Part shown: piece after piece, positions 1 to 64,000 of the stretch
Position numbering within the stretch: the first letter of the stretch is position 1
How the letters are laid out: every line of letters begins with the position of its first letter
Made by a program: the position numbers and the translations under genes
Notes under the pieces: model-generated
Told to the model about the DNA's origin: nothing
The model's input: the letters and a program-made list of their open reading frames with translations, nothing else
The model's database searches: none
NCBI GenBank assembly: GCA_010093815.1
Contig: ML996566.1
Length of the DNA stretch: 64,000 bases
Reading direction: 5' to 3' (one strand)
Source: Pseudovirgaria hyperparasitica
Taxonomy: Eukaryota

Positions 1-12822: not shown

Positions 12823-15250
12823 GCTGGCCTTATCGATTGCGAGTGGTTCCCGATGCCGATGTCAGTGCGTGCCGCGCGGATGGGGCGAGGCGTGTGGACA
12901 GAGCCGTGGTACGTATTTGGAGTGTTTGGGTGAGTGGGGCTTGGGGCTTGGGGCTTGAGGAGGTTGGTGGTGGTTTGGTGGTGGTGATGATGGGATTAGA
13001 TGTTAGAGGTGTCTAGTCTAGTTAGTACACATATCGGAAGGAGAGAAGGAGGAGGGAAAAAAGTGCAAGTGCAAGTAGAAGTCATGATGTAGCATGAGGA
13101 TTTGTTCATTTAGGTTGTTAGTTGGTTGTGTTATCTGTGTCTGTCTGGTTACCTAGTTGAGTTGAGCGATTGGTAGGAAATACAATTAATACTTAACCTG
13201 CTATATGAGATGCTTAGTATATACATTCCCGCTTCTTAGTCTATATAACTTGAATTATACACATTATGCCAAGGGATAAAGATGGTAAATGTGGGAAATG
13301 GTAGATATTCAGATAATATTAATATGGTGCTTGAGCTAGGATAGAAAGGTGAAACACATAGCTATCTATACTTGTTACAGCTAGTATTTACCACTTACTA
13401 TTGACTATACGCTCCATATAATTCAATCCCATTCAACCCGATTAGTACAAGACTAATCCCGTTCGTTCCAACGCCCTATCCAACGTCCAATCGACGCGAT
13501 GCCATTGTCACCTTTGCATAATCCTTCCTTCTCTTCAGATGTATACATGCAGCAGCATACAACCCCAATCCTCCTCTCTGACCCAGCCCAGCCCAGCCCC
13601 AGCCCCAGCCCTGTCTCGCCCTATCCAGCCCCAGCCAGCTCGCAAATCTGGTCGTCGGTTCATAGACAGATCTGGTCGCAGCCCTGTCATCGATCCGGTC
13701 CCGTTCCAGTCCCTGTCGTTGTCATCGATCCAGCCCTGCCATAGTCATACATCTAGCCATATATTCTAGCCACAGATCGCAGCCATAAATCTATCCGTAG
13801 ACTGTAGCCGTAGATCGCGAGCCGCGGGTCTAAGTGTATCCGTCATTATTACCCGTAGTATAGTATCACCCGTAGTACTACCCGGCACACAATAGTAGTA
13901 TCCCAGATCTCGCACCACCACCAGATCGCCCCAATCCAGACCCGAGGTAAACGTCCACGGCCATTTTAAGCTTTGAGTCCAGCTCAGCCCAGTCTAGCCT
14001 AGTCTGGACAGCCTCGGCTAGCTGGCTACTCAGCTAGCCCTTTTAAGGCAAAGGTACAGGTGTACTTATGATATAGCTACGTATTATCTAAGCCAACGAC
14101 CCCACCATGCCTTTCCTATCCCTCTCCAGATACCACCACCACCACCTAGCTACCTTACCTAAGCCCGTATCTACTAGGTAGTACTCTGCCCAAACACTAA
14201 AGGTCCGCGGACAAAACTCAACCTAACCTACCCTAACTTAACCGTTCGAACCATTTAAACAAAAAAGGCCCGCCGCCGGGTCGGTCGGCGCCAAACTTAA
14301 TGCATTGCCGCAATGGCTGCATTGGGATTAGCTGGCGATGAATTGTAGGGAAGGCCGAAGGTGAGAGGTGAATTGGTTTGGTGTAGTGTTTGGGGGCGGG
14401 GATCGGGGATCTGAGATCTGAGATCGGATAATTGGGATCGGATGCTTGATGGTGTATGATTTATAATTGATGGTGAGTGATGAGTGATGTTGAATGGTGA
14501 GTGAGATTTTGGGTGAGAGTTTGGGGGTCGATGTAATGGAGAGGGGACGAGAGGTGGTATGTACGTTGTACGCCGGTTGTTTGCTGTGAATTGAGATAGG
14601 AAGGGGAGAGGTGAGGAAGGAGTGGTGATATAGATGGGTGGTAGTGAGACGCGTGTATTTGGCGCAACGTGCTACAGTACATATAGTATATGCAGGGCAG
14701 GTACATGCATGCAATGCAGGTGATGGGTTGGTAGCTTGACACCTTGACAGCTTGGACAGGTACGCGCCACGGCAACTATACATGACAGTCACGACAACGT
14801 GTATCAGTGTGGCGCAAGACAGGCACGCATGATTCAATACCATGACAAAAGAGACGCGAAAGCAAGATATGTGGTACTAGTAGTAGTGATGTTATTGCTA
14901 CTATCTGGTAGCTAGCTAGTGCAGGAGCTACGACACTTTCCAAGACGGAATATATACATGAAAAAGAATATAGAGAGTGCGCGGTGAGAGGTTTAGCTGA
15001 TGTGGATGAAAGGAAAGGACATATCATGTCTGACCTGGCGGGGTTTGATATATGTATGTATGCATGTGTGTGTATTTGTGCGACAGGTTGATAGGAGATA
15101 AAGTGTGTATGTTTGTGAACAAGGCAAAAAAAGTGGGTATCTTTTGAATATGCGCGACAAGGTGCCAACATGATGGATTCCCCATCCTCAGTATATATGC
15201 AAAGTATGCGGCCTCGGTATGCAGGATGCGGAACGGAAGGAGAAAAAAAA

Positions 15251-15892
15251 TCACAAGTGCCGCCGACCTTGCGTCCATTGTCCAGCACGGATTTCGAAGT
15301 CTGACTGCGCGGCTGATTTCTCCAGGTCAAAATCGAAGTCTGACACCTCAGATACGGACGGGTACTGTCGGTGTGACTGAACCGAGGTGGTGTTTGGGGA
15401 AGGGGGAGTTGCAATGTCGCTGCTGCTCTCGTGCTTGGACGGCCGGTATGGGGTGGGCGGTCTGTCCTGCGAGTAGATGCTCGAGCCCCTTCGTCTGCTG
15501 GGTGGATATGTGGATTTGTTGTTGTGGGCAGACATTGGTCTGGAGAAGTTTGGGCTTTGCGGCATCTGCGCTGTGGATGGACGGTCGATGAGTGGTTCGT
15601 CCTTTTCGTAGGTGCATTGTGTAGTGATGATGGCGACTGGGAGTGGTTTCTTGGGCATGCCCATGTATCGTGAGGAGCGTCGGGTGTACTGACTCGGCCT
15701 TCGCCATGATTCAATCTCCTCGTCGTCGAGGGGTGTGATGGATCTATGACTGAAAATGGAAACTCGTCGGGAACGTTTGCGGTAGATGCACAGGACGGTG
15801 ACGCTGATTGCGACGACAATGATACCCAGACAGGATCCAAGAACGATCCAGAGGTTCCGCTTGCTGGGGGATTGGGAGGATAGTTCAGCCAT
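15251..15892 (-). CDS. Hypothetical single-pass membrane protein with disordered cytosolic tail
   Basis: 213-aa ATG ORF. Hydrophobic helix LWIVLGSCLGIIVVAISVTVLCIY followed by basic RKRSRR (positive-inside), then TPLDDEEIESWR and an S/P/R-rich tail. Confidence 0.75.
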   Translation of the reverse strand: MAELSSQSPSKRNLWIVLGSCLGIIVVAISVTVLCIYRKRSRRVSIFSHRSITPLDDEEIESWRRPSQYTRRSSRYMGMPKKPLPVAIITTQCTYEKDEPLIDRPSTAQMPQSPNFSRPMSAHNNKSTYPPSRRRGSSIYSQDRPPTPYRPSKHESSSDIATPPSPNTTSVQSHRQYPSVSEVSDFDFDLEKSAAQSDFEIRAGQWTQGRRHL

Positions 15893-17829
15893 ATTGATGC
15901 AACCTGGCAGTCGATGCTATGTGAAAAAGGATCCGGGCGATGAAGAGAGCTTTATGCCATTCGCGATGGTATGGTTAGTGACCAGCTATCTAGCGGGGTA
16001 GTCTGGTATTTGGAAAGAATGCGAGCAGATGGTGAATAATGTCCGACTGAAATATCGAAGTTGACGAGACGGTCCAATGGGCGAGAGGCAGGATTGGGTT
16101 CATGCAACGGAGAATATCCAAAGAACCGGAAAAGGAATATGTGGTTCTGGGAGAATCGGTGGTAGAGGATCCCCGGAACCGACGACCAGTGGGGCGGAAC
16201 GAAGGGAGGGCAGAAAGCCGTGAATGCTAGGTAGTAGTATGTAATTATGTCTGTTGAGGCTGCACAGAACGACTGGACGGCGATGAACAGAATGTAAGAT
16301 ATTATCAGGGCGAATTGAGGTGGTACAAATCAAAAGAGAGACAGAGGAGTTGGAAGGCGGGGAACAACAGAATATAGACAGGATAAAAGGATATGGTCTC
16401 TCTCAAATGGACGATTAGAGAGGAACAGGGGCGCAAGAGTCGGTGAGCGGGCTCGAGCGATGAGAGATGATTAGATGGAGGGGGAAGAGTGGTATCGTGC
16501 AGGACAGGGCTAGACAAAGTGGTAGCAAGTCCGACGCCATACTGGGTTCAGAGCGGAGGCTAAAGCGATGTATTGCGAGTGAATGCAAGAAAGCAGAGGC
16601 AAAGAGCCCTGGAGGGAAGAAATGGAGACACGATAGGCAGGCCGGTCGTGTTTCGCGCAGCTCTATCTGGAGACTACGGGAGAGAAGAGTGGAGAATGGA
16701 GAGCTTGGAGAGGGGTCGAGTGGGCATGTGGATAGCAGACTAGTGATTAGCTACATACTGCTACTGTAACTACTTGGAGATGGTGGTGGGGTGGAGTGTA
16801 TTGTGTGTGTTTATGTGTTGAGTGGTTGAGTGAGTGGAGTGGGCCGGGATAACGTGGGCTGTTTGGTACCTGGCTTTAGTCTGCCTGTACCTATGCGGGC
16901 TGGGCGGCCTGTGCCTGTCAGTGTGTCAGTGTCACCCTGGGACCTGTCCATGTCCATGTCCATGTCCCAATGTCCAGTCAGTGTCGTGATAGCAGTCCAG
17001 TGTTGCAGTAGTAATGGCAGTAAATAGTTATAGCATATGTCCCTGTCCCTGTCGCCGTCCTTGATCCTCTCATTACTGCTGTTAGCACTGCCACGTCCGT
17101 GTGTGTGTGCTGCATGCCTCCGTAAACCATCATTACTACCCTCCACCATTTCGCATTCGCACAAGGGACATGCCTGCCACCGATCAGACTTGGCCGTCGA
17201 TACTCCTCGCATCATGATCGTGCACATCATCCGGCCAAAGGAGCGCTAGATGACTGGGCTGAAGATCGTTTCCAGATAGACGACATGCGAATTGTCATGT
17301 CGACTCTCAGCTGTCAGATCGCAGGACTCAAGACCAGACCGTCAGGAATATCCGAAGGGGGGACGGTCATCAGAAACTCCGAAGATGTGCAAGGAGTAAT
17401 TACTATGTATTAGTAGTGTTGTAGTTTATGTAGTATAGTGTGGTGAGTGAAGGATGAGGAGGGGGGACGCCCAGAAGCCGGAGACGAACGGCAGCGGGAG
17501 TACCTGAACTGCCAGCCTGGCTATGTAATTACCTGCCCTGCCTACTACTACTACTACTACCTACCGTCGACGCCGTAATGCTGCTGCTGCTAGACTATGG
17601 ACTGTGGAGTGCGTTATGGAGAGTATCAGTTAGTTGGTGTACAGCCTTGTGGAGTTGTAAATTACCGTGCGTCGATTGGAGTGCATGCTCTCATAGCATC
17701 GATACAGTATATCTGCACCTCTGAAGCCGCAGATGGATCATTTGACCTCCACTCTTGACCCTGAACCTTGACCTGCCTCGACGACCTCGACACTGGCAGT
17801 AATAATAACAAGCTGTATGATGTATAGCC

Positions 17830-17890
17830 TGTGTCTGTATCATGTATCCTGTATCCTGTATCATGTATCATGTACCTGCATCCTGTATTA
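17830..17890. repeat. Degenerate 7-mer tandem repeat (TGTATCC/TGTATCA)
   Basis: tgtatcatgtatcctgtatcctgtatcatgtatcatgtacc. Confidence 0.75.
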
Positions 17891-20800
17891 CCATGTCCTC
17901 TGTAGCTGTGTCTGTGCGGCTTTGCGGCGTCTTGACAATTGACAGATACCGCGCCCAGACCAGCCCGCGATCCCGTCCAACTCCCCCTCAGGTAGTTGTT
18001 TTACACTTTTCGAAGCTTCAGATGCACCCGCGCCGCCTCCTGGCAGCAGCTTTACAACGGCAACGAACAATTGAACGACAACAACAGCCTATTCACGTCT
18101 TTATCATCTTGCCATATCGCGTTGTCGTCTCCAGACAAATATTGTACCAGGTACTCGCCTCTCCACTCCTCCATCCTACGGACACGGCTGATCCGCATTC
18201 CTTTTCAGGGACACCACCATGTCGAATGCCTCTAATTCCCACTACGCATGCACCTGACCGCTAGATGCATACAGCCTGCATCAAACTCCCCCTTCACTCC
18301 AGGCTCGGCTGTACAACCGACTCGCTGTGCTGCATGAACCTGCATACTATCACATCATTCTTCCCGGCTCCTGTCCATCGCTGCATCGCCTCCTTCCTCC
18401 GTTTGCCGACCTTAGCTGTCAGTAATCTCCGTCTGAGACGAGACCGGGACAGGCATCTCTCATCTCCATCTTCAAGCTTCATCGCCAACTTCAACTCCAT
18501 TACCATCACCATCACCACTTTATCGACGACGACTGCTTTCATGACATGCCATACCATGCGAGCTATCCATCCTTTGATGCGCTAGTAGAATCAATGGCCC
18601 CTAGTGTCCTGCTACACTACTCTATTAATCGCGATGCCGTCCAGTCTAACATGCTCGATCCCAGCAGAGAGGCGCAGATGGCACCTCTCGTCGGATCTCC
18701 ATCTTCTCCAGCAACTTGGTCGTCGGCAAGGAAGATGCACCTTCATCTCCAGATCCATGTCTATTGTTGCGATGCTGAAACACGATAGTCCATTTTTGGT
18801 TGAGCTAGGCATACCATAATGAGACGAGAATGGCTGTATTTCGGATCTCTATATCCAAGTACTCGACTCGACAGCAGCCCGAATCGCCAATAGCCTGCTG
18901 GAACGTTCTCATTGATGATTATTGCACACTTGCTGGCGACACTCTTACAATTGTTGAATCCGACTCTCGCCTCGCGCGGCAACCCTGCCGTCTCATACAA
19001 TCAATCCATTCCCTTAAGATGTAAGTACTCTGTACATCCTTCCCTGCCGAGGCCTGGTGGCGCTTGGTCAGCTGCCTTCGTCGCTCCCGAGTCTCTCACC
19101 ATCATCTCTTGGAGCGCCACAGTCGCACTAGTGAATGTCAGGTCCTTGACACGCATCATGTAAAGTCATCGACGCGCGCATCTGGCGCCGCAATAGACGA
19201 CACTACCGCTGACCTGTATCTTGCGACTTCACCGCCTTTCTTGCTTGCAGGCCGTTCCATGTCCTGCTCACCCGCCGAGGCAGATCATCAATAAAAAAGG
19301 TACTTCTTCCACACGAGTCAAGCACACTGCAATCTTCGATTGTCCATTTCTCAGCCCTGTCCGGTCCATCTGACCTCGTCTGCCGAACGCTCGGCCAATT
19401 CTCACTCCTATCGTCCAATCATGCCGGACACGCCAAACGACCAGATCGCTTCTCAACTGCATTCCACACGCACAGCAAATTAACAAACATCTCCAAAACC
19501 TGTCACATGGTGTAGATGGCAGATCAGCCACTATCTCTCATTGCCGTCGTCCAAGCCTTGCATCTTCTCACCATGCCCGTCAAGGACATCGAACTTACAC
19601 AGGGTATCCTGCCTGCCACACTTCGCTCCTGACCACCATCAAACACCATGGAAGCGCACTCCGATCATCACTGCAATATCTGTCAATGTCCGCAGCTTCG
19701 TGAGTATTCGGAATTCCCTGCATATGAGGTCACCCCTGTAATAACACCACCAAGATACTACATAATAGTTGGATCTTGACGGACTGGCTTTCTAGCGAGA
19801 CTCTAGCGCTGACTTTGCCCTCTCGTCCATCCGCCAATCACACATCCAAAACCCATACTCTATGATACATCCATTTCACGCTATCGTCGAACTGCTGCTC
19901 GTCCACTCTTCTGGCACCCAATCGCATCTGCAATCTGCCGCATCCCACGAGAGTACCATTGTCAAAATCCTGCTCCAGCCTTGAAAAATGCTCGTCAGCC
20001 CTGTCAAGCAGAGCTTTTTGTCTGTACACGTTGCACTTGCTAACGACCGCTAGTTGCATGCCTTGGAAGAGGATTGAAGATGTATGGTTGCGCTAGGCTT
20101 GCGTACCGCTTCTGGAACCCGTTCTCGTACGAGCTTGAGAAGTCGTGGTGTCGTGAGTGCAACATGCATCCACATCGACGACTTACGCCGCGACGACACA
20201 CGCACATCATCCATGCAACACCACCACGTTCACTCTTCGACTTGCCTGTTCAGTCCGCGAGACTGTATGAGACATATCATGATTATCGTGCCCTGACATG
20301 AATACACGTGGCTCGGCATGTTCGAACCGACCTTCTCAGCCCTTGCCGCACCACCATCACGACTCACCGATCAGTAATAGCCATCACCTGCATTCAGCTT
20401 CGCCATGGTCGGCTTGCGACGTACATTCATCGACAACCAGTGTCAAACTTGACCAATCGGGACGAACTTAACAATGTACTCGTGGTCGTGTCGAAATGAT
20501 AGACTAATTGACTGAACGAATCCCCTAAAATCTGACTTGATAACCATGTCCATACCTCCGACGACACACGGCACTGGTCCAATCACATTTCGCGATACAC
20601 CACTCTGCGACAGTGCTCTATCGTGACCAGAGTCGTCTCCACGAACACGATCTTCCCGCCCACCTGGGAGGTTTCGTGCATCTTTACAGGGGATAATGTG
20701 ACAAATTAGATGCCAAAGAGCGTTGTCCGTGGTGCCGAGCGTCGTTGTAGAAGGGGTATCCATCTCTTGATTTCGCACATCATTACAGGGGGAATGAGAC

Positions 20801-22322
20801 AAATTCAATACCAAAGTGTTTCGTCGACCGTGCCATGTGTCGATGCAGAAAGCGTTTCCCATCTCTTCGAACCCTAGAGCCTGCACCTGCCCTTATCCCT
20901 AACATGAACAGAGACCCTAAAGGTCTCGCTATGCATGCTTCTGTGTGCGGTCGTTGTTCGACAGGACTTGCCACCTAAAAAGGGGTCCTTTCTTACTGCA
21001 TCTCGCAGGCGTAGTCATTGTTCTTATGTACTAGTAATGCCAAAGCTGAAGGAAACGCTCATGCCGTATCTAGACCTCCTAAATCCCTGTCCAGATCCTA
21101 GATATCAAGTCATCCAATTCATCAATGAACCATTAGACTCCTATCCTTTACCAGAAACTGCTGAGCAAAAGAACTACCATTCAAGCCTTGTACCGATTGT
21201 ACTGAACATTGATATAATGCCGTAGAAATCTTTCGAAATAAACATGTCCGTGTTTGATAGTGATGATGGAAATAGTGCTGTCGTGCAGATTGACCATGTA
21301 TGTGAATTTATTTTATTTGTACCTTCTGATATGACTGCTCTGAGATTGTTCGTGTTGTGTGGATGTTTTGTATGGGCACTGGATGAATGGATGCGTGAGT
21401 AGGTATATGGATAGGGATGTGAGTAGGTATATAAGTGGATGGTGATGGCATGTTTTGCGTAGATTTAGCAGGTAGTAGGTTCAGTTGTGCTGGGAGGGAT
21501 AATTATTGTAGTGGGATAGTCTTCCACGGAGAGAATAGGAATCTGGACTTTGATAGTCAGATAGACAGCATAAAGGGGAGGGATGGTAGCAAGGGCACTA
21601 GAGTTCATATGAGTCTGGTATTCGTGCTTGATCGTGGAGTGCACTGTGTGAATCTGGGCAGGTGTGAATAGAGAGTTATGTTTTTGTGCCTTGCGAATGG
21701 ATTTTGTTATTAAACTATGCGTCTGTGACTCAACAGATGTCGGTATTTTTCCAAATTCGAGCAAAAGAAAACCGTGTGAATGAATAAATATCACGCATCG
21801 AGTGAAGGAATATGTGTTTCCGTACCCGACGACCTGAGCGTCGAGGAAGGTTAGCATTGATTTGATTTATGTTTGTTTAGGAAAGATTATTTGGGTGATT
21901 GGGATGAGGGACAGATGATGGGTTGTTTGTTGTTAAGTTTCGACGTGTGAGAAGTTGGTGAAGTGAAAGGTAGACGATTTGGGGACAGGGGTTTTGATTG
22001 TATTCACTTCACCTTGTAGCTCGACAAAGTGTGTTGGAACGGTGAGCGACTTGTTCTTGGGTATTGTAATTCCCTGAGCTCACCTCCCGCATTCGTTTCG
22101 CTCTCTATGTCTCTCTGCAGTTGATATTACTACAATTGCAATCCTCGACTCACCTCTCGATAACCTCGATCCGACCTCAATTGGAGTCATCATAACTACA
22201 ACCGCAACCACAACTCGATATAACGTCGACTTGCAATCATAGCTCTCAGCTACTCTCGATCGCGATCCTCAACCTAAGACGCACCACTTCCACAATCCCA
22301 ACCACAACCACAACCACCAGCA

Positions 22323-23194
22323 ATGAACTCCCCATACTCTCCAGGCCCTCCCCCTCCCCATATCTTCACCCCGCCCCACCAATCCGGCCCTCACCCAACC
22401 GCCTGGCCCTCACAATTCCGTAATCAACACCACGGCCCCCCAATGAACCATCCCCTCTACCCAGGCCCCATCCCGCAACCAGACAATCCCCAACCCAGCC
22501 CGAGCCCCGAGCCCAAGCCCACAAAGACACACCAGCCAAGCCAAGCCGACGTCAAGGCCTCATTTGCCCGTTTGGCCGAGTGTATCCCAGAGGCAGCACT
22601 TACGTCGTCGGAGAGAGCTTTGTTCTTCGGTATGTGTAGTAATCGTGCCTTGCGTTTTGGATCCTGGGGTTCTTGACATTATCAATCATTTCCTCATCAG
22701 CTACCTATAATCTAACATACATCACAGCAAACATCCGCCTCGCCTTCCCGGCCCACACTCACGCCCTCGAAATCGTGTCCGCTACATCGACAAGAACAGT
22801 CGGTCGTGACGAACTGTATCATTCCCGCTGCCGCTACCTTGCGCTGGTCTCATTTGACCACAACAATGACGGCGATTCCGGCAATGACGGTGAAGAGATG
22901 CAGATTCTAGCAGAGAGTGGCAGGGCTGTGCTGAGGTACCAGGATGAGGAAGAGGAAGTGGAGGAGGTTGAAGTCGTGGGAGGGGGAGGAGGTGGGATGA
23001 GTTTGATGAAGGGGTTGTTCAGGGGCTTGTGCGCTGCTGTTGAGGAGGTTGTGGAGGGGAAGTTGGATGGGGTTCGGAGGAGGGATGGGGAGAGGGAGAA
23101 GGAGAAGGAGAGGGAAAGGGAGAAAATGAGAGAGAGGGAGGGGAAGGGGGCTAGGAAGGGGGAGAGGAAGGTTGCGTTTGATAGGAGGGGATAG
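22323..23194 (+). CDS. Hypothetical protein (Pro-rich N-terminus, charged C-terminus)
   Basis: ORFs 22323-22676 and 22673-23194 join in frame through a canonical intron 22630-22700 (GTATGT..TTGAC..CAG, phase 1). Confidence 0.6.
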
Positions 23195-23945
23195 GGGTAT
23201 TGAGGTGCTGGGATGGTGAAAGCAAGCAAACGCAATCAAATTGGGTTGATGACAGCGCTGAACATTCGAGCTTCAAGGCATAATTGGATATGCAAGCACT
23301 TGGGCCCAAGCAAACAACAAAATATCGATCAAGCAAACCATATACAGAGTGCACAATATACGCAAGCAGTCTCGCCATCTCATTCCCCCTTTCCTCTCCG
23401 GCCCTTGTCCATTAAGAAATCTACAAAACACCCACGGCATATCTCACCCTACATACTTCCCACCGAAGAGAGACTCTGGAGATAGTAGACTTTACTAGCC
23501 GCTGGCGTGAATAACAACAACCAGGACCCTTCCTGACCGGGAGTCCTGCTTAAAGGTCTGTACTTTTGTTATATCTTGCCACATGATCTGCGGGACTTTG
23601 CGCGCGTTCATATGTACGAGATTCAGTAAGATGGCCACGTGTGTGGTGATCACGATGGTGATGATGATGTTTGCTATCAAGAGCATGGTCATGTTGTTAA
23701 AGGGAAACTGAGAACTGTGTCTATAACCGTCAACAATCCCTGCCCCGCTAATCCATAAGCGAGAGGCTAGGCCAGGGTCTTCGCTTCGTACAGTGGCCCC
23801 ACCTGCTTTTTGGTAGATCCCCGCTAAATTGTCAACCTCCAGCAACCTTTCTCCAAACTTTCATACCCTACCAATACACAGTCGCAACGCTGCTACCTCT
23901 ATTGTCCGTCCCAGACGACCGCAACTCGCCCATCGTCGTCGCGCA

Positions 23946-24866
23946 ATGGCAGACAGTGACGAGGAATTCTACACCATCCCGATCAAAGACCAGCGTGTCT
24001 TCGGCGCCGGCATCAAGCGCAAACGAGTCGCCTTCGTGCGCGCCTCTACTGCAGCTTCCACGACTACATCGCCCAACACCAGCAACACCACGCCTACTCT
24101 CGCCGAGCAATATCTCGCCAAACACGCACAGAAGAATACACAGGCATCGCAGCTCGCCGCTGCCGCCGCTGCTACTGCTGATGACGGCGACGATGACAAC
24201 GACAACATAACACCAGCGCAACCCCCTCCCCTACCAAAATGCGAAATATGCAAACACCCAATCCGCACACACACGCCCACCTCACCAAGCAACGGCAACA
24301 ACACCCACAACAACACGAAGCAAACCGTATCAATCCCCCACGAAGCCACAATCCCGCACCAGCTCGCCCTCGCCCACTCCCACCCCCCCTCATCCATCGA
24401 CCGCACAAGCAGAGGCCTCCCCTACATGCAAGCCCGAGGCTGGGACCCCGACGCACGCCAAGGCCTCGGCGCGACGGGTTCAGGGATGCTCTACCCCATC
24501 GAGGCAGTGGAGAAGAGAAACCGGTTCGGGATTGGTGTGCGGGTGAAGAAGAAGCAGGTTTTGGCAGAGGGTGAGGATAAGGAGGGCAAGAAAGCGGAGC
24601 GGGAGAGGGAGAGGATAATGAAGAAGAAACTGGTCAATCTCGATGCGAAGCAGATTCGTCGTCTGGATGACGAGGAGCGCAGGGTGGCGGATCGGATGAG
24701 GGAGTTGTTCTATCGTGATGAGTCGGTGGATAAGTTGCTTGGAGCCATGAATGAGGCGCCATCGCTATCGGTGGTGAAGACGGCGAAAATGAAGTCGAAT
24801 GTGAAGAGGATGCGGAGGCAAGTTAGTGGGTTTGAGGGGTTCGATCAGAAGGGCAGGTGGATTTGA
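23946..24866 (+). CDS. G-patch domain protein (GPANK1-like, with CxxC...H..H motif)
   Basis: ATG at 23946 (MADSDEEFY..VFGAGIKRKRVAFV); CEICK...HEATIPHQ; G-patch SRGLPYMQARGWDPDARQGLGATGSGMLYPIEAVEKRNRFGIG. Confidence 0.85.
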   Translation: MADSDEEFYTIPIKDQRVFGAGIKRKRVAFVRASTAASTTTSPNTSNTTPTLAEQYLAKHAQKNTQASQLAAAAAATADDGDDDNDNITPAQPPPLPKCEICKHPIRTHTPTSPSNGNNTHNNTKQTVSIPHEATIPHQLALAHSHPPSSIDRTSRGLPYMQARGWDPDARQGLGATGSGMLYPIEAVEKRNRFGIGVRVKKKQVLAEGEDKEGKKAERERERIMKKKLVNLDAKQIRRLDDEERRVADRMRELFYRDESVDKLLGAMNEAPSLSVVKTAKMKSNVKRMRRQVSGFEGFDQKGRWI

Positions 24867-25388
24867 GCATCTGAGCGTTTGGCTGGCTGGCGGAGTGCGT
24901 GCATGCGTGCATGCGGGCATGTGGAAGTGAAGGGAAAGGGGAAGAGGCGTTCTGTTTGATTGAGATACCCGCAGGAACACTTCCTGCATCCTGCACATAT
25001 GGCGTCATGGGTGGGAAGACGTCCATGAACACACAATTTATGCTTGGTGGAAGAGGCTTGGACCGAATCAATGGGAGGCTATTTGTTGTTTGTTCGTCTT
25101 TCGTGCCGCTGATGTTGTCCATGTTGTCAATCAGCAGGCAGGTGGCTACACAGCATAAACAACAACACAGCCGTGTTTGGTTGAACCGTTGTTCGTTTGT
25201 GCACCACCATGCCCATGCAGACGCGCGCTTTATATTCATAGGCGGATGAAAATGACTACTGCACATTGCCTTAAATCTGATATATGTACGTATATAGCAA
25301 ATGCTAGAGACAGCATGCCATCACCCATAAAAACGTCGCTGCAGCAAACGCCCCCAAAAAGCAGACAATCCGACACACACAACGCCAG

Positions 25389-26239
25389 CTATTTGAAAAT
25401 GACAATCAACAACACCAATATCACAATCAACACTACAATCAGCGACAGACTCCAATTATCCTTTGCTTTTCTGCTAAAGTTGTCCAGGTTCGAGCGCGCC
25501 CGGTTCAACGTACTCTGATGTCTGTTCACGCCCTCCTCGACGTCTTCCAGCAGCATGACGTGGTCGTCCAGCTCGTTGCCGATCTGCATGCTCAGCTCGC
25601 GCTGTCGCCCAATTGAGCGTCCGAGTGTGTCGAGTTGCTCGTCTTGCTCTTGTATCACGCCCTGGTGATACATGTGGATTTGTTCATTTGACAAGTAGGC
25701 CTGGGCGTCTACGGCCGAGGGCTCTGAAGGCTCATCCGTGTAGCGGGCGGGGAAAAGTGCAGCTCGATTCGGATCCGGAGATGCTGGGGTTGGAGGTGAA
25801 GAAGAGGAAGAAGCATCGGTAAAGCGGACAGATTTGCTGGCGGGCTTTTGCGCGGCGGCGAAGTCGGGCGCGAGAGAGGATGAGTTTGGGGATGTGAGGG
25901 CTGCGTCAGGAGAGTGGCCGAAGCCGTGGAATTGGGATTGGAGGGCGGAGAGTTGGGATTTCAGCCGGGGGAGGTCTTGGGCGTAGGTGCTGGGGACAGC
26001 AGGTCAGATCATGCATGCATGCCATGTAGGAGAAGGGCCATGTAGGATATAGAGACGTACGAATCAGGTCTTGCTTCCAGTGCCTCGATGCCAGACGAGA
26101 GCGACTCGAGCGATCTGGAAATCTGGCCATCGTGAGAATTGGGCTCGAGATTCAGCGAAATGGCCCGCTGTCGCTCGAGGAGGGATAGCTTGATGTGATC
26201 GGCGAGGAGGAAGAGCTGCGACGGGTTCGAGGAGGACAT
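25389..26239 (-). CDS. SYN8: Qc-SNARE syntaxin-8-like
   Basis: N-terminus MSSSNPSQLFLLADHIKLSLLERQRA; intron 26060-25990; SNARE motif QEQDEQLDTLGRSIGRQRELSMQIGNELDDH; C-terminal TM anchor. Confidence 0.9.
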
Positions 26240-26988
26240 GGCGCTTCTTTTTTTGGCGACTCCTCGATGGGAGTGGGTAGGCTCGATGGGAGTAGAAAGT
26301 GAGCTGAATGGCAGAATATGCACCCAAGCGCAGGCACAAACAACCGCTGCCGGGGCGTCGGGCCGCCGGGGACTGGTATAGGAGAAGCAAACTTTTGGCT
26401 GAGGAGAAAGGAAAAAAAAGACAAGTTGAGGTTGTACACAGTCTCGGCGATCAGGAGGCTCGGGAGTGGTGTAGATGAGATTGTTTGGCTGGCGGTGTAT
26501 TGTGACGGTGATGTAGGAGAGGAAGAGCGATTGGGAGTGTCGTCAGTGCTACCAGGGCCCCCCCCTACTTACCTAGGTACTTACCCCCCCGCGCGCCTTA
26601 GCAAATGCAGCAGTCGCAGGTGGTGCAGGCGTCTTTTGCAGCGGGCCTAGTCCCTACGAATCACGAATCGGTCCGCCGTCCGCGGGAGTTCCTCCGCCGA
26701 ACGCTCCCTTGGCTCCTCCGTCGTCACTACCCACCCTGCACCACATCGACAATACACTTCCAGGTACAACAAACGTGCACGCGCATTCCTCCATTGTTCA
26801 TTCACTTCCCGCCCCCTGCCCTTATCCTTCTTTGCTCACACATACACGCTCGCAAATTGCCTCATTCCACAGCGCCCGCTTTTGCTCTCTTTGCAATGCC
26901 CCCTCTCATCTTATAGCCTTTCGTTTCCACCTGTTGACCACAGGCCCCTTTCGTCCGACCTTCGCTTTCAACCTCGCCCAAAAACAAC

Positions 26989-28502
26989 ATGTCGGATGCT
27001 GGAGATCGTAGCTCGCGACGCTCGTCCAGGGCTGCTGCCAGTAGGCCACACTCGCCTCCGAGAAGCCCTCCGATCGAAGTCGCAGGTTCAAGTTCTAGGA
27101 CTCCAGAGTTCCTGGAGCGGCACAACAATGATGCCCAAATTGTCGGTCACCCTCCGAGTACCCCTTCACCGATTGCCATCGCTGCAGCATACTCACCATC
27201 ATGTCGACTTCGACAGCCTCAGGACCAGTCTTCAGCCGCCCCCAACCTTTCAGTCGACCTCAGAGAGGTCGAGTATGTCTCTAACGTAGACGACAACTTG
27301 GTCTGTCTGATCTGTCACTGCCCCTTCGTTGAGCCGCGCATCCTGTCGTGCGATCATGCGTTCTGCAAGGAATGTCTGGTTCAGGCCTTCGCTGTCCAGC
27401 GTCCCACACATACGACGTGCCCGACCTGCCGCACTCCGGCCAAGCTCGAGGACTGCTCCCAGAAAGTCCACCGAATGACCGAACGCATGCTGGACGAGTT
27501 GGTTATAAAGTGTCCAAATAGCTACCTGGGTTGTGGCTGGGCCGAAAAAAGAGTTGACGTACAAGACCACATTGAGCTATACTGCAGCTATACCATGTTG
27601 GCGTGTCCTGACAGGGACTGCAAGCTTCAGATCCTAGCAAAGGACTTTCATCGTGGCTGCCTGCATGGCACCGTGAGTTGCCGAGACTGCCACATCTCGA
27701 TGATGAAGAAGGACATCCAGGTAGCGTACAACGTTACGAACAAGTATCGGGTGCTGACGCCACTTAGGATCACATGAAGAAGTCGTGCGAGAATCGCATG
27801 ACTACCTGTAATGAATGCCAGAAAGAGCTTGTTCGCGTTGACTTGCCGTCCCACCTTGCCGAGTCCTGTCCAAAGGCTATCATACCCTGCACCGGCGAGC
27901 CTATCGGCTGTGACTTCAAGGCTGAGCGTGTTGACGTCTTGAAGCATACACCAGATTGTCCCATGGTAAAGATGTATCCTCACTTCGCCGCACAGAACGC
28001 CAAGATTGAGGAGCAGGGCAAGGCTCAGAAGCTTATGAATCGCAAGATCAACATTCTGGAAGGTAGCATGTCAGCTCTTCAAGACATGCTTACTCCAGGA
28101 AACGTGCCGTCTTCATTGTCTGATATGAACGATCTGACCGGGGCTCCTTTCGACTCTGGCATTCATCACGTCCTGTCAGTCAATGAAACGCTTCGTGAGG
28201 AAGTCGACCGCACAACTAGTGCCCTGGCAGAGTTGGACGGCCGCTTAACCATGACGGTGTTGAATGAACAGAGTCGTACTAGGGACGAGCTCTTGCACAT
28301 CAATCATGCCATTGGATCCATGCGAGTGCAGCTTCAATGGCTAATCAGCGCGCGTATACAGGCTCAGGGACGTGTTTCGGGCAGTTCAGTTCCAAGTGCT
28401 AGCGGACCTTCCGGGTCTGCCAGCGCCGGTTCTAGTTCCGGGGTCAACCTGCAGCCTGTCCGTCGACTGAGCGATCCGAACCGTCAAGACCCCAAGCTAT
28501 AA
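26989..28502 (+). CDS. RING + TRAF-type zinc-finger protein (TRAF-like, putative E3 ligase)
   Basis: C3HC4 RING CLICHCPF..CDHAFCKEC..CPTCR; TRAF zinc fingers (CPN...CGW...H..C; C..C....L.SH...C); coiled coil. Intron 27721-27767 joins the two ORFs in frame. Confidence 0.88.
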
Positions 28503-29201
28503 GCTGGTTATCAAGCAGGCAAGCACACTTTACGAAATTATGAATTATTGACTACTCAAAAAAAGGCGTTCTCAAAAGCGGAAAAGACTTCTGGCGGTTG
28601 AAAAGTTCTGCTCACACGGGGGTGTTTGGAGGCTCAATCATCGAAAAATGGATTTGTTGTTGATATCATGATTCCGCGAAAAGGCGAAAAACGATTGGCG
28701 GAGCCACATGACTTTCAGCGTACTCAGTTTGTCAGGACGCAGTTTAGAGATTAGGATACCCGGGTTGTATTTGGAGTCGGATGGATGGAGCTGGCGTACT
28801 AGTAGAGCAGGCTTCACGACTCGACTCTTCGTCATATGGTGTGTGGCCCAAGGCGTTGTCGGACAGGTGTCTGTCTGTAGAACACATCGTCTTGAGACGA
28901 ACATTTGAATGCAAAACCTCAGGAGGAATTGCACAGGTCGGAGAGATAGCATCAACTCAACTCAAACATTCGATAATTCTACTGGCTGCTCGTGCTGTTC
29001 CTGAGGTTCTTGATGTAGCTAGCGTGAACCACTGGTCCGTGCTTATCAAAAGTCTTCCACCAACACTGACTGGTGTCCTTACACCAAACACAACAACGGA
29101 AGGGAGATGTACTGTCCGCGTTGAACATCTTAGCTACCACTCAAATATGTTTGATGTGGGAAATTGATCATCGACATTAGCACAAGTTGGTAGAAAGAGC
29201 T

Positions 29202-31052
29202 ATGGACATGGCGTCACGACAAAGTGTCAAAGTCCTCAGGGGCTGCGTCCTTGATACGATTCCAAGACGAACTCGGCTTCAACACATCAGGAACCGATCA
29301 TCTATGGCAGTCCCAGCAGCTTCGTGTCTGCTCCCTAAACATACACGTACATGTACCCAGGCACGCTTCTACACTTCATCATCGACACAACAAGACGCTC
29401 GTCACGCGACCTCGCTCTTCGACATGCACGACCGCGACGTCGAATCCATCATCAATGGCATCCGCCGCTTCCACGCCCACGGCGAACCCTACCGCATAGC
29501 ACACGGCTCCACAAACAGTACCCGGCCGCGCGCCCCTGGCACAAACGTCATCGACATATCCCGCCTCAACCGCGTCCTGCACATCGACCGCGACGCCCAG
29601 ACCGCCATCGTCGAGCCCAACGTGCCCATGGACCGCCTCGTCGAAGCCACTCTCGACCACGGCCTCATCCCACCCGTCGTCATGGAATTTCCCGGCATCA
29701 CCGTCGGCGGCGGCTTCGCTGGCACCTGCGGCGAGAGCTCCTCGTTTAAGCACGGCTTCTTCAGCGATAACATCGACTGGGCTGACATCGTCCTTGCGAA
29801 TGGCGAGCTTGTCCGTGTCTCGCCTGAGGTGCGGCCTGATCTCTTTTCTGGTGCGGCGGGCGCGCTGGGGACTTTGGGTGTTACGACGCGTGTGCAGATT
29901 AGGCTTGTTAAGGCGGAGAAGTATGTCGATGTTACTGTGCATCCGCTTACTACGACTGGCAAGGGCAACGATGGAGGAGAGGAGGATATCTTTGCTGCTG
30001 CTGTGGATAAAGCAGCGCTGTTCGCTCGCCGCTCAGACATCGACCATCTCGACGGCATCCTCTTCTCGCGCACCGAAGGTGCCCTCATGACCGGCACCAT
30101 GACATCCGCCCCTCTCTCACTCTCCTCATCCTCATCTTCATCCTCACACACAAACCCCCAACAACTAACACGCTTCTCCCGCCCCAAAGACCCCTGGTAC
30201 TACATGCACATCTCCCACCTCCTCACCCAACAACCCCACAACCCACGCCCAACAACCTTCCGCACCCCGCTCGCAGAATACCTCTTCCGCTACAACCGCG
30301 GCGGCTTCTGGGTCGGCCACGCCGCATTCGAGTACTTCCACTTCCCCTTCACCGCGCTCACACGCCGCCTGCTCGACGACTTCCTGCACACCCGCATGAT
30401 GTACACCGCCCTGCACGCCTCAGGCCTAAGCGAGCGCTACATAGTACAGGACTACGCGCTGCCGTTCAGCGGCGCGGTCGGGTTTCTGAAAGGTGTCCAG
30501 CGAGACGTGGGCGTTTGGCCGCTATGGCTGTGTCCGCTGAGGACGGTGTCCGGGACAGCGCATTTCCATCCGCGGGCGCGGCGGGCGACAGAGAGTGCAA
30601 GTACGACTACGACAGAAGCAGGGACGGCGGAGGGACAGAAGGCAGACGAGGAGCAGCCCGAACACATCCTGAACATAGGCATCTACGGCTGGCCTCCTTC
30701 GCCTACTACCTGCACGCCCACCTTCGCAGCCGTGAACCGCCACCTCAACGCCCTCGCCGCCACCCATGGCGGCACGAAATGGCTGTACGCCCAATCCTTC
30801 TACACAGCCGAGGAGTTCTGGCAGATCTACGACCGGGCGTGGTATGAAGGATTGCGGGCCAAGTATGGGGCTGCTGGCGGCGGTAATAATAGCTTGCCGA
30901 GTGTGACGGATAAGGTTGCTTGGGATGGCGTGGAAAAGGAGCAGCAAGTGCGGGATGTGTGGCCGGCGGCGGGGATACGCGGGCTGAGGGCTGCGATTAA
31001 GAGTAAGTCGTATCTAGATGCGCGGAAGAGTCGGTGGAAGGAGTGGAGTTGA
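29202..31052 (+). CDS. FAD-binding oxidoreductase, delta(24)-sterol reductase (DHCR24)-like
   Basis: HGSTNSTR, VEPNVPMDRLV, PPVVMEFPGITVGGGFAGTCGESSSFKHGFF, GALGTLGV, YLFRYNRGGFWVG, WPLWLCPL, KWLYAQSFY. Start taken at the first ATG and is uncertain. Confidence 0.85.
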   Translation: MDMASRQSVKVLRGCVLDTIPRRTRLQHIRNRSSMAVPAASCLLPKHTRTCTQARFYTSSSTQQDARHATSLFDMHDRDVESIINGIRRFHAHGEPYRIAHGSTNSTRPRAPGTNVIDISRLNRVLHIDRDAQTAIVEPNVPMDRLVEATLDHGLIPPVVMEFPGITVGGGFAGTCGESSSFKHGFFSDNIDWADIVLANGELVRVSPEVRPDLFSGAAGALGTLGVTTRVQIRLVKAEKYVDVTVHPLTTTGKGNDGGEEDIFAAAVDKAALFARRSDIDHLDGILFSRTEGALMTGTMTSAPLSLSSSSSSSSHTNPQQLTRFSRPKDPWYYMHISHLLTQQPHNPRPTTFRTPLAEYLFRYNRGGFWVGHAAFEYFHFPFTALTRRLLDDFLHTRMMYTALHASGLSERYIVQDYALPFSGAVGFLKGVQRDVGVWPLWLCPLRTVSGTAHFHPRARRATESASTTTTEAGTAEGQKADEEQPEHILNIGIYGWPPSPTTCTPTFAAVNRHLNALAATHGGTKWLYAQSFYTAEEFWQIYDRAWYEGLRAKYGAAGGGNNSLPSVTDKVAWDGVEKEQQVRDVWPAAGIRGLRAAIKSKSYLDARKSRWKEWS

Positions 31053-31169
31053 GTTTGAAAGGCCCGGGTGGGGGATTGTTATTTTGAGGGATAGGTAGGT
31101 TATGTAATATTATATAAGATCAATGATAGAAGGGAGATATATATATCAGAGGGCTATATGTACTACGGA

Positions 31170-31172
<3 letters not shown>

Positions 31173-31218
<46 letters not shown>

Positions 31219-31222
31219 ACAC
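31173..31222. repeat. (AC)n microsatellite
   Basis: Long, nearly perfect AC run. Confidence 0.95.
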
Positions 31223-31722
31223 GCATTCTCCACAGAGCATGTGTTATATAGACAAATAACTGATAGAGCTGAGCTTATATATTACTACGGACGGAATACT
31301 CGTGCATCAATTGTACATCCAGGCCTTTTTCCAGTCTGGGGCGGGGGGATTTTAAAAACACAAAATCGCTAGTATACAAAGGAAAAAGGTGGGTTTGTTT
31401 CGTGCGGTGAAGAGGTGCAGTCTAGATCATCTCCATCTCCATAGGCGCAACGCGCTGGTATGATGTGATGTGAAGTGGTGTGTGGGGTTGTGTGTTGGTA
31501 AGGGGGTATCTCCGCAATGCATGCAAGATCATATTGCAGAAAAAAAAACACCTGCAGAAAAGCGCAGAGAGCAAAGAAGAAAGAGAGAGCGGCGGCTTCA
31601 CCAAATGGACAGCCAGTCAATGCTAAGCCAAGCTTCGCCATAGCCAATAAAGGAAACGCGTTATTGAATAATGTGCAGTCTGATAATTTTTGTTGTTTCA
31701 TCTCGTGAGCCCGCGTGCTGGC

Positions 31723-34700
31723 TCAAAACTCCCATCCGCGCTCCTCTTCTTCATGTCCACCAAGCTCCTGCTCTGGCGCTCCTCCGTCGATAACGCTATC
31801 TTCATCGTCGTAAAACCCATTCATGCTGATCTCCTCGTCACGCAACATTGGGTCTTGGTCGTAGCTGGATTCGCGGAGAAGCGGCGGCGTGCTTGGGCTT
31901 TGCGCAGGTTGTTTGCCCATCTGTTTGCTTGTCAAGCCCGTAAATCGCTGGCCTGTCGAGCCAAACGCAGAAGGCTGCTCAGGGTAATGTTGTGGATGTT
32001 GGTGCCGGGACTGCTGTGGCATGGTCTGGGGATGCGGTTGGGGAGAGGCGCGACGCACATTTGAGGCTGGCGGCGTCATCAGGCCGGAAAGGATAGATTG
32101 CGAATGCGAGGGTACTGGCGATGGCTTTGGTCGAGAAGGAGTGAGACTGCGGTTCAAGGCGTTCGACAGTTGAGGTTGCTTGAGCTGGGGAATGGATGCC
32201 GTGCTGCCCGCTCGACTGTCTCTGCCACCCTTACGCCAGTTGCCAAACGCTGCGGCAAGCTGAGCTGCTTTCGGCGTTGCCAGGTTGGAAAGCGTTGATA
32301 GCGTAGGGAAAGAATTGCCATTTCCACTTATCAGCCGCTCCTTTTCCTGTTGCTCCATCTGTAGGTTAGTGCGGATGCGGATAGCCGCGTCGCGAACAGC
32401 CTCGCGATTGACGTTGGGTTGGCCAAGAGCATTGATCAGCTCGCTGATATCATCAACCCGTACTCCAAGGAGCTCACGAAGCCAGCCGATCTCGGTATCG
32501 CGCTCCTTGAGCTTGGCTGGAGCCTCAGTATCGATTTCTTCAAGCTGCCGTTCAAATGATTCGATACGAGTTTCGCGTTCCTGCAGTTGCTCCTGCAGAA
32601 CGACAATAGACTCTCGTAGGGCTTGAGGAGATACCTTCTCCGGCACTCCTGCGTAGCCGCCTGGCGCTTGTTGTGCAGCGGGCGACTTGACGGATGCAGC
32701 AGTGAGAGCAGCAGCGTTAGCAGCATCCCGAGCAACCTTGAGCTGTGACTCGAGATGTTCGGCCTTGGACTTGAGCAGTTCAGCTTGGTCTTCAAGGTGT
32801 TCAAGCTTCGCGTTCGAAAGATTCAGTCGTTCCTTGAGATGCGTCTCCTCACGGCGGCTGTCTTCACGGACGTTCTCCAGCGCCCGGGCGTGTTGATTGC
32901 GGATCTCTTGGTATATCCGCTCATGTCGTTCCTTGACCTCGTCGATTGCAGCCTCACGCTGATTGTAGGCCTCGTTGAGGGCATTGCGTCGAGCGTCCAA
33001 CGCTTCTTCGAGTTGAACTTCGTAACGAGCCTTGGTCTGATCGTAGTCCATCTTCAAGTTGTCAAAGTCAGCTTGCAGTCTTTGCTTCTCCCTGTCGGCA
33101 TTCGATCGAAGCATATTGATCTCATTGTTGGCAGCTTGCAAATCAGCTTCCATGAGGCGTCTAGTGCGTTGCACTTCTGTTTGTCCCATATGTCTGGCTT
33201 CCCGGAACTCGCGCTCATAACGAGCAGCGTTTCTTTCGTGCTCATCGCGCTCATTTCTGAGCTTCTCCGAACTCTCTTCAATCTTCGAAAGTTGTTGCTC
33301 GGTGTGTTCCAGCTTGACTCTGAGGCGCATGCCTTCCCGTTCCTGAGTCTCAAGTCTTTCCAGCTCGCGCTCGAGTCGTTCTCGAGTTCGAGCCTCCGCC
33401 TCGATCCGGGCACGAAGTACCTCGTATCTGGTCCTGTGCTCCTCGTCCTTCTTTTGCCATGTTGACTTTTCTTCGGCAATTGAGCCAGCAGCTTGGGTCA
33501 TGTCATATTGAAGTTTCTCAATCTTAACACGCATGCCTTCACGGACCCGCACGACTTCTTGAAGCTGTAGCTTGACGCTGTCAGATGTCTTCTTGAGCTC
33601 GTCATTCTCGATCTTGAGGTCCTCATTCTCGGCGCGGAGCTCATCGTTGCGTGACTTGCTGTGAGTCATCTCGTCACGCCATTTGTTGCTCGAAAGACGG
33701 TACTCGTCGATAGTGGCCTCGAGAGCTTCGTTCTGATCTTGTAAGGTAGCAAACTTCCGGCGGAGCTCTTCTTCCGCAACTTGCCGAGAAGAACGTTCCG
33801 AGCGAGTGTTATGCAGCTCCTCATGTAGCGCCCGAGTCTTTGATTCTTCATCTCTCAAGCTTTCCCGAATAATGTTAATCTCTTCGTCGTTGAGCTTGAG
33901 CAAACGTTGGGCCTCCTCCTCGCGCTTCTCGGCAGTTTCGCGTGCCTCTCGTTCTTGGTCGACCTTGATCGAGGCTTCCTTGATCATGGCTTCAAGGTCA
34001 GCGATACGGCCTTCATTCTCAAGAATGCTCGCGTTGTCGGACTTCTTCTGTTCCTTAGTGTCTTGACGCTCAAACGCCTCTTCAATGAATTCGCGAATCT
34101 CGTCCTTGTTTTGCGTCGCAACATATTCCTGACGAGCGATGGCCTGGTTCATGATCTCCCGCAAGTCCTCCTTGTGCTGACCAGTCGACTCATGGTGTCG
34201 CTCCAGGGTCTCATGCATGAGCGCTTTGAAGGTTTCGTTCTTCTGATCAACATCGGTGTGTTGGCGCCGAAGTGCCTCTTCCATAATATCCTTGAAGTCT
34301 TCGAGAGAGACATGATTGGAAGCTGAATGAGCCAATTGTACCTTCATTGCAGCTAATGCCTGGTACACTTCAGAAAGGCTGAAGTCGTGCTTATCCTCAG
34401 TAACTTCTGGCATTGCGGTCCGGATCTGTAATTGCTCCGAGAGAGATGCTTTGAGATCGTTGATTGTGTCGTAAAGCTCCTTTGTGTTGACAGACGGTAG
34501 TTGTGGAGACTTTGGCTTCGTGTCCTCCAGAGACTGCTTCTCGGCCATGGAAAGCTTGAAGTCCGAAAGAGCAGAGTAGAAGTCCGACAAGTCCACCTGC
34601 GCAGGGGCTGGTGGCTCCACTGGTCTGGCCGCCACCTCAGCAGCAATCCTGGCCTGCTCCTCCTGCTGCTGTCTCTGCTGTTCGGCGAGCGAAGACTTTA

Positions 34701-37700
34701 GCTCGGCAAAAGCTTGATGAACCTCAGAAAAGTCTGGCGCGGGTGGTTGGGCAGCCAGAACCTCAGCTTGATGCTGTTTCTGCTGCTCCGCAAGAGAGGT
34801 CTTTAGTTCAGCAATGGCTTCGTTGATGGCGGTCAAGTCAGGTGGTGTCGATACGATCTTCGGTTGATCCGCCCGCTGTTCGGCGAGAGAGACCTTGACG
34901 TCGGCCAAAGCCGAATATATTTCAGATAGGTCAAGAGGCGGGGCTGATGGAGTTGGCGTTGCAGAACGTGGGTCATTTTGCTGCTGTTGCGAGGCAAGCG
35001 CTTCCACGACAATTGATCTAATTTTCTCAAGCTTGCGATCTTTGAGTGGCGAACGATTACGGAAGCGTTGCTCATCGAGGTCGTCATCTTCATCATCAGC
35101 ATCGCTGCCGAGTGGCTCCGTGGAATAACTCCTGCGCGTGCTTCTAGCACTGCGTCTAGACATTGCTGCAACAGACTCCTGCATGAGACGCATTGTCTCT
35201 TCAAGTGGCCCAAGACGAGTGGAGAGAACGCTATCAATGAGACCATCCACATGGTGGTCGAAGAAGCGAGCACGAGATTGCAGCTTGTCAATGCCGGCTT
35301 CATCTGAGACCATGTCGTCCCAATCGCTGACAGGAGCATCTTCTGCAGTGTTGAGACGGTGTACAGGAGACTCATACGCAAGACCAGCCCTGGAATCGCT
35401 GAAAGGATCTTGGATGAGTTCTGATTCACCATGTCGCATACCGGTTGGAGCTTGCATTCTGCGGGGGCTCGGGCTGGGTGCATCGCTACGTAGATTGGTG
35501 AAATTGGGTCGCAGATTGGGTGTGCCGAAGTCCATAGAGCCTTGTGGCTGGCTAGAACGTTCCCAAGTCTGAGCCTCTTCCTTCTCAACGCCAAAGTCCG
35601 AACCGGCATCATTCATATGCTTCATGACCTCGTCGATATCGTTGAACGAGGGCTGCGCAAAGGAATCGAAATCGACACTATCGTTATCCGCATGCGGCAT
35701 CGGTCTACGCGACAATGCAGTTCTATACGACCCATCGTCGCTTGGACGGAAGGTTGTGGTCGGGCTGCGGCTGACCTGCCTGTTAGGAGCGCTTGAATTG
35801 TGCTCTATGTCAGTGACATCAGAAGGCTTCGTAACGTGAAGACCAAATTCAAATGCACCGGAGCCAGAACCAATCCGGGGTGTGAATTCCTTGGCGATGG
35901 CCGAGAGCGAGCTCTTGTTTGCCGCGTGATTGCTTGGTGGACGTTCTGGCAGCTTTTCCACAGAAGCAGAAATGCTCCCGTCGTGTTCGGTCATCGAACG
36001 ACTGTCGTCCAGGAAGCTGGAACCAACAGGTGTGGCATCGGAGCTTCTGTTGATCCCCACAATATCTGCCGGTGCGTGCGCCCGAGGAGCTGGTAAGGCC
36101 TCCTTGACGACTGGCTTCGTAGGTGCAAGATTTTCCTTTGCATCTGGTATGGGGCTTCTCTCGACCTGGGGTTCTTGCTTCGAGGCCTGGAACTGAGTAG
36201 TCTCGGAGAGCGGCTGGGAAGCAAGAACGGGCTGCGGCGCGAATTTGGGCAGAGTGTCCCCATCATCGCCAAACCTTCTAGCCCTCTTCTGCCGGGCATC
36301 TGACTGGGTAACACGGCCATCGGCGTCTTCTTGATCTTCTTCTTCGATCTCATCATCATCAGACCCCGATCTCGCGCCAGAGGCTCTTCTAGGAACAGCG
36401 TCAGGGCGGATGATGGGTACAGCCTTGGAGCGTTTCGCAGGTTTGATGATGTCCTTGTGACTGAAGTTGATCGGTCCGAATATGTGAGATTGCACTTCTT
36501 TCTCTTCAGCCTCAGCTGGCTCCTCAGGCATTATAGCAGCATCTACATTTGGTCGGAATGAGGTAGAATCAGGCTTGAAAGCAGGACCACTGGAAGCAAA
36601 GTTGAAATCTCCGCTAGGGGCAGGATTCGAGTTTAGGCTCGCACCAGGAGTAAAGCTAGGTGCAGCCACGTTCCAGCTGCTCGCAGCAGGGTTGAAAGAA
36701 AATGGTGCTGCCGAGCCGTAAGGAACGCTTCGACTGAAGCTGTTCTTCTTATGGCCTCCGCTTGGTTGATACTCGAAACCCAGTGAGTTGAACGAAAAGT
36801 TGCCCGGCTGAAAGGACGCCGTTGGATTGAACTTGAATTCTTTTGCACTGGCGTTGAGACTTGAGCCAATTGAGGCCTTTGAAGCACGGCTACCGTGTCC
36901 TGGTTTCCAGATGTTACTGCCTTGAGACGTTGTCGCTGAATGCATTCTGGCGCCAACAGCTTTCTCTTCCGCACTTGGGTTGGTGATTTCTGATATATTG
37001 GTCTTCGCGTCGTCACTAATGTCACTCCTACCATTTGCTGCAGCTGTGTTGTATGAGTTCTGCTTCGTTTGTGTCAGGGAGTGATTGCGGTTATGAGGCT
37101 GCGGCTGGTGAAGCACTTGCTCAACTGGACGCGGGCGTCTCCATTCGGAAATGCTATCATCCAATTCAGATTGGTGAGAAATCTTGGGGCTCTCAGCACC
37201 GAAGCGACTACCGGGACTGAACTGCCCTCCTGAAGCAACGTCCTTTTCGAAGGTGGCCTCGAGGTGGTAGTCAGCGGACTCAACGTCGCGCTGCAGGTTT
37301 TCACTAATATTGTGCTGATGACGTGGCTTTGGTACGGCCATCTCCGTCTCAGCACCTTTGACTTGGTGTGGTACATCATGTTCTTCCTCGGCCTCTTCTT
37401 CTGGGACTTCCTGAAGAGTGGACGATGGTCTCAAGTTCGTCAGACCGGGAGATTGCATGCGCTGTTGATGTAGCTGCGCAAGCAAATCGTCCTTCTGAGG
37501 GAAAGAGTATGTTTGCGGCGTGAAGCCAAAGGGTGATACGGGTGACATAGTGTCGTTCAGACTTGGCATACTGTTGTTTTGGGAGATGCCTGGTGAGCCG
37601 CCTCTTGTTGTGGCTTGTGATCCAAAGTATGATTCATGTGGGGAAAAGGTGCGGAATCCTCCAGGTGGCGTTGCTTGAGGAGCAAAACTTGACGGCATCG

Positions 37701-39381
37701 CAAACATCGAGTTCCTGTGCATGTGGGATGACATGCTTCTCTGTGAGTTGCCGAAAGCCGACATAGGCGAAGCAATTGATCGCGTGGACTGATGCCCTGA
37801 CATCCCACTTCCGTTTGGTCCAATCCGCTGACTGCCTGCTGAAGAAGAAGGCAAGGGTGGAGAGAACGGTAAAGGAGGGTACTGAGACGAACCTTGCCTC
37901 GACATCATTGTTGGTGACTGAGATTGTGAAACTTCTTCTGAACCTCCCAACGACACGCCTAATGCGGCCAGCTTCTGCTCAACAAGGAAGTCCTGGTATG
38001 CCTTCCAGTCGTTCTCATTAGGTATATGTACCTTGAAGGATTTAGTACTCATCTGCTGAGATTGATCGGTTGGATCAGGGAAAACATCGCGGTTTTGAGC
38101 ATGGCCAAGCGGCTGAAGGATGTCCGGGGTACCTCTCCAGTGCCCGAAACCTCGCGTATCGTAACCTTCATCCTCGAACTTGGCGAGTCTTGCCCTCACT
38201 TCAGCGTGCGACAGAGGCATAGGTGCATGTCCGGGCTTGCCTCTGTTTGAATCAATCGGGAAGTCCATAACCACACTTCGACCTTTCTTCGTTTTGATCA
38301 CTTTCCTTGGACGCTTGGGTGGTGGTGTCGGTGCCCGTTCCTCGACTTCCTGTACACGCTTGACCGGAGATGGTGAAATCGGAAGAGCTGTCTCAGTGGG
38401 TATCGGCGTAGAAGGCTTCTTTGATACCAGTCGAGTAGCGGCATCAGAGGCTTCGATTGGCGACAATGATTGGTCTGCCGGAGAAGCTGTATTCGCAGCA
38501 TTTTCAACCGGCGAAGTCAAAGACTGTCGAGCCACAAGTTCCTTGGTTTCCTGAGAGCTCTCAGGCTCCGGCTCCTGTGGCTTCGACGCATACCTTGAGG
38601 CCATCATCTTGGCGAGATGTTCCTTCTCTTCCAGACCAAAGTGAGACCAGAAATCTTCTTGCTTTAGAGTCAAGTTCTTCTTGTGTCCCTTCCTCGCCTC
38701 TGTAGGTTCAAGCGATGATTGTCCAGTGGTTTCCGATTCAACGGGCTCTTTCGACTGAGCGTCGACGAATTTGCGAAGTAGCTCCTGTCTTGAGGCTTCT
38801 GGACTTTGCGACAGCAAATCCCTGAAGGCTTGCCTCAGGACTGGTCGCGGTGTGGCTTCTTGTGCGGCAAGCAAAGACGCAAAATGTTCCGCAGTCGGCG
38901 TTGCTTGTAGAGCCGGGACAAGAGCTGGCAGGAGATAATCAAGCCCAAAATCGGGGGTCTCTTCGTCTGCTACTCGAGAAGGAAGTAGATGGTCAAGACC
39001 AAATTCGATCTCTGACGATTCGCTACCTAGATCGTCACTTCCAAAATGCTCTGGATCTTGAATTCTTTCACTGACTGTGCCTGGTGAAGGCTGTCTATAT
39101 GGAGACCCCCAACTTGTTGTGTAGTACGACCCAGGCTCTTTAGGTACCGACGGCGCAGAAGGAGTCCGTGGGATACCAGCGATTGATGGTAGCGATGGAA
39201 GAGGTGGGAGCTCGGGACTTGAGTGACCTAGGGTGTTTGCGGGAGACGACCACTGATCCCGCGAAGGTGAGAGATCGTTCGAATGATCGAAGGGTTGCAG
39301 GTCTTCAACAGTCTGTCCGGGAGCAGACGGAGGAGAAGACGGCAGGGTATCTTGAGGTGTCGATGGTCGTGAAGCTTGCAT
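31723..39381 (-). CDS. Very large (2552 aa) protein: disordered N-half plus long C-terminal coiled coil, no myosin motor
   Basis: 7.6-kb uninterrupted ORF; E/K/R/Q-rich heptad region in the C-terminal third; structured-looking blocks FEDEGYDTRGF and LKERDTEIGWLRELLGVRVDDISELI. Confidence 0.9.
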   Translation of the reverse strand: MQASRPSTPQDTLPSSPPSAPGQTVEDLQPFDHSNDLSPSRDQWSSPANTLGHSSPELPPLPSLPSIAGIPRTPSAPSVPKEPGSYYTTSWGSPYRQPSPGTVSERIQDPEHFGSDDLGSESSEIEFGLDHLLPSRVADEETPDFGLDYLLPALVPALQATPTAEHFASLLAAQEATPRPVLRQAFRDLLSQSPEASRQELLRKFVDAQSKEPVESETTGQSSLEPTEARKGHKKNLTLKQEDFWSHFGLEEKEHLAKMMASRYASKPQEPEPESSQETKELVARQSLTSPVENAANTASPADQSLSPIEASDAATRLVSKKPSTPIPTETALPISPSPVKRVQEVEERAPTPPPKRPRKVIKTKKGRSVVMDFPIDSNRGKPGHAPMPLSHAEVRARLAKFEDEGYDTRGFGHWRGTPDILQPLGHAQNRDVFPDPTDQSQQMSTKSFKVHIPNENDWKAYQDFLVEQKLAALGVSLGGSEEVSQSQSPTMMSRQGSSQYPPLPFSPPLPSSSAGSQRIGPNGSGMSGHQSTRSIASPMSAFGNSQRSMSSHMHRNSMFAMPSSFAPQATPPGGFRTFSPHESYFGSQATTRGGSPGISQNNSMPSLNDTMSPVSPFGFTPQTYSFPQKDDLLAQLHQQRMQSPGLTNLRPSSTLQEVPEEEAEEEHDVPHQVKGAETEMAVPKPRHQHNISENLQRDVESADYHLEATFEKDVASGGQFSPGSRFGAESPKISHQSELDDSISEWRRPRPVEQVLHQPQPHNRNHSLTQTKQNSYNTAAANGRSDISDDAKTNISEITNPSAEEKAVGARMHSATTSQGSNIWKPGHGSRASKASIGSSLNASAKEFKFNPTASFQPGNFSFNSLGFEYQPSGGHKKNSFSRSVPYGSAAPFSFNPAASSWNVAAPSFTPGASLNSNPAPSGDFNFASSGPAFKPDSTSFRPNVDAAIMPEEPAEAEEKEVQSHIFGPINFSHKDIIKPAKRSKAVPIIRPDAVPRRASGARSGSDDDEIEEEDQEDADGRVTQSDARQKRARRFGDDGDTLPKFAPQPVLASQPLSETTQFQASKQEPQVERSPIPDAKENLAPTKPVVKEALPAPRAHAPADIVGINRSSDATPVGSSFLDDSRSMTEHDGSISASVEKLPERPPSNHAANKSSLSAIAKEFTPRIGSGSGAFEFGLHVTKPSDVTDIEHNSSAPNRQVSRSPTTTFRPSDDGSYRTALSRRPMPHADNDSVDFDSFAQPSFNDIDEVMKHMNDAGSDFGVEKEEAQTWERSSQPQGSMDFGTPNLRPNFTNLRSDAPSPSPRRMQAPTGMRHGESELIQDPFSDSRAGLAYESPVHRLNTAEDAPVSDWDDMVSDEAGIDKLQSRARFFDHHVDGLIDSVLSTRLGPLEETMRLMQESVAAMSRRSARSTRRSYSTEPLGSDADDEDDDLDEQRFRNRSPLKDRKLEKIRSIVVEALASQQQQNDPRSATPTPSAPPLDLSEIYSALADVKVSLAEQRADQPKIVSTPPDLTAINEAIAELKTSLAEQQKQHQAEVLAAQPPAPDFSEVHQAFAELKSSLAEQQRQQQEEQARIAAEVAARPVEPPAPAQVDLSDFYSALSDFKLSMAEKQSLEDTKPKSPQLPSVNTKELYDTINDLKASLSEQLQIRTAMPEVTEDKHDFSLSEVYQALAAMKVQLAHSASNHVSLEDFKDIMEEALRRQHTDVDQKNETFKALMHETLERHHESTGQHKEDLREIMNQAIARQEYVATQNKDEIREFIEEAFERQDTKEQKKSDNASILENEGRIADLEAMIKEASIKVDQEREARETAEKREEEAQRLLKLNDEEINIIRESLRDEESKTRALHEELHNTRSERSSRQVAEEELRRKFATLQDQNEALEATIDEYRLSSNKWRDEMTHSKSRNDELRAENEDLKIENDELKKTSDSVKLQLQEVVRVREGMRVKIEKLQYDMTQAAGSIAEEKSTWQKKDEEHRTRYEVLRARIEAEARTRERLERELERLETQEREGMRLRVKLEHTEQQLSKIEESSEKLRNERDEHERNAARYEREFREARHMGQTEVQRTRRLMEADLQAANNEINMLRSNADREKQRLQADFDNLKMDYDQTKARYEVQLEEALDARRNALNEAYNQREAAIDEVKERHERIYQEIRNQHARALENVREDSRREETHLKERLNLSNAKLEHLEDQAELLKSKAEHLESQLKVARDAANAAALTAASVKSPAAQQAPGGYAGVPEKVSPQALRESIVVLQEQLQERETRIESFERQLEEIDTEAPAKLKERDTEIGWLRELLGVRVDDISELINALGQPNVNREAVRDAAIRIRTNLQMEQQEKERLISGNGNSFPTLSTLSNLATPKAAQLAAAFGNWRKGGRDSRAGSTASIPQLKQPQLSNALNRSLTPSRPKPSPVPSHSQSILSGLMTPPASNVRRASPQPHPQTMPQQSRHQHPQHYPEQPSAFGSTGQRFTGLTSKQMGKQPAQSPSTPPLLRESSYDQDPMLRDEEISMNGFYDDEDSVIDGGAPEQELGGHEEEERGWEF

Positions 39382-40985
39382 TCAACATCTATTCTTGCAG
39401 CCGTCGGACCCTTGAAAGACGTCGCGAAACGCGCCTCTTTCGCGAATTAGTCAACGGCGGATTAAGTATGTATTCGAGACAGAATTGATGATGTCCAGAG
39501 CGAGATTAGAAACGCGTTTGGATTTTTTTTTCCTCGGCAGCCAGAGGGCAGGGTGTGGCAGGCTCGGTACGGATGACGCGCTAAGAATTATACAAGACAA
39601 AAGAAAGGCTTCGGGTTTGCAAGTGGCTGCAAAAGGAGGGACATCTAGTTGGCAATGGGAGCGTTGACACCAGTAAGCACCATAGCGGGTTGCTGAGGGC
39701 TATGAGGAAAGTCGTGATGGTAGAGGAGTTGGCGGTGGATGAGGAAGTTTGAAAGGAGTCGAGGTTGGTGTGGAAGAGCAAGGATGGATACGGACTAGCG
39801 TGGGCTGGTATGGAACCTTGTTGGAACTTGGAAGGATGGATGAGCTGGCCTGAACACTCAGGACTCAAGACTAATTAAGGACTACTCAAGAACAACATAT
39901 ACCATCGAAATCCGTCCACGTCAACACACATGATGCTGCCACATGTCGTCGTTCCTCGACTTTGGACAGACAGAGAGCTCGATGCCTTTTCCCCTGACCC
40001 TTACATAGTACCTACCGCTGTCACCCTCGGCCATGATCGTCGCGGCGAATGAACAGCACAGCATGGCACCTGGCAACGTCACTCGAGCATCAACACTCAC
40101 CATGCCCCAGCCCAGCCTTCCCCAGCTTGTCGACCGGAGCCGTACAAAGCATGCGGAGATGCGCTCAGCTTGGATGTCAGCGCCATCATTCGCCTGACGT
40201 ACGAACCTGCAAAGCCATGACGGTGCTGTGTCACTGATTTTCTGGGGTTCATATAAACGTATATCCAACGTTCGACCTCCCTTGTATGCTGGTATAGTGC
40301 GTATCTCATTCTCTTAGCCTCTAGTTACGGTACTACACTCGAGGTCAGAAACCAAAACCTTGCCAGAGTCGCCACTTGCCAGAAGTCTACACGAAGATCC
40401 AGCATGTACGTAGACAATGATAATTACTACAAAGAAGACCTTCGCAGCACTCAGTTACCCGTCTTAGCGCCCGCGGTGTTCCTAGCAGCCATAACGCTAT
40501 CCTAACACGCTGACACATCAAATCCATCGCTCAAAAAGATTGACATATCACGCATCACGTGACATGAAAAGTTCCTCTCACTTAGGATTCCGGGTAAAGC
40601 GGCACGGCGCCCTCTGACTGGACAGCACGTTTCTTGCCGTCATGCAATACTCTTGGTAGGCATATAGTTACCATATACTACGTCAAACAGAACTATCCCG
40701 CCCAATATGAATATGTACACACCCCAGTCTTACAACATCAACATCTCCCGCCCCCTATTCACAAGCAATCTCAAGATAAGACGAATAATACCGCATCGTA
40801 AATATCTCATAGATCTCCACCGTAGTTACCCAGATCAGATCGATCTCAGTGATTATATTTAGCCTCGGCTACGCCCGCACTATTATTATCAACACATCAG
40901 CGTCACCAACGTAATTAGAAGGAAAAGCCTTCGGAGACGCCACATACACTCACAGGTTGTATATATCAGCATTTTAACAGGCGTT

Positions 40986-42822
40986 ATGGCCAGGGACGTC
41001 GTTAACATTCAGCATAAACCGCGCGACCGCGGGGATGATGTTAGCAGTGCGAAGAGCTGGCCGGATAACACGTTCCTAGACTCTGCTTCCGAGAAAGACG
41101 AGACGGAGACGAGCACGATCACGCAGCAGTTGGAGGAGCCTGTTGTGATGCAAGCGGATCATACTTCTGCTACTGTTGCTGCTGCGCCCGTGGTAGTCGT
41201 TGACGATAAGCCTCCTAATGGCGGCTATGGATGGGCGTGTGTGGCGGCGTGTTTCTGGATCAATGCGCATACCTGGGGCATGAATAGTGTGCGTATATCT
41301 CTAATCATTGCTCGTTTTCTTCTTCTTCGTTTGGGTTGTCATTGGTGACAGTGATTGACGCCGGCGATGGCTATGTCGTACGGAACCACCGTGGGCGCAT
41401 TGATGGTGCTTCAGAAACAACGTACCACTACCGTCCACGTTCTCGTGCTCCCTCCCCCCGTTCTATACAAGATCTCATATCTAACGCCCAGCGCTCCAGG
41501 CCTACGCCGTCTTCCTCGCGCACTATCTCTCCACAAACACCTTCCCGGGCGCCACCCGCCTCGAATACGCCCTCATCGGCGGCCTCTCTATCAGTACCGC
41601 CCTCCTCATCTCGCCCATCGCCACGACCACCACTCGCCTCTTTGGCACGCGCACCACGCTCTTCATCGGCATCTTCTTCGAAACAGCCTCCTTCATCGGC
41701 GCCTCCTTCGTCACGCGCATCTGGCAGCTCTTCCTCAGCCAGGGCGTGTGTTTTGGCTGGGGCATGGGCTTCCAGTTCGTCGGCAGCGTGAGCGTGCCGC
41801 CGCAATGGTTCACCACGCGGCGCAGTCTCGCAAACGGCGTTGCCGCCGCGGGTAGTGGGCTAGGCGGGCTGACGTATAGTCTCGCAGCAAATGCGATGCT
41901 GCAGAGCATTGGTCTCGCGTGGGCGTTTCGGGTGCTTGGGATCGTGGCGTTTGTGGTCAACACGACATGTGCGCTTGTGATCCGCGATCGCAACAAGCAG
42001 GTTGGGAGTACGCAGTTGGCGTTTGATTATGCGCTGTTTCGGAAGTATGAGTACTGCGTGCTGCAGGTTTTTGGCGTGTTCAGTATGCTGGGATATGTGG
42101 TGTTGTTGTTTTCGCTGCCGAATTATGCGCAGCAGTCGTTGCACTTGACGTCGATGCAGGGCAGTATTGTGGGTGCGGTATTTCAGCTCGGGCAGGGACT
42201 GGGTAGGCCGCCTGTGGGTTACTTTTCTGATAACTTTGGGAGGATTAATATGGCGGGTACGATGTCCTTCCTGTGTGGGCTCTTTTGCCTGGTAGTATGG
42301 GTGTTCGCGAAGAGTTATGGAGTACTCCTGTTCTTTGCCCTCATTGGTGGAAGCGTCGCTGGAACTTATTGGGCGGTAAGTTGTCTGACACGATCCAGAC
42401 ATCATATTACCATTTGACTCATTGTGACAGGTAATCGCACCGGTCACAGCTGAAGTCGTAGGACTCAAGCACGTACCCAGTGCTTTGAATATCACGTGGC
42501 TGGTCTTAGTCCTGCCTACGACCTGTGAGTTCCGTATTTGTGGCTCTGCCGCCCAGTGGAGTTTGTGTCTAATAATTGTATAGTCTCGGAAGCAATTGGC
42601 CTGCAGATAGTGACCATGAATGGGGGCAAATATCTCGGTGCGCAGCTCTTTGCCGGTTTTATGTATATGGGTGCTGCATTATGCATGGTGTTGCTAAGAG
42701 CGTGGAAGATTGGGGACATACAGATATCCAAGAAAGTCAAGGCTGCCAAGGATGGAGAGATCGAGCACGTAGATGGAAAGGGGAACTTTCTACAAAGAGT
42801 AGTCAGCATGCAGCGAGTGTGA
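40986..42822 (+). CDS. MFS transporter, monocarboxylate-permease-like (Mch family)
   Basis: PPNGGYGWACV..FWINAHTWGMNS, QWFTTRRSLANGVAAAGSGLGG, GRPPVGYFSDNFGRIN; about 12 TM segments. Introns 41289-41499, ~42376-42430, ~42525-42583. Confidence 0.9.
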
Positions 42823-43028
42823 TTTTCGTCGAGATATGTTCAGGAGCGCATGTCGCATATAGTAGATTTCATTGGTATCTGTACAAAAGAAAAATGCTAG
42901 TCCGCACGTAGTGTTGGTATGGCATGCATTCGCCTCTGCTGGAGCTGAGGTGTCACATGCCCTGGCATCATCACCTAATCAAGAACGCCTTAGTACAAAT
43001 TGTAGCCTACTGTGACTGATACACCACT

Positions 43029-44429
43029 TCACCGCCAGGATGAAGCTGATTCACAATGCTCCATGAACCGATAAATGCCTTCAAACCCTTGGTATTCCAA
43101 AGGAGTATGCTTGTCGAAGGCATGATCGGAAATCATAGATTCACTCATGTCGCTCGCATATAGACTGTCGAATTCAGACGGTGACGACAGCCACGGATTT
43201 TCGCCCGCAATGTCTTCGAAGTCTTCACCTGTATCAGACTTTGTGGAATACTCGACAGCTGATTGCCGTTCAGGAGTAAGCATCGTCTGCCATTGCACCT
43301 TGTCTTGTGCATAGCCTCTGTGGTCGATTGGCTTCTCGTAGAACGAGCACTCGGACGCGGTACCATCGGGGGCGAAAGGGAAGAGAAGCGCTATGTCTGT
43401 ACCGACAAAGGCATCAAACTCCTCATCTTGCGTGATGATGCCGCGTGATATGCCCATTTCATCGCAAAGATTCAAAACAGTTTCCGCATCACATCCTGGG
43501 AAATGCACGCGCAACGACGTTCCTTGATAGCTTATAGGTAGGTCCCCAAGAGCGGACAGGCGATTCAGGTCATTGAGAACTGCAGAAAGCTCCTTGAGAC
43601 TTCTTGAGAAGTCAGTGGCCAAGACGTCTTTGAGACCGTCAGTGTTGAGGTTGTCCGGGCCATGGGCTGGTGCGAAACCAGCAATGGCGCTCAGGGGTGT
43701 CAGTGCAGTTATTGTAGGGTTGATTTTGAAGTCGATGAAGGAGCCAGGAGTAGCCTTGGGAAGTTTGTTGACCTTGCGGTTCACATTATCCTGTAGTGGT
43801 GTGATAGCTTTGTATCGCTTCTCACCGGTAATCGGATCAACGCCATTGAATTGTACCTTCTGCCCGGAGATCAAGAAAGCTCGTACAGCCTGAGACACAT
43901 TCTGTACAACCTGAGCTGGTGCCGTTGGCCCATGCGAGAAGTATCTTGCCGAACCACCACCGAAACCATATCCGCCTGCAGAACGGCCGAGTGTACCGCC
44001 GGTTAGATTGGGCCGCAGAGTTGTCGCAAAGGGAGCCCGACCACTGGATGCATTTACGGCCGATCCGATGCGGGACTTAGGAAAAGAGGCGCGATCGTAT
44101 CTCGAAACTGCTTTGGCTTGAGTGGTAAATCGTCGAACGAAAGAGCCTATAGCACTGTGCGTCGAGTACCACCTGCCTTTGCTTTGCTTGAGAGCAGCAA
44201 GTGGATGAACAGGGTGACGAGCAGCATTACGGACGACTATAGGTTGTAATTCGGTTTGTGCTGCGCGAGTAGAGGCTCCGAGATGTGTTTCGACGAGACG
44301 AGAGGCTTGCTTCCAGGCTGCCCTACATCTGGTCAATCTAGTTCAAGTCTGAGGTCGTTCGGATACGTACTTGACTATCTTGGCATTCCTGGCGAGCAGC
44401 GTGTGCAGATGCGCCACCGAGGGCGGCAT
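43029..44429 (-). CDS. Fungal protein of unknown function with basic N-terminus (possible mitochondrial presequence)
   Basis: Exon 1 MPPSVAHLHTLLARNAKIVK splices (GTACGT..TAG) in frame to the 435-aa ORF. Blocks APFATTLRPNLTGG, ARYFSH..AQVVQNVSQAVRAF, LRVHFPGCD, EYQGFEGIYRF. Confidence 0.8.
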
Positions 44430-45143
44430 AGTGTTGAGATACGCAGTCGAGGACTGGAGGGGAAAGGTGTTTTGATGATGCGAATGAACGGGAACGGCGA
44501 CTGTAGTTATCGATCGAGTGGCGAACGCGCCACGTGATTTGCATACGTCAAGTGAGGATGTGGCTAACGGGCCGCGCTATTCCTTTTTGAGAACGCGGGG
44601 AATTAGATAATAGGTGTAATTGAATGTACAGATGTGATTCCCAGTTAAGCATGATACACAATTCCTCGCCACTACGACCATGTCACATCACATAGGCCTT
44701 GGTGTCCAGTGTTAATGAGAGTATTACATATTAGCTGGCGCCAGAAGACCTTACACAGATCCGGTGCATGCGTCTTAGGCATAATACTAAGCACAACCTT
44801 GACTTTAGACTGTTGCGTGCACGAAGAAGGCAGTGAATCGATTGGCCTCCAGAATACAGAGATTTGAGATTATTTTTGTGTCCACGAAGGTCGGAATCTA
44901 TGTATCGTCAAAGCAGGACAACGCAAATGCAATAATTCTTGTCCCACAGATCATCCCAAGCAACGCCATAAGCCCACCCGACTTTTGAATCCGACAGGAT
45001 GATACATCGATCGAAGCATGCAAGGACGCCGTAAGGGGGAATTGAATGGGAACCCGACGTGCGCTAGAAGATGCCAAATCCAAGGTGCAACGCGAAGGAA
45101 CAACCCCGTAGGAACAAACGAAATCCATGATTCAACAGTCACT

Positions 45144-48100
45144 CTACGCCTCCAATGCAGCTTTTAGAGCAGAATCGATATAGTTGCTGATCCTTTTCCG
45201 ATTCTTCATGTTTAAAGCTCCATTTCGCCATGCTGAGCGCAGCTGTTTGAAAGCAATACGGTCACCTTCATGGGGTTCTGCGTTGATAAATTCAACATAG
45301 TGACGAGCAACACGTTGGCGAATGACGCTCCTAGGACTCATTAAAGCTTCGCCGTAGTAGTTGATCAGGTTCGTAATGCCGCTGTCAGATCTTCTTCTGT
45401 GAAGGTCTTCAAAGGCAAGAAATCGGAATTCGTTGTACATATGTGTATTGAAGTTGCGAATCAAAAAATGGGACCAGAATTGATACAAAACTTCCATGTC
45501 GTAGGGGCAAGATCTGAAGGGAGCAAGTCGCCGTTGTTCGAGTGCTTTTATTCGATGTTGTGTATAATATTCGCCAGTTGATTCAGGGGGAAGAGAGTCC
45601 ACGGGCTTGTCTTTGTCTTTGACCCAATATACTGTCAAAGGGCTGGTGACTTCTACTTTCTCGATAGGTTTCGTTGGAGTGAGGGTGCGGTGGAGGTTCA
45701 GCGATGGCCTCCGATCATCTCTGCAGGCTCAATGAGCATTGGCACTCGCATTCGCACGTGATCAAATGATCTGGCTTACCCGTGCGCCGCATTGACTCCG
45801 TTGACTTGGATGCCGTTGGGTCGGTGATCGGACTTATGTATGTCTTCGGACACGTTTTGAAGATCAATTGAGCCGTTCGAGAACGTTCGAGAAGAAGCTG
45901 TGTGGAAAGAGCCAGTAGCAGGAAGAGGCTGGGTCGAGATTGGCACGTCACGCACAATGATCTTCAGCCCCTCAATTTGTTCATCGGAGAATGAATCTGC
46001 CTCTGGATTCATCGCGGGCGGTATTGATGCAGTGTTGACTTGATCGTTCTGGCTAATGGCGGTGGACGGCGAGAAAGGCTCAGCATGTTGTGCATTCTCA
46101 GCTGTAACACGAGAGTGCTGTCCATTTACCATCGGTGTGTTGGAGATATCCTGTAATGACTGATAGGTCACCTCATTCTGGTGCCATCCCGGGCTTGATG
46201 GGCCTGTCGGCGACATTGTTGGTGGGTAGCGCATGCCGCCTATGTTTTCAAGGCCCTGGGGATGAGGCACAGGTGGATTATGAAGCTCGTCAGGACCATC
46301 ATTCTGAGCGGTGGAATCTCTCTCAGATGTACTCAAGACCCATTGCTCCCAGCCTTCGCGGCGTCGCAGCCTGTCTTTACCATCGACCCCAAGGCGGTAC
46401 TCGATTATCCGAGACTGGTAGCACACCAGCTTGATCATTTCCAGATCTGTGGTGAGCTGCTTGATTCTGTTGAAATCGGCGATGAACGTAAGGTAAACAA
46501 AGCCCTTTGAATCCATGTGCTTTCTCATGAACATATCCTTGCAGAGGTTCTCAACAGAGAAATAGTATTCACTGTGGATATTAGCGTCGAGGGTGTTGCA
46601 TCGGTAGTCGTGTACTTACAGTTGCATTTGAATCATGCTGACAAGCTGATAATTGTCCATCATTGGACTGTATGGCATTGCACTCATTGATTGCATGTAC
46701 GGCTGGTCATACATGCCCGGAATGAATGTCTGGATAGGTGATAGTTGTTGACTCTGAGGATAGCCGTTGGCAGAACGTCCATAGTTACTGTCCATCACCA
46801 TCGACTGTGGTCGGCCCCCACCACGCATCGACCTTCCTTGGGGCGGAGGCCCAAAATAAGATGTTCCCTCAGAGAAGGACGGCGAGCGAGGGTACGTATA
46901 CTGGCCTGGCTGCATTCCAGAGGTATGTCCATTCGTGAAGCCATGGGCTCCATGATGGTTGAAAGAGTTGGTTGCACCCCGTCCACCACGCATACTGCCA
47001 CGTCCTCTACCTTCGCCACGCTCCCTCCCAGACACGGAGCCAAATTGTCCGTTGCGTCGCTCACCTGAGCCATGCTTAGCCGGAGGGAATGAGGTCTCTA
47101 CTGCTGTAGACTGCTTTCTGTACGCAGCTTCCGGACGATCTGATGTTGAGGCACCGGCGTTTCGTGATTCTTGAGTCGCTGCGATGTCATTCATCGAAGA
47201 GGAGAGATCGTCTCGTCCCTTTTCGGCAGACGTGGATTCGAACTTGCGGGAAGCCCTCTGGCGGTTAGGCATGGCTTGTTTTGACCCTTGACCACTTTGG
47301 GTAGGTCCAGGAGATGGGAAACCTACACCCTCTGCGGCACTGTTCCGATATCCATTCGGAGCATCGGCAAACTTGAACGTACGGTCACTGCGCTCATTTG
47401 AGCCACTCGAGGTCTTCCCATCCTTGTAATGAGGACCGGCACTGGTGGCGCGGCGTGACTTCTCCGGGGTGATGTCTCGCGCGCTGGCTCCATCGCTTCT
47501 TTCTCGCTTGGTAGCATCGCCGTTGTATGGGGTCGGGCCACCTGTAGACTCTTTTTCAGGACTACCAGAGGTGTTGTTGTAGGCACCACCTCGTGACGAC
47601 GCTGTAGCGCCACCACGACTTCCACCGCGAGCACCTCCTCTTCTGTTTCCAGGATTGGGCAATGGTGTATTGAACACAACTGTGGGTGTATATGGCATGG
47701 ACACCCACTCATTCTTACCGTGTGTACGAGATGCCGTGGTGGTACGGTCTTTCACATCCTTTTCAGGCTTGCTGACAGCCTTCTTTTTGTCCTCATCCTG
47801 TGCGGTTTCAACAGTCGGCCAAGACTGTTCGTCTCTGGTTGGTGGTAAAGGAGCTGCGACATTCGAAGGATCTTCTTTGTGAGGTACTTTACTAGTTCGC
47901 GTATCTCGGCGTCCTTGCCCTGCTTTGTCGTCCACTTGAGTACGCGCATCAATGTTAGCATTTTGTCCTTTTTCTCTCCGGCCAGCGGATCTTAAATAAG
48001 TGCCTTCCGGCCCAGTTGGATGCTTACTCTTTCTTCTAGTCTCTGGCTTAATCGCATCATTGGTCTTCTCTGTCGAAGCTTTCATCGACGGTATGCTTGG

Positions 48101-48769
48101 TACGGCTGGGACACTGACCGGGCCCTTTTTAGGAGCCTGGGGAAGAGCAGAGGGCTTGGCAAACTCAGATGCACGCTGCTTCCAAATGTTGACTGTTGGA
48201 GGAGGTGCTTCATGCAAAGGCTTCTGCTGAGTCTTTTCCTTTGACTGGCCCTTCTTAGACTTCTCTTCTTGACTTGCACCTTGATCAGCAGACTTCTCTA
48301 CCGCTGCAGAGCCCTGGGACTTGTTCTCCCATGTTGACTCAGATGAGGCGTTGGCTAATGACGAAACATCATCGTCTTTCCCAAGAGTGGATGATGATGC
48401 AGTGCCACCGAATTCCGGTGATGCAGGACCCGAAATTTGACTCCGTTGCTGGATATTGGGCTGGGTTTGAGGAGCGACGCCATTGGCTTGCGGCTCTTTA
48501 CCAGAAGACTTTTCCAGTTCTTTCTGAACTCTTTTCAGTGAAGCTGCAGCGGTATCATCTTCCACATTATTCACGACTGGTGGGTTTGTTGGCAGAGTGT
48601 TACTGGACGGTGTGGCATCCTTTGCGGGTGTTATTGACCCAGACGATGCTTTGGCCGTAGGTGCTGCTGATGCTGATGTCGAAGAGATGCCTTTCGCGGC
48701 TTGTGCATATGAAAAGGAGCTCATAGTTCCAGTCGTGTCGCTGGATGAACGGTGGGAGGTAGTGGCCAT
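45144..48769 (-). CDS. La-motif RNA-binding protein (LARP1/Sro9/Slf1-like) with C-terminal DM15-like region
   Basis: After splicing: QLEYYFSVENLCKDMFMRKHMDSKGFVYL.FIADFNRIKQL (La motif); RGG boxes; PPPTVNIW and WPT motifs; C-terminal LYQFWSHFLIRNFNTHMYNEFR..A.ED. Introns near 46619-46572 and 45779-45721. Confidence 0.9.
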
Positions 48770-51700
48770 GCCAATATGAGAGGCAATTAGCCGCAAGCGG
48801 TGAGGTCTACCAGGTCTTTCGATTGACCTTGGTAGTGATGAGTGATCTCAGACTAGAGCTTGAGCGAGAGACACCGAACAACACAGCCTGTGACTGTGTG
48901 TCCGGAGAGGTGAAGGTCGACCCTCTCCGCGCTAGCTGTCCGATCTTGTTTGACTCGGTCGCGCGCGTGGGTGCTTCGACTGGCAGACTCTGTGAGAGAT
49001 GAAATACCGAATATTTGGTAATGAGATGTGTAGACGAGAGAATGGGTGAAGTTGAAAGTGAAGTCAGGAACGCTTGTTGAGAAGGCAAGTCAGAGGGAGG
49101 GTGTCGCTGGAGCGGTCGCGAGCTGTTACGAATGAGTACCAGAATGATGAGGAAAACGATGGCGGAAAGGTGAGAGAGTGGTGTCGCAGATGAGCAACGA
49201 AATGGGAGGTTTGGTTTGAGGGGAAATCGATTCGGTGGCAATGTCGCACAACGTGGGTGGTGTCTGAACAGGCAGGCGAAAACAGCAGCGACGACGGATG
49301 GAAACAATTTTGCTTACCTTCTAATAGTACCGGTGTGCCTGAGGCGTCGCGGGATCCGCCAAGCAGCGAGGATTCGGTCGTAGGGTAAACGGTGCGCCAA
49401 GTTGAGGGCTTTACCGCAGCTCGAAAACAGAGAAGCGCGAGAGCGAAAAGGGAGCGAGACAGCAGACCGAGAGATATGAGGAGGTGAAGAGTAAGTGAGA
49501 AGAGATAGGTGGCAGGGTAGTAGTAGCAGAAGAGAAAATCAGAGAGAGTGGTTTTTGTTTGGAGTGTGGAGGAGTGGCACGATGGATACCCGCAAAGATA
49601 ATTTTCAACTGCTGAAGACCGAGGAGTGCCCGTTGTGCGTTATGTGTGCTCGTGAGGTTTTTCAATTTCGCCGTGCTCAGTTGTGCACCGGCTGTGCCAG
49701 ACTGTACCCGCCCGCTCTCCCCAACTTGGATGCCACATAGCCCGCGGGCCGGCAGCCTTGGTGTGTTAATACGACTACGGTAATAATTGTTAACCAGGTA
49801 CTAATAAGTGTTAAGGCTTCGACCTCATTCATTCTGCATCATTTATCCACTAATAATCACTAATTGTCACCTAAGAGGGCATTCAACGTTAGGATAGCCC
49901 ACTCAATAGGCTCATTTCGGCTTTCATTCCAACATCCTCGGCCGTGGCTCTCTCTCACACACACTCTCTCTCTCTCTCTTTCTTCTCTCCATTCGCGCAC
50001 CATTGAACTTTTGCTATAATCCTTCGTATCCCCTGGAATCAAAACTCTTACTGAAACACTTCAAGTATGTGCCTGTCTCTCACTTGTCATTTTTCTCCTT
50101 GGCTTCCATTCGGCATAATTCACGCGGAGAAATGAGTTACCTTAGCTGCCTGACAAGCCAAGGCGCTAAGTGTCCCAGTTCATGTCGTCATCTCCAGCAG
50201 CACGTGAGAAGTCGATACTCAGTACCAACTCCTATCTACCTTTTTTATTTATTTTATATGATTCTTCACTTGCTGTGTCTGCAATCAGCTGCATTCAGGC
50301 GTTTCCCGTTACGAGACATCGGGACACGTCCCCTCGTTCTCGGTGGTCAGGTGAATTGTGTTAATTGTGTCACTCACACGCGTTATCTGTCCTACACGTC
50401 GTATGGTGACGCTGCTGCAGATGTGGCGCTCATCATTGTCCTCTTTTCACCCCAGACGCCTGTCAGCTCGCTGGTCGCAGAGTCCTCCTGTTATGAAGTT
50501 GAATGCAGTGATCATAGCGTCGTCCTGCATCAAGCATATCACACATCTCAGGCAGTCCTAAGTTTCTCCGACTTGCATTCCACTCGGCCCACATCAGTCA
50601 TGATCTACTGTTGAACCCAAACCTTGCGTGGGAAATGAGACTGCGAGAACGACGACATTGTATGGTAGATTGTAAGAAAGGTTGCGAGCGTGGGATAAGT
50701 CACCTTTCAAAACAAAGAATATTGGTGCCGTTGAGGAAGAGCATAATGAAGAGTGATGATAGGGAGTAAGAGTAGTGACTTGGGGGTGTAGCGGAGATGG
50801 TATCAATATCTATGGTCGTATCAGACCGAAAGTATGGTATTGTCGAGGCGCCGTCGGTGGTCACAGTACGTCTGGCTCTTCATTCACATATCGATATGCT
50901 AGACCTAGGAGCGATTTTTAGTACATCTGGGTCTCTTTATGGGAACTGGCAGCCTTTCATCGTGGAGACTATCAATCATCTATGTGGTGCGAAACGATGA
51001 TATATCCAGTCCGATCAGACTTACACGAAAACCGACTCTCACGCACATTATGTCCTTCTAATCCTCCAGCTTCCGTCCATCAGCAAGTTTGAACGTAGCC
51101 TCGAACAGATGGAATTTCATAAAACTCTGTAGCCAAGACTCATAAAGAGAGCCTATCATCGATGTACGTCAGGTCTTGAGGGATCTATGAGACCAACATC
51201 CTGGCTCCACGTTGTATCTAGGACATCTCACGACACAAACGTCTTCCTTTGCCCTGCATGCGTTGTTCTGATTCACATGGCACAGTTTGTTTTCGTAATA
51301 GCGATTAGTTTGTGGTTTCGGTAACGAGCTTGAAAACTACATGGCGGTGTTCTAAATAATTTGTCATTCGGTGACTTGTGTCCACTGGTCTGTGAGGTGA
51401 TGTGCGTGAGAGAAACAAGCCACGGAATGGTAGTAGGAGACGGTATATGTCTAGGTAGTGGTTCATGTACAGCTACGAAAGCATTGGCTGTTGTCTTCCT
51501 ATCCCTCACTCTATGTAAGGTGTTGGTATTGTTTAGCCACTGTCACTTTCTGCATTGTTGACACACGAGTGAAACTGCCGTGCCATGATATTGAGACAAG
51601 TGCCATGATGGCATTTTCTTCTGCTGATAAGATACACAATACTCTGCCCTTAGCTTTATAGTCGCCTATGTACTTTCACGCCTGATTACCAACATGCGTT

Positions 51701-51793
51701 GATTTGAAAAACATATACATTGAATTTCGACATGTCTAAACCGAGATCATGTTCGAGCCAAACAAGCGTTCAGTATTACATAGTGTTATACAA

Positions 51794-53983
51794 TCAAACC
51801 ACTTTGATATCCCCGAAAAATCTGCCTACCGCCTTCTCTCCCCTCCTGTCTCTCCCTCTGTCCCTTGCACTTTCTTGATGTTGCCTCCTCGGCTCTTCAC
51901 CAACGCCACCCCTATCGCTCATCATCGAGGGACTATTCCGCCCCTGCTGCCTGAGATACTGAGCATAGAGCCTCGAATTCTCAGCCTTTGACACGTCCCT
52001 TCCGTGCGCTGACTCCATCCCGCTATCCTCAGCCGGGCGCCATTTCGCCTGCGGCTTATGCTCGATACCGCCATTAATCCGCCCTGTAAAGTCCTCTCGC
52101 TCCACCATGACGACCATCCACACGCCCACCTTGTTGTCCGAGCCCAGGAGCGGCGTGCAGTGAATCCAGCGCGTCTTGGACTCAACAATGTTGGGCCCGA
52201 ACTTTCCATGCAGCCATTGGATTTTGGCTGTTACGCCGACGCCACGGTCGAACGCTTTGGCGACTTCGGCGCGCACGTGCGCCGGACCGCCGACGCGTGA
52301 GAGGAAGTTTGATTGGAGGAGTCCAGGGACTCGGAGAGAAGCGGATGTGAATACTATACGTAGAGAAGGGGATGGGCGCACGAGGAGGTACTGGACAGTG
52401 TTAATAATGCGGTTGAGCGCACGGGGAGAGAGAGGTCTTACGTTTTTGTATACTCCTGGCAATCGACCAGAGGATCCGAAGCGTGCTGGTGGGTATAGAG
52501 CCTCATCAGAGTCGTCGTCGAGACCAACGTACTTGTGGTTGGGATGATGGTTCTTCCTCGCACCACTAGAATTCGGGCGCGTGCTGGGGGCTGAGCCACG
52601 GGCGTCCTGCTGCACTGCCCTTAGCTCTTCATCGCTCAACATGCGTCCGAGCATTCTAAGGTGTTTGAGTGATTCTTTCGGGGTAGCTTCTGACTGTTCT
52701 TTCTGGCCTAATCTGTCGTGCATCAATAGGCGTTGGAATGACTCGAGACCTCGCCCGCCGTCTACCAAATTTGTCACATCGACTTGGCAGCCGATGAAGT
52801 AGCGCGCTTGAAGGTTATTGTCGTGGAGAGGCGCAACAAGGAGAAGGTTGAGGAATGGTGTACCTTCGCGACGGCTGAAGATGTTAGCGCAAATACCTAC
52901 AGATGCCATGGAACTATGAACTGACTAATTCAGTAATGTCTCGCACAGCTCTTGTCCCTTGTCTATGGCTTCCTTGATCCTTCTTAGGGTCGCTTGGGAG
53001 CTTTTCGGGCCTTGTAGAAAGCGACAATTCTTGCCGATAGTGTATTTGCGTCCGTACTGGGTGGTGCGCGTGAACTCTGGTTGCGATAATCAGTAAAGTT
53101 CCCACGATAGATTTGCGTGACTCTAACCTTCTGAACAGTATACAATGGGGTTATCAGGCTGAGTTGGATCTGTCATGCAATATACTTCTGCAACTCCCTG
53201 TACAAGATCCTGCATAATCGGCGTGTTCGAACCTGTGATTTCCTTGACAAGACATTCTGTCACCACCTGTGTTAATTGATGGGTTATGTAGACCGGAAGA
53301 GCTTCCTCCACCAGTGTTTGCAAGAGCTGATCAGCAGTGTCTTCGAGGCTGGGGTTAATGCTGACTGCGCCCTTGTTCCCACCGCGAGGAGACAGATCCA
53401 TACTGATACGTTGCGCAATTATTGCGTTAGCGTAACGTGCAGCGGCGATTGCCTTTTGGGAGTCGAGGTATCGTATCAGGAGCGGCACCAGTTGTGGTTG
53501 ATAGCGATTGAGAAAAATGGTGAACTTGTGGAATAAAGCGTGGTCTTCAAGGATAGATTTGAGGTGGTCAACAGAGAACAAACGTTCGGCAAGCATTTCT
53601 GCATCTGACTCTGTTACCGTTGGAGGAGGTGGCCTCAAATCAAAGGTCTCTGGTTCGTGATAACGCGACTTGTCATGATCATAGGCCTCAGATTGCGGTA
53701 GTCCTGGGGGAGGTTCCTCATACAAAGGCTGATCCATGTCTTGACTTGGATCTGTCTCATTTGAGTCCTCCTCGTAGCCATCAAAGATCGATACAGCCCG
53801 TACGCTCTGACTAGACCTTGGAGACATTTGGCCGGGCGCTTGCAAATCATCGAAAGCATCGTCTCGTAGTAACTGGTCATCGAACTCTGTGTTTTCTATC
53901 GCTGGTGACATGATTGGACTGCTAATTCGATGCAATAATGGAGGAGTGGAAGACCTTGGCCTCGGGCTTTGTTGATAGGTCAT
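51794..53983 (-). CDS. LOV-domain blue-light photoreceptor, RGS-LOV-DUF-like architecture
   Basis: Spliced LOV domain: VYCMTDPTQPDNPIVYCSEEFTRTTQYGRKYTIGKNCRFLQG...LLNYRREGTPFLNLLLVAPL..YFIGCQVDVT. N-terminal helical RGS-like region (FTIFLNRYQP..L..YLD); C-terminal PAS-like DUF (YLLVRP..LRIVFTS...RWIHCTPLLG..VGVWMVV). Three introns. Confidence 0.88.
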
Positions 53984-55644
53984 GTCTTTGGATAGCCTAT
54001 CATTCCACAGTAAAAGCTACTGCTGGTTGTATGTACAGGACCGAATTCTTCGAGAACAACACGTGTTTTCAGAGGGAGGCACACTATCTTAAAGGACGAC
54101 CAAGACCATAAAAAGTAGGGTGACGGCAATCAAGCGACTACGTCACAGGAGACTATTTAGCCTGTCAAAGTCTAAGTCGGCTTTGACATCTGTCGGCAAA
54201 ACGGTCGGATGGCTCACAGAGAAATCTGATAGAATGTACCAGGTCATGCATGCCAACCGATCTGCCGCTTGTGAGGATGGCCCTAGTCATGCAAGATAGA
54301 AGGACTCCGGACCGGACTGGAGGAAAAGTGATAGCCCCGTCGAATGGGAATTATTGGCGCAGCTCAACTATATGCATTAAGTCTCTCTTGTCCGGTGGTG
54401 GCGTGTGAGTCTGCATGCCACACGTGTGAGGACGTCGGCCTTGACCATAAAATCTACCAACATGGTGGGCTGACATCAGACCCCAGATGATATCATCGCG
54501 AGTGTCAGTATACTCAGACAAGACCCGCCCATGTTATCTTTTCTTAGTAACGATATGGATAGAATGATGCGATAATAGACCCTGGAGCCGACGACAAGGT
54601 TTCCATGTCATACAAATCCGGGTCGCGCTGGAGTCCGCTCCGTGTGTGCCATCGTCCAAGTCCAGTTAACCAAGGATGAACGTAACAGTACCACACCGGC
54701 CCGATACCGAAGGACGAAAGAGATTAGACTGGTGCGTGTGGTGAGGCTGGACCGGGCGTCATGCTGTGGGTTATTGTGTTACCAACATTGAGAACCTCAT
54801 TTGATGAGGGACGTTCGATGGTTTGGGCGTCAGATTCTTGGATGGGTCCACACGTACCTGTCAAACGCTGAATGTCAAGCGATCATATGCAGGGAGTAGC
54901 CATTATCGACATCTAGATCCGAGGGTCGTCAGGCACTGTCAACGCCAGCTAGGTTAGTAGACAGGCATTGCTTGTGTTTGCTCAGGCACACAAATTCTCG
55001 AGATGTTGGAAAGTCTGAAGATTGATTTCGTTATTGATGCAGATATAAGTGAGCACGGCGGAAGAGGTCCAGTGTATGAGGTTGAATGGTTCACTTCGGT
55101 GTTGTCAAAGCGGTGTCTTGTAGATTGGAGTGGTATTGAAGAAAGGATGTCGAGGTGGAAGAGCATTGAATTACGACGCTAAGCCTATCAAGTACTAGAT
55201 CTTGATCCATCTCATACCCGTGCTGATCCATCTTGATCTTATCCTCACCCTCATACTTCTCTCCTGGTCACAACCCAAACACCACATTTCTGTGATCGCG
55301 TTCATGCAGACATGTTTGTCATAGTCCATCGGTTTAGTTAAGCGTACAGGAAAATACCAACAGGAGGATGATCTGTTGACACGAACAGCACAATATCTAA
55401 TACACTATATGCAAACTCTCATATCAAATCTAAACAGCTTCGATCCCCGATCACGACGAAAGGAATCAAAGATCTCGGGAGACAACACTTTCTATCAGGC
55501 CATATCCCCCTTGTCTGGACTGACACCATGTACCGCGATACGCCATATTAATGCTAACCCGGGAACGCCTTTGCCCAGCAGCTCTAACCTATACTAGCGT
55601 CCATCATTCGATCATTCGACCGCAGATCCTTGATCAAAAAGTCT

Positions 55645-57826
55645 TCACTTGCTAAACATATCCACCTCGTACCAGCTATCGCCATTAGGACACTGAACAC
55701 TGTTCTCCTTCAATCCCAACACCTTCTCGATTGTTGCTTCGCCGCATCTTTTCGAAATCGTCAAGGCAAATTGCCAATAGGACCAGTTATCGGCTGCGCT
55801 GCCGTCCTTGAATTTGTAGGGGTTGCTCTGGTCTTCGTTTTCAAATTGCCACTTGTCTGTTCCGGATGCTTTCTCGCATTTGTCCAGCTCACTCTTTAGC
55901 TTCTTGCCCCACTGGTCGCCCTGCTCGTATGCCGAAAGCTTCAGGTTGAAATTATACTGCCAAGCACCGCCATCGGAGCGCCGACAAGCGAGGTGGAGAT
56001 ATCCCAAGTGCTGGTTATCGGCAGGGAAGCCATCATGCTTGGAACCGCCAGGACCTTCAGTGTTGATGTCACGGACGCCGATTTGGTAAAATTCGTAATT
56101 GGCTTCTGTTTGCAGCCTGCGCGAATGCATTAGTCGGTGTCATGCTCCTGAACAAACGAAAGAGAAAACTTACCACGCCGATTCCTTTGTCTTCCCGTGT
56201 TGAGTCAGGAGCTGCTCAGTGGCCTGGTAGCAATTGCTACCGTCTTGGGTCGCGTAAAGGTAGAGCTCCTTATCATTAGAGATCTTGACTGAATAGGCGC
56301 ACCCTTCGTCTCCTACTCGAGTAGCTCGGACGAACTGCGACGGAACATCCGCAATAGCACTGGCATCGCAGATGTTCTGACAAGTCTTGTCTCGGAGCCG
56401 ATAGTACATATCAGTAATGTCATGCTGTTTGCCGTCGCCTAAGATCCAGTACTTGGGAAAGTTGGCGCTCAGCTCCCCTTGAGTACCAATCGCAGGATTT
56501 GATGGCAAGGGTGGCTTGATGGTACATGTACCTGCAGACAAGTCGACAATGTCAGCTCCCTGACCGATGTTCAACTGCTTCGCCCGAGTCTGTGCCATGT
56601 GGAAGAATATCTTGCTGGCTATAATAGCATGGCCCTTCTTCAGCGGATGGAACACACGCGCCCAGTTGTCTGGAATCGGGAGCGAAATGAGCGATTGTGG
56701 CTTAGGATCAGAGTCCGACATATTGGCTTTGATTGTGTCCTGGCCTTCCTTGATCAAACCTTGGACTTGAGCTTCGAAAGAGCCCTCGGGGAACCCATCC
56801 TCGTTCTGGCGCTTCTTCTTACTGCTCTCTGTGGTCCCGTCCTGGTACACGTCAGCCAAGCTGAGAGGCACTGAGAGGATGAATGGAGACTTACCAGATA
56901 GAACATTAGTTGATCACGGTTTGGCTGCGGCTCCTGTACTCCAGGCATGCAATATCGGCCCTCAAACGTTCCAAAAGCACTATCCCACTCAACTACCACG
57001 AATTGAGACCCAGCACGCTTGACAGCCTGTCGTATCTGTTCGTTGACCAGGTCGACTAGCTCATTCATGGCCTTTCTGCGGTCTACCGTAAGATACTGCC
57101 AATTCAGCCAGTTCACGGGGAATGTGAACCAATGCCAGGACACTTTGTCGCAATCGTTTGAGGTCTCATCGAAAAAGCGACCATAAGAAGTGACATAGAC
57201 AGTGCCTTGCCCAACTTTACCTTTAAGCTTGCCATAAAGAGAGTCAAGGTTTTTCGGCAGAGTGTTCTGGATGAGGTCCTTTGAATTGGCAATTGTCTTT
57301 TCACATCCGATCTTAGGATTCCAGGTGTAGACACACTCGTTCAGCAAGTCTACGAGGCCGACATCGTTGCCACCGGACGACACAGTAATCATGTCATATC
57401 CGCTAGACAACTGCGCGACTTGTTTCTCAACATCTGGACTCTTGGCACCCGAGCAAGCCAAGAACTCGAATGTTTGCGTGCCGCTCATACGTGGCGACGA
57501 ATTGAGCAGATTAGCATAAGAGCTATCGTATCGTGAGCACGAGTAGTCGATTCTGTTTCCTGCGCCAATTCCTGCCTATAGACTTCATTAGTGCAAGGTC
57601 CAGCGACGAGGGCTTAAAACTACCGAATACTTACAGCATAGGAATCCCCAACTGCGGCCCATTTCTTGATCCAGGATTGCTCATTTGCATTCTGCTGGGT
57701 TTGTCGGCGCTGAAGACCGAATATGTTTCTTGGCAAAGAGATTCCCGCTGCGGCTGGGGCTGCAAGAGTCTCTGGGATTGCGAGCAATAGCAAGAAAGCT
57801 TGCAGGGTGGACGAAGACCACTGCAT
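55645..57826 (-). CDS. Secreted SGNH/GDSL hydrolase (SEST-like) with long Cys-containing C-terminal extension
   Basis: Signal peptide MQWSSSTLQAFLLLLAIPETLA; blocks GDSYA|AG, ACSGA, SGGNDVG, VFHP. Four exons join in frame (introns 57634-57576, ~56894-56843, ~56173-56117). Confidence 0.85.
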
Positions 57827-58405
57827 CGTAACAAGGAGAAGATAAGTGAATGAAGATTAGAGTAAAGAAACAATGGTTTTGGTGGTTGGATTGGTGCTTG
57901 AGAGTGGTGATCTTGTCGGCGTGCAAAGGAACTCCACCATTTATACATATTGTAAGTTGACTCTGGTAAACAAGGCAATCTCTATTTCGAGAGTCGATAA
58001 AGCCCAGATACGAGATCTCACCTCATAAACACAAGGCTGAAACTGATGGTACCTGAGAGCCATGATGAATAATCAAGCCACATCCCGGAACAAACGCTCT
58101 GATTGGCTACCGACCATCTATATCGGGGTCGTGGAGGCTGTGGACATGCTTGTATCACGCTTATGCATCCGCGCACTGGACAAGGCAACATTTTTCTAGA
58201 AGCCCTGCTAATTTAGTACCTGTCAGCTCAAAATGGAATTCAGCTACGGAAGAATTTGATAAATTCAAAGAGAATAAAGCTTCGTAGGTAGTCCCTTTCG
58301 TTCAACAAGTCACTCGCTCTTCTCTAGATTTCCAAGTCTTTCTCGTCTCTCTGCCTCAAGCTTTGTATTTCCTCCTTTCTATCTTTCCTTCATATCACCG
58401 CCACC
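57827..58405. promoter_or_regulatory. Shared divergent promoter region of the SGNH hydrolase and the deaminase-like secreted protein
   Basis: Divergent ATGs about 580 bp apart; minus-strand TATAAA near 57945; pyrimidine-rich tract upstream of 58406. Confidence 0.5.
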
Positions 58406-59167
58406 ATGCTCCATCGCCTCTTCTACATCCTCCCTCTTCTCTCGACCCTCACATCCGCCCAACGCTGGGGGGTCCGAGAAGACTCCCCTCCAGCCGAGAC
58501 CCACGAGAACGTACAAATCACCCATTACTCCTCGGCCGTCACAAAGATCATCACCACCAACCCAGCGCAGGACCTCGACTTCACAAACGCCCAGGCCCTC
58601 ACCGATGGTATGCTCTACCAAATCGCGCTCGAGGCCGCCGCCGAAAAAGACGACCTGGCCGAGGCCGCCGGCACCATCGACAGCGTCCCGCCCGCCCTGA
58701 CAGTCATGCAAGCCGGCTCCGAGATCTACATCTCCTCGTCCATCAAGTTCAATGCGCCCGGCTTCATCACCACCTTCCCCTCGTCGCCCGCCAGCCTCGT
58801 TCTCGCACAGTGCTGCGCACTAGGCCGCTCGTTTGGCCTCGACGATCGCTCGAGCTCGAACCATCGCAGCGAGGGCAACTGTGGCGAGCCCGGTGCCGTG
58901 CACATGTGGTTCAAGCAGCACAACACGAACGACTTTGCGAGGTTCCCGCAGAACGGGCGCATTGTGACCGTTGGGTGGTATAATGGCGAGTACTCGATCT
59001 GGAACCCGTGTGGAAATAATGATGATCCTACGACGGGAAATGCGAGGGCTGATTGGGGATGTACGCGGTTTATACAGGAGTTTGGTCTGACGGCGCTGCC
59101 TGCGGGGACGCAGGCGCAGCAGGTGCCGGACGATTGGTATATTCAGACTAATCAGATCTGCCTATAG
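58406..59167 (+). CDS. Small secreted protein with putative Zn-dependent deaminase-like motif
   Basis: 253-aa intronless ORF with strong GC3 bias; signal peptide MLHRLFYILPLLSTLTSA; motifs HRSEGNCGE, RIVTVG, PCG..(x16)..C. Confidence 0.8.
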   Translation: MLHRLFYILPLLSTLTSAQRWGVREDSPPAETHENVQITHYSSAVTKIITTNPAQDLDFTNAQALTDGMLYQIALEAAAEKDDLAEAAGTIDSVPPALTVMQAGSEIYISSSIKFNAPGFITTFPSSPASLVLAQCCALGRSFGLDDRSSSNHRSEGNCGEPGAVHMWFKQHNTNDFARFPQNGRIVTVGWYNGEYSIWNPCGNNDDPTTGNARADWGCTRFIQEFGLTALPAGTQAQQVPDDWYIQTNQICL

Positions 59168-59437
59168 ACGATGGTGTGGGTGTTGGATAGTGTTTTGAAG
59201 TGTTGGGTGTTGTGTGTGTAATATTTCATAACGTTGAGTCTTGGGTATGACGGGAGGGCAGGGGGAGTTCTTGCTTTACATAGAAGGGGTTAGTAATATT
59301 CTTACTCTCGAGATTATCTACTGTTACTGTCTCGGCACTCTGTTTGCTAAGTGCTACTGTATGTGATATGCCACATAGAAGTGCTGCAATAGCAGTCAAC
59401 ACAGCACTCAGTCCCCATCTGACCCCTGACCAACCCC

Positions 59438-60718
59438 CTACCACACCAAGACCCCCTTGATAACCTCCCCCTTCTCCATCGCCTCCCTCGCCGCCGCAAA
59501 CTCCCCAACCGGATAATTCCGCAACAGTTTCTCCACCGGCAGGAACCCCTCCTTACACCACCGCACCAGCTCCGGCAACGCCTCCACCGGATCTCGATCC
59601 CCCTCAATCACACCCACAAGCCGCCGCCCATGTACCATATGCGCCAGCGTATCCAACTCCAGCCTCGCCCCAACGGGCTTGACACCCACCTGCAGCACCG
59701 TCCCATTATTCGCCACGGCCTCCAGACACGCGCCCAGCACCACCACACTCGGACTCGTATCCAGCACATGCGTCGCACCCCGCCCACCCGGCGTAAGCGC
59801 CCGAATCGCACCCTGCAAATCCGTCCCGCGCGCCTCCAGTTCCGCAGGCGCCGAATGTAGGCCATGTGTTGCGCCTAGCGTACGTGCCAGCTCGACGCGC
59901 GCCGGCACCAGATCTGCCGCGATGATGGTCTGGACACCTAGATGTTTGGCGGCGCAGATGGCGGCTAGACCGACGCCGCCCAGGCCGACGACGGCGAGCA
60001 CATCGGACGGGGTGCAGCGGGCAACGTGTGTGATTGCGCCGGCGCCGGTCATGATGCCGCAGCCCAGGGGCGCGTAGGCGATGAGGTCGTGGGCGTTGCG
60101 GACGAGGGCGGAGACGTTTGCGGCGCAGGTGGCTTTGACGGGGGTGGGCGAGGCGAAGGAGGATTGGCCGAAGTAGCCGCCGCCGATGACGCGGGAGGGG
60201 TCGGCGGCGAGGACGAAGTTTGGGTCGTTGGCGTGGAGGGTTACGGCGGCGTGGGAGGTGCAGTAGGCTGGGTGGCCGGTGGTGCAGTAGTGGCAAGACT
60301 GGCAGGAGGCGGCGGAGAGGATGACGAGGTCGCCTGGCTTGAAGTTCTTTTCGAGAGACTTGGAGCCGAGGCGGAGGATACGGCCGGCGCCTGGGTGAGG
60401 GTGTTAGAGATGTTTGAGATGGTGTTGAGGGGGCAAGGGGAGGAGGGGAAGTCGGGTTGGATATCTTCACTTCGGAAGGACAGGATTTCGTTGTAACGGG
60501 GATGTTGAAGGGGGAACGAGCACTGACTGACCTTCATGGCCCAGTACGCGCGGATATATGCCTCCATAACCTGAGATGTCGGTATGGCAGACGCCGGTGG
60601 CGATCATTTCGACCATGAATTCATCTTCATGGGGCTCACGAGTGAGGAGGTCTTCGAACTTCCAGTCATGCTCGGAGTAGGCAACAATGCCCTTGCACGG
60701 GACGGTATATTGGGACAT
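59438..60718 (-). CDS. Zn-dependent MDR alcohol dehydrogenase (aryl/benzyl-alcohol DH-like)
   Basis: GVCHTD, LGHEG (across intron 60531-60391), structural Zn SCQSCHYCTTGHPAYC, FGQSSFA, PLGCGIMTGAG, Rossmann GLGGVG. Confidence 0.92.
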
Positions 60719-61710
60719 GGGATGATGCTGTTGTCTGGAACGTGTCTGGCACGAAGGTTTGGGTTGCGCGGGTGTGCATGATGGAAGGTGAGTTATGATG
60801 TCGGCGCAGCGGCATCAATTGAAGATCCTCGGAAAGAGGTGGTGTTAGTGCGAGGGGTCGGAGGGTGATGTCAAAGGCTGGGACTGGCTGAGGATACAGA
60901 GCTGTCGCGCGAGGAGGGGGATGATGCCTTGCGGTGGCGCTAGATAGAAGTTTAGAGGTAGATGTTCCGGATCCAAGAAGTCTACTATTGACATGCACGA
61001 GCATTAGAAGCCATCTTGATAGTGTGTTCTGTGACCTCCTGTATCTCAGTATCTGTCGTTGTCAAGCTCTGGGAGCTGTCAAGAAAGGGCTGATTGCATG
61101 TTGAAGCCGCCCGGCAAGAGAACATGGTAGAGCGGAGCCACAGTCCATAAGGAGAGCCGTGTATAGATATAGCAAATTGGTGTTGTATAATGCTTTCCAC
61201 CTTTGCATCAGCACAGCCGGAGGACACCAGGGGTTCAGGCCTGAGGCGCCGAGTGACGTTGAAGGCCCGAAGCAGCTAGACCAGAAGTCAGACAGTCAGG
61301 CGGCAAGGCAGGAAGTGGGGCCAAGCTAGCTCTGTTGACTCCACAACTTCGACAGCTCCAATCTACAGCTCTCGCGTTCCTGGAGCTGCAGCTGTCAAAA
61401 CTTTAATATTCTCTCTCTCGGTCCACTTCAAGTCTACAAACGCCCAAATCGTGTGTACGACGTCTCTGTCAAGCTGGTTTTCTCTCTCTCTCTCGTGAGC
61501 TTCTCCGATTGAGCCCCTAGGTAAGGGTGTTCTTTGACCTGCGCGATCGCTTTGAGCTCCATCATGGCCTTCAACCAGCCCTCGGGCTGCCTTGAAGCTG
61601 AGAAGGTTGCTCATTCCCTCCCTCGATGTTCAGCGTCGCTAACGCTATCCAGCTCCGTCCTGTGTGCTTGACTGAGAGTATATCTTGAGTGTGACCTCGT
61701 CGTAGCCATC

Positions 61711-63026
61711 ATGACCGACCCTACCTCTGTCCGCAGACCATTCCCGCAGTCCGATACCGAGTTCGCAGATGACGAGCGCGTCTCCTTCTCCCAGGCCGAC
61801 AACGCCTACATTCTTGAAGCTGAAGACCAGACCGAGTGGATCTTCAACGATGCTGCGAAGAAGTGGATGCCTCAGGTGAGGCATTATGTTGCGCACAATA
61901 GCGTGTTCACTTGCGCTAGCGCTGTGCTGACATTGGCGCACAGATCGATGAAGAAGAAAAGGAGCAGCAGATGCAGGCCTATCATGTGCCGGGCGTAGCT
62001 GAAGATGAGCCTGCCGTCTCCAACAAGAAGCGCAAGCAAGATGCCGACGTATGTGCTCACCTTCCAGCCTTTACGACCGCCTTAACAAAGTGATAGGGCG
62101 ACCAGGCTGGTAGTAAGAAGAAGCGCACTGAGCCCGAGCGCAAGAACACCGCTGTCTACGTTACCAAGATCCCACTGGATGCTACTGTAGAGGAGATTCA
62201 CAACGTGTTCTCCAAGTGTGGCATGATCGCCAAGAGCGTGGACACGGATGAGAGCCGAATCAAGATGTACGAGGATGAGGAGGGCCATTTCAAGGGCGAC
62301 GCACTCATCTCTTATTTCCGCGAGGAGTCCGTGTCGCTTGCCATCAAGATGCTTGACGACGCACCGTTTCGCTTTGGCGCTCCAAAGGAGCAGGAGAATA
62401 TGCGCGTCACCGCGGCCGATTTCTCGTACAAGAAGGAGAAGGGCGTCAAGGACGGCGAGGATGGCGCAAAGCCGAAGAGTAACAAGATCAAGCGCAAGAT
62501 CCAGCAGCAGTACACCAGCATGGCCGCGTATGTGTTGCTCACCAGAAAACACGACGTGTCTTCTCACACTGACCGATCCAACAGCAAGCTCGCAGACTGG
62601 GACGACGACGATCCGCAGACTCTCCAACAGACATCGTCGCGCTTCGACAAAGTCGTCGTCATGAAGCACATGTTCACCCTCCACGAGCTCGAGGAAGACC
62701 CGGCCGCGCTTCTCGACATCAAAGAGGAAATCCGCGAGGACTGCGCCAACTACGGCACCGTGACCAACGTCGTCCTCTTCGACAAGGAGCCCGCCGGCGT
62801 GGTGACGGTGCGGTTTGGCACGGCGGAGGCGGCGCGCGCATGCGTGGCCAAGTGCGACGGCCGCTCCTTTGCCGGCCGCTTCGTCGAGGCGTACATTGCC
62901 GACGGCTCGGAGCGCTTCCGCAAGACGAGCAACCATGCCCGCACCGACGAGGACGAGGCGGAGGAGGAGGCGCGGCTGGAGAAGTTTGGCGACTGGCTCG
63001 AGGCGCAGGAGGCTGAGCAGCGATAG
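61711..63026 (+). CDS. CUS2: U2 snRNP-associated splicing factor Cus2/Uap2/HTATSF1 (RRM + UHM)
   Basis: KNTAVYVTKIPLDAT.EEI..VFSKCGMIA..IKMYEDEEGHFKGDALISY..ESV.LAI; KLADWDDD; VVVMKHMFTL.EL..D..L.DIKEEIREDC. Introns near 61877-61943, 62049-62096, 62528-62584. Confidence 0.9.
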
Positions 63027-63168
63027 GGGCTTGGTCCTGGCTGCCTCTGATATAACCTTCCTTTCTTCTCCCTTGTGTCTTTGTGTGTAACTAGCGGGGC
63101 ATTCTGGCAGCAGTGGCGGCAGAGGTGGCAGCAGCGACGGTGTTGTCGGCGTCCTGGGTGTTTGGTTC

Positions 63169-63355
63169 TGGATAGGATAGGATGGGACAGGGTGGGACAG
63201 GCAGGGTAGGGTAGGATAGGACAGCGTAGCATTTCCGTGGCGCCCTGAATACACATACACACATCCATGCAATCGTATACACATTCAAACCCGCGGCCTC
63301 CTCTGTTGGAACGGATGAACGGATGAATGGATGAACGGATGAACGAATGAATGAT
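63169..63355. repeat. Low-complexity tandem repeats (GGATA/GGACA/GGGTA pentamers; GGATGAAC octamers)
   Basis: Direct read downstream of CUS2. Confidence 0.7.
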
Positions 63356-64000
63356 AAAAACACACAGCACAAAACCCATCAGCGCATGAGACTTGACTCC
63401 TCAATCTCTACAGGTATCCAAGACAGAAATGATTATTGTGGGGAAAATAGAGAGAAGAGAAGGAAGAAGGAAGAGGCAGGTTAATTGGATTCGATGTAAT
63501 GGATTGTGATGGAGGAGACGCTTTGTTGACTGTTTGGTCATATACATGTATTGCCCCGGGTGGGTGTTGGCGTTTTATCTATTTTCTTATAAACCTATTA
63601 GGATGGAATGGGATGGAATAAGAGAAGAGAAGGAAGGGCTGTTTTGAGTCATGCTTATTTATGTATCCATCTACTCATTCAATAATCTATTCGTTGCGCC
63701 GTGTATACACACACAAGTATAGTATAGTCTACCCAAACAGCGCGACTTGAGTTGCAGGAGAGAGTGTGTGAGAGGTAGATAACCGGAGCGATACTCGAGG
63801 TAGAATGTACTTTCATGTTCGCAAGCTAAGCGTTTGGGGTTTATTGAGTATACAAGAATTCAATAGTTGAAGAATCCAATAATTTAAGAATTTGGGAATT
63901 TCAAGATTCTATGCCCAAAAAAAGGAAAGAAAAGAAAAGAGTGGTCGAAGTGCGATGAGGGTTTGAGATGCTTCAATCGAGGCTACTACTTGCCTAGATA

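Follow-up and report, generated by a model that had tools for sequence, protein, structure and literature searches.

The killer toxin zymocin of Kluyveromyces lactis, whose genes sit on a linear killer plasmid, combines two secreted enzymes, a hydrolase that acts at the surface and a nucleic-acid-targeting enzyme, in this case a tRNA endonuclease. Among deaminases, blasticidin S deaminase (BSD) and cytidine deaminase (CDA) are small homotetramers that act on small molecules in the cytosol, and the SNADs fall within the helix-4 AID/APOBEC division and carry an HxE motif. Secreted deaminases of nucleic acids are already known, as toxins in bacteria and as SNADs in animals. YwqJ is a ssDNA cytidine deaminase toxin according to the abstract of its description, and in the accessible part of Iyer et al. 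2011 (PMC3239186) the eukaryotic members of the YwqJ clade are listed in Basidiomycota only. The SNADs are presented as animal AID/APOBEC-like deaminases with signal peptides, rapid divergence and a proposed role in conflict, and the accessible part of that account (PMC5889660) describes none from fungi.

The locus considered here lies in a 64,000-nt window, meaning the whole stretch of DNA analyzed, from Pseudovirgaria hyperparasitica, a fungus presented in the accessible part of PMC3317363 as a mycoparasite of rust sori. Two divergent genes are found there, one for a putatively secreted esterase with a lectin-like tail and the other for a putatively secreted, deaminase-like protein of 253 aa, P0001, that carries features of the YwqJ clade and represents a large ascomycete family.

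Organization and transcription of the locus

The two genes are arranged head to head. Translation of the minus-strand gene starts at 57826 and that of the plus-strand gene at 58406, a distance of 580 bp that leaves 579 bp between the two ATGs. The span 55645-59167 corresponds exactly to both coding sequences, as the stop codon of the minus-strand gene ends at 55645 and that of the plus-strand gene at 59167. Each N-terminus, read by eye, runs from a short polar stretch through a hydrophobic core to small residues, and a crude hydrophobicity script returned 2.09 for that of P0001; both proteins are probably secreted, judging from these signal-peptide-like N-termini. The first-pass annotation had described two signal-peptide genes placed head to head at about 580 bp, which holds, and flanked by unrelated intracellular genes, which is borne out on the plus side, where a zinc alcohol dehydrogenase is encoded; on the minus side, the ORFs at 51794-54016 have no Pfam match. 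The window also carries an MFS transporter gene and a La/LARP1 gene, which together with the alcohol dehydrogenase are ordinary nuclear genes by Pfam, and the scaffold bearing the pair is 2,458,394 bp long. No paralogue of either gene was found by tblastn elsewhere in the window.

Transcripts of both genes are present in the same sample, as contigs from runs X1 and X2, which represent one sample of one study. The shared divergent intergenic region (57827..58405) contains both 5' UTRs, based on contig ends and sequence, and the transcript contigs of the two genes approach each other to within about 230 bp (57997 and 58227). A repeat scan of this region returned short or imperfect repeats only, including an 11-nt overlapping palindrome (82% complementarity).

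The esterase gene and its catalytic domain

The minus-strand gene comprises four exons encoding 670 aa, a reading without internal stops in a script check, and all three of its GT-AG introns are exactly skipped by one contig in each of X1 and X2. Exon 1 (57635..57826, residues 1-64), placed from sequence, a model check and the spliced contigs, encodes the signal-peptide-like N-terminus and reaches into SGNH block I (GDS, Ser62). It is followed by intron 1 (57576..57634; 59 nt, GTAAGT...TAG), which is absent from one spliced contig of each run, and by exon 2 (56895..57575, residues 65-291), which carries the SGNH core with block II (CSGA, 105-108) and block III (GGND, 132-135). Intron 2 (56842..56894; 53 nt, GTAAGT...CAG) is placed by spliced contigs and the model check, as is intron 3 (56117..56173; 57 nt, donor TG/GTAAGT). 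Between them, exon 3 (56174..56841, residues 292-514) completes the SGNH domain (His356, within FHP) and continues through a linker containing Cys397 into the lectin-like domain B (approximately 56487 to 56174, NFPKYW...CQNICD), assigned through the fold match of a homologue model, P0117. Exon 4 (55645..56116, residues 514-670 and the stop) encodes the ACT/ferredoxin-like domain C. As the donor of intron 3 reads in frame as TGG TAA, the public esterase model ends early at 514 aa and is without the last 156 residues, which amounts to one whole missing domain; the homologue P0007 continues unbroken from the same Trp into domain C, supporting this intron.

Judged by its sequence, the product (P0005) is an SGNH-type serine esterase/lipase, and the identification as an SGNH hydrolase made in the first-pass annotation is upheld by PF13472, whose score of 47.0 bits exceeds the curated cut-off of 32.9 (E 5.5e-12). 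The SGNH blocks occur as GDSYAAG at 60, CSGA at 105, GGND at 132 and FHP at 355, placing Ser62, Gly107, Asn134 and His356 in blocks I, II, III and V, respectively. The nearest PDB sequences are 5mal_A, named 'Lipase' (E 3.5e-21), with which blocks I-III align, and 4hyq_A, named 'phospholipase A1' (E 1.9e-20). Ser-His dyads occur in related esterases, and one is likely in this protein because no Asp is found three residues before His356.

The C-terminal tail of the esterase

Behind the SGNH domain, homologue alignment and the P0117 model place two additional C-terminal domains, lectin-like domain B and then ACT-like domain C, in keeping with the earlier description of the hydrolase as multi-domain. 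A word-based search of lower sensitivity identified 14 proteins with the tail module at E<=0.01 among 372 candidates. SGNH sequence precedes the tail in three of these (P0005, P0006 and P0117, the last of which begins in the linker at the SGNH end), and HExxH precedes it in two, namely P0120 and P0113, whose UniRef name is 'Lysine-specific metallo-endopeptidase' and whose pre-module segment is common to P0007 and P0110-P0112.

Structurally, the tail is represented by the predicted model of P0117 (pLDDT 83.3), a homologue encoded in Lophiotrema nucula that stands in for the esterase. Domain B, residues 26-157 of this model, resembles DUF26/Gnk2 and two fungal lectins, LDL and Y3; over residues 26-171, the best match is 6grf_A (Z 7.9, rmsd 2.9, 93 aligned), followed by 6gre_B (Z 7.2), LDL 4nds_A (6.6), Gnk2 4xre_A (6.4) and Y3 5v6i_A (6.1), these lectin-fold matches making up five of the top ten rows and all lying under the tool's caution line of Z 8. 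Residues 178-281 (domain C) match ACT-type domains at Z 5.9-7.0, a fold that is generic. In Pfam, P0005 returns SGNH families only and exons 3-4 return none; in a local scan of eight tail-module members at E<=10, PF18647 had no match and the one family to appear was the LDL lectin model PF21691, in a single member (E 0.051). The nearest Atlas clusters, to be taken as leads only, carry PF18647 Fungal_lectin_2 and PF28342 ACT-like domains, and one of them, with 238 members and a length of 701 aa, combines SGNH, lectin and ACT; the Atlas scores, 0.79 by features and TM 0.33/0.15, have the value of leads only.

On the strength of the homologue model, the accessory domains look like a glycan-binding lectin and an ACT-like domain, which would suit a role in surface targeting. 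As the same tail is found behind HExxH peptidase-like N-termini in other ascomycetes, it may hold the esterase on a glycan-bearing surface, for example a cell wall. The lectin-plus-ACT tail is a portable module common to esterases and peptidase-like proteins. Ascomycete proteins combining SGNH, PF18647 and PF28342 have the same order of parts as the esterase (701 aa versus 670 aa). Given the lack of a PF18647 match in the tail alignment and the lead-only Atlas scores, the esterase is a divergent branch or look-alike of these proteins rather than a demonstrated member.

The deaminase-like protein and its family

P0001 is encoded by a single exon (58406..59167, plus strand), which is covered by unspliced contigs at 58227-59218 (X1) and 58254-59334 (X2), and consists of the signal-peptide-like N-terminus followed by a domain of predicted cytidine-deaminase fold. 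The predicted structure (pLDDT 84.7, pTM 0.85) contains strands at 97-103 and 106-111 and helices at 120-123, 128-142, 160-171 and 219-225; an extra strand, 195-199, follows strand 184-192 ahead of P201-C202, and a larger insert sits between two cysteines, where model confidence is low (block means 58 and 61). The codons for His153-Glu161 (H-x3-G-x-C-G-E; 58862..58888, plus strand) specify the histidine of an insert, the putative zinc ligand Cys159 and the putative catalytic Glu161, located where helix 2 begins, and those from Pro201-Cys202 to Trp217-Gly218-Cys219 (59006..59062, plus strand) specify a split PC...C putative zinc motif with 16 residues between the cysteines. An alignment of 54 family sequences shows no variation at C159, E161 and C202 and at least 90% conservation at both H153 and P201; among the 10 closest sequences, H153, C159, E161, W217, G218 and C219 do not vary. 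The name 'deaminase-like' was well chosen in view of these conserved motifs (GxCxE and PC...C) and the predicted fold.

In an exhaustive VIA-align search with the model, the first 16 rows are all deaminases, as are 22 of the first 24, with Z-scores from 8.0 down to 4.6, all within the range (up to 8) that the tool calls common. The best matches are blasticidin S deaminase, 3oj6_A (Z 8.0, rmsd 3.0, 105 aligned), and cytidine deaminase, 3b8f (Z 7.0, rmsd 3.2, 107 aligned); Foldseek returned nothing at E<=0.001. No Pfam family matches P0001, the YwqJ-deaminase family PF14431 included, and among 54 family members PF14431 has no match at E<=1 and PF00383 touches one (E 0.0011). A family profile found nothing among PDB sequences. 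The predicted three-layer alpha/beta fold, the [CH]xE motif where helix 2 starts and the PC...C motif at helix 3 place P0001 in the cytidine-deaminase-like zinc superfamily, without a match to any of its Pfam profiles.

The family contains at least 99 clusters, as 99 proteins were recovered at E<=1e-3 among 1.84 billion representatives, with 23-38% identity to P0001. Names were looked up for 28 of the 99 representatives and every named one is an ascomycete, including Aspergillus, Fusarium, Metarhizium, Myriangium and Apodospora; Fusarium decemcellulare and Metarhizium majus each have two paralogues. Mature P0001 is acidic (pI 4.5, net charge -14), which is unusual for a nucleic-acid-binding enzyme, and in the 53 members examined the median pI is 5.98, with 13 above 8. 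No description of the family was found in full-text searches of the literature, nor in the accessible main text of PMC3239186, PMC3482391 and PMC5889660, whose supplementary tables may list members. The family is thus fast-diverging, ascomycete, without a Pfam model and apparently undescribed.

Comparison with described deaminases and killer systems

As far as the accessible descriptions go, P0001 shows hallmarks that have been published for the YwqJ clade, a group of bacterial toxin deaminases. The clade motif Gx[CH]xE in helix 2 is present as G157-N-C159-G-E161 (family consensus GxCGE), and the His-bearing insert is represented by the helical insert and the conserved H153 before helix 160-171. 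The clade also has an insert between strand 3 and its CxxC motif; in the model of P0001 the extra strand 195-199 lies at that place, while the larger insert falls between the two cysteines, where model confidence is low. Like the clade, P0001 has a predicted C-terminal-hairpin cytidine-deaminase fold in which the last two strands follow each other without an intervening helix, and it is putatively exported by its signal-peptide-like N-terminus, as YwqJ is exported. The Atlas's own model of P0001 compares with a YwqJ-related cluster at TM 0.55/0.68 and 0.77 by features, both values being leads, and with dCMP_cyt_deam_1 clusters at TM 0.36-0.43 by query. Unlike the YwqJ toxins, however, P0001 stands alone behind a predicted eukaryotic signal peptide instead of ending a polymorphic toxin of the LXG/T7SS, RHS or a similar type as its C-terminal domain, 16 residues rather than the two of a CxxC separate its putative zinc cysteines, its family has the negative PF14431 result given above, and no adjacent immunity gene is seen. 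Bacterial polymorphic toxins generally place the toxin at the C-terminus of a multi-domain carrier next to an immunity gene; for P0001, at 253 aa, neither was found, and the stretch between the flanking genes contains no ORF recognized as a candidate immunity gene. The family is also ascomycete, whereas the eukaryotic YwqJ-clade members in the accessible part of PMC3239186 are in Basidiomycota.

BSD and CDA (3oj6 and 3b8f) have the Cys-type CxE and the PC...C zinc site in common with P0001, at 12-14% identity. P0001 differs in its roughly 60 additional N-terminal residues, which contain extra strands, in the helical insert (120-142) and in its split Cys motif, and is seemingly secreted by prediction where those enzymes are cytosolic. 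Its C-terminal-hairpin topology and CxE motif set the family apart from the helix-4 topology and HxE of the SNADs; what the two share, according to the accessible part of the SNAD description, is that both are eukaryotic deaminases with signal peptides, predicted in the case of P0001, and fast divergence.

The first-pass annotation had compared the pair to zymocin, a likeness that is one of concept only, namely a surface hydrolase beside a nucleic-acid-targeting enzyme. The analogy fails on each feature by which it could be judged: Pfam finds no GH18 chitinase or chitin-binding domain in the esterase, the putative warhead is a deaminase in place of a tRNA endonuclease, and the pair lies on a long nuclear scaffold with no immunity gene seen, in contrast to a linear cytoplasmic plasmid with one.

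Possible functions of the two proteins

The preferred reading, given a probability of about 0.5, is that of two separate secreted proteins, divergently transcribed from one short promoter region, that act independently and are perhaps co-regulated, the deaminase-like protein being an antagonistic effector. This effector would be a zinc-dependent hydrolytic deaminase in which Cys159, Cys202 and Cys219 bind zinc and Glu161 shuttles a proton, and it may enter cells unaided, as single-chain fungal ribotoxins do, and deaminate cytosine in the nucleic acid of its target. The low identity among family members and the paralogue pairs of two species, both signs of a conflict gene, speak for such an effector; the acidity of the protein, the small-molecule enzymes at the head of the structural matches, Z-scores no higher than 8 and the negative Pfam and Foldseek results speak against it. 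In favor of independence, the five deaminase genera named above are absent from the 14 tail-module proteins, a phyletic argument that is weak given names for 28 of 99 representatives and a word-based tail search. Against it are the 579-bp intergenic region held in common and expression in the same sample. P0006, which at 52% identity is the closest relative of the esterase, and P0020, from the deaminase family, are each listed on one 50,893-bp JGI/IMG contig, a match that rests on equal size and suggests that the linkage has been kept in a second fungus.

That listing, the head-to-head arrangement and the joint transcription also favor the model originally proposed, in which the two proteins form a single weapon: a lectin-tagged esterase damages the envelope, a deaminase enters and deaminates nucleic acid, and the divergent promoter co-produces both. 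Such a weapon would fit the mycoparasitic habit of the host fungus, the esterase tail, which on modeling is suited to surface binding, and a deaminase with toxin-clade features that lacks its own delivery domain; an odd count of non-zinc cysteines in each mature protein points the same way. However, the additional Cys137 of P0001 is missing from its 9 closest relatives, no fused forms are seen among the 99 family members (a Pfam scan of the 14 longest, the only ones scanned, found no other domain), and the absence of the named deaminase genera from the 14 tail-module hits speaks against a joint module. The presence of the tail on HExxH peptidase-like proteins makes it look like a general targeting module, and the 238-member Atlas cluster, as a lead, suggests a common stand-alone enzyme. 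The two-component model is therefore considered improbable, and it is equally a long shot that the pair is a conserved fungal module in which a lectin-guided esterase breaches the surface of a competitor or host fungus and a fast-evolving YwqJ-like deaminase expressed along with it reaches and mutates or inactivates nucleic acids. If true, the module would be a eukaryotic, chromosomal, two-protein counterpart of bacterial deaminase toxins and zymocin-type killer toxins, and the 50,893-bp listing would be the first sign of pairing kept across orders of Dothideomycetes.

The absence of a delivery domain can also be read as a sign that P0001 is no toxin, being instead a secreted small-molecule deaminase for the salvage of cytidine, other nucleosides or bases or for inactivating an aminonucleoside antibiotic, as blasticidin S deaminase does, with the esterase an unrelated neighbor. 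This is possible, if rather doubtful. Its best structure matches are to such enzymes, its acidity (below the family median) agrees with it, and the Cys-type CxE is commonest in the division containing the CDD/CDA and BSD enzymes in the accessible part of PMC3239186. Salvage enzymes, however, do not show the fast divergence and lineage-specific paralogues of this family. The His-bearing insert and split Cys motif recall the YwqJ clade, as far as it is described in the accessible text, and not the compact CDA/BSD core, which is smaller than P0001 by the N-terminal extension and helical insert noted above, and the Atlas model is nearer to the YwqJ-related cluster than to dCMP_cyt_deam_1. A loss of catalysis, leaving a secreted binding or structural protein whose cysteines are structural zinc or disulfide sites, would agree with the absence of a Pfam deaminase match and with the displacement of the second zinc cysteine by the 16-residue insert in a region of low model confidence. 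Yet Glu161 is invariant along with Cys159 and Cys202 in all 54 aligned sequences, and as a purely structural site would need no glutamate, this reading is very improbable.

Implications

Should this large family of filamentous ascomycetes, represented here in a mycoparasite, prove to consist of secreted nucleic-acid deaminases, then deaminases would join ribotoxins, RNase effectors and KP4/KP6-like proteins among the means of fungal antagonism. Base editing would also gain a new source of compact deaminases.

Genomic setting of the gene pair

Pseudovirgaria hyperparasitica belongs to the Acrospermales (Dothideomycetes) and has been described as mycoparasitic on rust sori (PMC3317363). The gene pair at 55645-59167 is divergent: the minus-strand gene begins at ATG 57826 and the plus-strand gene at ATG 58406, the intergenic region measures 579 bp, and the transcript contigs of the two genes come within about 230 bp of each other. 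The N-termini of both products, read from translations, appear signal-peptide-like, and the head-to-head arrangement described in the first-pass annotation is confirmed. A repeat scan of the intergenic region for a shared promoter motif returned short or imperfect repeats only. The neighbours of the pair are ordinary genes, namely an MFS transporter fragment (41485-42417, plus strand), a La/LARP1-type RNA-binding protein (45144-48847, minus strand) and a zinc-type alcohol dehydrogenase (59438-60718, minus strand); neither a secondary-metabolite cluster nor a further cluster of secreted-protein genes can be recognized nearby. Elsewhere in the window, an uninterrupted frame of 2552 codons (31723-39381, minus strand) is without a Pfam match at E<=0.001.

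Gene model of the esterase

The minus-strand gene is read from the sequence as four exons (57826-57635, 57575-56895, 56841-56174 and 56116-55645), giving a coding sequence of 2013 nt and 670 codons in which a script counted 0 internal stops. The three introns are all short, with GTAAGT...AG boundaries, and the contigs from X1 and X2 omit exactly these three, of 57, 53 and 59 nt in plus-strand order with plus-strand ends CT..AC. X1 and X2 are two public runs from one sample, recorded without library type, and their contigs serve for splice sites and coverage only, not for expression levels; those covering the esterase extend from before 55400 to 57997 (X1) and to 57905 (X2).

The public model of the esterase, P0005, is truncated. 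It holds only 514 aa and stops at an in-frame TAA (TGG TAA) made by the intron 3 donor TG/GTAAGT (56117-56176), beyond which the spliced contigs add 156 residues, a whole domain. P0006, an esterase relative, also stops at this Trp, probably because of an equivalent truncation, while P0007 and others continue without a break from that Trp into the domain encoded by exon 4; together, the spliced contigs and the relatives that read past the Trp indicate that the gene has one domain beyond its annotation.

Catalytic domain and tail module of the esterase

The N-terminal part of the minus-gene product is, as judged from its sequence, an SGNH hydrolase: it scores 47.0 bits with PF13472, for which the cut-off is 32.9, carries the blocks GDS (60-62), G (107), GGND (132-135) and His 356, and has as its closest solved sequences 5mal_A, 'Lipase' (E 3.5e-21), and 4hyq_A, 'phospholipase A1' (E 1.9e-20). 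Both the SGNH identity and the multi-domain character claimed earlier are upheld, the latter by domains B and C, which follow the SGNH part. A dibasic Arg40-Arg41 (codons 57706-57711) is seen about 17 residues past the likely signal-peptide cleavage site, and could be a candidate Kex2-type propeptide site.

Domains B and C form a tail module (residues ~410-670) without a Pfam match. Of 372 candidates compared with the corresponding part of P0007, 14 proteins reached E<=0.01; the tail-module proteins have 45-83% pairwise identity to P0117, and the named carriers are Pseudogymnoascus verrucosus, Lophiotrema nucula and Geoglossum simile. The sequence ahead of the module varies from protein to protein, being SGNH sequence in P0005, P0006 and P0117, and containing an HExxH motif in P0113 and P0120; P0113 has the UniRef name 'Lysine-specific metallo-endopeptidase' and shares its pre-module segment with P0007 and P0110-P0112. 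From these varied N-terminal parts, SGNH or, in other ascomycetes, metallopeptidase-like, the homologues of the region encoded at 55645-56487 are taken to constitute a portable C-terminal module.

Comparison of P0007 with PDB sequences gave chance-level matches only (E>=0.6), and a Foldseek search of the PDB with the AlphaFold model of P0117 (pLDDT 83.3 from a 15-sequence alignment, beginning in the linker that closes the SGNH domain) gave nothing at E<=0.001. In exhaustive VIA-align comparisons, domain B resembles plant DUF26/Gnk2 proteins (6grf_A, Z 7.9, rmsd 2.9, 93 aligned; 6gre_B, Z 7.2; 4xre_A, Z 6.4) and the mushroom lectins LDL (4nds_A, Z 6.6) and Y3 (5v6i_A, Z 6.1), and domain C resembles ACT-type domains (Z 5.9-7.0), all of these scores sitting in the range that VIA-align calls common. 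The nearest clusters in the Atlas protein-cluster resource carry PF18647 Fungal_lectin_2 and PF28342 ACT-like, a look-up that agrees with the structure matches and is taken as a lead only; one of them (701 aa, 238 ascomycete proteins) also has Lipase_GDSL_2, with a feature score of 0.79 and TM 0.33/0.15. The minus-gene product is read as a putative surface- or glycan-anchored esterase, and would represent a divergent branch of an SGNH, lectin and ACT architecture that appears to be common.

A family of deaminase-like proteins

The plus-strand gene encodes P0001, a protein of 253 aa from a single exon, over which the transcript contigs are unspliced (58227-59218 in X1; 58254-59334 in X2). P0001 has no Pfam match, a word-based homologue search returned it alone among 858 candidates, and PDB sequence searches gave no match for it or for its family profile A1. 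With HMMER run against 1.84 billion representatives, 99 sequences reached E<=1e-3, of which 20 passed E<=1e-10 and 3 passed E<=1e-30, counts that include P0001 itself. From the 99, 54 were aligned, these being the best 58 less P0043, P0050, P0057, P0060 and P0062 (fragments or oddly matched), with members ranked below P0065 omitted. C159, E161 and C202 are invariant in the 54; H153, P201, C136 and four other positions are at least 90% conserved, and the 10 sequences closest to P0001 additionally hold H40, H153, C219, W217-G218 and W244 invariant. The resulting signature, H-x3-G-x-C-G-E ... P-C-x16-C, is recognizable by its residues as the zinc and proton-shuttle motif of hydrolytic deaminases with the second motif split, and a regular expression finds it complete in 67 of the 99 members, the others being fragments or variants (e.g., 'AC' for 'PC').

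Of the 99 representatives, 28 were looked up by name; ten of these include named members, from Fusarium (2 species), Aspergillus (5 species), Metarhizium, Myriangium and Apodospora, and the rest are metagenome or assembly proteins; F. decemcellulare and M. majus each have two distinct family members. In 185,579 prokaryote genomes scanned with the deaminase alignment A4, none of 46 pattern matches was confirmed and no close relative was found.

Predicted fold, probable clade and possible substrate of the deaminase-like protein

The AlphaFold model of P0001 (pLDDT 84.7, pTM 0.85, from the 54-row alignment) gave nothing at E<=0.001 in a Foldseek search of the PDB; an exhaustive structure search places deaminases in all of the first 16 rows and in 22 of the first 24. 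The top match is blasticidin S deaminase (3oj6_A, Z 8.0, rmsd 3.0, 105 aligned), then cytidine deaminase 3b8f_A (Z 7.0), followed by ADAT2/3, guanine deaminase and TadA; the type VI secretion cytidine-deaminase toxin 9c63_A scores Z 4.8. The conserved C159, E161 and C202 and these fold matches bear out the deaminase-like label first given to the protein; the initial naming of both proteins was correct.

[quoted passage not shown] A reading of P0001 as an OTT_1508-type fungal deaminase was rejected on the lack of that helix in the model. Two hallmarks of the YwqJ clade as described in PMC3239186 are present, Gx[CH]xE in helix 2 and a His-bearing insert, and the third, an insert between strand 3 and CxxC, is arguable. 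For the Atlas model of P0001, alignment to an actinobacterial cluster related to YwqJ gives TM 0.55/0.68; PF14431 matches 0 of the 54 family members, and PF00383 touches only one (E 0.0011).

Mature P0001 is strongly acidic (net charge -14), an uncommon property if nucleic acids are what the enzyme binds.

YwqJ itself has been reported as a toxin that deaminates cytidine in ssDNA. A small-molecule substrate fits P0001 at least as well as nucleic acid, given the pI of ~4.5 of the mature protein and the family median of 5.98 (above 8 in 13 of the 53 members examined), and the small-molecule reading is therefore kept in play.

Joint or independent action of the two proteins

Both proteins could belong to one two-component system in which the esterase delivers the deaminase, as the first-pass annotation had supposed; this is considered improbable. 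The divergent layout and the short distance between the transcripts favour it, as does the fact that both genes are transcribed in one sample, from which co-regulation does not follow, and a surface-binding hydrolase would suit a toxin-clade enzyme without a delivery domain. A further lead concerns P0006, which at 52% identity is the nearest relative of the esterase, and P0020, which belongs to the deaminase family and is 29% identical to P0001: each is recorded on a single JGI/IMG contig of 50,893 bp. This equal size is unlikely by chance, so the two are probably on one contig; there were no other equal-sized pairs among the records compared. Metagenome scans confirmed 0 of 317 pattern matches for the tail-module alignment A3 and 0 of 111 for A4. 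Against joint action, the tail module is also carried by peptidase-like proteins, fused forms were not found (the 14 longest deaminase-family members have no Pfam domain), and the genera of the named deaminase members are missing from the 14 tail-module hits, a comparison that is weak as the searches were unequal in sensitivity and most records lack an organism name. The favoured reading, at a probability of roughly 0.5, is that the two secreted proteins act independently, one being a lectin/ACT-tagged SGNH esterase and the other a YwqJ-like zinc deaminase from an undescribed ascomycete family, probably employed in antagonism.

Cys397 (codon 56525-56527), the odd one among the 15 cysteines of the esterase, lies in the linker ahead of domain B, where P0006 and P0117 likewise have a Cys; P0001 has three non-zinc cysteines, including Cys137 (codon 58814-58816). 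An intermolecular Cys397-Cys137 disulfide is not upheld, as Cys137 is missing in the 9 closest relatives and the non-zinc cysteines of P0020 are even in number.

Sharing of a contig by P0006 and P0020 would mean that the esterase and deaminase families are linked in a second fungus. In P. hyperparasitica the two genes have a common promoter region and may be co-regulated; the deaminase family appears to be new, and the esterase diverges within an SGNH, lectin and ACT architecture that is apparently common.

What the first reader, a model, noticed from the sequence alone, without database searches (positions are those of the whole stretch)
58406..59167. Secreted fungal protein with a nucleic-acid-deaminase-like catalytic signature
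Seen: cleavable signal peptide; H-R-S-E-G-N-C-G-E (58862-58888) followed by a helix; a beta-strand RIVTVG; then P-C (59006-59011) and a second Cys in WGC (59060-59062) after a 16-residue insert. Established: the CDA/deaminase superfamily uses [H/C]xE plus PCxxC for Zn binding and catalysis, and CxE variants occur in bacterial polymorphic-toxin deaminases such as the YwqJ-like clade. Inference: an exported deaminase-fold toxin or effector acting on nucleic acids or nucleotides of competitor or host cells. ER targeting would explain the lack of an adjacent immunity gene. It would also be a candidate novel base-editing enzyme.
Basis: partly seen in the sequence, partly recalled or inferred. Interest (0 to 1): 0.85.

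Follow-up and report, generated by a model that had tools for sequence, protein, structure and literature searches.

The report
Secreted fungal YwqJ-like deaminase
This fungal gene encodes a small exported enzyme that is a distant relative of a bacterial DNA-deaminating toxin and belongs to an unnamed fungal family, so it may be a fungal weapon or a detoxifying enzyme, but what it acts on is untested.

Summary
ORF 58406-59167 (+) is an intron-less, transcribed gene (spliced RNA-type contigs) for a 253-aa protein with a signal-peptide-like N-terminus, and every motif sits at the stated coordinates.

The protein matches no Pfam family and no PDB sequence. It has 98 relatives. The 10 I looked up are either unnamed or called "hypothetical"/"uncharacterized" in Aspergillus, Metarhizium and Saccharata.

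- **Conservation:** in 97 aligned relatives C159 and E161 are invariant. H153 is kept in 93/97, C202 in 94/96 and C219 in 69/73.
- **Fold:** an AlphaFold2 model (pLDDT 86.3) has the deaminase fold. 23 of the top 25 structural matches are zinc deaminases, best Z 8.1.
- **Closest family:** profile-profile comparison ties the family to bacterial YwqJ toxin deaminases (92%, E 6.6e-7). CDA-type, DddA-like, reversed and shuffled profiles score 0.6% or less.

Fold, catalytic signature and YwqJ kinship are supported. The toxin role and a nucleic-acid substrate are not tested. The mature protein is acidic (pI 4.58), which weakens that reading. The two C-terminal zinc cysteines lie 7-53 residues apart instead of 2. 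I could not measure zinc-site geometry.

The parts
58227..59334 (+). Transcribed region (outer limits of two RNA-type contigs), unspliced
   Evidence: X3 contig covers 58254-59334 and X4 contig 58227-59218 with no joints. The same runs skip introns in both neighbouring genes; DNA run X1 does not.
58406..59167 (+). Coding sequence, 253 aa plus stop (59165-59167), protein P0001
   Evidence: tblastn with 93 family members hits only this place in the window.
58406..58462 (+). Signal-peptide-like N-terminus (residues 1-19, MLHR + hydrophobic core + TSA|QR)
   Evidence: Read from the sequence. Hydropathy heuristic: family 57 of 77, control 3 of 96, P0001 1.81 against a cut of 2.0. No dedicated predictor was available.
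58463..58591 (+). N-terminal extension of the mature protein (residues 20-62), with strands 24-26 and 39-49 and the family motif G-x-L/V right after the predicted cleavage site
   Evidence: Model; alignment.
58604..58666 (+). Long helix 1 of the deaminase core (residues 67-87)
   Evidence: An extended N-terminal helix is also reported for B. subtilis YwqJ (preprint section 5).
58694..58738 (+). Strands 1 and 2 (residues 97-103 and 106-111), ending in the conserved SS(S) motif
   Evidence: S111 is 90/97 and S112 is 85/97.
58763..58828 (+). [quoted passage not shown]
   Evidence: C136 92/97. hhalign aligns this insert with the YwqJ insert. The preprint reports 'two additional central helices' in YwqJ.
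58862..58888 (+). H153-R-S-E-G-N-C159-G-E161: first active-site motif (Gx[CH]xE type), with predicted Zn ligand C159 and catalytic E161
   Evidence: H153 93/97, C159 97/97, E161 97/97. Aligned to GRCAE of YwqJ.
58883..58921 (+). Helix 2 (residues 160-172)
58955..58999 (+). Strand 3 (184-192, RIVTVG, R185 conserved) and a short extra strand (195-198) before PC
   Evidence: R185 is 88/97. [quoted passage not shown]
59006..59011 (+). P201-C202: first cysteine of the second zinc motif
   Evidence: C202 is 94 of 96 non-gap. Aligned to PC of the YwqJ PCxxC.
59012..59053 (+). Variable loop that splits the zinc motif (residues 203-216), modelled with lower confidence
   Evidence: pLDDT about 66 for residues 201-220. 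Cys-to-Cys spacing in the family is 7-53, median 11, never 2.
59054..59080 (+). W217-G218-C219 and helix 3 (219-225): second cysteine of the zinc motif at the helix N-terminus
   Evidence: C219 is 69 of 73 non-gap. Aligned to the second Cys of the YwqJ PCxxC. Helix.
59087..59152 (+). Strands 4 (228-230) and 5 (245-249) with no helix between them (C-terminal hairpin type)
59159..59161 (+). C252, conserved C-terminal cysteine; possible disulfide partner of C136 (58811-58813)
   Evidence: C252 is 53 of 60 non-gap and C136 is 92/97. Of 71 sequences with 20 or more residues after helix 3, 47 have both. The pairing is inferred, not measured.

Best explanation
The gene encodes a secreted, zinc-dependent hydrolytic deaminase of about 25 kDa once the signal peptide is removed. 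It belongs to an unnamed family of filamentous ascomycetes that is a remote homologue of the bacterial YwqJ toxin deaminases.

Proposed mechanism:
- C159, C202 and C219 hold a zinc ion that activates a water molecule.
- E161 shuttles the proton.
- An exocyclic amino group of a cytosine-type base is replaced by oxygen.

The most likely substrate is cytosine in a polynucleotide (single-stranded DNA or RNA) of a competitor or host cell. Co-translational export would keep the enzyme away from the producer's own nucleic acids, so no immunity gene is needed.

Shown here: transcription, an intron-less gene model, fold, conservation of the catalytic set, and kinship with YwqJ.

Inferred: secretion (from an N-terminal pattern, no predictor), zinc binding, catalysis, the substrate and the biological role.

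The confidence of 0.45 is for the whole statement including a polynucleotide substrate. For 'an active, exported deaminase-fold enzyme related to YwqJ' alone I would say about 0.8.
For: Gene and transcript:
- An unspliced RNA-type contig covers the ORF in two runs, which splice the neighbouring genes.

Family:
- 99 proteins at E of 0.001 or better, including the query.
- C159 and E161 are 97/97, H153 93/97, C202 94/96, C219 69/73.

Fold:
- AlphaFold2 on 97 sequences gives pLDDT 86.3 and pTM 0.86. The order of elements is helix 1, strands 1-2, insert, helix 2 starting at CxE, strand 3, PC, helix 3 starting at C219, then a strand 4-5 hairpin.
- VIA-align against 48,161 chains: 23 of the top 25 rows are CDA-superfamily zinc deaminases. 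The best is 3oj6_A, blasticidin S deaminase, Z 8.1, rmsd 2.8 over 105 residues. A T6S cytidine deaminase toxin (9c63_A) scores Z 4.8.
- Atlas, by structure: a bacterial cluster that is 93% PF14431 YwqJ-deaminase gives TM 0.64/0.63 over 155 residues. By features, the three nearest named clusters are YwqJ-type at 0.82-0.83, which is a lead only.

Homology:
- hhalign of the fungal family against 14 actinobacterial PF14431 domains gives 92%, E 6.6e-7, 114 columns. It puts GxCGE on GRCAE, PC on PC, and C219 on the second Cys of PCxxC.
- PF00383 groups score 0.6% or less; reversed and five column-shuffled YwqJ profiles 0.2% or less. DddA-like scores 0.3%.

Export:
- 57 of 77 relatives with a full N-terminus carry a hydrophobic N-terminal stretch, against 3 of 96 controls.
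- Three relatives (P0056, P0086, P0092) carry Lys- or Pro-rich charged C-terminal tails.
Against: - Mature P0001 is acidic (pI 4.58, net -13) and the family median pI is 6.4: 36 of 94 are below 6 and 23 of 94 above 8. By contrast 10 of 14 bacterial YwqJ domains have pI 9.7 or higher. A strongly acidic surface is unusual for an enzyme that grips nucleic acid.
- No translocation or receptor-binding domain is present, and the 99 hits include no large fused forms (longest 494 aa).
- The preprint states that earlier screens of other YwqJ-family members found no ssDNA or dsDNA activity.
- The canonical PCxxC spacing is absent: spacing is 7-53 and never 2.
- Zinc-site geometry could not be measured.
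- No member reaches the Pfam PF14431 model: 0 of 97 at E of 10 or better.
- The hhalign signal depends on profile make-up. It is 59% with the 4 divergent YwqJ sequences and 18% with the 10 close ones. With the 30 closest fungal sequences (A1) it is 83% against the full YwqJ profile and 3% against the 10 close ones.
- The best VIA Z of 8.1 is in the range the tool says models without a clear match often reach. The case rests on how consistent the list is, not on the score.
- P0001's own N-terminus misses my hydropathy cut (1.81 against 2.0).
Confidence: 0.45

Rival explanations
1. It is a secreted deaminase that acts outside the cell on a small molecule. Candidates are a free base or nucleoside (salvage) or a cytosine-containing nucleoside antibiotic from competing microbes (detoxification, as blasticidin S deaminase does inside cells). 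On this reading it is a protective or nutritional enzyme, not a toxin.
For: - The best structural matches are enzymes of free nucleosides or nucleoside antibiotics: blasticidin S deaminase Z 8.1, and cytidine deaminases Z 7.0, 6.5 and 6.3.
- The protein is acidic like many secreted fungal enzymes (pI 4.58).
- It has no delivery domain.
- It lies head-to-head with another secreted-type hydrolase, a GDSL lipase whose start at 57826 (-) also has a signal-like N-terminus.
- Earlier screens of YwqJ-family members found no DNA activity, according to the preprint.
Against: - Profile-profile comparison links the family to the YwqJ toxin clade and not to CDA/PF00383 enzymes (92% against 0.6% or less).
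- The top structural scores are tied within about 1-2 Z units across many deaminase types, so they do not single out blasticidin S deaminase.
- The large inserts around the pocket and the wide divergence of the family (mean column identity 11% in A2) resemble toxin and effector clades more than housekeeping enzymes.
Confidence: 0.3
2. It is not released. The N-terminal hydrophobic stretch keeps it in the secretory pathway, vacuole or cell wall, or is not a signal peptide at all, and the enzyme serves the fungus's own metabolism or editing.
For: - No signal-peptide predictor was run.
- P0001's hydrophobic core is modest (1.81 on my scale).
- 20 of 77 relatives with a full N-terminus fail the test.
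- Fungal intracellular deaminases of toxin origin are known: the OTT_1508 and DYW clades (PMC3239186, passages read).
Against: - The N-terminus has the classic layout: basic start, a 12-13 residue hydrophobic core too short for a membrane anchor, and small residues at -3 and -1.
- The hydrophobic stretch varies in sequence but is positionally conserved just before the first conserved motif of the mature protein.
- The protein ends in ...QICL, with no C-terminal HDEL/KDEL-type signal or hydrophobic tail.
- Conserved extra cysteines C136 and C252 fit an extracellular protein.
Confidence: 0.15
3. It is a deaminase-fold protein that has lost catalysis. The conserved cysteines form structural disulfides in the oxidising secretory pathway, and the protein acts by binding something.
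For: - The canonical PCxxC is broken by a 7-53 residue loop.
- Zinc-thiolate sites are at risk in the ER.
- Geometry was not measured.
Against: - The glutamate of CxE has no structural role in known deaminases (recalled), yet it is invariant in 97 of 97, as is C159.
- hhalign puts all three cysteines on the zinc ligands of YwqJ.
- Inactive deaminase copies described in PMC3239186 Table 1 lack one of these residues.
Confidence: 0.07

Closest known systems
Bacterial YwqJ toxin deaminases (Pfam PF14431; prototype B. subtilis YwqJ, reported as a T7SSb-delivered ssDNA cytidine deaminase in bioRxiv 10.64898/2026.09.29.755374)
   Same: - Deaminase core of the C-terminal-hairpin type.
- Gx[CH]xE at the start of helix 2.
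[quoted passage not shown]
- A long N-terminal helix.
- Profile-profile match of 92%, E 6.6e-7 over 114 columns.
- Atlas structural match of TM 0.64/0.63.
   Different: - No member reaches the Pfam model (0 of 97).
- It is a stand-alone protein with a eukaryotic signal peptide, not the C-terminal domain of an LXG/RHS-type polymorphic toxin.
- There is no immunity gene beside it.
- The zinc motif is split, PCx(7-53)C, where the 14 actinobacterial domains have PCxxC.
- The conserved histidine of the insert sits at a different aligned position.
- It is acidic rather than basic.
- It has extra N-terminal strands and a conserved C136/C252 pair.
YwqJ-clade deaminases of basidiomycetes (e.g. Laccaria bicolor gi 170114820; Iyer et al. 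2011, PMC3239186)
   Same: A fungal protein placed in the YwqJ clade. It shows that the clade had already been seen in fungi (passages read).
   Different: - That paper lists only basidiomycota for this clade.
- It says that most eukaryotic cognates are unlikely to act as secreted toxins.
- Of the 10 relatives I looked up, the 5 with an organism name are ascomycetes (Aspergillus, Metarhizium, Saccharata), and most relatives carry a signal-like N-terminus.
- I could not fetch the Laccaria sequence, so no direct comparison was made.
[quoted passage not shown]
   Same: A eukaryotic zinc deaminase-fold protein with a signal peptide. This is a precedent that such enzymes can be exported.
   Different: SNADs belong to the AID/APOBEC clade, which Iyer 2011 places in the helix-4 division. 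The model here has no helix between strands 4 and 5. SNADs occur in animals, not fungi. No sequence relation was tested.
Blasticidin S deaminase and cytidine deaminases (CDA; Pfam PF00383)
   Same: Best structural matches: 3oj6_A Z 8.1 and 3b8f_A Z 7.0. They share the CxE type of first motif and the C-terminal hairpin topology.
   Different: - hhalign scores 0.6% or less against four PF00383 groups.
- Only 1 of 97 relatives (P0045) touches PF00383, below its cut-off (E 0.0011, 19.2 against 25 bits).
- This protein is about 100 residues longer, through its inserts and N-terminal extension.
- CDA and blasticidin S deaminase are intracellular (recalled).
Secreted fungal ribotoxins such as alpha-sarcin and restrictocin (recalled, no call)
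   Same: They work like the proposed toxin reading: a small exported fungal enzyme that damages nucleic acid of other cells, with the producer protected by export rather than by an immunity protein.
   Different: Unrelated fold and chemistry (RNase, not deaminase). Ribotoxins are strongly basic, whereas this protein is acidic.

Membership tests
CDA/deaminase superfamily (zinc-dependent nucleotide and nucleic-acid deaminases) | Three-layer alpha/beta/alpha deaminase fold with helix 2 and helix 3 packed on a five-stranded sheet | tested here: met
   The model has pLDDT 86.3. 23 of the top 25 VIA-align rows are superfamily members, best Z 8.1, rmsd 2.8, 105 residues. Foldseek against PDB found nothing at E of 0.001 or better.
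CDA/deaminase superfamily (zinc-dependent nucleotide and nucleic-acid deaminases) | [H/C]xE at the N-terminus of helix 2 (zinc ligand plus catalytic glutamate) | tested here: met
   C159-G-E161 lies directly before helix 160-172. Both residues are 97/97.
CDA/deaminase superfamily (zinc-dependent nucleotide and nucleic-acid deaminases) | Two further zinc-ligand cysteines at the N-terminus of helix 3 (PCxxC in most clades) | tested here: inconclusive
   Both cysteines are conserved (C202 94/96, C219 69/73), and hhalign places them on the two Cys of the YwqJ PCxxC. Their spacing is 7-53 residues and never 2. I could not measure whether they meet at one zinc site, because no model coordinates are available.
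CDA/deaminase superfamily (zinc-dependent nucleotide and nucleic-acid deaminases) | Zinc binding and hydrolytic deamination | not testable with these tools
   Needs metal analysis and enzyme assays.
YwqJ-deaminase clade (Pfam PF14431; Iyer 2011 Table 1) | Match to the Pfam PF14431 model above its cut-off (25.9 bits) | tested here: not met
   0 of 97 family members match at E of 10 or better. P0001 has 0 families.
YwqJ-deaminase clade (Pfam PF14431; Iyer 2011 Table 1) | Significant profile-profile similarity to bona fide PF14431 domains, above other deaminase clades | tested here: met
   92%, E 6.6e-7, 114 columns against 14 domains that each pass the Pfam cut-off. PF00383 groups score 0.6% or less, DddA-like 0.3%, reversed or shuffled 0.2% or less. 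With sub-profiles the value falls to 59% and 18%.
YwqJ-deaminase clade (Pfam PF14431; Iyer 2011 Table 1) | Gx[CH]xE in helix 2 | tested here: met
   Position 157 is G in 63/97 and A in 26/97. C159 and E161 are 97/97.
YwqJ-deaminase clade (Pfam PF14431; Iyer 2011 Table 1) | [quoted passage not shown] | tested here: inconclusive
   The insert is present (residues 112-158, two helices) and holds a conserved His (H153, 93/97). But hhalign puts the invariant YwqJ His (LHPLV) on the fungal S-P-V stretch near residue 126, not on H153.
YwqJ-deaminase clade (Pfam PF14431; Iyer 2011 Table 1) | Insert between strand 3 and the second zinc motif | tested here: met
   An extra strand at 195-198 lies between strand 3 (184-192) and P201-C202. 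It is aligned with the YwqJ insert.
YwqJ-deaminase clade (Pfam PF14431; Iyer 2011 Table 1) | Polymorphic-toxin context: C-terminal toxin domain on a trafficking protein, with an adjacent immunity gene | tested here: not met
   It is a stand-alone 253-aa protein with a signal-like N-terminus. Its neighbours are a GDSL lipase and a Zn alcohol dehydrogenase. The longest of the 99 relatives is 494 aa.
Cytidine/blasticidin S deaminases (Pfam PF00383) | Match to PF00383 or profile similarity to its members | tested here: not met
   1 of 97 members matches, below the cut-off (19.2 against 25 bits). hhalign scores 0.6% or less against TadA-, CDA-, RibD-type and other PF00383 groups.
AID/APOBEC-like secreted deaminases (SNADs) | Helix-4 division topology (a helix between strands 4 and 5) | tested here: not met
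   The model has strands 228-230 and 245-249 with no helix between them. The division assignment of AID/APOBEC is taken from PMC3239186 and PMC3482391.

The most novel reading that the evidence does not exclude
A whole family of filamentous-ascomycete proteins are secreted polynucleotide deaminase toxins. This would be the first eukaryotic counterpart of the bacterial deaminase toxins that is truly exported as a weapon or effector, with the producer protected simply by co-translational export. Its zinc site would be built from a split PCx(7-53)C motif. Members would be compact new deaminase scaffolds, and some relatives carry basic tails that could aid uptake or nucleic-acid binding.
Probability: 0.35. 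Interest if true: 0.82.

Novelty: new variant of a known kind. Interest (0 to 1): 0.62.

Why it matters
Deaminase toxins are well known in bacteria. The 2011 survey of the fold judged that their eukaryotic descendants are mostly not secreted toxins (PMC3239186). Here is an unannotated family with no Pfam match; the relatives I looked up are unnamed or "hypothetical protein" in Aspergillus, Metarhizium and Saccharata. It keeps the full catalytic set, is tied specifically to the YwqJ toxin clade, and carries export signals.

If it attacks nucleic acids, it adds a new class to the short list of fungal protein toxins and effectors, and gives small deaminases with an unusual zinc motif for enzymology. 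If it acts on small molecules, it is an extracellular nucleoside or antibiotic-modifying enzyme of a kind I did not find described for fungi in my searches. Either way a simple expression and assay experiment would settle it.

Tried and rejected
**Searches that found nothing**
- Pfam on P0001 at E of 10 or better: 0 families.
- PDB sequences with P0001 and with the A1 profile: nothing relevant; only SPT16 at E 0.44.
- The search for homologous proteins found only the query itself. With the profile it found the query plus 2 others. That index seems to reach few fungal relatives.
- The window's own genome is not held, so paralogues could only be sought inside the window: none.
- Earlier findings of this scan: nothing relevant.

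**Structure attempts**
- Single-sequence AlphaFold2 was useless (pLDDT 33.9).
- Foldseek against PDB gave no match at E of 0.001 or better. Only the exhaustive VIA-align search showed the fold.

**Looking for bacterial relatives**
- The search for related loci with A1 failed because no conserved stretch was long enough.
- A back-translated HRxGGNCGEP pattern in prokaryote genomes gave 19 loci. None of them lies in a deaminase-like ORF; all share a conserved DNA element that merely reads as the motif in one frame. So no bacterial protein with this exact signature was found.
- Rfam on 5 of those 19 loci: nothing.

**Expression**
- No RNA holder is listed on record. I call X3 and X4 RNA-type only because their contigs skip GT..AG introns that DNA run X1 keeps.

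**Literature**
- Papers holding YwqJ + deaminase + fungi + secreted: 5. I read passages of 2 of them.
- 'secreted deaminase' + fungal: 1 paper, on fish SNAD1.
- The fungal effector structure atlas PMC9816061 has 0 occurrences of 'deaminase' in its main text; its supplements were not looked at.
- One search was badly set (min_terms 1) and gave nothing useful.

**Not done or not followed up**
- C136-C252 disulfide: co-occurrence is only suggestive (47 both, 19 C136 only, 3 tail Cys only, 2 neither).
- Complex prediction was not used; no binding claim is made.
- Weak PIR-repeat hits in 5 of 97 relatives (best E 0.0018) were not followed up.
Full report
**1. The observation**

The + strand ORF 58406-59167 encodes 253 residues.
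- HRSEGNCGE is residues 153-161 (58862-58888).
- RIVTVG is residues 185-190.
- P201-C202 is 59006-59011.
- C219 of WGC is 59060-59062, with 16 residues between the two cysteines.

No intron is needed. Contigs of two runs (X3, X4) skip GT..AG introns at 56116-56172, 56841-56893, 57575-57633 and 60390-60530 in the two neighbouring genes, and a DNA run (X1) keeps them. So X3 and X4 behave as RNA assemblies. They cover 58254-59334 and 58227-59218 without a joint. The gene is therefore transcribed and the simple gene model is right. No run is on record as RNA; the RNA nature is my inference from the splicing.

**2. The N-terminus**

MLHR, a 12-13 residue hydrophobic core and TSA|QR have the layout of a cleavable signal peptide. 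No dedicated predictor was available. In a crude test (10-residue hydropathy mean of 2.0 or more, starting within the first 26 residues):
- 57 of 77 relatives with a complete N-terminus pass.
- 3 of 96 internal control segments pass.
- P0001 itself scores 1.81, just under my cut. A 9-residue window gives 2.09.

The hydrophobic stretch varies in sequence but always lies just before the first conserved motif of the mature protein (G-x-L/V). The protein ends in QICL, with no retention signal or hydrophobic tail.

**3. The family**

- P0001 matches no Pfam family at E of 10 or better and no PDB sequence.
- An exhaustive HMMER search of 1.84 billion cluster representatives gave 99 proteins at E of 0.001 or better, including the query: 20 at 1e-10 or better and 3 at 1e-30 or better. 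The best relative is 40% identical. Lengths run from 132 to 494 aa.
The named ones are "hypothetical" or "uncharacterized" proteins of Aspergillus species, Metarhizium species and Saccharata proteae, apart from one 'Metalloprotease MEP1' label on a Metarhizium humberi cluster member.
- The Atlas lists its nearest clusters as Ascomycota.
- I aligned 97 of the 99. P0044 and P0097 were dropped because their best matched stretches did not cover the domain.

| Residue | Conservation |
|---|---|
| C159 | 97/97 |
| E161 | 97/97 |
| H153 | 93/97 |
| C136 | 92/97 |
| R185 | 88/97 |
| C202 | 94 of 96 non-gap |
| C219 | 69 of 73 non-gap |
| C252 | 53 of 60 non-gap |

Twenty-four sequences have a gap at the C219 position; most of them end within about 30 residues after PC. 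These are either truncated gene models or real short forms. Where both cysteines are present they lie 7-53 residues apart (median 11), never 2 as in the canonical PCxxC.

**4. The fold**

- A single-sequence model was useless (pLDDT 33.9).
- With the 97-sequence alignment AlphaFold2 gave pLDDT 86.3 and pTM 0.86, with 171 residues at 90 or above.
- The order of elements is: helix 67-87; strands 97-103 and 106-111; an insert with helices 120-123 and 128-141; helix 160-172 beginning right after C159; strand 184-192; a short strand 195-198; P201-C202; a lower-confidence loop; helix 219-225 beginning at C219; then strands 228-230 and 245-249 with no helix between them. This is the deaminase core of the C-terminal-hairpin type described in PMC3239186 (passages).
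- Foldseek against PDB found nothing.
- VIA-align against 48,161 representative chains put CDA-superfamily zinc deaminases in 23 of the top 25 rows. Examples are blasticidin S deaminase 3oj6_A (Z 8.1, rmsd 2.8, 105 residues), cytidine, guanine and dCMP deaminases, ADAT2/3, TadA and the T6S toxin 9c63_A. The other two rows were ATIC and SPD_0310.
- The tool warns that a best Z of 7-8 is common for models without a true match. The weight here lies in the uniformity of the list.
- The Atlas's own model of this protein independently gave TM 0.64/0.63 over 155 residues to a bacterial cluster that is 93% PF14431 YwqJ-deaminase. By language-model features, the three nearest named clusters were YwqJ-type (0.82-0.83, leads only).

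**5. Which clade**

I collected 14 PF14431 domains from 12 of 401 sampled actinobacterial genomes. All pass the Pfam cut-off. I aligned them.

| Comparison (hhalign) | Probability |
|---|---|
| Fungal family (A2) vs YwqJ profile | 92%, E 6.6e-7, 114 columns |
| A2 vs four groups of PF00383 enzymes (same kind of genomes) | 0.6% or less |
| A2 vs reversed YwqJ profile and five column-shuffled ones | 0.2% or less |
| A2 vs two DddA-like domains | 0.3% |
| YwqJ profile vs CDA group | 73.7% |
| 30 closest fungal sequences (A1) vs full YwqJ profile | 83% |
| A2 vs the 4 divergent YwqJ sequences | 59% |
| A2 vs the 10 close YwqJ sequences | 18% |
| A1 vs the 10 close YwqJ sequences | 3% |

- The main alignment runs from strand 1 to strand 4. 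It places GxCGE on GRCAE, PC on PC, and C219 on the second Cys of PCxxC.
- The YwqJ-to-CDA link is as expected for members of one superfamily.
- The signal is real but depends on profile diversity. The aligned region stays the same in most comparisons, the exception being A1 against the 10 close sequences (26 columns).
- No family member reaches the Pfam PF14431 model itself (0 of 97).
- One member, P0045, touches PF00383 below its cut-off, over the stretch that holds all three motifs.
- So the family is a remote relative of the YwqJ clade, not a member of the Pfam family as now defined.

**6. What is known about that clade**

- Iyer et al. 2011 (PMC3239186, passages) define the YwqJ clade by Gx[CH]xE, an insert with a conserved His before helix 2, and an insert before the CxxC motif. 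They list it in many bacteria and in basidiomycota (Laccaria). They state that most eukaryotic cognates of toxin deaminases are unlikely to be secreted toxins.
- A 2026 preprint (10.64898/2026.09.29.755374; abstract and sections 5 and 7 read) reports that B. subtilis YwqJ is a T7SSb-delivered single-stranded-DNA cytidine deaminase. [quoted passage not shown] The preprint also says that earlier screens of other YwqJ-family members found no DNA activity.
- The fungal model shows the same extra helices and long first helix.
- One difference: hhalign puts the invariant YwqJ histidine on a different position from the fungal H153.

**7. What it most likely does**

- Chemistry (inferred from homology): C159, C202 and C219 bind zinc, and E161 acts as the proton shuttle for hydrolytic deamination.
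- Location (inferred): exported.
- Substrate: open.

For a polynucleotide substrate and a toxin or effector role:
- The kinship is specifically with a toxin clade whose prototype deaminates ssDNA.
- The inserts surround the pocket.
- The family is strongly divergent (mean column identity 11% in A2).
- There is no neighbouring immunity gene, which export would make unnecessary.
- Three relatives carry charged Lys- or Pro-rich C-terminal tails.

Against it:
- The mature protein has pI 4.58 and net charge -13. The family median pI is 6.4, whereas 10 of 14 bacterial YwqJ domains have pI 9.7 or higher.
- There is no delivery domain.
- One long-tailed relative has an acidic tail.

The main rival is an extracellular deaminase of a free base, nucleoside or nucleoside antibiotic. 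That fits the acidity and the best structural matches, but not the profile-profile result.

My estimates:

| Reading | Probability |
|---|---|
| Active, exported, YwqJ-related deaminase | about 0.8 |
| Polynucleotide toxin or effector | about 0.45 |
| Small-molecule enzyme | about 0.3 |
| Not released | about 0.15 |
| Inactive binder | about 0.07 |

The last four are not all mutually exclusive.

**8. Limits**

- C136 and C252 are conserved and may form a disulfide. Co-occurrence is only suggestive.
- The genome of the window is not held, so copy number and other paralogues are unknown. There is none elsewhere in the window.
- The supplements of the fungal effector structure atlas (PMC9816061) were not looked at. 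Its main text never mentions deaminase.

**9. Verdict**

It is a new variant of a known kind. It is an unannotated, signal-peptide-bearing ascomycete branch related to the YwqJ toxin deaminases, with a split second zinc motif. I did not find it described in the papers I could search.

Noticed in passing
window 55500-57997 (- strand): The gene that diverges head-to-head from the deaminase gene starts at 57826 (-), 580 bases from the deaminase start. It also opens with a signal-peptide-like N-terminus (MQWSSSTLQAFLLLLAIPETLAAP) and holds a GDSL-like lipase domain (E 2.8e-8). Its two downstream exons (56173-56840 and 55500-56115) match no Pfam family. RNA-type contigs define three introns: 56116-56172, 56841-56893 and 57575-57633.
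   Followed up: partly
window 59434-61000 (- strand): A zinc-type alcohol dehydrogenase gene (ADH_zinc_N E 7.7e-21, ADH_N) lies downstream, convergent with the deaminase gene. It has one intron at 60390-60530, confirmed by RNA-type contigs.
   Followed up: partly
relatives P0032-P0093 (24 of 97 in alignment A2): About a quarter of the family representatives have a gap at the C219 position, most of them ending within about 30 residues after the PC motif. They therefore lack helix 3 and the third zinc cysteine. They may be gene models cut at an unrecognised intron in the variable loop, or real truncated forms such as Iyer 2011 notes for the bacterial YwqJ clade.
   Followed up: no
relatives P0056, P0086, P0092, P0075: Metarhizium-type and other relatives carry long low-complexity C-terminal tails after the deaminase domain. 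Three are rich in Lys and/or Pro (for example KPKPKPK and KKDDKKADKK runs) and one is strongly acidic (net -36). P0001 has no such tail.
   Followed up: partly
L001-L019 (prokaryote loci), around locus positions 880-970: Nineteen loci, most of them from Nocardioides-, Pimelobacter- and other Actinomycetota genomes, share a conserved core of about 40 bases (consensus). In one frame it happens to read GGNCGEP. It lies in no convincing ORF, and 5 of the 19 loci tested match no Rfam family. It may be an undescribed conserved non-coding element.
   Followed up: partly
alignment A2: Five of 97 family members give weak hits to the yeast PIR cell-wall repeat (best E 0.0018). If real, this would point to wall-linked forms of the enzyme.
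   Followed up: no
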